A stretch of 64,000 bases of DNA from Macrostomum lignano. Lineage: Eukaryota. The notes beneath the pieces were generated by a model that ran no database searches, was not told the DNA's origin, and saw only the letters and a program-made list of their open reading frames with translations. Numbering within the stretch: the first letter of the stretch is position 1; every line of letters starts with the position of its first letter. Location of the stretch: the NCBI GenBank assembly GCA_002269645.1, contig NIVC01000803.1:124001-188000 (forward strand). The letters run 5' to 3'. A program made the translations under genes and the position numbers. Below, in pieces: positions 1-64,000 of the stretch.

Positions 1-1487
1 CTTGGTTTATTAAGAGCAATAATCCTTGGCTTATCGAGTGCAGTAATCCTTGGTTTGCCAAGAGCAATAATCCTTGGTTTATCAAGTGCAATAATCCTTG
101 GTTTATCAAGTGCAATAATCCTTGGTTTATCAAGTGCAATAATCCTTGGTTTATCAGATGCAATAATCCTTGGCTTATCAACTGCAATAATCCTTGGTTT
201 ATCAGATGCAATAATCCTTGGCTTATCAACTGCAATAATCCTTGGTTTATCAAGTGCAATAATCCTTGGTTTATCAAGCGCAGTAATCTTTGGCCTATCA
301 AGTGCAATAATCCTTGGTTTATCAAGTGCAATAATCCTTGGTTTATCAAGTGCAATAATCTTTGGTTTATCAGATGCAATAATCCTTGGCTTATCAACTG
401 CAATAATCCTTGGTTTATCAAGTGCAATAATCCTTGGCTTATCAAGTGCAATAATCCTTGGTTTATCAAGCGCAGTAATCTTTGGCCTATCAAGTGCAAT
501 AATCCTTGGTTTATCAAGTGCAGTAATCCTTGGCCTATCAAGTGCAATAATCCTTGGTTTATCAAGTGCAATAGTCTTTGGTTTATCGAGTGCAGTAATC
601 CTTAGTTTTCCAAGTGCAGTAGTCCTTGGTTTATTAATATCAATAATCCTTGAATAATCCAGTGCATTAATCCTTGGCTTATCAAGTGCAACATTCTTTA
701 CTATCAAGTGCAATAATCCATGGCTTATCAAGTGCAATAATCCTTGGCTTATCAAGTGCAATAATCCTTGGTTTATCAAGTGCAATAATCCTTTGTTTAT
801 CAAGTGCAATAATCCTTTGTTTATCAAGTGCAATAATCCTTTGTTTATCAAGTGCAATAATCCTTGGTTTATCAAGCGCAGTAATCCTTGGCTTATCAAG
901 TGCAATAATCCTTGGTTTATCAAGTGCAATAATCCTTGGTTTATCAAGCGCAGTAATCTTTGGCCTATCAAGTGCAATAGTCCTTGGTTTATCGAGTGCA
1001 GTAATCCTTGGTTTTCCAAGTGCAATAATCCTTGGCTTCTTGAGTGCAGTAATCCTTGGTTTGCCAAGAGCAATAGTCCTTGGTTTATCGAGTGCAGTAA
1101 TCCTTGGTTTTCCAAGTGCAGTAATCCTTGGTTTATTAATAGCAATAATCCTTGGCTTCTTGAGTGCAGTAATCCTTGGTTTGCCAAGAGCAATAGTCCT
1201 TGGTTTATCGAGTGCATTAATCCTTGGTTTTCCAAGTGCAATAATTCTTGGCTTCTTGAGTGCAGTAATCCTTGGTTTGCCAAGAGCAATAGTCCTTGGT
1301 TTATCGAGTGCAGTAATCCTTGGTTTTCCAAGTGCCGTAATCCTTGGTTTATTAATAGCAATAATCCTTGATTAATCAAGTGCAGTAATCTTTGGTTTGC
1401 CAAGAGCAATAGTCCTTGGTTTATCGAGTGCAGTAGTCCTTGGTTTATTAATAGCAATAATCCTTGGCTTATCGAGTGCAGTAATCT
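1..1487. repeat. 24-bp minisatellite (TTATCAAGTGCAATAATCCTTGGT)n, truncated by the window start
   Basis: About 60 diverged tandem units seen directly; the 8-aa periodic ORFs 55..657 and 674..1375 are its translations. Confidence 0.95.
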
Positions 1488-1558
1488 AAGTGTTTTTATT
1501 TAGTCCTTTAATAAAACCTTTTAATAAAAAATTTTACACTACTACTTTTAAACTACTT

Positions 1559-1620
1559 AGATTCGAACCTAGGTCGCTGCATTAGCAGTCTGGTCTGTTC
1601 AGCTCTAGGCTAGCTCTCAT
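1559..1620 (-). mobile_element. Degenerate tRNA-like SINE head
   Basis: Minus strand reads TAGCCTAGAGCTGAA (A-box-like)...GACTGCTAAT...GGTTCGAATC (B-box); no complete cloverleaf. Confidence 0.45.
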
Positions 1621-3199
1621 CGAAGTTATCAGTGATGTTGTACCACTTATATAATTCAACACTCACACCAAGTCAGGTAGAGTAAAAAGTCTCACGAAGC
1701 AGTTATGACATAATCAATTTCTTAGGCAAGTCAGTACCAGTGTCTATGAAAGTTTACAATATGGTTACGTAATATAAATTCAGTACTGCGCTATGCTTTC
1801 ACACTCAAAGCTGTGACGCAATTCAATTGAGTGTCAAATTCAGCCAGTACACAGACGATAAATAAAGTGTATTGTGATGCAATCTATTTCAGAATCAGAA
1901 TTCAACCAGTCAGTTTTTCTGCTAGCATTCTTACGATGCATTTCAAGTCGAAAGAGCTGCTTGACCTTTGCAAAAAAGCATGTTTTTCGAATATTTAATC
2001 CCTTTAGCATCAAGCAATTTCTTAGCCACGATGCATGTACTGTCACGGGAAAATTTCTGATCGAACAGTGCAAGTTCGAAGAAAATCGGTTGAGCCGTTT
2101 TTGCTAAAATCGATCACACACACACACATACACACACACACATACCGACAGACCATTTTTAGTATATTGGAAAGTTTTGATTTTTAGTATATTGGATGAT
2201 CACTGATTTTTAGTATATCTGATGACTGATTATGACTGAATGAAATTGGCTATGAATTCTCTTGCTGTGTGCAGGCTGATAAAATTTGCATTAAAAATGC
2301 CCATTTAAAACAGTTTTTCAAATATTTAATCTCTTTAGCAATGAGCTAAAGCTTAATAAAAATACATGTACCAATTCGGGAACATTTGACATCTTTTGGT
2401 GAAGAAACGGCCAAAATTGGTTGAGCCATTTGGGAGATAATCGATTGCATACAAGCAAGCAAGATTTTCATTTTTAGTATATAGGATGCATACATAGAAA
2501 CATACAAACATACAATTTTTTCATCTTTAGTATATTAGACTAGATTTGTCTAGGAATGAAAAAAAATTTTTAATGACAATTTTTTACTTTTGTAATAATA
2601 GAATATTTTTCTCTTACTTTGATCTATTAAAATACATTTACAATTTGTGTTCCTATATTCCTATAATATTGAATATCCTTTTAAATCATTCAATTTTTCT
2701 ACAATTTTGTGCCTTTAATAGCTAATATGTTTGCTTTTATAATTTTTGGCCAAATATACTTTTGCATGAATTATATTTATATTTTTTAAGGTAGATACAT
2801 TTTATATCCCATTTTGATAGAAATACTTATATGCAAGTAGAATAGAAGGTAAGAAGTATGACATTAGAAATAATTTCTATGGAAATTTCTAAATCGAAAT
2901 TGGTACTAAATTTTGGGGGCTCTAGATTCATTAAAGTTTTTAAACATAATTTTACAATGTATAGAAAGCTATTGATCTATTTTCAACCTATTTTTATTAG
3001 CATTGTCTTATTAAACCTTTTCTTTTTTATGTTTTGTTACTTTTTAGATAAAAAAATATTGTTTTTTAAAAATGCATAACTTTTTCAAACATGTATTTAA
3101 AATGAAACCTTATAATATTTTTTAAAATCTTATCATTCTAATTCAATAAAAAACTTCTTATGAAGATCATAACTACATTTAACTAGGTGTATGGTAGGT

Positions 3200-3500
3200 A
3201 GGTACCAGGTAGGCATTGCTGCCCATTCCGCCGACTCCCCTGAGCAGGCACACAAGCGCGCGGATACGTACGCAGGCACACACTCACACAGGAGTGTACA
3301 GCGGCCCTAACTTTATTTTATCGTTATGCATGTACACTTCACTGTGCCTTGGAGGGTTGGCTCTCAAGGCCGTTAATTGCACAAGCAGAGCCAAGCCGAG
3401 ATTCCAATTCAGCCCCAAATTAATGTGACTGCACTTGGAATCGAGCCTGGGTCGCTGGCACACCAGAGCAGCTGCGCTACCGCTGGGCTACGGCCCCCCG
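3200..3500 (-). mobile_element. tRNA-headed SINE, family 2
   Basis: Head GGGGCCGTAGCCCAGCGGTAG...GGCTCGATTCC. Body (CAAGGCACAG...GGGCCGCTGTACAC...GAGTCGGCGGAATGGGCAG) is shared with copies at 14530, 22724, 40705, 43120 and 52505. Confidence 0.7.
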
Positions 3501-3529
3501 TTGAAACAATAGCATAGCCGATCTTTGTC

Positions 3530-3980
3530 ATGCCCCCCTCCGGAGTAAAGCCCTCTTAGATTATACATGTAACAACGATTATAAACTAAGGAAAGCGTCT
3601 GGGAGCCTGAACACGTGGCTCTGATCGCTTAAAGTAGTCTGCGATCAACATAGTGAGTTATTAACCTGGTTCCTTGTTCGATTCTATGGCCTGTGGCGGT
3701 CGGGTTCCCTTCGAATTCGCTCGCTCCTCCGTGTTGGTATGGCCTGTGCAACCTGTGGCTCCGGTGCAGCTGGTCTCTGACCTTCCACATCCGTCTCATC
3801 GGTTTCTTCATCAGAAAGAGTGCGAGGCGCGAGTTGATTGTTGCTGACCAAGCGTAGTGGTTAGTGGATCTCAAACTTTCGACCTTGTAGGAAATTCTTT
3901 AGACGAGAGACAGCCCAAACAATGGCTAGGGCTTCTCTTTCAATATTGGAGTAATTTTCCTCTGCCTTCGGTAGTCGATA
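3530..3980 (-). mobile_element. Gypsy/Ty3 LTR-retrotransposon pol remnant, internally deleted
   Basis: 3974-3868 translates LPKAEENYSNIEREALAIVWAVSRLKNFLQGRKFEIH (Gypsy RNase H-like motif). The same frame, after a stop, gives ...PTRRSERIRREPDRHRP* (typical integrase C-terminal tail), followed by a purine tract GGAGGGGGG near 3542-3533. Confidence 0.7.
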
Positions 3981-4236
3981 GAGTCCTGGAAATATAAATT
4001 AGGTGTTAAGTGTGATCAATTTTTTAGTCTTCCAATCTGATTCTGTCTATGCTATATAAATTTATCATTATGCAAAAATTTAATTTAATAATATGTACTG
4101 TAAATAAAGAATAATCCAGTTTAGTAGATCCTGAAGGTTCTGTTAAAATTATACATAGTTTTTGTTTTTTATTGCAAGGATTGAGACAATATATTTATTT
4201 TTCTTAGCAAGCTTGACAATTTTCAAATGCAGCCTC

Positions 4237-7200
4237 ATGAGCAGCAGCTGCCAGGCAAACCAGCTGCCATTGTCAGCTAAGAAGCGCCAGAATGGCGCGC
4301 CCACCGCCGCCCATACTCAAGAGCCAGCTCTGCCAGAACTTGGCCCGGGCGCCAGAATTTGCGCCATGGCAACCTGCTCTACTGCGGCGCTGCAAAATTT
4401 TTTACTTAGCGCAGGCGCTGGCGCCGCCATTTGCTCGTCATCATCGGCGCCCGCTTCGGCCAGCTGCTCGCCCTGCAAACCTCCGCCTGTCTGTGCTCGC
4501 AACAATTTGACAGCGGCGTCGACTACAAAGACGAATACGGCGGCAACTGCGGGATCGTCGGCTTCGTCTGGCGCGTCAGCTGATTCGTCGGAGTCGCCGA
4601 CGCCGGAGCTGCTGCTGTCAGATGAAGAAGCGGAGGTGAGCGTCGGAGGAAATCAACTGTCTGGTGTGGTGCCGTGAACTGATAAGCTGACGAGGCAGAC
4701 AGCCATAGTTACTCCCATTGGAGTAACTATTGGAGTATCTAACCTCTCTCTCCAGGTGTGCCCCCATGATCCCACAGGATTCTCTCTCTCCAGGTGTGCC
4801 CCCGTGATCTGATTTAATTCTCTCTCTCCAGGTGTGCCCCAGTGATCTGATTTGATTCTCTCTCTCCAGGTGTGCCCTGTGATCCCACAGGATTCTCTCT
4901 CTCCAGGTGTGCCCCCGTGATCCCACAGGATTCTCTCTCTCTCCAGGTGTGCCCCCGTGATCTGATTTGATTCTCTCTCTCTCCAGGTGTGCCCTGTGAT
5001 CCCACAGGATTCTCTCTCTCCAGGTATGCCCCCGTGATCCCACAGGATTCTCTCTCTCCAGGTGTGCCCCCGTGATCTGATTTGATTCTCTCTCTCTCCA
5101 GGTGTGCCCCCGTGATCTGATTTGATTCTCTCTCTCTCCAGGTGTGCCCCCGTGATCCCACAGGATTCTCTCTCTCCAGGTGCACCCCGTGATCCCACAG
5201 GATTCTCTCTCTCCAGGTGTGCCCCCGTGATCCCACGGGATTCTCTCTCCCCAGGTGTGCCCCCGTGATCCCACAGGATTCTCTCTCTCCAGATGTGCCC
5301 TGTGATCCCACAGGATTCTCTCTCCAGGTGTGCCCCGTGATCCCACAGGTTTCTCTCTCCAGGTGTGCCCCGTGATCCCGGCTATTTCTGAAAGTATGCG
5401 CGACTAATAAAACGTCATTCTCCCATCGCTTTCAAATAACCGCGCAGTCCAAGTCGCAGCCCGGAGCCGCCGATGACGCCTGCCGCTGCCGGTCCTGCCG
5501 ATCCCGACGCGCCGCCCAACGGGTCCGCCGGGGCCTCGACCGGCCGAAGCTGCAGCCCGAAGCGGAGGCCCGCCTGACCGCCCTTGCCGACTGGCTGGCC
5601 GAACGGGACCCCGGCGCTCTCTATTCGGCCGCAGAAGAGTTGGGTAGGCAACTGGCGCGCGAGGCCGGCGCCAGGCTGGCCGAGGCGCTGAAAAAGCTGG
5701 CGCCAACTGGCGAGTACAACCGAGACTGCTGCCGCTCCATGACCCGGATACTGCGCGAAGAATACGAACGGATGCGTAAGGATGCCACTAGGCAGGCTGC
5801 GGTTCTCAAGTCGCTGGATACTGCTCATCTCACGCAGTGCGGCCTCAGCTGGCAGTTCATGTGCGAGCACTGGTTCCAGAGCCTGGCCTACGGTTGCGCC
5901 GAGCTGCGCCAGCTGCAGAACATCATGATGGAGCGCTTGAAGCCCCGGCCGGAGGATCGGGAGACCCCGTCGCCTATGAAGCTCTACTTAGAGCTGGACG
6001 CGAACATGTCGGAGGCTGAGAGTCGATGGCGGCTGGTCCGGCCCCGCCTGCAGAATTGGCGGGCGCAGCACTGCGCCGTCGGCTTCAGTGGCCTGGCTGA
6101 GGAGCTGGCCGGCACTCTGCTCACTGATGAATCTGTTGTACAGCAGCTGTACAAACTGCACGTGCAGAGCTCTAGCGAGACGCCTGCTCAGACTTACACC
6201 TGCACCAAGTGCAACAAAACTCTATGCGGCTGCTATATGTGCTCATTTACACACTGCGTCACCTGCGGCTTCGAGGAGGCCGGCGGAGGCGGCGACGGCG
6301 CCGGCAGCAGCAGCGGCGGAGGACGGCGTCGCAAGCGGCACAGCGACGTTGAACTGCGCGGCTGCTGCTCATCTGGCGAGGAAGAAGCTGCCGACGCTGC
6401 GGGCGACTCCGCCGACGCCCATCGCCGTAAAACCGACATCGCCGCCGCCCTGGTTTCGTCTTCGCTGTGCAAGTCGACGTCGGCTACTGACGCCGCCGTC
6501 GTGTCGTCAAATTCAAAGGGCGGCGGCGGCGGCAGCGGCTGCTGCGCCTTTTACTCCGAGGCCGAGGAGTTCATCAAGGGCAGCAGCGGCGGCCGGTGCC
6601 AACATCAGCACCTGCTGCTAGACGCTGCCCAATACCCGCAGAATTATCAGGTGCCGCAGCATCAGCATTCGCATCATCAGCCAGCAGCTTCTGACGCCGA
6701 CAAGGCAACAGGAGACTCGACAACTGGCAATGAAAATGGCCGATTCTGCGACTGCTGCTACTGCGAGGTGTTCGGCCACAGCGGCGGACAGCAGCCGGCT
6801 GTGCCGCCAAAATTTTTTGAGAAGCGCGAACAGTTGCGCTCGAAATTGCTCCGCAAAAAGCAGCAGTCGAAGCAGGGGCAGCAGAAGCATCAGCAGCAGC
6901 AGCAGCCCGAGCCTCCAAATGACGCTGCTGGTGTCGGTGGCGGCGTCGGAGCGATTTGCCAATCGTCATCGACCGATATCGACGCTTTAGTGGAGTTCAT
7001 TGAGGGCGCCAAGGCTGGCAAGGAGCGCGCAGCGAAACGCGAAGCGAAGAAAACCAGACAGAAGGCGGCGCGCAAAGCGGCTGAACCAGCAGCCACGTCG
7101 CCGGCAGCTGGTCGCCAGCGGCAGCAGCAGCAACGTCAGCGAGATGTTGAAAATCAGACTCCAGTTCGAGGCGGCAAGCTTCAAGATGCAGCAGACCCCA

Positions 7201-8939
7201 ACAGCGGCAATGGCAGGTCAGCTAACGGAGACAGACAGCGGATGCTGGGCCGCCAGGAACTTGGTAATTTTACACTCTAGCTTTTTTCTTTGTTTTATTT
7301 AATAAATTAAAATTTATGATTCTCATCACATTCGGAACATTTTCTCTTTTATCCTAAACTTCCGTTCTTCAATCCTGAACTTCCGTTTTTCTATCTTGAA
7401 CTTCGGTTCTTCAATCCTGAACTTCCGTTCTTCAATCCTGAACTTCCGTTCTTTTATCCTGAACTTCAGTTCTTCAATCCTGAACTTCCGTTCTTCAATC
7501 CTGAACTTCCGTTCTTCAATCCTGAACTTCCGTTCTTCAATCCTGAACTTCCGTTTTTCTATCTTGAACTTCGGTTCTTCAATCCTGAACTTCCGTTCTT
7601 CAATCCTGAACTTCCGTTCTTTTATCCTGAACTTCCGTTCTTCAATCCTGAACTTCCGTTCTTCAATCCTGAACTTCCGTTCTTCAATCCTGAACTTCCG
7701 TTCTTCAATCCTGAACTTCCGTTTTTCTATCTTGAACTTCGGTTCTTCAATCCTGAACTTCCGTTCTTCAATCCTGAACTTCCGTTCTTTTATCCTGAAC
7801 TTCCGTTCTTCAATCCTGAACTTCCGTTCTTCAATCCTGAACTTCCGTTCTTCAATCCTGAACTTCCGTTCTTCAATCCTGAACTTCCGTTCTTTTATCC
7901 TGAACTTCCTTTTTTCAATCCTGAACTTCCGTTCTTCAATCCTGAACTTCCCTTCTTCAATCCTGAACTTCCGTTCTTCAATCCTGAACTTCCGTTCTTC
8001 AATCCTGAACTTCCGTTCTTCAATCCTGAACTTCCGTTCTTCAATCCTAAACTTCTTCCGTTCTTCAATCCTGAACTTCTTCCGTTCTTCAATCCTGAAC
8101 TCCCGTTCTTTTATCTTGAACTTCGGTTCTTCAATCCTGAACTTCCGTTCCTCTATCCTGAACTTCCTTTCTTCTATCCTGAACTGCCGCTCTATCCTGA
8201 ACTTCCGTTCTATCCTGAACTTCCGCTCTTGTATCCTGAACTTTCGTTCTTCTATCCTGAACTTCCGTTTTTCTATCTTGAACTTCGGTTCTCTCTTCTA
8301 TCCTGAATTTCGGTTTTTCTTCTGAACTTTCGCACCTCTATCCTGAACTAAGTTGATCTCACGCACTCTTTACAGAAGGCTTAAACCGGCGCGATGACCT
8401 TGACGACGACCAGCTGTTCGATGACGACGATGTTGACCCTGTGGTTGAGCAGTTCAAAAGGTGAGCCTATTATGACGCGTCAGTTCACTCAGTACACTCA
8501 ACAGTGACCTAGTACACTCAACAGTGACCCAGTACACTCAACAGTGACCCAGTACACTCAACAGTGACCCAGTACACTCAACAGTCACCCAGTACACTCA
8601 ACAGTGACCTAGTACACTCAACAGTCACCCAGTACACTCAACAGTGACCTAGTACACTCAACAGTCACCCAGTACACTCAACAGTGACCTAGTACACTCA
8701 ACAGTCACCCAGTACACTCAACAGTCACCTAGTACACTCAACAGTGACCTAGTACACTCAACAGTCACCCAGTACACTCAACAGTCACCCAGTACACTCA
8801 ACAGTCACATAGTACACTTAACATTGACCCATGGCTCTGTATCCGAATTTGCAGTTTTGTGATGAACTGCCAGACGCCAAAGGAGCGCCAAAAAGTGCGA
8901 CTGGACTTGGACAGCTTGTCAATGTTAATGAAAAAGTGA
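4237..8939 (+). CDS. FAM193A: FAM193-family protein, about 794 aa; exons 4237-4635, 5448-7263, 8376-8460, 8855-8939
   Basis: All introns are GT-AG and phase-compatible (0,1,2). FAM193-like motifs: CRCRSC..RR, FCDCCYCEVFGH...EKREQLRSKL, DIDALVEFIEG...AAKREAKKTRQK, and C-terminal DPVVEQFKSFVMNC...RQKVRLD. The first exon and start codon are less certain. Confidence 0.8.
4741..5378 (+). repeat. About 38-40-bp minisatellite (GATCCCACAGGATTCTCTCTCTCCAGGTGTGCCCCCGT)n in FAM193-like intron 1
   Basis: About 17 tandem units with two variants (CCCACAGG vs CTGATTTG) and variable (CT)n length. Confidence 0.95.
7351..8348. repeat. 21-bp minisatellite (ATCCTGAACTTCCGTTCTTCA)n in FAM193-like intron 2
   Basis: Directly visible; ORF 7396..8325 (ILNFRSS)n is its translation. 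Confidence 0.95.
8491..8822. repeat. 20-bp minisatellite (AGTACACTCAACAGTGACCC)n in FAM193-like intron 3
   Basis: Directly visible; longer counterpart at about 16620-17012. Confidence 0.95.
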
Positions 8940-9434
8940 ACAGAATCTGAACTTTTTTTCTTGGTCTGCAACACAGTTTGAAGCAAGCTGTCCTGCAGAA
9001 GATACTAGAATTATATTTAATAAAATTGTTTCTTTTATTTATTTATTTTATTAGAACTCTTGTTAACAAAAAGTTAAAAAAACCTGCTTGCTAATCGAGG
9101 ACAGACAACTCTTACTAATTAGCCTGGGTATGCTGTGAAATTCAAGGCTAATAATTTCCTCTTTTGTACCTAGACTTGCATCCCCGTTTCTTTGGTACAT
9201 CTCAGCTGCCCTGTCCGTGTGTGCTACTAACACTACTATTATTATTATTTATTTACGATTGGTAAATTAGTGAGCTGCTGTGTTTATTTTTATTAGTTAG
9301 ACCGTTTTTTTCAACCAGTATGTAAATATTTATCGCTTTTGCGTCTCCGCTCCACCTGACTGTCGGCCCACAGACTCTGTTGTGGAGCGGCCGGAGTCCT
9401 TTATTGTCGGCTTGGTTTGCGCTTTGGCAACTCT

Positions 9435-9700
9435 TTGTCTTGTCTGTCCTGTCCGCCTCTGTCTGTGTGTCCGCCTGCTTGTCTTGTCTGTCCTGTCCGC
9501 CTCTGTCTGTGTGTCCGCCTGCTTGTCTTGTCTGTCCTGTCCGCCTCTGTGTGTCCGCCTGCTTGTCCTGTCTGTCCTGTCCGCCTGCTTATCTTGTCTG
9601 TCATGTCCGCCTGCTTGTCTTGTCTGTCCTGTCCGCCTCTGTCTGTCTGTCTGCCTGCCTGTCTGTCTGCCTGTCTGCTTGTGTCCGTCTGTTTGCCTGC
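9435..9700. repeat. Complex (GTCTGTCCTGTCCGCCT)-type repeat
   Basis: Low-complexity TG/C repeat; counterpart at about 17625-17890 differs slightly in length. Confidence 0.85.
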
Positions 9701-10346
9701 GTGCCCTGTATGTTTTTATACTGTTTCTTCGTGTTTTCAAATTTTTCAGCCATTGTTCACTACCCGCTCACTAGACTACTAATAGCTGTTGGCTAGTAGT
9801 ATGCGTTGAGAATTTCGACTTCGCCTTCTCTCATACAGATTGTTCACTTTACGTGCAGTGATGAAATTGACAGCTTGTTGTGTAGGTGGTAAACAATCAT
9901 TGCACCATCGGTGTTCATAGTGTCTAAATGCTGGGTTTTTTAAAGTTAATTTTATTTGTTTAAATGCTGACTTGTGCATAAGAGTTTTCCCCTCATTTTT
10001 AAAATTACTGCGAGCTGGCTAATGCGAAATTCTCTATTGATGAGCCCTGCCAGTTATTGTACTTTCACTCCGTTTTTTGTGCTTACATGAATGAAGACTT
10101 TATAAATTTGAAGTGAGGCGGCTTTGCAAAAATGTTATAACTGCCGCCTGCGCTGCTCGCGATTGGGTTAGAAATCTTTGTAGCTCAGCCTTCTTTTTAT
10201 ATAAATATACATACTGCAGCCCCATCTGCCCGGAACAAAGTGAAGCTGTTTTTTACAATAAAAATGCCTAATTTACACTTTTACCTGCCTTCTGGCATTG
10301 GCTTCTTGTTTCATTTCTTTGCCTTTCTTTTCAACTGAGCACAGTT

Positions 10347-11281
10347 TGTGTCACGCTGCAGTTAGCACACGGGATGTTAGTGAGGCAGTACTAATCACAC
10401 TGCAGTTAGCACACGGGATGTTAGTGAGGCAGTGCTAATCACACTGCAGTTAGCACACGGGATGTTAGTGAGGCAGTGCTAATCACACTGCAGTTAGCAC
10501 ACAGGATGTTAGTGAGGCAGTGCTAATCACACTGCAGTTAGCACACGGGATGTTAGTGAGGCAGTGCTAATCACACTGCAGTTAGCACACAGGATGTTAG
10601 TGAGGCAGTGCTAATCACACTGCAGTTAGCACACGGGATGTTAGTGAGGCAGTGCTAATCAGACTGTAGTTAGCACACGGGATGTTAGTGAAGCAGTGCT
10701 AATCAGACTGCAGTTAGCACACGGGATGTTAGTGAGGCAGTGCTAATCAGACTGCAGTTAGCACACAGGAAGTTAGTGAAGCAGTGCTAACCACACTGCA
10801 GTTAGCACACGGGATGTCAGTGAGGCAGTGCTAATCACACTGCAGTTAGCACACGGGATGTTAGTGAAGCAGTGCTAATCACACTGCAGTTAGCACACGG
10901 GATGTTAGTGAGGCAGTGCTAATCACACTGCAGTTAGCACACAGGAAGTTAGTGAAGCAGTGCTAACCACACTACAGTTAGCACACGGGATGTTAGTGAG
11001 GCAGTGCTAATCAGACTGCAGTTAGCACACGGGATGTTAGTGAAGCTGTGCTAACCACACTGCAGTTAGCACACGGGATGTTAGTGAGGCAGTGCTAATC
11101 AGACTGCAGCTAGCACACGGGATGTTAGTGAGGCAGTGCTAATCACACTGCAGTTAGCACACGGGATGTTAGTGAAGCAGTGCTAATCAGACTGCAGTTA
11201 GCACACGGGATGTTAGTGAGGCAGTGCTAATCACACTGCAGTTAGCACACGGGATGTTAGTGAGGCAGTGCTAATCAGACT
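10347..11281. repeat. 44-bp minisatellite (CACTGCAGTTAGCACACGGGATGTTAGTGAGGCAGTGCTAATCA)n
   Basis: About 21 units with an internal inverted pair TTAGCAC/GTGCTAA; duplicated at 18541-19475. Confidence 0.95.
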
Positions 11282-11898
11282 AGGTTTATCGCAGTCAACT
11301 TGACTCGAATATTATTCATAATCTTTTCTGTCATTTGGTAGCTCAGACGTACCTACTAAAAGTGCGACTCTGTGTATCTATGCAATACTCTAAGGCATGT
11401 AAGTCCTTAGAATTTTTTAGAATTTCTGTCGTGGACTTCTGTCTGAATTGCATTTTGATAAAAAATGCATAAATAAAGGTTATCTTTCTGCAGCACAGTA
11501 CTGTATGCATAGGAATTATAAGGTAGACAGAACTGCAAGCTCACAGAGAATGTGTAATAAACTAAAATTTTTTAGAAAAGTAGAAGTAGAACTTTTGTTA
11601 AACTTAGTTATCGTTAGTTGTGTGCTATTGTTAGAGTTTTCTAGTCTCAGAAAATGAACCGCTCAAAAAGAAGCAAAAAAGAAGGCAATAGAAAAGTCCA
11701 AAACAAGAATTGCTTGAATTATCGGCCTGCCTTGCAACTGGCGGTTTTACACACCTACAGCTGCAATGATATCAAACTGGTAGGCACATATCTGTATGAC
11801 AGTCAACCCTTCAATCCTTCAACCCCTTCAAGGGGACACGAACATTTGTATCCTAATTAGGATGGCAGCTCAACATCTCATACGAGTACAAGACACAA

Positions 11899-11990
11899 GG
11901 GGTTGTAGCCTAGTGCTCCGAGCATCGGACTCAAGACTGAAAGGTTGGTGCTTCGATTCACGACCCACCCGAAACAATTTTCGCATCTTT
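11899..11990 (+). mobile_element. tRNA-derived SINE family 1, head fragment (second copy 20093-20184)
   Basis: GGGGTTGTAGCCTAGTG...GCTTCGATTC...CCCACCCGAAACAATTT matches the heads at 30668 and 44612. Confidence 0.6.
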
Positions 11991-12459
11991 TGTAAGCTGG
12001 CTAATAGCTGTACACGTTTACTTGAGTCAGCTAGCTTAGTTTAGACAATTTCATTGCTAAAATCTTCTACCTTTCTGACTATAACGACGACTTCAAACGA
12101 CTTGATTAACTTCAAGTCTGACATGGTGACAATTGAACACCGACTTCTGTAGCCAATTTCCAAGGTCTGCTGCTGCAGTTAACTGAATATTCGCTGTATT
12201 TAAGCAAAGTTAATTGAATTATGCTGGCTCTCAGCCTTTGGCAAAAGTCTAGCTGGCTTGAATGTCCAATCCGAGGGCTGCTTGCTGGTCTATGAGTCGA
12301 GAGTTTTGCCTTTAAAACAGAATTCATAGTCGTCTGTTGGAAATAAACTGATCCATTTAGTTATAAGCTGTTCCTGACTTCTGTTCCTGGTAACTCCTAG
12401 TGGTCCTTGCTTTTAGCTTTGGAGGCCAACAGGCCTGATCAAATCCTGCTGCCACGCCG

Positions 12460-13840
12460 TCAGGCCCAGCTGGCGAGGTCGCTGCTGATTCTCTTCCGCC
12501 AGGCCGCCATCTCGGCTCCGCTGTCGTAGGGCAGATCAACCGTGGCGTCGAAGTGAGGCAGCAGGACGCAGTGTTTGCGCAACGGGTTACTATAGAAACC
12601 AACGCAGCCGAGGCGCCATTTGCAGGCGAGAGCGCAGGCAGCCTCGGTGATCTCGCCGTAGGCGCTGACGTCGATCGTCTCGCTGCAGCCCGGCCCGGTC
12701 TGCGAGTAGCCTACAATGTCCGCCTGCTCGAATTCGCCATTGTGCAGCGGCACGCAGCCTGCACCTCCGGTGCCGCCGATGCAGCTGCCAGCCGGGTGCT
12801 CGCAGTGGTAGCGCGCGTCCGTCCAGCAGTTGACATCGTGCAGCCGGTTCTTCTCGCCGTGGTGCAGCACGCAGTTCTGCGTGCCTCCCTGATTGCCGGG
12901 CTCTCCGGAGGCCCACCAAGCGGAGCTGGTCAGGTTCATCTCCCGCAAACCCGGCATCACCTGCGAACATCGGGTTTAGAAAAGAAAACTTTCACTTATA
13001 TATCAGGATCTTGGAGCCATCATCTCTCAGCAAGGTTAAACAGTTACTTGTTGAACGGAGGCTTCGGGCTTACCAAGTGAAGCCTCTTTGTTGGCTTTGC
13101 GACCAAAGTTCACTTGCAAATGATGCAGCAATGATACATACATGTACAAAATGCAGCAATATGTACAACATACATGGCAATGCATACAACATAAAACTGA
13201 TAACTATAAACTGATTACACCTGCCCTAGTGGCCAGATGTGCAACTGACAGCTCAGCCGCAGCTATTCCGCGGCGCATCTGAAGGCTGCGTACGGCTGTT
13301 CAATCCAAGGACTTTTGGGTCGCCACACACACCCTCAATTACCCCAGCTAATGCTGGCACCCATTTTACAGCTGGGTGAACTGAAGCAATGCAGAGTTGT
13401 CTTGCTCAAGGACACAAATTGTTCCAGTGGGGTCGGTAATCGAACCCCCGACTCCTATTTTTAGATAAATACAACATACATGGAAATGCAACAAACAATC
13501 CGCGCATCACCTGCCAACCATCGCGACTTCGATTCCGTTCGCGCAGCGCGTCGGTGACGCCCAGGAGAATCCAGCCGCTGGTGAACTGGGGCAGCGGCCT
13601 GGCTCGGGCGTAGGTGTTCGGCGTCAGCAGCCGGTGGCCCAGACGGGCGCAGACGTCCAGAGCGTCGCAGAATTTCAATGTACCGTTGTACACCGGGCTG
13701 AGGCAGGTCGGGGGACCGGCGCTGTCGTTCAGTAAGGAGTAACCGGGACTACAGGCGGCATTAGCCGCCGTCTGCTGCGGGAGACACGACAGCAGAAGCA
13801 GCAGACACGGGGCCGCGATGGCAGACACTTTGCACAGCAT
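12460..13840 (-). CDS. Secreted C-type lectin domain + PAN/apple-like domain protein, 276 aa; exons 13840-13511, 12960-12460
   Basis: Hydrophobic signal peptide (APCLLLLLSCLPQQTAANAA); CTLD cysteine pattern with WILLGVTD, W..GEPGN...NCV...LHDVNC...YHCE; then EAACALAC....GCVGFYS.....CVL (PAN-like). Phase-0 GT-AG intron. Confidence 0.85.
13211..13455 (-). mobile_element. SINE family 1 inside the lectin intron (second copy 21405-21649)
   Basis: Reverse complement matches 44660-44952 (GGTTCGATT...GTGTCCTTGAGCAAGACA...TCACCCAGCTGTAAAATGGG...GGGCAGGTGTAATCA). Confidence 0.85.
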
Positions 13841-14082
13841 TTTCTCGCCGGCAGTAAGCTTGTCTCGGTATTGGCAAAGCAAACCCTCAAACATTGAAGA
13901 GTAATGATGAATTTTCTCGGAAAGGCATTTATAAAGAAAGGATGGAGTAAAAATTCTCAGCCAAAGAAGCGTTCTCTCTGCGTCCCCCCCCCAGCCTCTT
14001 TTTGTTGGCTGTTTCTGAGAAATTGCAGCTGCTCTCTCCCCCTCCATAGCCGCCCCTAAGGGATTTTAGTGAAGCAATTGCG

Positions 14083-14095
14083 GTTGCTTAGCAAC
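14083..14095. promoter_or_regulatory. Candidate RFX X-box GTTGCTTAGCAAC (second copy 22277-22289)
   Basis: Matches the RFX consensus GTNRC(N0-3)RGYAAC about 245 bp upstream of the lectin ATG; function inferred. Confidence 0.45.
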
Positions 14096-14469
14096 ATTGC
14101 TGTAGCTCTGCATCCGTTAGCATTAATTAGTCAGGCAAACTGAACCAACCGTATAGGGACTGAGAAGGATTTGGGCTTGGTAAAATTAAAAATAGGAAGG
14201 CAGTAGACTACAGGCAAAGGCAATCATGCAATCAAAGAAATTTCAATGCATGTAGATTTAAGACTTTATATAGTTGTTTTCCCATTCCGGAAATTTCATT
14301 AAATGAGTTTCTAAGTTCGAGGCTCTTGGTGGAGGACGCTTGCAGTTTGGCTTTACACGATGTGGTAACCATTACCGTACTTGCTGATTATCATCTTCGT
14401 GTATTTTATGAGGTCATTCAACTTGGTTCTCAGTTTCATGCTACCAGCAGTGATACTCCGAGTGCAGCT

Positions 14470-14810
14470 GCAGTGTCATCCAGTGAGGTATGCTGTTGAC
14501 GTTCCTGTTTAGTTTTTAACGTTCTTCCTGCCGAAGCGATACGACCCCTGGTTCGATTCCCTTACGCTGCCACAGTAATTTGTGGCAATTGTGCACGAAA
14601 ATTGGCCATGGGAAGCTTGTCGTACGATTCATACTCACGAGGGCCACGTCCCAAGGCACAGAGAGTGCACATGCTTGACATTTAGACAGTCAGGGCCGCT
14701 GTACACCCTGTGTGAGCGTGTGTGTGAGTGCGTGCTCAGGAGTCAGCGGAATGAGCAGAATTCCCTCAGCGCTGGTTATGGGACATTGTCGCCGAAGGCG
14801 TTCATCTATT
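14470..14810 (+). mobile_element. SINE family 2 with tRNA-like head (second copy about 22664-23004)
   Basis: GCAGTGT/ACGCTGC could form an acceptor-like stem, with B-box GGTTCGATTCC but an unpaired T-stem. Body matches the 3200 and 43120 copies. Confidence 0.7.
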
Positions 14811-14850
14811 GAGACAATATTATTATTGATTTTATCTGCAACAACGATAT

Positions 14851-14998
14851 GGCTTTCTGCTGCGGCGATGCGTGGATGGATACGAATTATAGGACAGGCG
14901 ACTTCTGCAAACTTTTTCTACGCCTACGATCTCGCCCTGCTGTCCACGACCGCTAAAAGGGCGCCTAGACAGCTGAGCAGCCTGTTTGCACCGTTGCG
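14851..14998 (+). mobile_element. Old degraded RTE reverse-transcriptase fragment (second copy about 23045-23192)
   Basis: Aligns by eye to 23855-23995 of the young RTE; translates GFLLRRCV...YAYDLALLSTTAKRAPRQL versus DGFLLQRRV...YADDLALLSSTVEGAQRQL. Confidence 0.75.
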
Positions 14999-16472
14999 CC
15001 TGGATATTTTTTGTATTCCATTCGCGCATTGCCAGCAGGGCACGCACGCACCGTGTGTTGCAGAAACGTGACCGAATCACTAACTCTGTCTATTCAGCTG
15101 GGCAAACGAAACAAGCTATATATACAATATATCATGTATTGTGCAAACCTTGTGGAAATAAATAATCCATTTTTCTCGTTTAACAATTTCTAAGGCATAT
15201 CATATAGTTGAAACTACATTATAACATTATCGATATTGTGTTAGTATGTGATTATCGAGCGGGGAAAATAAATACTGCATAATATTATACATGTACATAT
15301 ACTCTTAGCTCGGTTACGTCATATCATTGCGGCAGGTGTTGCGTCTACTATACCCACATGCAGTTTACGGTAAAATGCAGTTGTGTATTTTTTAAATCTT
15401 AATTGAATCTTTATTTGCATGCATGCATACAATACCTTTCATGGGTATTGTAATTTTTGGGTAAAAAGCGAGTCAAAAAGGGGGCAGGATCCAATACATG
15501 TGGACAAGCCGTTTATTAACTGAACTCAATTTTGAGCTTTTAAGATTCTGCTTCTTCCTCTTCCTGTTTCTTTCTTTAAGGTCCACTTATAATAGCATCG
15601 TGCGATTGTGTATATGCAAAGACTGTATGCAAACACTACTGAAATACTGTATACGGCTAGGGGCAGGAGACAAACAATTTATGCGAAATTTATTGAATGC
15701 GAATTTTATAAATTATTTACAAATGTCATTGTTTCATGCGGAGCTTCATTTTTACTAGAAAATTCCTCTTTCTTCAAATCCTGAAGTTGGACTTTCAAAA
15801 TAACTGTTTAAGGTATGCATTAAAATTTAATGATTAACCCAGTGAAAAAAATGATATGGATTCCATGTGGATTTTTCATATGAAATCCATATGTGCATTT
15901 GTCTCCGTCCATCCATGTGGAATCAAGATATGGATATGTAAGGTGTATTTATGTACAGTAGTGAGTCACTGGCACACAAAGAATAAACACACTGATGTAA
16001 ATATTGATATCTTTAGAGTTGCGCTGCGCATATGATATAATATATAATTTGAAATTGACATTTTCAATAGCATTAATTAATTAACAATAATATAATGCAT
16101 CAGAATTAGAACAGTCAGAAACATGCTGCTGCCAATTGCCAGAATGCTGCTTCTTCAGGTCAGGTGAGCAACCTTAGAAAAGAAAGGGGTTAAATTACAG
16201 AATTTTATAACAGATTGATGACAGATTTTGTAATAGATTTTGATAGATTTTGATGACAGAAAAAAATAAGTTTATAACTAAAACTTACCATTGCTTCACA
16301 AAAGGTAGCATTTGAGATATTAAATTCAAATTCCAAGTAGCTTTGCAAGCTTCTTCAAATGCAAGACCAAGGTGACATCCAAGTTTGAGGATGGGTCATG
16401 TAATGTTAGGTTTTTCTCCTGAACTTTCGCACCTCTATCCTGAACTAAGTTGATCTCACGCACTCTTTACAG

Positions 16473-17129
16473 AAGGCTTAAACCGGCGCGATGACCTTGA
16501 CGACGACCAGCTGTTCGATGACGACGATGTTGACCCTGTGGTTGAGCAGTTCAAAAGGTGAGCCTATTATGACGCGTCAGTTCACTTTCAGGCTACCCAC
16601 CTCAGATCCATTGGTGACCCAGTCCACCCAGCAGTGACCCAATACACTCAACACTAACCCAATACACTCAACAGTCACCCAGTACACTCAACAGTGACCC
16701 AGTACACTCAACAGTCACCTAGTACACTCAACAGTGACCCAGTACACTCAACAGTCACCCAGTACACTCAACAGTGACCTAGTACACTCAACAGTCACCC
16801 AGTACACTCAACAGTCACCTAGTACACTCAACAGTGACCTAGTACACTCAACAGTCACCCAGTACACTCAACAGTGACCTAGTACACTCAACAGTCACCC
16901 AGTACACTCAACAGTCACCCAGTACACTCAACAGTGACCCAGTACACTCAACAGTCACCCAGTACACTCAACAGTCACCCAGTACACTCAACAGTCACAT
17001 AGTACACTTAACATTGACCCATGGCTCTGTATCCGAATTTGCAGTTTTGTGATGAACTGCCAGACGCCAAAGGAGCGCCAAAAAGTGCGACTGGACTTGG
17101 ACAGCTTGTCAATGTTAATGAAAAAGTGA
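16473..17129 (+). pseudogene. Orphan duplicate of the last two FAM193-like exons (16473-16557, 17045-17129)
   Basis: Same sequence and intact splice sites as 8376-8460 and 8855-8939, but no upstream exons in copy 2; either a pseudo-fragment or alternative terminal exons. Confidence 0.75.
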
Positions 17130-20100
17130 ACAGAATCTGAACTTTTTTTCTTGGTCTGCAACACAGTTTGAAGCAAGCTGTCCTGCAGAAGATACTAGAA
17201 TTATATTTAATAAAATTGTTTCTTTTATTTATTTATTTTATTAGAACTCTTGTTAACAAAAAGTTAAAAAAACCTGCTTGCTAATCGAGGACAGACAACT
17301 CTTACTAATTAGCCTGGGTATGCTGTGAAATTCAAGGCTAATAATTTCCTCTTTTGTACCTAGACTTGCATCCCCGTTTCTTTGGTACATCTCAGCTGCC
17401 CTGTCCGTGTGTGCTACTAACACTACTATTATTATTATTTATTTACGATTGGTAAATTAGTGAGCTGCTGTGTTTATTTTTATTAGTTAGACCGTTTTTT
17501 TCAACCAGTATGTAAATATTTATCGCTTTTGCGTCTCCGCTCCACCTGACTGTCGGCCCACAGACTCTGTTGTGGAGCGGCCGGAGTCCTTTATTGTCGG
17601 CTTGGTTTGCGCTTTGGCAACTCTTTGTCTTGTCTGTCCTGTCCGCCTCTGTCTGTGTGTCCGCCTGCTTGTCTTGTCTGTCCTGTCCGCCTCTGTCTGT
17701 GTGTCCGCCTGCTTGTCTTGTCTGTCCTGTCCGCCTCTGTCTGTGTGTCCGCCTGCTTGTCCTGTCTGTCCTGTCCGCCTGCTTATCTTGTCTGTCATGT
17801 CCGCCTGCTTGTCTTGTCTGTCCTGTCCGCCTCTGTCTGTCTGTCTGCCTGCCTGTCTGTCTGCCTGTCTGCTTGTGTCCGTCTGTTTGCCTGCGTGCCC
17901 TGTATGTTTTTATACTGTTTCTTCGTGTTTTCAAATTTTTCAGCCATTGTTCACTACCCGCTCACTAGACTACTAATAGCTGTTGGCTAGTAGTATGCGT
18001 TGAGAATTTCGACTTCGCCTTCTCTCATACAGATTGTTCACTTTACGTGCAGTGATGAAATTGACAGCTTGTTGTGTAGGTGGTAAACAATCATTGCACC
18101 ATCGGTGTTCATAGTGTCTAAATGCTGGGTTTTTTAAAGTTAATTTTATTTGTTTAAATGCTGACTTGTGCATAAGAGTTTTCCCCTCATTTTTAAAATT
18201 ACTGCGAGCTGGCTAATGCGAAATTCTCTATTGACGAGCCCTGCCAGTTATTGTACTTTCACTCCGTTTTTTGTGCTTACATGAATGAAGACTTTATAAA
18301 TTTGAAGTGAGGCGGCTTTGCAAAAATGTTATAACTGCCGCCTGCGCTGCTCGCGATTGGGTTAGAAATCTTTGTAGCTCAGCCTTCTTTTTATATAAAT
18401 ATACATACTGCAGCCCCATCTGCCCGGAACAAAGTGAAGCTGTTTTTTACAATAAAAATGCCTAATTTACACTTTTACCTGCCTTCTGGCATTGGCTTCT
18501 TGTTTCATTTCTTTGCCTTTCTTTTCAACTGAGCACAGTTTGTGTCACGCTGCAGTTAGCACACGGGATGTTAGTGAGGCAGTACTAATCACACTGCAGT
18601 TAGCACACGGGATGTTAGTGAGGCAGTGCTAATCACACTGCAGTTAGCACACGGGATGTTAGTGAGGCAGTGCTAATCACACTGCAGTTAGCACACAGGA
18701 TGTTAGTGAGGCAGTGCTAATCACACTGCAGTTAGCACACGGGATGTTAGTGAGGCAGTGCTAATCACACTGCAGTTAGCACACAGGATGTTAGTGAGGC
18801 AGTGCTAATCACACTGCAGTTAGCACACGGGATGTTAGTGAGGCAGTGCTAATCAGACTGTAGTTAGCACACGGGATGTTAGTGAAGCAGTGCTAATCAG
18901 ACTGCAGTTAGCACACGGGATGTTAGTGAGGCAGTGCTAATCAGACTGCAGTTAGCACACAGGAAGTTAGTGAAGCAGTGCTAACCACACTGCAGTTAGC
19001 ACACGGGATGTCAGTGAGGCAGTGCTAATCACACTGCAGTTAGCACACGGGATGTTAGTGAAGCAGTGCTAATCACACTGCAGTTAGCACACGGGATGTT
19101 AGTGAGGCAGTGCTAATCACACTGCAGTTAGCACACAGGAAGTTAGTGAAGCAGTGCTAACCACACTACAGTTAGCACACGGGATGTTAGTGAGGCAGTG
19201 CTAATCAGACTGCAGTTAGCACACGGGATGTTAGTGAAGCTGTGCTAACCACACTGCAGTTAGCACACGGGATGTTAGTGAGGCAGTGCTAATCAGACTG
19301 CAGCTAGCACACGGGATGTTAGTGAGGCAGTGCTAATCACACTGCAGTTAGCACACGGGATGTTAGTGAAGCAGTGCTAATCAGACTGCAGTTAGCACAC
19401 GGGATGTTAGTGAGGCAGTGCTAATCACACTGCAGTTAGCACACGGGATGTTAGTGAGGCAGTGCTAATCAGACTAGGTTTATCGCAGTCAACTTGACTC
19501 GAATATTATTCATAATCTTTTCTGTCATTTGGTAGCTCAGACGTACCTACTAAAAGTGCGACTCTGTGTATCTATGCAATACTCTAAGGCATGTAAGTCC
19601 TTAGAATTTTTTAGAATTTCTGTCGTGGACTTCTGTCTGAATTGCATTTTGATAAAAAATGCATAAATAAAGGTTATCTTTCTGCAGCACAGTACTGTAT
19701 GCATAGGAATTATAAGGTAGGCAGAACTGCAAGCTCACAGAGAATGTGTAATAAACTAAAATTTTTTAGAAAAGTAGAAGTAGAACTTTTGTTAAACTTA
19801 GTTATCGTTAGTTGTGTGCTATTGTTAGAGTTTTCTAGTCTCAGAAAATGAACCGCTCAAAAAGAAGCAAAAAAGAAGGCAATAGAAAAGTCCAAAACAA
19901 GAATTGCTTGAATTATCGGCCTGCCTTGCAACTGGCGGTTTTACACACCTACAGCTGCAATGATATCAAACTGGTAGGCACATATCTGTATGACAGTCAA
20001 CCCTTCAATCCTTCAACCCCTTCAAGGGGACACGAACATTTGTATCCTAATTAGGATGGCAGCTCAACATCTCATACGAGTACAAGACACAAGGGGTTGT

Positions 20101-20653
20101 AGCCTAGTGCTCCGAGCATCGGACTCAAGACTGAAAGGTTGGTGCTTCGATTCACGACCCACCCGAAACAATTTTCGCATCTTTTGTAAGCTGGCTAATA
20201 GCTGTACACGTTTACTTGAGTCAGCTAGCTTAGTTTAGACAATTTCATTGCTAAAATCTTCTACCTTTCTGACTATAACGACGACTTCAAACGACTTGAT
20301 TAACTTCAAGTCTGACATGGTGACAATTGAACACCGACTTCTGTAGCCAATTTCCAAGGTCTGCTGCTGCAGTTAACTGAATATTCGCTGTATTTAAGCA
20401 AAGTTAATTGAATTATGCTGGCTCTCAGCCTTTGGCAAAAGTCTAGCTGGCTTGAATGTCCAATCCGAGGGCTGCTTGCTGGTCTATGAGTCGAGAGTTT
20501 TGCCTTTAAAACAGAATTCATAGTCGTCTGTTGGAAATAAACTGATCCATTTAGTTATAAGCTGTTCCTGACTTCTGTTCCTGGTAACTCCTAGTGGTCC
20601 TTGCTTTTAGCTTTGGAGGCCAACAGGCCTGATCAAATCCTGCTGCCACGCCG

Positions 20654-22034
20654 TCAGGCCCAGCTGGCGAGGTCGCTGCTGATTCTCTTCCGCCAGGCCG
20701 CCATCTCGGCTCCGCTGTCGTAGGGCAGATCAACCGTGGCGTCGAAGTGAGGCAGCAGGACGCAGTGTTTGCGCAACGGGTTACTATAGAAACCAACGCA
20801 GCCGAGGCGCCATTTGCAGGCGAGAGCGCAGGCCGCCTCGGTGATCTCGCCGTAGGCGCTGACGTCGATCGTCTCGCTGCAGCCCGGCCCGGTCTGCGAG
20901 TAGCCTACAATGTCCGCCTGCTCGAATTCGCCATTGTGCAGCGGCACGCAGCCTGCACCTCCGGTGCCGCCGATGCAGCTGCCAGCCGGGTGCTCGCAGT
21001 GGTAGCGCGCGTCCGTCCAGCAGTTGACATCGTGCAGCCGGTTCTTCTCGCCGTGGTGCAGCACGCAGTTCTGCGTGCCTCCCTGATTGCCGGGCTCTCC
21101 GGAGGCCCACCAAGCGGAGCTGGTCAGGTTCATCTCCCGCAAACCCGGCATCACCTGCGAACATCGGGTTTAGAAAAGAAAACTTTCACTTATATATCAG
21201 GATCTTGGAGCCATCATCTCTCAGCAAGGTTAAACAGTTACTTGTTGAACGGAGGCTTCGGGCTTACCAAGTGAAGCCTCTTTGTTGGCTTTGCGACCAA
21301 AGTTCACTTGCAAATGATGCAGCAATGATACATACATGTACAAAATGCAGCAATATGTACAACATACATGGCAATGCATACAACATAAAACTGATAACTA
21401 TAAACTGATTACACCTGCCCTAGTGGCCAGATGTGCAACTGACAGCTCAGCCGCAGCTATTCCGCGGCGCATCTGAAGGCTGCGTACGGCTGTTCAATCC
21501 AAGGACTTTTGGGTCGCCACACACACCCTCAATTACCCCAGCTAATGCTGGCACCCATTTTACAGCTGGGTGAACTGAAGCAATGCAGAGTTGTCTTGCT
21601 CAAGGACACAAATTGTTCCAGTGGGGTCGGTAATCGAACCCCCGACTCCTATTTTTAGATAAATACAACATACATGGAAATGCAACAAACAATCCGCGCA
21701 TCACCTGCCAACCATCGCGACTTCGATTCCGTTCGCGCAGCGCGTCGGTGACGCCCAGGAGAATCCAGCCGCTGGTGAACTGGGGCAGCGGCCTGGCTCG
21801 GGCGTAGGTGTTCGGCGTCAGCAGCCGGTGGCCCAGACGGGCGCAGACGTCCAGAGCGTCGCAGAATTTCAATGTACCGTTGGACACCGGGCTGAGGCAG
21901 GTCGGGGGACCGGCGCTGTCGTTCAGTAAGGAGTAACCGGGACTACAGGCGGCATTAGCCGCCGTCTGCTGCGGGAGACACGACAGCAGAAGCAGCAGAC
22001 ACGGGGCCGCGATGGCAGACACTTTGCACAGCAT
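20654..22034 (-). CDS. Secreted CTLD + PAN protein, duplicate copy; exons 22034-21705, 21154-20654
   Basis: ORF intact; differs from copy 1 by Tyr-to-Ser (13689 vs 21883) and one synonymous change seen by eye. Confidence 0.85.
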
Positions 22035-23464
22035 TTTCTCGCCGGCAGTAAGCTTGTCTCGGTATTGGCAAAGCAAACCCTCAAACATTGAAGAGTAATG
22101 ATGAATTTTCTCGGAAAGGCATTTATAAAGAAAGGATGGAGTAAAAATTCTCAGCCAAAGAAGCGTTCTCTCTGCGTCCCCCCCCCAGCCTCTTTTTGTT
22201 GGCTGTTTCTGAGAAATTGCAGCTGCTCTCTCCCCCTCCATAGCCGCCCCTAAGGGATTTTAGTGAAGCAATTGCGGTTGCTTAGCAACATTGCTGTAGC
22301 TCTGCATCCGTTAGCATTAATTAGTCAGGCAAACTGAACCAACCGTATAGGGACTGAGAAGGATTTGGGCTTGGTAAAATTAAAAATAGGAAGGCAGTAG
22401 ACTACAGGCAAAGGCAATCATGCAATCAAAGAAATTTCAATGCATGTAGATTTAAGACTTTATATAGTTGTTTTCCCATTCCGGAAATTTCATTAAATGA
22501 GTTTCTAAGTTCGAGGCTCTTGGTGGAGGACGCTTGCAGTTTGGCTTTACACGATGTGGTAACCATTACCGTACTTGCTGATTATCATCTTCGTGTATTT
22601 TATGAGGTCATTCAACTTGGTTCTCAGTTTCATGCTACCAGCAGTGATACTCCGAGTGCAGCTGCAGTGTCATCCAGTGAGGTATGCTGTTGACGTTCCT
22701 GTTTAGTTTTTAACGTTCTTCCTGCCGAAGCGATACGACCCCTGGTTCGATTCCCTTACGCTGCCACATTCATTTGTGGCAATTGTGCACGAAAATTGGC
22801 CATGGGAAGCTTGTCGTACGATTCATACTCACGAGGGCCACGTCCCAAGGCACAGAGAGTGCACATGCTTGACATTTAGACAGTCAGGGCCGCTGTACAC
22901 CCTGTGTGAGCGTGTGTGTGAGTGCGTGCTCAGGAGTCAGCGGAATGAGCAGAATTCCCTCAGCGCTGGTTATGGGACATTGTCGCCGAAGGCGTTCATC
23001 TATTGAGACAATATTATTATTGATTTTATCTGCAACAACGATATGGCTTTCTGCTGCGGCGATGCGTGGATGGATACAAATTATAGGACAGCTGCGGCTT
23101 CTGCAAACTTTTTCTACGCCTACGATCTCGCCCTGCTGTCCACGACCGCTAAAAGGGCGCCTAGACAGCTGACAGCCTGTTTGCACCGTTGCGCCTGGAT
23201 ATTTTTTGTATTCCATTCGCGCATTGCCAGCAGGGCACGCACGCACCGTGTGTTGCAGAAACGTGACCGAATCACTAACTCTGTCTATTCAGCTGGGCAA
23301 ACGAAACAAGCTATATATGCAAGCTATATACTATATACATATATCTGCATGTATTGTGCAAACCTTGTGGAAATAAATAATCCATTTTTTCTCGTTTAAC
23401 AATTTCTAAGGCATATCATAGTTGAAACTACATTATAACATTATCGATATTGTGTTAGTATGTG

Positions 23465-24718
23465 CTGGATCCGTACCTGCGCCCAGAGCAGAACGGGTTC
23501 CGGCCCCATCGCGGCACAGTGGCGCAGATCCTGGCTCTTCGCCGAGTCATCGAGGAGGCGCGGATTCGTCAGTCGATACTGATTTTAATCTTTATTGATT
23601 TCAAGAAGGCATTCGACTCGGTTGTCAGAGCCGTGCTTCCAATGGTGCTCCGCGCGTACAACGTGCCTGAGCAGCTGATCTCCGCCGTCATGGCGATGTA
23701 CCGTGATACGACAGCTGCTGTGACAACACCGGACGGCCTATCGGACTCCTTTGAGACATCCTCCGGAGTGCTTCAGGGAGATACGCTGGCGCCGTTTCTG
23801 TTCGTCCTGGTGCTTGACTGGGTGCTGCGGACTGCTCTTCCTACCGACGACGACGGTTTTCTGCTGCAGCGACGCGTGGGTCGACGTCAACCGGAGAAGC
23901 GGCTCAGCGTGCTTGGCTACGCCGACGACCTCGCCCTGCTGTCCTCGACCGTCGAGGGCGCCCAACGGCAGCTGGACAGGCTGGTTGCCGTTGCGGCGAG
24001 TGTCGGCCTGGTGGTCAACACGCAGAAGACCGTTGTGCTCTGCGTGCCGGACGACATCGAGGCTGCAATATTTTGCCGAGGCGCTGACGGGCAGGCGACC
24101 GAACTCCCGCGATGTCAGCAGTTCGTCTACCTCGGCGGTCTGGTTCCAGACGCTCGCGAGGACCTGCGACGCCGCCGCGGGCTTGCCTGGGCTGCCTTTC
24201 GTTCTGTGAGGGCAGTCCTGCAGTCCGAGGCCCTACCGGACCGCCAGAGGGCGGCGCTGTTCCAGGCGGTAATCGAGACCGTCCTGATGTACAACGCCGA
24301 GACCTGGACGCTGACGGACTCACTCGAACAGCAAGTCGATGCGGCGCACGCTGGTCTGCTGCGCGCCGCCTTCAACATCGGCGTCGAGCGAGTCACCAAC
24401 GCGGCACTCTATCGCCGCGCTGGCCTGCCACGTCCAAGTGATCTACTGCGCCGTCGGCGACTCCAGCTCGCAGGCCATCTCATCCGCGCCGAGTCGTACT
24501 GCCCACAGCCGGTGCAGGAGGTGCTGCTGCTCACGCTGCAGGCACCCTACCGGCGAGGTCAAGCGCGAACTCGGCGTTATGTCGACTGTCTGCTGGCTGA
24601 CGCCGGCGCCCCGGACACTGCCGGTGGCGCGGCCTTTGTTCGCGCCCAAGCCATGAAGCGCGCCCTGTGACGCTGACTTTTACCATCATGACAGCGTATT
24701 TTGTTGTTGTTGTGTTGT
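23465..24718 (+). mobile_element. 5'-truncated RTE-clade non-LTR retrotransposon with uninterrupted RT ORF (23465-24670)
   Basis: LRPEQNGFRPHRG, IDFKKAFDSV, GVLQGDTLAPFLF and YADD motifs. Short 3' UTR ends in (TTG)n. 12-bp TSD TGTTAGTATGTG at 23453-23464 and 24719-24730; empty site at 15239-15250. Confidence 0.95.
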
Positions 24719-27303
24719 TGTTAGTATGTGATTATCGAGCGGGGAAAATAAATACTGCATAATATTATACATGTACATATACTCTTAGCTCGGTTACGTC
24801 ATATCATTGCGGCAGGTGTTGCGTCTACCATACCCACATGCAGTTTACGGTAAAATGCAGTTGTGTATTTTTTAAATCTTAATTGAATCTTTATTTGCAT
24901 GCATGCATACAATACCTTTCATGGGTATTGTAATTTTTGGGTAAAAAAGTGAGTCAAAAGGGGGCAGGATCCAATACATGTGGACAAGCCGTTTATTAAC
25001 TGAACTCAATTTTGAGCTTTTAAGATTCTGCTTCTTCCTCTTCCTGTTTCTTTCTTTAAGGTCCACTTATAATAGCATCGTGCGATTGTGTATATGCAAA
25101 GACTGTATGCAAACACTACTGAAATACTGTATACGGCTAGGGGCAGGAGACAAACAATTTATGCAAAATTTATTGAATGCGAATTTTATAAATTATTTAC
25201 AAATGTCATTGTTTCATGCGGAGCTTCATTTTTACTAGAAAATTCCTCTTTCTTCAAATCTTTCAAAATAACTGTTTAAGGTATGCATTAAAATTTAATG
25301 ATTAAATTGACGTCGCTGGAAACAGGCAAAGGGTAATAATTATCAGAATTGATAAGAATATTAGTAGTAGAATAGTAGTAGTAGAATATTAAAAATATTA
25401 AATAAATGTAATAATCTAGGACAACTAAAGTATCGTATATTGAGTAGTCCTTGGTAATAATATTAATATTATTATTTATAAATGTAAGTTAGCGAACAGA
25501 ATGTTATTTTGTTAATTACTTCTGTATTTTATACTACTTCAAGCATTTTCTCACGGATTCGTTGAACATTAACGTATACATTATAACAAAGAGCAGCAAA
25601 TCAATCTTTGATCGTGCAGTGTATTTACAAAAGATACTACACAAAAACGTAGAAGCTTGTTATATTTTAGTTTAGTAAATAGATTTTTGCTAAAACTACA
25701 TTCATTTATTTCTACCCAAGCTACACTTTTGATACGGTTTCCGATTTCCATTTTATGATGTTAGAACATTAAATTGAGTGCCTGCGCAATACAGGGCTAA
25801 ATTTATAATAGACAGACCATGGGGGGTCGCTGGTGGCGGGCAGGTATCTCAATTTAGATTGCCAAATACAGTGTTTGATCAATATGGGAGAAATTTATGC
25901 TAAAGCTTACTTATTCCTGGTGAAAGAACTCCATTTTTATTCATATTCGTACTTCATTCTGCAATCAGAAAACTAAAGCTTAAATCGGTCAAATTGCAAC
26001 AAAATCTTATTAATTTCATAAAATACTATGGTTTAGAATCAAATAAGACGGAGAAGAGTTGTACAATAACCCAAAAGGCTTGTGTTTATTGTAAACTTTA
26101 TTCCGAACTCGTCTGTACACTACAACTTTTGTACGTGCATCTGACTTTATCGCTTATAAAACTTAAATACAAAAAAGGTTTAGGCTTAGTTTTACAGTAG
26201 TTGAAACTAGTGTTTTACTTTTCGCTATATTTATAGATTGTATTCACTGAAAATAAAATGCATTTTAACCAAAAATTTAGCAGTACAAAGTAGTAATTAG
26301 TTTTAGAAAGCATAAATTCACTCTAGCTTATGAATTAAAAAATGTGATTATTATGTAGTAACATGCATATTTAGGCGTTTGAAAATTTAATATTTTATTT
26401 CTACAGTATGGTATAAAGTATTTCACATTATCATTACATCGTTTGATAACACTTTGTAGGCCTAGCTCAGCTAAGTGGAATATAATTTGCATCCGATATA
26501 GCCTAGCAGAATTTATGACCAGACCCAGCAGTTTACGTACACATTATCTAAATAAGACCTAGCTTCTCCTTTGGATAAGTTGGGTTGGAATTGTTAATAA
26601 AATATATTGTTTACATAATCTAGAAGTTAATTGTCTAGAAGTACAAAGTATATTGTCTAGAATTAAAAAGCTATCACTTTCAGACATTTTTACTATGATT
26701 ATTAATTTCCCTGCTTCACAACAAGCTAAATGGCTAACCTATACAAGTATAATAATAATGCTTATTGAAAGCAATTTTTAATTCCTGAATGCACTATTTG
26801 TTATGTGGGCCATGAAATTTCATAGCACAGTCTATGAAGAGACTCGCACTTATAAGCAAAAAGAATTTTAGGCTACAAGTACATTTGAATAAATTGTAAG
26901 CTAAGAAGCTCCTTAAATCGCTGATAATAACTTGAAGTTTGTTTATTAACATGCACAACAATCAGTCAATTAAATTGCAGTTACATTGGATATTAATGAA
27001 TTTATATATGGTTAGTTTCTAAGCTATCTGTGGATATTTCCGATGAAACTAACTTAGAATGTTGCTGATTGAGTACGGTACTGACCCAATACTACTATAA
27101 GCCTAAGCCTACAAATCATTTCATGCCAGAGAAACTGTGGAGAAATGGCTGAGTGGCTCGCAGCCCGATGGCCAATGGCTGCTCAGCAGTTGAGCATTCG
27201 CTCTCGAAAATGCGGCCTCGAGCTTTCTAAAGCAAATCCGAAGCCTCTCGCGTCCAAGCTTCTCTGCCATAAAATCAATCGAGTCCAGTTCAACTGATCA
27301 GCA

Positions 27304-28897
27304 ATGTCCGTCATCATTCCCGACGGCTTCACCCAGCTGCTGCAGGAGTTCACCGTGGCCGTCCTTCGCACCCGGCCTCCAAATTTGATCGAATTCGCTG
27401 CGGCGCATTTCAGACGGCTGGAGCAGCAGCAGCCCGGCACCGCGTCGAAGGTGCAGTTCCAGCCGGCCCAGGAGCAGCAGCGGCGGCGCCACTCCGAATC
27501 TGACGCCGAAGACGAAGAGGCCCAAAAAAACGAGGACGACTCGGAAGAGGTGAGCGACGCCGACGCATCCCCACCGCCGCCGCCTCGTTCGGCCGCTCGG
27601 GGCGCCGGAGGCCGCCGGGTCAGCGTAGCGGCGCCCTCCTTCGACCCGGAGCAGCACGAGGCCACCTACGAGCGTCGTGTTGTGCCTAAAAGCGACGAAC
27701 AACGCCGACGCTTGATGGAGGCGATGCGGCACATCCTGCTGTTCCGCAGTCTGGAGAGGGCCGATCTTGGTCACGTGATCGATGCCATGGAGGAGCGCCT
27801 GGTGTCAGCTGGGACCTGCGTGATCGAGCAGGACCAGGAGGGCGACAATTTCTACGTTGTCGAAAAAGGCTTCTTCGAGGCGTTCGTACGCGACAGAGCA
27901 ACCGGCACCAGCCGCCACGTGCTGACCTACAAGAACGAGGGCTCGTTTGGCGAGCTGGCGCTGATGTATTACTGCCCAAGGGCCGCCACCATTGTGGCCA
28001 AGACTGACGGCGTGCTGTGGTCGCTGGACATGGAGACCTTCCAGCAGAAGGTGCTCATGGCGGCTTTCAAGCACCGCAAGAAGTACGAAGCCTTTCTAGC
28101 GGCCGTGCCGCTGCTGGACGAGATGACGCAGTACGAACGGCAAAATGTGGCGGATGCGCTGAGGTACGTCCTGTCAGCTCTGCCCACTTCACACTAATCT
28201 ACCCCACTTCACACTAATCTACCCCACTTCACACTAATCTACCCCACTTCATTCCAATCTACCCCACTTCACTCCAATCTACCCCACTTCACACTAATCT
28301 ACCCCACTTCACACTAATCTACCCCACTTCACACTAATCTACCCCACTTCACACTAATCTACCCCACTTCACACTAATCTACCCCACTTCACACTAATCT
28401 ACCCCCTTCACACTAATCTATCCCACTTCACACTAATCTACCCCACTTCATTCCAATCTACCCCACTTCATTCCAAGCTACCCCACTTCACTCCAATCTA
28501 CCCCACTTCGCCTCGCAGGGAGCGCGAATTCTCGGATGGCGAGCCCATTATCCTGCAGGGCGACGTCGGCAACGAGATGTTCTTCATCGAGGACGGCAGT
28601 GTGCGGGTGATGCGCCGGCACAACGCCGCCGACAGCGGCCTGGAGACTCAGGTGAACCTGCTCGGCAAGGGTGCCTATTTCGGCGAGCTGGCGCTCATCA
28701 CCAAGCAGCCGCGAGTCGCCAGCTGCTACGCCGTGGGCCCCACGCGGGTCTGCGTGCTGCACGTGTCCGACTTCGAGCGCCTGCTCGGCCCCTGCCTGAC
28801 GGTCATGCGTCGCAACATTGACGCTTATAAGCGGCAGCTGGCCGAAATTTTTGGCGGCGATGAGGCGAGCGTACCGCTGCCCAGGGCCGATTGTTGA
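27304..28897 (+). CDS. PRKAR2: cAMP-dependent protein kinase type II regulatory subunit, 412 aa; exons 27304-28163, 28519-28897
   Basis: RII D/D domain ([32 protein letters not shown]), phosphorylatable inhibitor site RRVSV, two cNMP domains ([14 protein letters not shown]; [15 protein letters not shown]); phase-2 intron. Confidence 0.93.
28186..28509. repeat. 20-bp minisatellite (ACCCCACTTCACACTAATCT)n filling the PKA-R intron
   Basis: About 16 units running almost from donor to acceptor. Confidence 0.95.
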
Positions 28898-28984
28898 GAA
28901 GCGGCAGTTGCTTAGCGACGGAGTTTTTACCTTGGATACGTTGTGTTTAAATTTATAGTATGCTTTAATTTACGTATAAATTCT

Positions 28985-29210
28985 GCCTGTTAGATATGAC
29001 AGTTATCTACCTGTTAGATATGAGTGTGTTTGACAGTCATCTACCTGTTAGATATGAGTGTGTTTGACAGTCATCTACCTGTTAGATATGAGTGTGTTGA
29101 CAGTCATCTACCTGTTAGATATGAGTGTGTTGACAGTCATCTACCTGTTAGATATGAGTGTGTTTGACAGTCATCTACCTGTTAGATATGAGTGTGTTGA
29201 CAGTCATCTA
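28985..29210. repeat. 30-31-bp minisatellite (CTACCTGTTAGATATGAGTGTGTTTGACAGT CAT-type)
   Basis: About 7 units seen directly. Confidence 0.9.
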
Positions 29211-30029
29211 TAGTACTCGAAAACTGTTTAAATGTTGGACACGATACACTCTGATTAAGGACCCTTTGCAAATCCATAAAATATTTGTTTGAACAATGAT
29301 AACATCAATTTAAAATTTTTCACGAGAATTTATGTTGAACCTTTGCCCTTTTAGCTGTTTACATTGTCCAACACACAAAATTGTCACGAACTGACTGACA
29401 CATTCAATGAAACTTACCCCATAAATTTATTTTTGTCTCTAAGAATATTAACCCGATTGAAGAAAAGTCGTTTCATACTGTTTGTATAGTCCTTGTCCGA
29501 GCGTATTTATTTATTTGTTTTGTTTTAACAGTGTCCTATTAGGCACAGTGTTGGGCCTAATCCGTAGCCTTGCTAACCAGGCATGTCAATCGCTTGGGAT
29601 TCTTTTTGATAAGCCGGGGCGCAGGATTTTATCTGGGAAGATTATCTATGGAACAGATCTCCTCTCTCTGCTGTCCCCTGCTCAGATGAGCTGCTCAGGT
29701 TCGAAGGCAGCAGAAATTGATACTCGATGAAGCGGCGGCTGGACAGCTTGTCTGAGTCAGCTCAAGCTGCAGTCTCTCTCTGTTCCTAATTACTGCAGTC
29801 ATCGAATGGCCTCCTCTTCCTTTGTGTTCTCTCTTCTTCTGCCTCTTCCTCTTTCGCAGTGAAGGCGCATGCTGTTTTTCAAGCTTTCATAGCATAATAT
29901 CTAGCCATGTGTGTGCCGGCATGACGATCTCTGGGTAATGCTTAGCGACTATTCTTGCTGTTCTGTCTACAACACAATAGATTTGTTATCTTGTGTTCAA
30001 AGGATTGTCAAGTGAATCAGTAAGACTGG

Positions 30030-30235
30030 GACAGGAGTGACAGAAGTGAGAGACAGGAGTGAGAGACAGGAGCGACAGGAGTGACAGGAGAGACAGGAGT
30101 GAGAGACAGGAGTGACAGGAGTGACAGGAGTGACAGGAGTGAGGGAGAGAGTGAAATGAGTGAAGGACTGAGTGAGATGAGTGTGGGAGAGTGACATGAG
30201 AGATCGAGAAAGTGACAGGTGAAGGACAGAGATAG
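30030..30235. repeat. Purine-rich (GAGTGACAG)-type low-complexity repeat
   Basis: Directly visible. Confidence 0.8.
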
Positions 30236-30667
30236 GAAGCAAAAAAGGTGAAGGGCAAAGTTATGAGGCGGATGCACAACGGAGATGCTCAGCACTTACT
30301 GTAGCAGAAAACAGCAGGGACTCGCAGTCAAACTTCGGACAGGTCACCTCAATCGACCCCACCCGTCCGAAGCATCTGTCTCAGGGATCCTTGATCCGCC
30401 TTCTTTCTATCCATCTGTTCCTCTAGTTTTTGCCGGTCCCAATGTAGATCCTTTTCTTTTCCGTCGCTAATCCAGTAAATCCACAGAGATTGCAGCATAT
30501 GGGTCATTGTATTTTGACCTTAATAGTCAGGAATAAGCCACTTCAGAGTATTTTTTCTTATGAAATTATTAGCAAAGTATGAAGAAGCTTTACCAAATAA
30601 TTTGGCAGGGAAAAACTGGATTATATTTTACAACAATTCACTCGATTTCTTAGAAATGAGCTGGAGG

Positions 30668-30836
30668 CGGGCCAAGAGGTCAGAGCGTCGGACTAACGAC
30701 TTGCAGGTCGGTGGTTCGATTCTCAACCCACCCGGAACAATTTGTGTCCTTTTGTCAGCCAGAAGCACATGACTCTGCATTGCTCCAGTTCACCCAGCTG
30801 TAAAATGGGTGCCAGCAATAGCTGGGGTAATTGAAT
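30668..30836 (+). mobile_element. SINE family 1, 3'-truncated
   Basis: GGCCAAGAGGTCAGAGCGTCGGACT...GGTTCGATTCTCAACCCACCCGGAACAATTTGTGTCCTT...TCACCCAGCTGTAAAATGGGTGCCAGC. Confidence 0.8.
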
Positions 30837-31076
30837 CTCACATCGCTAGTGCATTTAGTACGCTCTCGGTAAATCGGATTTTTCTCGATTGGATTTGTCT
30901 ATGGTAAAACCCCATTCAGCGCTATGCATTCTCGAGAGCACACTAAGTGCACTGGCGATATAACAAATAAATGTTCCTTACCTGCCTCTAGTGCATTTCT
31001 AAGAAAATTGAGTGCCTTCTACTTCAGTTGTGCGTGTAATTCTGTTTGATACATAACCTAAAAAGTCTAAATCCTT

Positions 31077-31263
31077 AATCTAAATCCTAAGTGACGCTAA
31101 GTAAACAGCCGTGACGTTGTCCTGAATCTAAATCCTAAGTGACGCTAAGTAAACAGCCGTGACTTTGTCCTGAATCTAAATCCTAAGTGATGCTAAGTAA
31201 ACAGCCGTGACTTTGTCCTGAATCTAAATCCTAAGTGACGCTAAGTAAACAGCCGTGACGTTG
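31077..31263. repeat. 48-bp tandem repeat, about 4 copies
   Basis: AATCTAAATCCTAAGTGACGCTAAGTAAACAGCCGTGAC(G/T)TTGTCCTG. Confidence 0.9.
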
Positions 31264-31839
31264 TTTTTATCAAAAATAAAGTTGAGCCATTGTAAATTAA
31301 GAACCGATTGACGCAAGCTAGACAATAATTAGGTGAATATCCGGATTAATTCCCAAGTTAGTTTGAATGCAAGCAAAATTCGACAATAAGCCCTGTGTTT
31401 CGCTTCCTCTCTGATCAAAATAGGATTTGAAGGAGAGCGGCCGTGAGCAGGTGCTCTGCAGGCAGCCTTCTCACCCTGGCCAGCAGCAGACAATCGCTCC
31501 AATTAGTGACCCACTCCAGGTGTTCGGGCTTCCGGACACAGGAGTGGGAGGATGGGGGACAGGCGCCTCAGTCTCCATCCAATGTGCCTACCCCGTCCCA
31601 ATCTACTCGGCTGGGCGATGGTGGAGGCTGGGAGATCCTCATTTGAGCTTAAGGAGATCTTAAACAAGAGTACGGATCGGAGCATGTCTTCTCTCATGTT
31701 ATTGCAAGCCCTCATGTTTGAAACACGTGAAAAATTTACAACTTTTTTGTTTGTAAAATTTTGCAAAATTTACAAAAATCTAAAACCAAAAAATCTCGAT
31801 TATTTTGGGAATCGGGTTTTTAGCGCTCATTTTAGCGCC

Positions 31840-32215
31840 AGAGTCACTCATTTTTGCGCAGCAGGCACTCACTTTAGCACAGCAGTCACTCATTTTGTCG
31901 CCGCAGTCACTCATTTTAGCACGGCATTCACTCACTTTAGCGCCACAGTCACTCATTTTATCAGCGCAGCAGTCACTCATTTTAGCGCCGCAGTCACTCA
32001 TTTCAGCGCAGCAGTCACTCATTTAAGCGCCGCAGTCACTCATTTAAGCGCCGCAGTCACTCATTTTAGCGCAGCAGTCACTCATGTTAGCGCCGCAGTC
32101 ACTCATTTTAGCAGCGCAGCAGTCACTCATTTTAGCGCCGCAGTCACTCATTTTAGCAGCGCCGCAGTCACTCATTTTAGCGCCGCAGTCACTCAGTTTA
32201 GCGCCGCAGTCACAC
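31840..32215. repeat. 21-bp minisatellite (GCGCCGCAGTCACTCATTTTA)n, some units 24 bp
   Basis: Directly visible; explains the (AAVTHFS)n ORF. Confidence 0.9.
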
Positions 32216-32717
32216 TATAAAGACAAAGACAAAACAGCTGTCAAAGTTCTGATGATAATTTTTAGTAAGAAAGGATTAGGCTGAAACTCAAATTTCTCTA
32301 CTGTATTAAAAAGAGAGGAGTTGGGAGTAGGTCTGAGTGGGAGTTGACTCACCAGATTATCGCTCAAGTTCTCCTTGGCTCAGCAGCGCCGCACACGCAC
32401 ACATTGGGCAGATGAGGTCCTTCTATAATGCTATCGTTTCGTTTCAAGCTTCATTAGCATCGCACTGTCCAACCCTCCCGAATTCACGCCTCTTTCTCTC
32501 GAATGCTTCAGCCCCTCCTCCTCCTCCTCCCCGCCGCCGCGGGTGTCCTGAGAAGCAAGCCAGCGCCAGCCCGAGGTGGCCCGCTGATAGAAGATCAACA
32601 AAAATGAATCTCTACCCTCCCATCTATCCGTCTCCGCAGGGCAGCGCACGGGCTTGTCAATTAATCTTCAACGGGTTGCCGGATTAACATTGAGCTCGGT
32701 GTTGATTGAGGCTGCCC

Positions 32718-32897
32718 GGATCTGGGAGAATAGCGGTATCCCAGCAACTGAGGATCTGGGAGAATAGCGGTATCCCAGCAACTGAGGATCTGGGAGAATA
32801 GCGGTATCCCAGCAACTGAGGATCTGGGAGAATAGTGGTATCCCAGCAACTGAGGATCTGGGAGAATAGCGGTATCCCAGCAACTGTGGATCTGGGA
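32718..32897. repeat. 34-bp tandem repeat, 5 copies, with internal hairpin CTGGGA...TCCCAG
   Basis: Head-to-tail units with no spacers. Confidence 0.9.
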
Positions 32898-33437
32898 GGG
32901 TGGCGGTGGGTGGCCATTCTTTGGTGCTTTTTTCAATCTAATCTTGCTAAAGTAAAATTTTATAACCAGTTAATTACCTGGAATTTTATAATTACAGTTG
33001 GAATCTGTGTTGTTGTCGGACTCATCCAGCTTAGTATCTAGATGGATCAAGGATTTCTCTTGCCCAGCCCCTCTGCCCAATCCCCCGTCAATTTTTTTCC
33101 ATTAATCTCTCAGTTTCTAGAATAAAATCTTAAGAAGTCCGCGGAAATGAATCCGCTGGACACACACAGAGGGGTCTCACGCACGCTGTCCTCACCTTTT
33201 AGCTTAATTCCTGGCTAATCTCCGGCCTTTGCGGACCCGCGATTTCTGGGGGGGGGGCTTTCCTCGTAGCCTTTGACTTTTAATTAACTCCCGGGCTCAT
33301 CAACGAGAAAGTTTTGGGATGAAGGATTAAACAGATATTAATTTGCCGACTGTCTTAATTATTCAGTAATTATTCTTATTATGCCATTTTTCATTTTCAA
33401 TCTTTTATTAGTTGGTGCCATTCTGAATGAGGTAGTA

Positions 33438-34075
33438 CCATTTTGTATCTTAGATAAGGAAGAGCCATTTTGTATCTTAGATAAGGAAGAGCCATTTTGT
33501 ATCTTAGATAAGGAAGAGCCATTTTGTATCTTAGATAAGGAAGAGCCATTTTGTATCTTAGATAAGGAAGCGCCATTTTGTATCTTAGATAAGGAAGCGC
33601 CATTTTGTATCTTAGATAAGGAAGCGCCATTTTGTATCTTAGATAAGGAAGCGCCATTTTGTATCTTAGATAAGGAAGCGCCATTTTGTATCTTAGATAA
33701 GGAAGAGCCATTTTGTATCTTAGATAAGGAAGAGCCATTTTGTAGCTTGGATAAGGAAGAGCCATTTTGTATCTTAGATAAGGAAGCGCCATTTTGTATC
33801 TTAGATAAGGAAGTGCCATTTTGTATCTTAGATAAGGAAGCGCCATTTTGTATCTTAGATAAGGAAGAGCCATTTTGTATCTTAGATAAGGAAGCGCCAT
33901 TTTGTATCTTAGATAAGGAAGCGCCATTTTGTATCTTAGATAAGGAAGAGCCATTTTGTAGCTTGGATAAGGAAGTGCCATTTTGTATCTTAGATAAGGA
34001 AGCGCCATTTTGTATCTTAGATAAGGAAGCGCCATTTTGTATCTTAGATAAGGAAGAGCCATTTTGTAGCTTGGA
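33438..34075. repeat. 27-bp minisatellite (GCCATTTTGTATCTTAGATAAGGAAGC/A)n just upstream of the kinesin ATG
   Basis: About 24 units ending roughly 85 bp before 34162. Confidence 0.95.
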
Positions 34076-34161
34076 TTAGCAACATTAGCTGGAGTTGGCA
34101 GAGGTAGCCAGTCCGCACACCGAAGCCCCCTGCACTTCATGCTCAGCCACCAGACGAGGCG

Positions 34162-42254
<8,093 letters not shown>

Positions 42255-42787
42255 CTCAGCTGATGGGACATTGAGTACTAATCCAATACTATATAGCTCT
42301 ATAATCAGCCTAAATCATTAATATTTCCGTCTCGTAACTTATTGTTTTGCTTATTACTTAAAGTAGTTCTGCTCCACTCCGCTGCAATTTCGCTGTTTTT
42401 CGTTTTAAGTTTAGCACTGGAATTAATTTTTTTTTATTTTTTTGTCTTTGTTGTCGTACATACTCGCGGTACGCTCGTAGAAACTACTAATAGTAGTCTT
42501 CCTAGACCAGAGTCAATTTTGCGCTACAGTACAGTGACAGATTTCAAACCGGGAAGGATGGAAGCTTCTAGGATTTAATTTATTTCTGCTATATTTTGCC
42601 TTGGTTAGTCTTCCAGTTCCAATTAAATGGTTTATGTAGAGTGCGCCCATTATATTTGTAGCTGAGCCTTGACCTCAAAATAAAATAACAATGTCTACGT
42701 AAAGCTTATTGGACAAATCTTAAACATTGATGCCCAGGCCACAGAGTCACGGAGATGTCACTCAATTTATTTATGGAAGTCATTAAA

Positions 42788-44032
42788 TCAGCTGTCCGGG
42801 TTGAACTCCACATAGAAGTCTTCGGTAGAACACAGCTGCGGCCTGCCGCGGTCGCAGGCACGCAGCAGCAGGTGGAACATCGCGTAGGAGCTGTCATTGC
42901 GTGGCGCCTTCTGGACGAAGAGCTCGCTTGAGGTGCGATCAACTCCGAAAAAGTTCTGCAGCTCCGACTCGTTCGCCAGCTCGTAGTCAACCATCCCGTT
43001 GTCGCCTTCGTCGAGATCCACCGCCATCATCCTGCCGATGATCTGGCCGGGCTGCGGGGCTGCGACCTGCCATTAGTGTAATAAAATATATTGAAATATT
43101 CGCACGAGACGACCCGCTCTGCGATATCGTAACACAACCAGCGCTGACTACTGAGTACATGCAAACACGCACTCACACACACGCTCACACAGGGTGTACA
43201 GCCCTGACTGTCAAATCGTCAGACATGTACACTCTGTGCCTTGGGGGCTGGCCCTCATGGCTGTGAATCGCACGAAAGCCCCAGATGAATGTGTTTGCGC
43301 ACGGAATCGAACCAGGGATCGCGGTGCGAGAGTCGGACGCGTTCACCGCTGACCTGCTCTGCCCCCCCCCCCGGCGACCTGCAAGGTTTAAAGGAAAGCG
43401 GTCTAACTGCGAACGTGTGACCCCACAGGTGAGGTCCCCGGCCCAGCGGATAAGAACTCAGGTACAACAGGTAAGAACTCAGAAAGCGGTCCTTGACCAT
43501 CGCGAGTGTTCCAGTCTCATTTTTGGACACGGTGTCGTACGATTTACATGTAGCACCGCGACCAGATTCGAACCTGAAGCATCCTGGGAGACTCGGGCTT
43601 GGCCAGAAACTCCGGTCTGTTGTCATTTTCATCCTCGACGTGGACTGACACTGTGCAGGCGGCCGTCAGAGCTGCGCTGGGCCGCCGGTTCTCCACCAGC
43701 ACGCAGAATCGGTAGACCGCCTGTCGCTCGCGGTCCAGCCTCACTAACGTCGTAATTCTGCCGGTGCTCTGGTCGAGCATGAATTTTCTTCTCAAGTCGA
43801 CGTGGCCGCGGCCGCAGCCGTTAAGATAGGCGAGATTGCCGCCGTCAGGACGAACTCCTTGGATGACGCCAACAAGTCTGCCAGGTGGTGCGTTCTCTCG
43901 CACTTGCATCCGGTACACTGGCTGCCCGCAGGACGGCCAATCCTGACCCACCGTTGTTGCCGACGACACGTCGATGATGAACAGCTGCAGCAGGACGACA
44001 AGAGACAAGCGACAACCGGCAGCTTCCATCAT
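42788..44032 (-). CDS. Short cadherin-repeat protein (signal peptide + 2 EC domains, no TM), 245 aa; exons 44032-43574, 43066-42788
   Basis: RENAPPG, LDRE, DENDNRPEF, AVDLDEGDNG and RACDRGRPQL cadherin motifs; phase-0 intron; stop after FNPDS. Confidence 0.8.
43120..43360 (-). mobile_element. SINE family 2 in the cadherin intron
   Basis: tRNA-like head CAGCGGTGAACGCGTCCGACT...CCTGGTTCGATTCCG plus the shared body. Confidence 0.75.
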
Positions 44033-44611
44033 TGGTGCGGTGAAGCCAAACAGTTCAAGGCTATGGACACTGGGCTTTAAGTATGGCTTGCTGCTTTTTG
44101 ATGAAAAATTTCAGCTCGATTTTATACGCTGTGAGCAGTTTGTCTGTTGCTGGGCAATTACTGGGCCGCGCGCACTTATTCAACTTCCGCTTTTGTCCAT
44201 AATCGAAAAGATAATGACACCCATGTGATTGCTTTCCCATCATGAAAGATTCTAGCAAAACTGTGACAAAAATTACGACGGAAGCTGCCTAATCAAGGAG
44301 ATCGTAGAAAAACAAAAACATCTGGAGTGAAAACTGAAAACCTAAAGCACTAATTTAAAATGCTATAAAATAGCCAAAAATTATATCCTTAGCTACACTT
44401 TAGGCGATAAAGAATGAAGGTAACTAAAAGCAATTTTTTGTAGTTGTGACTGGTCTATCATAAAAACTTGGTTTATTTTTAAACATTGATGAATGGATCC
44501 AGTCCAACTGAAGTACGAGTTGAAGGACGCTCTACACTCGATTTTCTTAGAAATGAGCTTCTGGAGGCCGGTAAGTAATTTATATTTGTCGTATCCCTAG
44601 TGCATTCAGTA

Positions 44612-44952
44612 GGGAATGCAGCCTAGTGCTTGGAGCGTCAGACGATCACCATTGAAAGGTCTTGGGTTCGATTCTCAACCTACTCGGAACAATTTGTGTC
44701 CTTGAACAAGACACAAATAATATCTTTGCGTCCTTATATATATATATATATATATAACAAGACACTCAACTCTGCATTGCTTCAGTTCACCCAACTGTAA
44801 AATGGGCGCCAGCATTAGCTGGGGTAATTGAGACTGTGTGGCGACCCCCCAGTCCTTGGACTGAACAGCCGTAAGCAGCCTTCAGATGCGCCGCGCAATA
44901 GCGGCGGCTGAGCTGTCGGTTGCACATCTGGCCATTAGGGCAGGTGTAATCA

Positions 44953-45014
<62 letters not shown>
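44612..45014 (+). mobile_element. Near full-length SINE family 1 with (ATT)n tail (44954-45014)
   Basis: A/B-box head, central GTGTCCTTGAACAAGACAC...TCACCCAACTGTAAAATGGG domain (interrupted by a short (TA)n insert), 3' GGGCAGGTGTAATCA(ATT)n. Confidence 0.85.
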
Positions 45015-45015
<1 letters not shown>

Positions 45016-45129
45016 AGTAGTAGTATTATTATTATTGTGTTTCACGAGTTGCGAGCGTCCTTCTACTTCGACTGTCCGTATACACTGACGTTTCAGTCAT
45101 CTCCTATTTCTAACTGTCGCTCAGACCGT

Positions 45130-45264
45130 TCAAGATCCCGCTCGGAACAGCACCAGCCAGTAGGCCATGTTCACCGCCACGAACGAGACAGGGAACAGGC
45201 ACCTGGCGGCGCGGTCGATCTTCGACTCCGAGTTCGGTCCCGAGACACTCTCGGAGCTCGGCCA

Positions 45265-45305
<41 letters not shown>

Positions 45306-48300
45306 TTCTGATTGGCGCGTATCTCCGGTCGCCGCGCAGACAGTCAGCGAACATCCGCAGGCAGGAGTTACCGTCGCCATGGACATCGCCCCGGCCGCCG
45401 TTGGCTGGGGTGGCATCGTCGATTCGTCGAGGAATCTCAACGTTGCCAGCCTTCGTGAAGTAGTTGACGCCCGCGTATTCCAGCAGGGCGGAGAACACGA
45501 AGAAGAAGCAGATGAGCAGGAAAATGTCCATGGCGGTGGCGTAGGGCACTTTTGGAAGGCCCATGCGGCCTGTGAGAGTGATTGTCACGCTGGTGAGCAG
45601 GGCTGTGATGCCTGTCAGTGAGTTCGTGAGTGAGCTCATGAGTGAGTTTATGACGGAGTTCATGAGTGAGTTCATGAGTGAGTTCAAAAGACAGTTCATG
45701 ACTGAGTTCAAAAGGCAGTTCATGACTGAGTTCATGACCGAGCTCATCACTGAGTTCATGACCGAGCTCATCACTGAGTTCATGATGGAGTCTCACCCAG
45801 AGTGACCCTGGCAGGCGTGGCCTCCCTGTTAATCCAGAAGCTGACCCAGGACATGGCGACCGTCATGTATGACGGCAGGTATATCTGCAGCACATAGAAG
45901 CCGATCATGCGCTCCAGCGGGATGGTCATGCTGAGCATGTTGCGCACCTCTAGAAAGCAGATCTATAATTATTTTTAGCAGAGAAAAACATTAAAAAAGG
46001 CTAAGCACTACATCTTACCTTTTCCAACCAAGGCCTCGGAGTGGGAGAACTGCACCAGATCCGGCCTGAATAAGAACTGGGCCATTGCGGTCACTTCGAA
46101 CCCCAGATTTTTATTACTGGAGTTCACTATGGTTGGAGGGATGCCGTATAGGTGAGAACTCAGCCTGGCCTCCTCCCACCAGAGGTAGACCAGGTTTCTT
46201 GAGTCGTAGGCGACTGTAAAGTAGTGAGATTGTGAGATTGGCCATAATGTAGTGTGAATAGCCGTTAGAGCAGTGTGTGAACACCCATGAAAACAGTGTG
46301 TGAATACCCGTGAGTACAGTGCGTGAACACCCATGAAAACAGTGTGTGAATACCCGTGAGAACAGTGCGTGAACACCCATGAAAACAGTGTGTGAACACC
46401 CATGAAAACAGTGTGTGAATACCCGTGAGAACAGTGTGTGAACACTCATGAAAACAGTGTGTGAACACCCATGAAAACAGTGTGTGAATACCCGTGAGAA
46501 CAGTGTGTGAACACCCATGAAAACAGTGTGTGAATACCCGTGAGAACAGTGCGTGAACACCCATGAAAACAGTGCGTGAACACCCATGAAAACAGTGTGT
46601 GAAGACCCATGAAAACAGTGTGTGAACACCCATGAAAACAGTGCGTGAACACCCATGAAAACAGTGTGTGAAGACCCATGAAAACAGTGTGTGAACACCC
46701 ATGAAAACAGTGCGTGAACACCCATGAAAACAGTGTGTGAACACACATGAAAACAGTGCGTGAACACCCATGAAAACAGTGCGTGAACACTCATGAAAAC
46801 AGTATGTGAACACCCATGAAAACAGTGTGTGAATAGCCATGAGAACAGTGCGTGAACACCCATGAAAACAGTTTGTGAAGACCCATGAAAACAGTGTGTG
46901 AATACCCGTGAGAACAGTGCGTGAACACCCATCAAAACAGTGTGTGAATACCCATGAGAACAGTGCGTGAACACCCATGAAAACAGTGTGTGAACACCCA
47001 TGAAAACAGTGCGTGAACACCCATGAAAACAGTGCGTGAACACTCATGAAAACAGTGTGTGAACACCCATGAAAACAGTTCGTGAACACCCATGAAAACA
47101 GTGCGTGAACACCCATGAAAACAGTGTGTGAATACCCGTGAGAACAGTGCGTGAACACCCATCAAAACAGTGTGTGAATACCCGTGAGAACAGTTCGTGA
47201 ACACCCATCAAAACAGTGTGTGAATACCCGTGAGAACAGTGCGTGAACACCCATAAAAACAGTGTGTGAAGACCCATCACAATCTGAATGTCCTCAACCG
47301 CAACAGCTGCAACCTCACAGCTGCCAATCATGAGCAGGCAGGTCTGACTGTCCACCGGAAATCTTCGGAAGTCCATGTGACAGAGCGCCTTCACAGTCAG
47401 TCTGAAATGAAAAGCAGCAATCCATAGACTCACAGAACACGTTGCCAGGATATTCAATAACAAACGAACCTCATCGAGAAGAACACGGTGCCGTCTGCTT
47501 GGATTCTCAGCAGCTTATTAGGCACGGTGATCTCGTGCAGTCTGGAGCCCTTGCCGTTGACAAAGTAGGTGTCGGGCCGCCAGATCCGGCGCAGGATGCT
47601 CACGCTCACCTTGATCTCCTTTTGGCGAGCGTCGGCCGGGTCGAAACGGAGGCGCTTGTCGATCCAGCACTGGCGAAAGTAGATCTCCATGGCGTACATC
47701 TGGGCGGGCGCAGGTCAGGGACTTTCAGGACTTGTTGTCCCTGATACCTGATTAGTAGTCCGTGATCTCATCTTCAATATCACCTTTGATCTCATCCTCA
47801 ATCTCACCTTTGATCTCATCTTCAATCTCAGCTTTGATCTTATCGTCAATCTAACCTTTGATCTCATCCTCAATCTCACCTTTGATCTCATCGTCAATCT
47901 CACTCTTGATCTCATTTTCAATCTCAATTTTGATCTCATATTTAATCTCACCTTTGATCTCATCCTCAATCTTACTTGATCTCATCCTTAATCTCACCTT
48001 TGATCTCATCCTCAACTTCACCTTTGATATCATCGTCCATCTCACTCTTGATCTCATCCTCAGCTTCACCTTTGATCTCATCCTTAATCTCACCTTTGAT
48101 CGCATCCTCAATCTCACCTTTGATATCATCGTCAATCTCACTCTTGATCTCATCCTCAATCTCACTTTTGATCTCATCCTCGATCTCACCTTTGATCTCA
48201 TCGTCAATCTCACCTTTGATCTCATCCTCAATCTCACCTTTGATCTCATCCTCAATCTCACCTTTGATCTCATCCTCAATCTCACCTTTGATCTCATCCT

Positions 48301-51089
48301 TAATCTCACCTTTGATCTTATCGTCAATCTCACCCTTGATCTCATCCTTAATCTCACCTTTGATCTCATCCTCAATCTCACCTTTAATCTCATCCTCAAT
48401 CTCACCTTTAATCTCATCCTCAATCTCACCTTTGATCTCATCCTTAATCTCACTTTTGATCTCATCCTCAATCTCACCTTTAATCTCATCCTCAATCTCA
48501 CCTTTGATCTCATCCTTAATCTCACTTTTGATCTCATTCTTAACCTCAACCTTTAATCTCACCATCAATCTCACCCAGAATTATACTGCAATATACTCAA
48601 TCTTAACCTAAATCTTATCCTCTGAGCTCTCATTCTGAATCTCGCATTATTTATCTTTCATATCAAACTTGGGATGAAAAATAAAAATAGACTCCAGCAA
48701 AGGTGACAAGGCCGAGCTCACCATTTGTTCCTCATCAATTGGGCCCAGATTCTTGATCAGCATGTTAACTGAGACGGCCACAGGATTGCTGTCTGCAATC
48801 GTTTTGTGCAACAAAATTTAGAACATAGAAACTACTGAATTTAGTAGCACGCTATGCAATTGACAACTATATGCTTAAATTCTGGGAAAAAAATTGGCTC
48901 AGACTGCATCGGCCCTTTGTGACCTCAGCTTGAAACCAGGTTTAATTAGCCTTGATACCCAGCTTGGCGTCCTCTGACACACAGTTCAGAACCCTCTGAC
49001 ACACAGATCAGAACCCTCTGACACACAGTTCAGAACCCTCTGACACACACAGTTCAGAACCCTCTGACACACAGTTCAGAACCCTCTGACACACAGTTAA
49101 GAACCCTCTGACACACAGTTCAGAACCCTCTGACACACAGTTCAGAACCCTCTGACACACAATTCAAAACCCTCTGACACACAGTTCAGAACCCTCTGAC
49201 ACACAGTTCAGAACCCTCTGACATACACAGTTCAGAACCCTCTGACACACAGTTCAGAACCCTCTGACACACAATTCAAAACCCTCTGACACACAGTTCA
49301 GAACCCTCTGACATACACAGTTCAGAACCCTCTGACACACAGTTCAGAACCCTCTGACACACAGTTCAGAACCCTCTGACACACAGTTCAGAACCCTCTG
49401 ACACACAATTCAAAACCCTCTGACACACAGTTCAGAACCCTCTGACACACAGTTCAGAACCCTCTGACATACACAGTTCAGAACCCTCTGACACACAGTT
49501 CAGAACCCTCTGACACACAATTCAAAACCCTCTGACACACAGTTCAGAACCCTCTGACATACACAGTTCAGAACCCTCTGACACACAATTCAAAACCCTC
49601 TGACACACAGTTCAGAACCCTCTGACACACAGTTCAGAACCCTCTGACATACACAGTTCAGAACCCTCTGACACACAGTTCAGAACCCTCTGACACACAA
49701 TTCAAAACCCTCTGACACACAGTTCAGAACCCTCTGACACACAGTTCAGAACCCTCTGACATACACAGTTCAGAACCCTCTGACACACAGTTAAGAACCC
49801 TCTGACACACAGTTCAGAACCCTCTGACACACAGTTCAGAACCCTCTGACACACAGTTCAGAACCCTCTGACACACAGTTCAGAACCCTCTGACACACAG
49901 TTCAGAACCCTCTGACACACAGTTCAGAACCCTCTGACACATAGTTCAGAACCCTCTGACACACAGTTCAGAACCCTCTGACACACAGTTCAGAACCCTC
50001 TGACACACAGTTCAAAACCCTCTGACACCCAGCTTGGCGCTTAATGCCATTCTGATTGGCGCCCCTTGGAGCCCTGGAGCCCATTCCAGAAATTCCCCCA
50101 GGTTTAATCTGTCATACAGACATCCAGGTGTAGCAGGTAAGGAACTGAACGCTGAAATTCTTTCTACTTGTGTCCCTCGATTTGATAACTTTCCAACTGA
50201 CTGCCCCGCAGTCCGCACCCAAGATCGCGTGTGTGCCTGCCTTTGTAGCCTGTGTGCTGCTGTATTTTTTGTTTTAGTCTTCTTTGAAATTGAAGTTGCG
50301 GGGAGATGTAGAATTATAGTCCGAAGGGAGCTGGGCGCAATTAAAGTACCACCACCCCCCCCCCGCTGTGACGAGGCAGACATCTCAAACATAGTTAGCA
50401 ATCTGAGGCAGAAATGACAGAAAAGCAGTGCTGGGACAGAGTAACAAAAAGCAACTGCACTGGGTCTTGTTTGATTTGCTCGAATATTCTTTTGAACAAT
50501 TTTTCTGCTTATGTCACTTTAACGGTCGTATTTCTATCTGCTATAGTATTGTGCTCGATCTGCTCATAGTACTTGATCTGCTCATAATGTTTGATCTGCT
50601 TATAGTTTTTTTATCTGCTCATAGTAGTCGATCTGACTATTGTACTATTATTCATTGTCTCATTCGCAATACCTGACTTCCTTATCTGCTCATGGATATT
50701 TTTCATCAGCTGATTGCAATTTATCTGCTCGTAGGACTTTACAAGAGTTCTGTGCTTGCCTTTTAAAGTCATCAAACTTCTTCTCATGCGCTCCCAGTCT
50801 CAGCTTTTTATGCAGCCATCTACTCATAGTGGAGAAGTATAATTTGGTTATAAACTCCTCACCATCCACCTCACGCTCGCCTGTGGCGTTGTTCCACCGC
50901 ATGTCCAGACCGGGCCGCAGGTGGCTGTCGTAGCGAGCCCCGGCCAGGATCTGGTCCAGCACCCGGGACACGCGGACCAGGTGAGACGCGTTGCCTAGCA
51001 ACGGCACCTGGTCGGCGTCCTCATTGCTGGCATTTGCGGCTGCGATTGAGACCAGGCAGCAGGTCAGCAGCGCGAGGCTGATGAGGAGC
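45130..51089 (-). CDS. Cys-loop ligand-gated anion channel subunit (GABA-A/GRD-like); exons 51089-50863, 48792-48722, 47699-47470, 47401-47319, 46213-46019, 45949-45797, 45611-45130; first exon not identified
   Basis: [45 protein letters not shown], Cys-loop [16 protein letters not shown]1 [10 protein letters not shown]...[12 protein letters not shown]2 ([15 protein letters not shown]), [12 protein letters not shown]4 [10 protein letters not shown]; phases consistent. Confidence 0.9.
45615..45785. repeat. 12/24-bp repeat (GAGTTCATGACT)n filling a 185-bp receptor intron
   Basis: Directly visible. Confidence 0.85.
46268..47275. repeat. 23-bp minisatellite (GTGTGTGAACACCCATGAAAACA)n
   Basis: About 44 units; receptor intron. 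Confidence 0.95.
47765..48560. repeat. 24-bp minisatellite (GATCTCATCCTCAATCTCACCTTT)n
   Basis: Directly visible; receptor intron. Confidence 0.95.
48970..50027. repeat. 22-bp minisatellite (CTCTGACACACAGTTCAGAACC)n flanked by direct repeat CCCAGCTTGGCG
   Basis: About 47 units; flanking repeats at 48958-48969 and 50028-50039. Confidence 0.95.
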
Positions 51090-51279
51090 CTTGGGAAGAA
51101 AATCAACTTTATTTTCAATTTTAAGTTTTCGGGGGATTTTATCGAAGTTAGAATTCTTGGGATTAAGAGTTTTAATTTTTCTGGATTGGGACTTTTTAGA
51201 ATCAGGATTTTCGAGATTGAGAATGGTATTTCTTGGAATTGAGGTTTTAGCAGTGGGATTTTTTAATATGGCATTTTTA

Positions 51280-51760
51280 GGATTTCGACTTTTGGGATTG
51301 GCATTTTTTGGGTTTCGACTTTTGGGATTGGCATTTTTTGGATTTAGACTTTTGGGATTGGCATTTTTTGGATTTAGACTTTTGGGATTGGCATTTTTGG
51401 GATTTAGACTTTTCGGATTGGCATTTTTGGGATTTATACTTTTGGGATTGGCATTTTTGGGATTTCGACTTTTCGGATTGGCATTTTTGGGATTTATACT
51501 TTTGGGATTGGCATTTTTGGGATTTCGACTTTTCGGATTGGCATTTTTGGGATTTAGACTTTTCGGATTGGCATTTTTGGGATTTCGACTTTTGGGATCG
51601 ACATTTTTGGGATTTCGACTTTTGGGATTGGCATTTTTTGGATTTCGACTTTTGGGATTGGCATTTTTGGGATTTAGACTTTTGGGATTGGCATTTTTGG
51701 GATTTAGACTTTTCGGATTGACATTTTTGGGATTTAGACTTTTGAGTTTTAAGTTTTTGA
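51280..51760. repeat. 30-bp minisatellite (GGATTTAGACTTTTGGGATTGGCATTTTT(T/G))n
   Basis: Directly visible upstream of receptor exon 51089. Confidence 0.9.
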
Positions 51761-52536
51761 CTTTTGACATTTTTGACTTTTTGTCTTTTGACTTTTTGAG
51801 TTTTCGGCACTGGAATTTTTAAGATTAGGATTTTTGGCATTTAGGTTTTAGTGAATGCGATTTTTGGGAATGCAATTTGACGGAATGGGATTTCTTGAGA
51901 TTAGGAATTTTTCGATGGGAGATTTTTTTGCAATAGGGATTGTTGAAATAGAGATTTTATATCTTGTACTTGATTTGATTGAATGCGCAGCACTTCAAGG
52001 TAGGTTGTACTTTATCAGAAATTTTAACAGGCAATTTGTAGGCCATTATGCTTTTGTGTCGAACTATGCTCTCTCTCTCTCTCCCTCAATGTTTCATCTT
52101 ATTAACTATGCATGAAGCTTCGTGCTTTGATATTTGATCGGCTGTTGGTTCAGCAAGCAGTCAAATAGCTGCACACATGCAGAGAGGCTTATAACGCGGA
52201 TATTAAAAACTCTTTGATCACAGTTAAGGACACTCCTTCTGCTGCGTGACGCCCTGATCGTGACTGACTTGGCAGGGAACTGGATATTTCCATCGCTAGA
52301 TCCGGTGGGATTTCCCACATGAGACTGACTGGCAGCTGTTAAAATTTATAAATATCGTACGAGTAAAGCAAAGATTTATCAATAGAAATAAAGTGGATTG
52401 CTAATCTAGCTATCAAAAGGGGGGGGGGTTTCTGCGCTTCTTCGCGGAAATAGGCCAGGGGGTTGTCCTGCGATTCACACCAGGGATAAGGGCTAATCCC
52501 CTAGGCACAGCCTGTGCCTGAGTACGGTATTGGCGC

Positions 52537-53148
52537 GCTGGTGTGTGCTCGGGAGTCAGCGGGATGGGCAGAATGGCCTCAGCGCTGGTGTGTGCTCGGG
52601 AGTCAGCGGGATGGGCAGAATGGCCTCAGCGCTGGTGTGTGCTCGGGAGTCAGCGGGATGGGCAGAATGGCCTCAGCGCTGGTGTGTGCTCGGGAGTCAG
52701 CGGGATGGGCAGAATGGCCTCAGCGCTGGTGTGTGCTCGGGAGTCAGCGGGATGGGCAGAATGGCCTCAGCGCTGGTGTGTGCTCGGGAGTCAGCGGGAT
52801 GGGCAGAATGGCCTCAGCGCTGGTGTGTGCTCGGGAGTCAGCGGGATGGGCAGAATGGCCTCAGCGCTGGTGTGTGCTCGGGAGTCAGCGGGATGGGCAG
52901 AATGGCCTCAGCGCTGGTGTGTGCTCGGGAGTCAGCGGAATGGGCAGAATTGCCTCAGCGCTGGTGTGTGCTCGGGAGTCAGCGGGATGGGCAGAATGGC
53001 CTCAGCGCTGGTGTGTGCTCGGGAGTCAGCGGGATGGGCAGAATGGCCTCAGCGCTGGTGTGTGCTCAGGAGTCAGCGGGATGGGCAGAATGGCCTCAAC
53101 GCTGGTGTGTGCTCAGGAGTCAGCAGGATGGGCAGAATGGCCTCAGCG
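52537..53148 (+). repeat. 47-bp minisatellite x13 derived from the SINE family 2 body
   Basis: Unit GCTGGTGTGTGCTCGGGAGTCAGCGGGATGGGCAGAATGGCCTCAGC matches single-copy SINE sequence at about 14730-14775. Confidence 0.9.
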
Positions 53149-53998
53149 GAATGGGCAGAACTGCGTGTTCGTGGGACGTCGTTTCAATTGTACAAATTTC
53201 CCCAGGAATCTCAGCACCATGCGCCCGAGTTGACTCCGCCTGCGGTGGTGGCGGTGGTGGTGGTCGGACTCGGGTACAATCAATTCGATTAGAAGTTCAC
53301 CCAGCGATATCCTTGCTACTGACTGACACTGCGGATAGACGGATCCAGACAGATTAATTTGTCCGAGTGGAGGCGGCCCGCAGCCTCCCTCTCGGTAGCA
53401 TAATTGGATGATGAAGCTTTGCTCGTTGGGGAGGCCCGCTAGACGAACGGAATCACACTTGAACGGCCGGCCCCTTTTTCTTTACGCACTTTATCCGATT
53501 TTCAGTCGTTAAGATCCCGGATCCTGCAGGGCTCAGACAAATCATCCAGCGGTTCCTGTGTGTGTTTTTTGAGTCTGTTTTTTCTAGCGCTAACGGCTAA
53601 CGAATTCGCAGGAGATGCAAAGAACAGGCCGTGTCGTGGAGCCGCATAAGTTTACAAGCCAAGCTGGCGGTTGCTGTTCTGATGCGCAATTGCCAGCTAG
53701 GGTGAATGCCACGTGATAGTTGATAATTTGCCTGCATGATCAGCCCAGGTGTTTGGAGAGAGGGATTATAGAGAGGAATTAGCAATGGATTGCTAATCTA
53801 TCTTCCTCATTCATGATGGATGGCTTATATAAGATAGATTGAAAAAAAAGTTTTTCTATAATTGATATAGTATAGAATGGATTGCTAATCTATTCAAATT
53901 TGAATATAATGAAAGAAGAATGAATTGATAATCTATCCTTTATAGATAAAGAAATAGAGTGGATTGCTAATCTATCCAGTATGGATAATGAAATAGCG

Positions 53999-54462
53999 AG
54001 GATTGCTAATCTAGCCAACATGAATAGATTAAATGGATTGGATTGCTAATCTAGCCAACATGAATAGATTAAATGGATTGGATTGCTAATCTAGCCAACA
54101 TGAATAGATTAAATGAATTGGATTGCTAATCTAGCCAACATGAATAGATTAAATGGATTGGATTGCTAATCTAGCCAACATGGATAGATTAAATGGATTG
54201 GATTGCTAATCTAGCCAACATGGATAGATTAAATGGATTGGATTGCTAATCTAGCCAACATGAATATATTAAATGAATTGGATTGCTAATCTAGCCAACA
54301 TGAATAGATTAAATGGATTGGATTGCTAATCTAGCCAACATGGATAGATTAAATGGATTGGATTGCTAATCTAGCCAACATGGATAGATTAAATGGATTG
54401 GATTGCTAATCTAGCCAACATGAATATATTAAATGGATTGGATTGCTAATCTAGCCAACATT
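53999..54462. repeat. 40-bp minisatellite (GGATTGCTAATCTAGCCAACATGAATAGATTAAATGGATT)n
   Basis: About 11-12 units. Confidence 0.95.
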
Positions 54463-55158
54463 GGATAAAGGAAGCTTCAGCAGTCTCTTTCTCTGTTTCC
54501 GCAGAGCCGAAACGCTCCCATCAGACTTGGCACCGCAGCTCTGACAGGATCAATAAAAAGAATTGACAAAACCAGTGAGGCTGAGTTTTCAGCAGTCCAC
54601 ACCGATGGGAAAAGCACTTAAAGTTAAAACTTGAAGTTGCAGAGCGAAGTAGCAGCGAGTACGTGAAGCTGAGATTGCACAAAAGGCACTCACGAATGCT
54701 GGAGCAGTCGCATATCAGTCCAGAGCAGGTCAGGTTGCTGCCCTACTGGCTGCACAAATTTTGCTTCTCCTAATGGAGAGGCAGTCGTGAGCGCAGGTTT
54801 TGTGCCTTCCCCCCTTCCCAATGAAATTTAAACAGCTTTGAACCAATCGGCTTTTAGCAGAAACCCAACGGTTTCACGATACGAGCTTTAGTGTATAATT
54901 TAGGCTAATTTATAATCCTACTATTAGTAGAAACAGAGGACTAAACTCGCAGGACATCTTGAATGAAAATTGAAAAGAAGACTTTTGGAAAAAAGCGATT
55001 TTAAAATCGACATGGAAAAGTTTGTCACAAGCAACGAGACCGGAACTTACAATATTCAGTCAATACTACTTGCGCTTAGAGTGTCATAAAAGTAATATCT
55101 GTTGCGAATAAACTAATTTGCTTTAAAATGGGGTCCAATTTTTCACTACTTGAAGTAG

Positions 55159-57486
55159 TCACGGCAGATCGAAGGACCAAACGCAATTTGCGTCCGAATC
55201 GGCCACAAACAGTCGGACAAGGCCCTTCTTCGGATACTCGTACACGGACAGGCCAACCGGACGGCGCATGTCCGGTCGGGCCAGACGGTAGACGAGGTCG
55301 CCGTTGGCCGAGATAGCGTTCACGCAGCCGCCTGCGGAGTCTGTGGCGTACACCAGGCCGCGGCTGTCCACTGCGCAGGCTGAGGGAGCGCCCAGGCTGT
55401 AGCTGAAATTGCTGCTTCCGCCCTGGCTTCCGCCCTGGCTTCCGCCCTGGCTTCCGCCCTGGCTTCCGCCCTGGCTTCCGCCCTGGCTTCCGCCCTGGCT
55501 TCCGCCCTGGCTTCCGCCCTGGCTTCCGCCCTGGCTTCCGCCCTGGCTTCCGCCCTGGCTTCCGCCCTGGCTTCCGCCCTGGCTTCCGCCCTGGCTTCCG
55601 CCCTGGCTTCCGCCCTGGCTTCCGCCCTGGCTTCCGCCCTGGCTTCCGCCCTGGCTTCCGCCCTGGCTTCCGCCCTGGCTTCCGCCCTGGCTTCCGCCCT
55701 GGCTTCCGCCCTGGCTTCCGCCCTGGCTTCCGCCCTGGCTTCCGCCCTGGCTTCCGCCCTGGCTTCCGCCCTGGCTTCCGCCCTGGCTTCCGCCCTGGCT
55801 TCCGCCCTGGCTTCCGCCCTGGCTTCCGCCCTGGCTTCCGCCCTGGCTTCCGCCCTGGCTTCCGCCCTGGCTTCCGCCCTGGCTTCCGCCCTGGCTTCCG
55901 CCCTGGCTTCCGCCCTGGCTTCCGCCCTGGCTTCCGCCCTGGCTTCCGCCCTGGCTTCCGCCCTGGCTTCCGCCCTGGCTTCCGCCCTGGCTTCCGCCCT
56001 GGCTTCCGCCCTGGCTTCCGCCCTGGCTTCCGCCCTGGCTTCCGCCCTGGCTTCCGCCCTGGCTTCCGCCCTGGCTTCCGCCCTGGCTTCCGCCCTGGCT
56101 TCCGCCCTGGCTTCCGCCCTGGCTTCCGCCCTGGCTTCCGCCCTGGCTTCCGCCCTGGCTTCCGCCCTGGCTTCCGCCCTGGCTTCCGCCCTGGCTTCCG
56201 CCCTGGCTTCCGCCCTGGCTTCCGCCCTGGCTTCCGCCCTGGCTTCCGCCCTGGCTTCCGCCCTGGCTTCCGCCCTGGCTTCCGCCCTAGCTTCTGCCCT
56301 GGCTTCCGCCCTGGCTTCCGCCCTGGCTTCCGCCCTGGCTTTCGCCGCCAGCAACCGGAGGGAAGACGGCGACAACTCGCTGGGTGAATTCGCACAGCTT
56401 GGCCAGGCAGGCCGGAGCCACCGAGCAGATGTACAGATGCGGCGGCTTCCTGGCCAGGCCGAACGCCGTCTCGCTGCCGTCCCAGCGCCGCCGGAACAGG
56501 TGGCTGACATCCGTCGGCTCCCAGCGGGCGCGCGTCGAAATGAGAAGCGCCGAGGCATCAACGCGACTGGCATCGTCGTCCAGGACCTCCTCGCCAGCGG
56601 CTTCGGCTGTCACCACGGCGAAAGCGAACAGCTCCTCGGGCTTGTCGCCGAAGCTCAGGCCGAAGGGCAGGCAGATTGCCCGGTCGGTGAGGCCGAAGTC
56701 TGCGCCAACCAGTCGCCGAATGACGCCGCCGGAGAGGTCCATCAGCAGCACCGACGAGCCGGCGCCGCCTCCGGTCGGCTTGACAACCGACACGGCAAGC
56801 AAACCGTCTGAGTTGCTGGCCTCCAGGCCGGCGATGAAGTCGCCAGCCTCCAGGCCCGCTGGGCGCAGCGGCACCGTCAGGCGAGTCGGCGGCGGCAATA
56901 CCAGCGACAGCCGACAGACGGAGCCGCCCTCAGCGTGCGCCACGGCCAGGCAAGGAGGCGGCACCTCCAGCCAGCCGGCCTCCCCCGCCAGCTCCGCCTC
57001 GTCGCCGTTCACCAGTCGGAGGCGCGGCTGATCGGCGACGTCCCGGACTCGAATCCGAAGGTGGCAAGTCCGGGCGCAGGCGGCCACCAGGCTGGGCGCG
57101 AGGATGCCCGGCGCGGCGATGGCCGTCGCTCGCTGCGCCGGCACGGCGGCATCCAGCCGGCCAACGCGCGGCGGCGGCGTGGCATCGGCGAGGCGGAGCC
57201 GCGGCAGCAGGGTGCCCAGCCGGTGCCGCAGGTTGCCAAGGTAGCCAATGACGTCGCTCTGATCGGCAAAGTTGCAGCAGCGGCTGTCAGCATCGGCCTG
57301 CAGCTGGGATTCAACAGTCAGACGCTGCTCGGCGAGGTCCTTCAGCAGTCGGTCCCGGTGCTGCGTCAGCAGCTCATGCAGCCGGTTGAACTCGGCGTCC
57401 AGCTCGACCGCCTGCCAGTCGAAGAGGTCGAGACGCCGACGCAGCTGCTCAGCTGAGAGGCGGTCGCGGTTCGGAGTTCGACTCAT
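55159..57486 (-). CDS. Coiled-coil + NHL-repeat protein (TRIM-NHL-like, no RING seen), interrupted by a 12-bp repeat array; tentative exons 57486-56356 and 55422-55159 (464 aa)
   Basis: N-terminal heptad helix, then NHL-like blades ([13 protein letters not shown]; [20 protein letters not shown]; RPVGLSV...[14 protein letters not shown]). Both flanks are in the same frame. The splice model is uncertain (weak GTTGCT donor, purine-rich acceptor). Confidence 0.65.
55415..56340. repeat. Nearly perfect 12-bp repeat (CTTCCGCCCTGG)x~77
   Basis: Directly visible; only the units near 56280-56300 and the first unit vary. Confidence 0.98.
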
Positions 57487-57807
57487 TGCTGCACCGGCTG
57501 AGGGTCTCAGAAGGCTGCTGTCTGCTCCGCTCTGGTCTCCGTGTGTTCCGCGCGGAGTGCGCTGGGGCAGCGTGGGCAGAGGAAGAGAGCGGGGCAGAGG
57601 GACGGTTCCGGGAGGAAGGGCAGGGGAAGGGACTGAGTGCACTCTGGGGTAAGGGTTTCCCTAGTGATCGATTCAAATGTGCACTCAGTGCTGACTCAAC
57701 TCTTTCCCGTTTGTCTATAGTCAGATAACTCAAAGTTAATCTCCATACGTACTGTACAGACACAGCGTGCACTGCACACAGATAAACCTTTTCAGCGTTC
57801 CCAGATC

Positions 57808-58428
<621 letters not shown>

Positions 58429-58739
58429 AAGTAAATTTTTAAGTTTCAAGCAAAATATGTCCAGAAAAAAGGCATTGCAATCAGCTACCTCCCTAGAAGC
58501 AGCTCAGTAGCCAGATTCGGCTGCGTTGCACCAAACAGTTGCAATGCTGCGCTGTTAACTGTCTGGCTCGGGTCAGCTCGGGCGCACTGGCAGCCCAACC
58601 CTTTCGCGCCTGCCAGGTGTAACCCGAAGCGATAAAGGGACTTTTAGTAATGCGGAGAGAGTGAGAGAGTCAGAGCTATGAGGGGGAGGCAGAAAGAGAA
58701 AAAGCAAGCAGTTTAAACTCTGCGCAGGCGCTCGCTTGG

Positions 58740-58753
58740 GTTGCCATGGCAAC
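58740..58753. promoter_or_regulatory. Perfect palindromic RFX X-box GTTGCCATGGCAAC
   Basis: Exact canonical X-box about 155 bp upstream of the Tctex1-domain ATG; X-boxes are established marks of ciliary genes. Confidence 0.8.
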
Positions 58754-58906
58754 AGCTCGAATCAGCTAGCAATAATAGCTATAAGATTGCTTGATACATA
58801 AGCGAAGCATGCTCAAGTCTGCCTCGACTGCTAAGCAGGAGAAAGGAGAGAGAGGTGAGGCAGCAAGGTGAGAAGGAGAACCTCAATCGATCGAAACCGA
58901 AACCCG

Positions 58907-60266
58907 ATGCAGCAGCAGAACTCGGCGCTGGCGCCAATCTCTGAGGGTGCCGCTAGGGCGCCACAGCCGCCGCCTGTCAATGAGCAACAGCGGCAGCTGC
59001 TGCAGCCGAGACGGAGTCTCCGGTATCCAACCTCGGTGACAACGCCGCTGTCGGAGCAACCCAGACGGCTCACCTTGATGCCGGCGCCCACCAGTGACAA
59101 GCCGACGACCGACGGTCACGTGGTGCCGAAACAGCGACGACAGTCTCGACGTCGGCCAAGCTCGATTCGCTCGTCGGAGCGAAGCCAGGGCCGTCCGTCG
59201 GCTGGAGTGCTGGCTGGCCTGGTGGAGAACACCTACCGGATGGGCCCGGCTCAGCCGTTTATTGTTGACGCTGCCGAGGCGCTGATTAAAGAGCGACTGG
59301 AGACAAATTTGAAGCGCTACAGCTACAATGCCCAGTCTGCCAAGGTGCGGTCCGCCTGCTGAGATCATGGGGTGATTCTCGTGTGGTTAATAGTGATTCT
59401 CGTGTAGTTAATAGTGATTCTCATGTGGTTAATAGTGATTCTCATGTGGTTAATAGTGATTCTCATGTGGTTAATAGTGATTCTCGTGTGGTTAATAGTG
59501 ATTCTCGTGTGGTTAATAGTGATTCTCATGTGGTTAATAGTGATTCTCATGTGGTTAATAGTGATTCTCGTGTAGTTAATAGTGATTCTCGTGTAGTTAA
59601 TAGTGATTCTCATGATGGCTAATAGTGATTCACGTGATTATTTATAGTGATTCTCATGATGGTTTTTTAGGTGATCCTTATTGTGGCTAATTGTGATTCT
59701 CATAATGGCTAGTTGTGGTTCTCTGGATGGCTGATTGTGATTCTCTCATGATGATTAATTGTAAATATCACGATGACGGTTATGGTGATTCTCATTATAA
59801 TTATTATGGTGATTCTCATGCTGGTTTATGGTTCCCGTGAAGGTTTCCCTCTTTTCACAGAAAGACACATGAATGATCCGTATATGGCTCAGTCCTAGTG
59901 ATTCCGGAGAGTCATCCAAGATTTGTGCATGATTCTAAAAGCACAAACCCCTTTCTTTCCGAAATAACTGTACACGTGCATGGCGATTCTGTCAGCCTGC
60001 ATCCGCTCTCGCATTTCAAGGTGATGTCGACCAACATGGCTCAGGAGATAAAAAACAAGATCAAACAGCAGCTGCTTCGGCAGGGCCCGAACTCCCGGTA
60101 CAAGCTGGTGGTGCTGGTCACCGTGACCGATGTGAACAGGCCAGCAGGGGAGTTCGCCTCCCGGATGCTCTGCCAGGCAGCCACAGGAGACGCCTGCGCC
60201 AAAGCCGAATTTCGCGGCAACAGGGCGGCCGCGTGGGCTGCGGTGTTCGCCCTCTACTGCGAGTAG
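58907..60266 (+). CDS. Tctex1-domain dynein light chain (TCTEX1D1/DYNLT5-like), 227 aa; exons 58907-59344, 60021-60266
   Basis: ENTYRMGP..PF...AEALIKERLE..L...SY and ...IK.KIK......RYKLVVLVTV...ASRML...D.CA.AEF.......WAAVFALYCE* follow the Tctex-1 pattern; long low-complexity N-terminus; phase-0 intron. Confidence 0.88.
59372..59640. repeat. 21-bp minisatellite (GTGATTCTC(G/A)TGTGGTTAATA)n in the Tctex1 intron
   Basis: Directly visible, degrading 3'-ward. Confidence 0.9.
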
Positions 60267-61122
60267 GCAGTAGCAAAAATTACCGTCATTTTTTGTGATG
60301 GAACTTCAAATTCTATCCGAATAATTTGTGTCAGAGTTAAAGATTTTGTTCATTCATAATTAACTAATGAGGGAATTATGCATTCTCAATCAAACAAACT
60401 TGTAACTAACTATATGATTATTTTGGCTCGCAAACAATCGACAATGGCAAAAATTAATATGTGCAACTGGAACTGTTACAGGTGTTTTCGCTGCAATAAG
60501 CATTGCCAGTGTTTTATAACAAAGATTTTAACTGTTTCTATTTTTCTGCATCGAAATTGAACTTGATGAATTCTAGTGAATAGTAGGGCATGAGCAGTGA
60601 ATGAGGCATATTGTAAAAGCAATCGTGCGACTGTATTGACACTTATGTGCAACTACGTTTCTTGCAAAATTTTAGGTGGCTTGATAGAAGGGAGACTCAA
60701 TGTTCATCTTTTGATAACGTTTTGCCGTTCCTATACACATATTCTTGGCTTAACGACTCTGTAAAACATGTGCAACAGAATGATAAAATAGTTTCATAAA
60801 ACCAACGAGTCGATTTGCGCCATTTTTATGATTTTTTTCGGCACAGTACAATGCGTACCGTTACGACTGTGCGTAGGATATAAAATTAACATAGAACCCT
60901 AAATTTCTAAACGAAAAGCTTTATGAATATCAATAGAGCTATAGGAAAGGCAAGACATCAAAAGATGAACTTTGTGTCTGCCTCCTATCAGAAGCAATAA
61001 CAATTTTTGTGCTGAAAAAATAAGACCTAATCTCCGTTAATGTATGATTTCGGTAAAACCTGCCTCCGAAAATTTTCCAAGAAACGTAGTTTCGGTAGTT
61101 TCGTCCTTGATGTCATATGAAA

Positions 61123-61707
61123 CTACACACTGCTCCGACGTTCCAAGCAACTCTGAGGACAAGCAGTGCCAGTCATCTTAGCATCTCTCTCCGCCGCTGC
61201 TATCCGGTCCAAGCGACGAAGAGCATCGCCCAGGCTGCACATGGCCAGACAGGCAGCTGATCCGTACGCAGCCAGGCTGATGCAGAATCCGCTTGCAGCG
61301 GCTGCGGCTGCGGACAAGAACGGCGTCTCCGCTGGCCACTGGAGCAGCGCAAAGTTGTACACCGCCTGAGCTGCAATGCACGGCAGCGCGCACGCGTTTA
61401 ACAGCGCCGTTCTCAGCGCCAACCTGAAGGCAACGGCGCTCCGCTGGTTTTCAGAAACCGCCAGCTGCAGTAGACGGGCAAGAGCAACCGAAGCGGCGCC
61501 GGCTGCCGCGTTGACGCCGGCGAAACCGAAGCCCAGAAGGCGAAGCGCCAAATCCTGACGGTTGGCGACGCCGCCAGTGGAAAGCGCCGACCGCGATAGC
61601 GACAGAAACATGGGCGGCACAGCGGCTAGAAGGCAGACAATGGCCAGCGACAGTTGAACTGTGGCTGCAAATTTTCTGCGACAGCAGCAGGAGCAGTAGT
61701 TGGGCAT
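61123..61707 (-). CDS. Single-exon hypothetical membrane protein, 194 aa, about 4 hydrophobic helices, Cys-rich N-terminus
   Basis: True ATG at 61707; GC-rich coding-like composition in an AT-rich context; no family recognised. Confidence 0.7.
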   Translation of the reverse strand: MPNYCSCCCRRKFAATVQLSLAIVCLLAAVPPMFLSLSRSALSTGGVANRQDLALRLLGFGFAGVNAAAGAASVALARLLQLAVSENQRSAVAFRLALRTALLNACALPCIAAQAVYNFALLQWPAETPFLSAAAAAASGFCISLAAYGSAACLAMCSLGDALRRLDRIAAAERDAKMTGTACPQSCLERRSSV

Positions 61708-62860
61708 TGCGCCGTTATAAATCCTCTGAATCCGGCCTCTTCTAGAACAGCGCTATCAAAACTGATGAGGGACCAGCTTCATATAGCTTCTGTCAAAGCT
61801 TGCCGCTGGAGCTCTCTACTTCCTTTTATCTCTGACAGAGGTTAAGCCAAGGAGACCTTGACCGACAGCCGGGTGTTAGTTAACAGCCAGATCCTCAATT
61901 TCACACTGCACTTTTCACCAATCAGTCAGTTTACACACAAGACAACAACGAGGCATCACCTAGGCGACTTTTCTGCTAAAGGGAACGTTAGCTTAAACAC
62001 CGGAATGGGATCGAGGCCGAAATAAATGAAAATTCCGAATGCAATTGGTGCAACTTGCCACACCTGTTGACTGGGAATGTCAACTACGTAGAAGATAATG
62101 CATGACATTTAGGGTTGCATTTGTAAGATAATACAACCCGTAAAAAGGCATGCGTTATCTCACTCTAAATTCCTTTTTTCTGGGATTTAACCTAATTAAT
62201 CCGGAACATGTGACATTTGTCTATGGCACTGCATTGCGGGGTCAAGGGGGCGCTTTTCTTATGCTTGAGTTTCGTCCGGAAATTATTCGTGGAGGACGTA
62301 TAAATCCCGTAAAATGATTAATTACATCTTCGACTTTTCGTCTATGGTAAAATAACAGCTCGAAAATTTGACTGAAAGGGATTTAACTGGCTTTACCGCC
62401 CGGCCTCCAGCTCATTGGTAAGAAAAGCGAGCGAGAAGCTTTATACCAGCTCGTACTTGGGTCTCCATCTCGGCACTCGAGTCTAAGTGACAGCTGAAGA
62501 GCTGATTTCGATAGAACTTCTTCTGTAGGACACGAAAGCACATAAAACAGAAGTTTCATTGCCCAGCTCAGTTAAACAGCACCACAGAATACTCCAGACC
62601 CTAGTCGATGGTCTCCTTGGCTAAGCCCGGCTAGACAGAACAGGAAAAGAGGGAAGCGCAAATCAGCTTTCAACAGGTTTACCTCGCGCTAATGGACCGT
62701 TTGCTTTGGTGACAGGTGACATGCTTTCTGACAAGCTTATGTAATGCAAGGCATTTCAGTTGCTGACCAAAATTGATTTCATCACTTTCAAAAGACCATT
62801 CGCATTTATTTTTTACTCGTATTTACTACTTACTAAGTAGCCGGGGCTACTAGAAGCGCC

Positions 62861-63700
62861 ATGTCAGACTGAAAGAAGCGCCATTTCAGACATGAAAGAA
62901 GCGCCATGTCAGACATGAATGAAGCGCCATGTCAGACATGAAAGAAGCGCCATGTCAGACATGAAAGAAGCGCTATGTCAGACATGAAAGAAGCGCCATG
63001 TCAGACATAAAAGAAGCGCCATATCAGACATGAAAGAAGCGCCATGTCAGACATGAAAGAAGCGCCATGTCAGACATGAAAGAAGCGCCATGTCAGACAT
63101 GAAAGAAGCGCCATGTCAGACATGAAAGAAGCGCCATGTCAGACATAAAGGAAGCGCCATGTCAGACATGAAAGAAGCGCCATGTCAGACATGAAAGAAG
63201 CGCCATGTCAGACATGAAAGAAGCGCCATGTCAGACATGAAAGAAGCGCCATGTCAGACATAAAAGAAGCGCCATGTCAGACATGAAAGAAGCGCCATGT
63301 CAGACATAAAAGAAACGCCATGTCAGACTGAAAGAAGCGCCATGTCAGACATGAAAGAAGCGCCATGTCAGACATGAAAGAAGCGCCATGTCAGACATGA
63401 AAGAAGCGCCATGTCAGACATGAAAGAAGCGCCATGTCAGACATGAAAGAAGCGCCATGTCATACTGAAAGAAGCGCCATGTCAGACATGAAAGAAGCGC
63501 CATGTCAGACATGAAAGACGTGCATGTCAAGCATGAAAGAAGCGTCATGTCAGACATGAAAGAAGCGCCATGTCAGACATGAAAGAAGCGCCATGTCAGA
63601 CATAAAAGAAGCGCCATGTCAGACATGAAAGACGTGCATGTCAAGCATGAAAAAGCGGCATTTCAAAAATGAAAGAAGCGTCATGTCGAACATAAAAGAT
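62861..63700. repeat. 23-bp minisatellite (GAAGCGCCATGTCAGACATGAAA)n
   Basis: About 36 units with internal palindrome CATGTC-A-GACATG. Confidence 0.95.
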
Positions 63701-64000
63701 TATTTGGGGAATTTGCTAAAAAGTCAATGCTGAGAGGTTAAAACCTACATTTAGTTTATTCAGAAATTTTTATTGCATTTCTTTGTTGGCTCCCTAACGG
63801 TGGGAGTTGATTGATAGTTTAACACTAAACATTTTATCCACCCACACGGTTTCCCACCAAACCATCCAATCTAGGGTAATAAATGATCCCAAGAACTAAG
63901 ACACAAAGCGGACAAATTTAGATATAATTAACGATTTTTCAGGTAAACTTTCAAAACACGAAATGTGTATAATTAAAAAAATTAAACAGTAGACAGTCAC

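Follow-up and report, generated by a model that had tools for sequence, protein, structure and literature searches.

A 12-bp tandem repeat lies in the reading frame of an NHL-like gene of the flatworm Macrostomum lignano, and in one assembled copy of the gene one of its units contains a stop codon. This locus raises the question of what such an array is: an expanded coding repeat, an intron, whether established or in the making, a feature of a decaying reading frame, or an artefact of assembly. The stretch of DNA analysed, hereafter the window, comprises 64,000 nt of the public contig NIVC01000803.1 (124001–188000; window offset 124000). A preliminary description of the window, made from its letters, had offered three options, namely expansion of a coding repeat with a later null allele, the birth of an intron from an exonic repeat, and stop-codon readthrough.

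Materials and methods

The locus was compared among its three copies in the neopolyploid assembly Mlig_3_7, which lie on contigs NIVC01000803.1 (the window copy), NIVC01002331.1, and NIVC01003466.1; three subgenome copies diverged by 1.4–2.4% are expected in the assembly (PMC10733133; PMC5730564). The array was delimited using TRF and a unit count, and the predicted protein was compared with Pfam, with the PDB (phmmer), and with large protein collections. Splice signals were scored as PWM bits, benchmarked on 11 real donors of the M. lignano genome, and 63 GT dinucleotides in the gene were scored. Positions are those of the window, and a slash within a motif marks the exon–intron boundary.

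Results

Anatomy of the array and its host gene

The preliminary description had placed about 77 copies of a 12-bp unit in frame within an NHL gene, and the count came to exactly 77 units of CAGGGCGGAAGC, which span 924 bp and are preceded by a 9-nt partial unit (Table 1). TRF gave 77.8 copies at a 99% match. Perfect units make up 75/77, and the two variant units are adjacent: unit 4 is CAGGGCaGAAGC, through the G>A change, and unit 5 is tAGGGCGGAAGC, which holds the TAG. Translation confirmed that this TAG ends the product of the window copy after 399 aa and that the flanks of 383 and 84 codons are in one frame, which also holds in both other copies; the public contig carries the array with both variants.

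Table 1. Features of the NHL-like gene and its 12-bp array in the window copy.
Feature	Positions	Strand	Details	Basis
Whole ORF, lineage-specific NHL-like gene	55159..57486	minus	ATG 57486-57484, TGA 55161-55159	translation
5' flank, 383 codons	56338..57486	minus	N-terminal helical (coiled-coil-like), then strand-rich region without family	
Minisatellite, 77 x CAGGGCGGAAGC, (QGGS)n in gene frame	55414..56337	minus		TRF and unit count
3' flank, 84 codons	55162..55413	minus	two NHL-type propeller blades	
Two private variants	56287..56295	minus	G>A 56295 (at CpG, Gly>Arg); C>T 56289, CAG to TAG	
TAG interrupting the NHL-like ORF in the window copy	56289-56287	minus		
Donor of the preliminary description, CCG/GTTGCT, phase 0	56350..56355	minus	-1.6 bits; C at +5	
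Best conventional donor candidate, GCT/GTGCGA, phase 2	56390..56395	minus	2.5 bits	
Two phase-2 acceptor candidates past the array	55397..55408	minus	TTTCAG/ (exon from 55402), CTACAG/ (exon from 55396)	

Head-to-tail units in the range of ~10–100 bp, a length of 3n in frame, and a variable copy number are three of the marks of a coding minisatellite, and these three are found here. The unit reads GGC GGA AGC CAG in the gene frame and is stop-free in all six frames; since 12 is also divisible by 3, an open and frame-keeping array follows automatically, and the openness of the array is thus no evidence of coding. GC at codon positions 1/2/3 of the ORF is 0.76/0.51/0.83, like that of the real neighbouring exons.

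The name NHL gene proved apt for the last two blades and for nothing upstream of them. By sequence similarity, these blades match the NHL repeat (PF01436) and solved NHL propellers: Pfam NHL scored 19.3 bits on the 3' flank, against a cut-off of 20, and an 86-aa piece containing both blades matched the designed Pizza propellers (E = 1.5e-17), PknD (8.8e-8), and the NHL domain of TRIM3 (5.7e-7) when searched against the PDB with phmmer. The N-terminal 383 aa had no match in Pfam or the PDB. No homologue emerged when 1.84 billion representatives were searched with this region, or 5.8 billion proteins with the protein minus its array; these searches thus gave no orthologue or paralogue with which to date the array or seek an ancestral intron. 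The TRIM3 alignment crosses the array site ungapped (62 vs 62 residues, phmmer against the PDB); a native blade spacing was considered on this ground and dropped, because the 56 residues that end just beyond the array site match nothing in the PDB on their own. A single-sequence AF2 model of the protein, its array cut to one unit, had a mean pLDDT of 39.5 and reached confidence in the first long helix (residues 12–69) and nowhere else, which made it unusable as evidence of a propeller.

Three copies, array length, and the stop codon

Array length in homeologues had been put forward in the preliminary description as informative, and it differs among the copies: 77 units on NIVC01000803.1, 76 on NIVC01002331.1, and 14 on NIVC01003466.1. 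The 76-unit copy has one Ser>Ile variant, no stop, and an ORF of 771 aa, and comparison of its flanks with those of the window copy gave 18 differences over 1404 coding positions and 16 over 900 non-coding ones (1.3–1.8%). The 14-unit copy has one synonymous variant, no stop, and an ORF of 523 aa, and its flanks depart from those of the window copy at a single coding position (of 1404) and at none of the 900 non-coding ones. The earlier suggestion that so homogeneous an array is probably very recent did not survive this comparison, since the presence of 76 units in a copy with flanks diverged by 1.3–1.8% makes the array older than the divergence of the copies; its near-perfect homogeneity is instead attributable to continuing turnover, with 3 variant units seen where 12–19 differences are expected (P ≤ 0.003). 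Whole-unit length differences between copies were also seen for other arrays in the window. The array is an ordinary but very unstable minisatellite, and the flank comparison indicates that it is a hypervariable one that predates the divergence of the copies.

Both variants of the window array are absent from NIVC01002331.1 and NIVC01003466.1, and the stop is therefore private to one redundant copy out of three. Readthrough of the stop, as the preliminary description had proposed, found no support, since the neighbouring Tctex1D gene ends in TAG in the ordinary way, at 60264–60266, exactly where its annotated product P0122 ends; a variant code with TAG for Gln was rejected for the same reason. 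We regard decoding of the TAG in the array, whether by readthrough or as a reassigned codon, as next to impossible: the TGA at the gene's own end and the position of the TAG where a CAG (Gln) had been would suit it, but the termination of Tctex1D, the TGA at the end of the PKA-RII gene, which is consistent with the standard code, and the want of any known readthrough context 3' of the TAG all speak against it.

The assembly itself may be at fault, in that the TAG and the adjoining G>A could be assembly or polishing errors and the 14-unit array could be an assembly collapse. The assembly is redundant and partly chimeric, with 93% of read pairs mapping to more than one locus (PMC10733133), and short-read polishing within a perfect repeat would be error-prone. 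Such an origin is nevertheless quite improbable. Long-read errors are for the most part indels, unlike the two transitions found 6 nt apart; two contigs yielded arrays of 76 and 77 units independently of each other; and the copies generally differ in array length by whole units.

Gene models and the state of the reading frame

The sole gene model at the locus is a 5'-partial CDS of 116 aa on NIVC01002331.1, which treats the last 8 array units and the 84-codon flank as coding. Neither a full-length model nor a spliced model of the NHL-like gene is annotated on any of the three contigs; neighbouring genes with intronic arrays have full spliced models. Exact look-ups of the 399-aa truncated product, and of the 116-aa annotated product in a protein collection, returned no record. 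Taken at face value, the 5'-partial model would have the array kept in the mature mRNA and translated.

The dN/dS ratio between the gene copies is 0.47, which is not significantly below 1 (p = 0.11) and so does not prove function of the gene. This value, together with the empty homology searches, the presence of a full gene model on 0 of 3 contigs, and the difficulty of squaring a 300-residue insert within a propeller with folding, would suit an ORF that is decaying or was never functional in all three copies, with the array and the TAG both neutral. We consider this distinctly unlikely, however, given that in none of the three copies do the 467 flank codons contain a stop or a frameshift, despite many nearby indels, that the GC3 periodicity is strong and like that of real genes, that the NHL blades are recognisable, and that a transcript-derived model is present.

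Splice signals around the array

Real donors of the M. lignano genome scored 3.6–10.6 bits (n = 11), with G at +5 in 11/11. The intron in the making that the preliminary description had sketched would join the donor GTTGCT at 56355 to any of roughly 70 (by our count ~76) in-frame CAG acceptors of the array and so give a variable (GGSQ)n linker. This donor and these acceptors do not score like real splice sites: 27 of the 63 GT in the gene, itself counted, score as high as GTTGCT or higher, and the CAG/GG acceptors score −1.4 bits behind a purine-rich upstream tract. The unit CAGGGCGGAAGC contains AG and no GT, and thus lacks what AGGT-type intron birth calls for; in this it is unlike the array unit of a PKA-RII paralogue, which carries CAG/GTGAGG. 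The phases would allow such splicing, as every GT within 40 nt upstream of the array is in phase 0 and the array CAGs end in phase 0, so that the frame would be kept, and lineage-specific introns built of arrays occur in the M. lignano genome. The scores, the C at +5, and the annotated model, which keeps at least 8 units as coding, leave it very improbable as written.

The array is nonetheless flanked by a GT and an AG that are in frame with each other, the GT having a typical donor core, in the arrangement of the array-filled introns nearby. A conventional GT–AG intron would run from GTGCGA at 56395 to the CAG at 55403 or 55397 in phase 2 (993 or 999 nt), would leave a product of ~445 aa, and would render the TAG irrelevant and the open frame through the intron coincidental. 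In layout, the candidate (58 nt, the array, then 11–17 nt) is like the introns of the window, seven of nine of which are mostly minisatellite with a short unique part on either side. The donor carries G at +5 and its core resembles the real donors GTGCGG, GTACGT, and GTTCGA; the acceptors, at 4.1 bits (TTTCAG) and 5.4 bits (CTACAG), are inside the range of real ones and in frame with the donor; and GC3 is 63% (hand count) over the 19 codons that precede the array vs 82% for the whole 5' flank. We still hold such an intron to be unlikely. Its donor ranks sixth of the 63 GT and scores below all 11 real donors, owing to the GCT on its exon side, an in-frame pair would arise by chance in about 1 in 3 cases, and TTTCAG reads TTTTGG in the copy on NIVC01002331.1. 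A two-exon gene would also have been easy for genome-guided annotation, as with the neighbours, and the sole model begins inside the array. The part removed would include RVVAVF, which resembles an NHL strand, although this objection is weak, since the segment alone matches nothing in the PDB. The weakness of the splice signals needed to remove the array counts for its being exonic.

Minisatellite introns nearby

Tandem arrays make up 30% of the 64-kb window, and array-bearing introns are found in its PKA-RII, kinesin/DUF4472, Tctex1D, and Cys-loop receptor genes. The PKA-RII product of the window is 100% identical to BOX15_Mlig028122g1. Neighbouring PKA-RII paralogues have lineage-specific introns that consist mostly of minisatellites: one paralogue is intronless, and another two have three introns between them, each at a position of its own that an annelid orthologue does not share and each mostly minisatellite. 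In intron 2 of one paralogue (P0004), the unit is 23 bp long and includes CAG/GTGAGG, that is, an exon end with its 5' splice site. A search of the literature on intron gain in Macrostomum gave nothing relevant, exact look-ups of the first PKA-RII exon ORF and of a 194-aa ORF at 61123–61707 returned no record, and ARAGORN called no tRNA in a tRNA-like stretch near 44.6 kb.

Discussion

What was observed, from the anatomy of the array and its variable length in three copies to a stop private to one of them and poor splice signals, makes it moderately probable that the array is an in-frame repeat within a coding exon, with a sheltered nonsense allele in the window copy. Of what the preliminary description offered, a coding expansion followed by a null allele is thus the best-supported option, shorn of the recent date and with the stop confined to one of three copies. 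Under the exonic reading, the array would be one of the very many minisatellites of M. lignano and would have arisen in place from its Gly/Ser-coding unit, within the sole coding exon of its lineage-specific NHL-like host gene, at a site that is probably the loop preceding the second-last propeller blade. The resulting (QGGS)n insert would vary from 14 to 77 units and, the unit being stop-free in every frame, could grow and shrink without breaking the frame. Such an insert would predate the split of the three subgenome copies, with replication slippage or unequal exchange keeping it near uniform and altering its length. In the window copy, a single C>T would have turned CAG into TAG and truncated the product to 399 aa, making this copy null or hypomorphic and leaving it sheltered by two copies with intact frames.

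By analogy with the PKA-RII introns, which provide the precedent, the array may also be a transitional stage of a minisatellite-driven intron birth active in M. lignano, although we think this improbable. Arrays seeded in exons would expand along this route, and cryptic sites (here GTGCGA at 56395 and YAG at 55403 or 55397) would begin to remove them; a stop-bearing copy like that of the window could be rescued only by splicing.

By itself, the locus exemplifies something ordinary and already known: a repeat that is unstable yet in frame, with one of the redundant copies in a polyploid genome bearing a nonsense variant. The array is also a warning for the annotation of this model flatworm, because transcripts overlapping repeat annotations were removed from the public gene set. 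Of greater interest is the wider pattern, in that most introns of the window are built of arrays and a neighbouring family has lineage-specific minisatellite introns. Should this hold generally, M. lignano would offer a setting, rare among animals, for the study of recent intron gain and of the passage from exon repeat to intron, in which the three subgenome copies would serve as internal time points.

Among known systems, the host gene resembles the TRIM-NHL proteins (TRIM2, TRIM3, TRIM71, and Brat) in its coiled-coil-like N-terminus followed by NHL-type blades, but it has no RING or B-box that we could find, only two recognisable blades, and no detectable orthologue. The array and the minisatellite introns of the same genome are alike in the kind of array, in their instability between copies, and in their short unique flanks; those introns differ in having good GT(R/C)NG donors, YAG acceptors, and units that are mostly not 3n (4, 16, 20, 21, and 28 bp), whereas the splice sites at the NHL array are no more than weak or cryptic and the ORF runs on through it. 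Intron gain through repeat expansion or tandem duplication has been described in Cryptococcus (PMC2395259) and in potato RdRp (PMC4974935), and expansion of a repeat within a gene as the source of new intron sequence is the feature shared with the NHL array and paralleled in the same genome by intron 2 of P0004; in the Cryptococcus and potato cases, however, splice signals (whole introns or AGGT) come with the repeat unit itself, whereas the NHL unit has AG without GT and its splicing is hypothetical. The remaining comparison is with coding VNTRs, known from the repeats of yeast cell-wall genes (Verstrepen et al. 2005, as cited in PMC2395259) and from the exonic minisatellites of human mucins (PMC2065792). 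Unlike these, the array sits in an orphan NHL-like gene rather than one for a secreted or surface protein, is inserted in a folded-domain region, varies between neopolyploid subgenome copies, and has a translation that is predicted only. Like them, it consists of head-to-tail 3n units in the frame of an exon, differs greatly in copy number, and has units kept near-identical via slippage or unequal exchange.

The array and its host gene

On the minus strand, the in-frame array that reads (QGGS)n spans 924 bp (56337-55414) and holds exactly 77 units of CAGGGCGGAAGC, with a partial unit of 9 nt just before the first. The flank on its 5′ side is 383 codons long and that on its 3′ side 84 codons. 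Perfect units number 75 of 77, the variants being in unit 4 (G>A at 56295) and unit 5 (C>T at 56289), the latter of which creates a TAG at 56289-56287 that ends the product after 399 residues; the number of units, the frame common to both flanks and the position of the stop were all correctly given in the preliminary description. The open frame is uninformative on coding, since the 12-mer contains stop codons in none of six frames and its length is a multiple of 3, making an open, frame-keeping array automatic. As one of the 12 possible transitions in the unit generates a stop, one stop among three variants is also unremarkable.

The codon-position GC content of the flanks (0.76/0.51/0.83, vs. 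0.68/0.42/0.80 in PKA-RII) has a profile like that of real exons. The last 84 residues score 19.3 bits against Pfam NHL (cut-off 20), and an 86-aa piece containing the blades matched the solved NHL-type propellers Pizza (E = 1.5e-17), PknD (8.8e-8), and TRIM3 NHL (5.7e-7). The N-terminal 383 residues had no Pfam match, no PDB match near the array, and no homologue in searches of 5.8 billion proteins and 1.84 billion representatives; in a single-sequence AlphaFold model, confidence was limited to the first long N-terminal helix (residues 12-69). Given the GC profile, the C-terminal blade matches, and the homologue-less N-terminus, the gene is, on sequence grounds, regarded as a lineage-specific, NHL-like ORF, and its earlier naming as an NHL gene holds for the blades of the last 84 residues and not for the N-terminal part. 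The array would appear to lie between propeller blades. Function of the ORF is plausible but unproven; dN/dS between the window and its sister locus L002 is 0.47, which is not significantly below 1 (p = 0.11).

A TAG at 60264-60266 terminates Tctex1D exactly where the annotated product ends, so a genetic code in which TAG specifies Gln is excluded. Nothing was found in support of readthrough of the TAG, which had been among the options proposed.

Coordinates and properties of the features (window positions unless a locus is named)
Feature	Contig or locus	Coordinates	Details
NHL-like ORF	window	ATG 57486-57484, TGA 55161-55159, minus strand	by translation
Array, window copy	NIVC01000803.1		77 units; G>A in unit 4, C>T (TAG) in unit 5; array stop, ORF halts at 399 aa
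Array, L002	NIVC01002331.1		76 units; unit 16 Ser>Ile; no array stop, ORF 771 aa
Flanks, L002 vs. window	NIVC01002331.1		differences 18/1404 coding, 16/900 non-coding
Array, L003	NIVC01003466.1		14 units; unit 4 GGC>GGT, synonymous; no array stop, ORF 523 aa
Flanks, L003 vs. window	NIVC01003466.1		differences 1/1404 coding, 0/900 non-coding
Array-filled intron, PKA-RII (paralogue structure)	window	28164-28518	
PKA-RII paralogue structure	L007	1290-2179, 2420-3309	
PKA-RII paralogue structure	L008	301-1464	
Array-filled introns, kinesin/DUF4472	window	38366-39219, 39746-40172, 40664-40967, 41689-42170	
Array-filled intron, Cys-loop receptor	window	45796-45612	
Array-filled intron, Tctex1D	window	59345-60020	

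Three genome copies of the locus

The assembly contains three subgenome copies (S, L1, and L2) with an SNP divergence of 1.4-2.4% (PMC10733133), and the sister loci L002 and L003 were located via the neighbouring Tctex1D protein. The comparison of array length among homeologues that had been proposed earlier gave 77, 76, and 14 units (table), and the TAG is private to the window copy, one of the three. The expansion had been thought very recent, but it is not: L002, with its divergent coding and non-coding flanks, already has 76 units, and the array predates the window/L002 split. The 14-unit state of L003 is most readily explained by contraction, with 63 units lost, or by assembly collapse.

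Flank-like evolution predicts 12-19 differences between the 77- and 76-unit arrays, and the variant units total only three (P ≤ 0.003). Turnover keeps the array uniform, which fits slippage or unequal exchange, processes that also alter array length; whole-unit differences between copies were found in many other arrays of the window as well. Unit 4 is variant both in the window (G>A at 56295) and in L003 (C>T), the changes falling on opposite sides of the same CpG, a pattern that points to greater age and stability in the first few units than in those after them.

Intron or exon

All nine readable introns in the window are GT-AG, and seven of them are mostly minisatellite (table), so that an intragenic array here is a priori likely to be intronic. 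Splice sites were scored with a small weight matrix built from 11 introns (the nine in the window and two of a paralogue), in which the leave-one-out scores of real donors range from 3.6 to 10.6 bits; G occupies +5 in every one of them. The nascent intron of the preliminary description, in which a donor CCG/GTTGCT is joined to CAG acceptors within the array, is unsupported as written because the donor, with C at +5, reaches −1.6 bits, a score that 27 of the 63 GT of the gene, itself among them, equal or exceed, the acceptors (CAG/GG) score −1.4 bits behind a purine-rich tract, and the repeat unit contains no GT.

A conventional phase-2 intron around the array, running from GCT/GTGCGA at 56395 to TTTCAG/ or CTACAG/, would have the layout of the real array-filled introns: its donor, 58 nt upstream of the array, has a typical core, its acceptors score 4.1 bits (TTTCAG, exon start 55402) and 5.4 bits (CTACAG, exon start 55396), and both pairs are phase 2 and hence in frame. 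However, the donor scores 2.5 bits, lower than every real donor, the TTTCAG acceptor reads TTTTGG in L002, and chance alone would put about one pair in three in frame. Moreover, the public annotation, which is genome-guided from RNA-seq (PMC5730564), gave neighbours with intronic arrays full spliced models but the NHL-like locus only a 5′-partial CDS of 116 aa; this sole model, on NIVC01002331.1, starts eight units inside the array and treats the array as coding, and that annotation has no NHL-like gene model at the locus on NIVC01000803.1 or NIVC01003466.1. Transcripts overlapping repeat annotations were left out of it, a filter that would probably drop a full-length exon-array model and keep a spliced one. 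From the weak donor, the lost TTTCAG, the chance frame, and the annotation pattern, we lean towards retention of the array in the mRNA and hold a conventional intron to be improbable. The array is a hypervariable minisatellite that keeps the reading frame of a probably coding exon, and one of its three redundant genome copies carries a nonsense variant.

Other content of the window

The window is of animal origin and carries genes for a PKA type II regulatory subunit, a kinesin/DUF4472 protein, a Cys-loop receptor, and a Tctex-1 family protein, as well as cadherin exons. It corresponds to positions 124001-188000 of NIVC01000803.1 in assembly Mlig_3_7 (GCA_002269645.1): a locus taken from this contig carries the array with both of its variants, and Tctex1D lies there at window coordinates plus 124000. 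Together, 44 tandem arrays, of which 25 reach 300 bp or more, occupy 30.5% of the window; genome-wide, simple and tandem repeats were reported at 15% and duplicated blocks at 180 Mb (PMC5730564). A tandem segmental duplication of ~8.2 kb (about 9400-15800 and 17600-23460), with two minisatellites and ORFs at 12460-14047 and 20654-22241, is apparently single-copy on the homoeologous NIVC01002331.1. A reverse-transcriptase ORF (23462-24670; RVT_1, E = 1.8e-21) lies in a ~1.25-kb stretch (23464-24715) missing from the homoeologous contig, probably a retroelement fragment inserted in the window copy only. The repeat (GACA)155 (57809-58428) occupies most of the 1.4 kb that separates the divergent NHL-like gene from Tctex1D, the promoter region that the two genes share, and is 10 units shorter on NIVC01003466.1. 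A 194-aa ATG-to-stop ORF (61123-61707, minus strand) looks hydrophobic and membrane-protein-like, with no Pfam match and no gene model on record. Another in-frame exonic repeat, (GCC/GGC)13.7 (45265-45305, minus strand), encodes poly-Gly in the cytoplasmic-loop exon of the Cys-loop receptor. The stretch 44600-44700 resembles the 3′ half of a tRNA (GGTTCGATTCTCAACC, plus strand) and may be a tRNA-derived SINE fragment; ARAGORN called no tRNA there.

Intron turnover in the PKA-RII family

The spliced PKA-RII product of the window is 100% identical to BOX15_Mlig028122g1 (Macrostomum lignano) and has a single intron, within codon R287. The paralogue P0028 has zero introns, and P0004, at L007, has two, after K263 and after Q343, where splicing recreates the annotated protein exactly. 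The Capitella orthologue, over its mapped C-terminal part, is interrupted by introns at Q288/G, about P310/D, G328/E, and A351/V, none matching the R287 or Q343 sites; the K263 site is outside that part. All three flatworm introns are mostly minisatellite. In P0004 intron 2, the 23-bp unit TGGAGATGCAG/GTGAGGCTGGGA consists of the last 11 nt of the exon and the 5′ splice site (L007 2409-3116, NIVC01002140.1), the exon end and intron carry 26 donor-like CAGGTRAR copies, and a direct repeat GCAG/GTGA stands on both sides of the intron. The M. lignano PKA-RII family shows intron turnover tied to minisatellites, and because its introns look like lineage-specific gain linked to repeat expansion, the general idea of intron birth by such expansion, unsupported for the NHL-like array itself, keeps a non-trivial residual probability.
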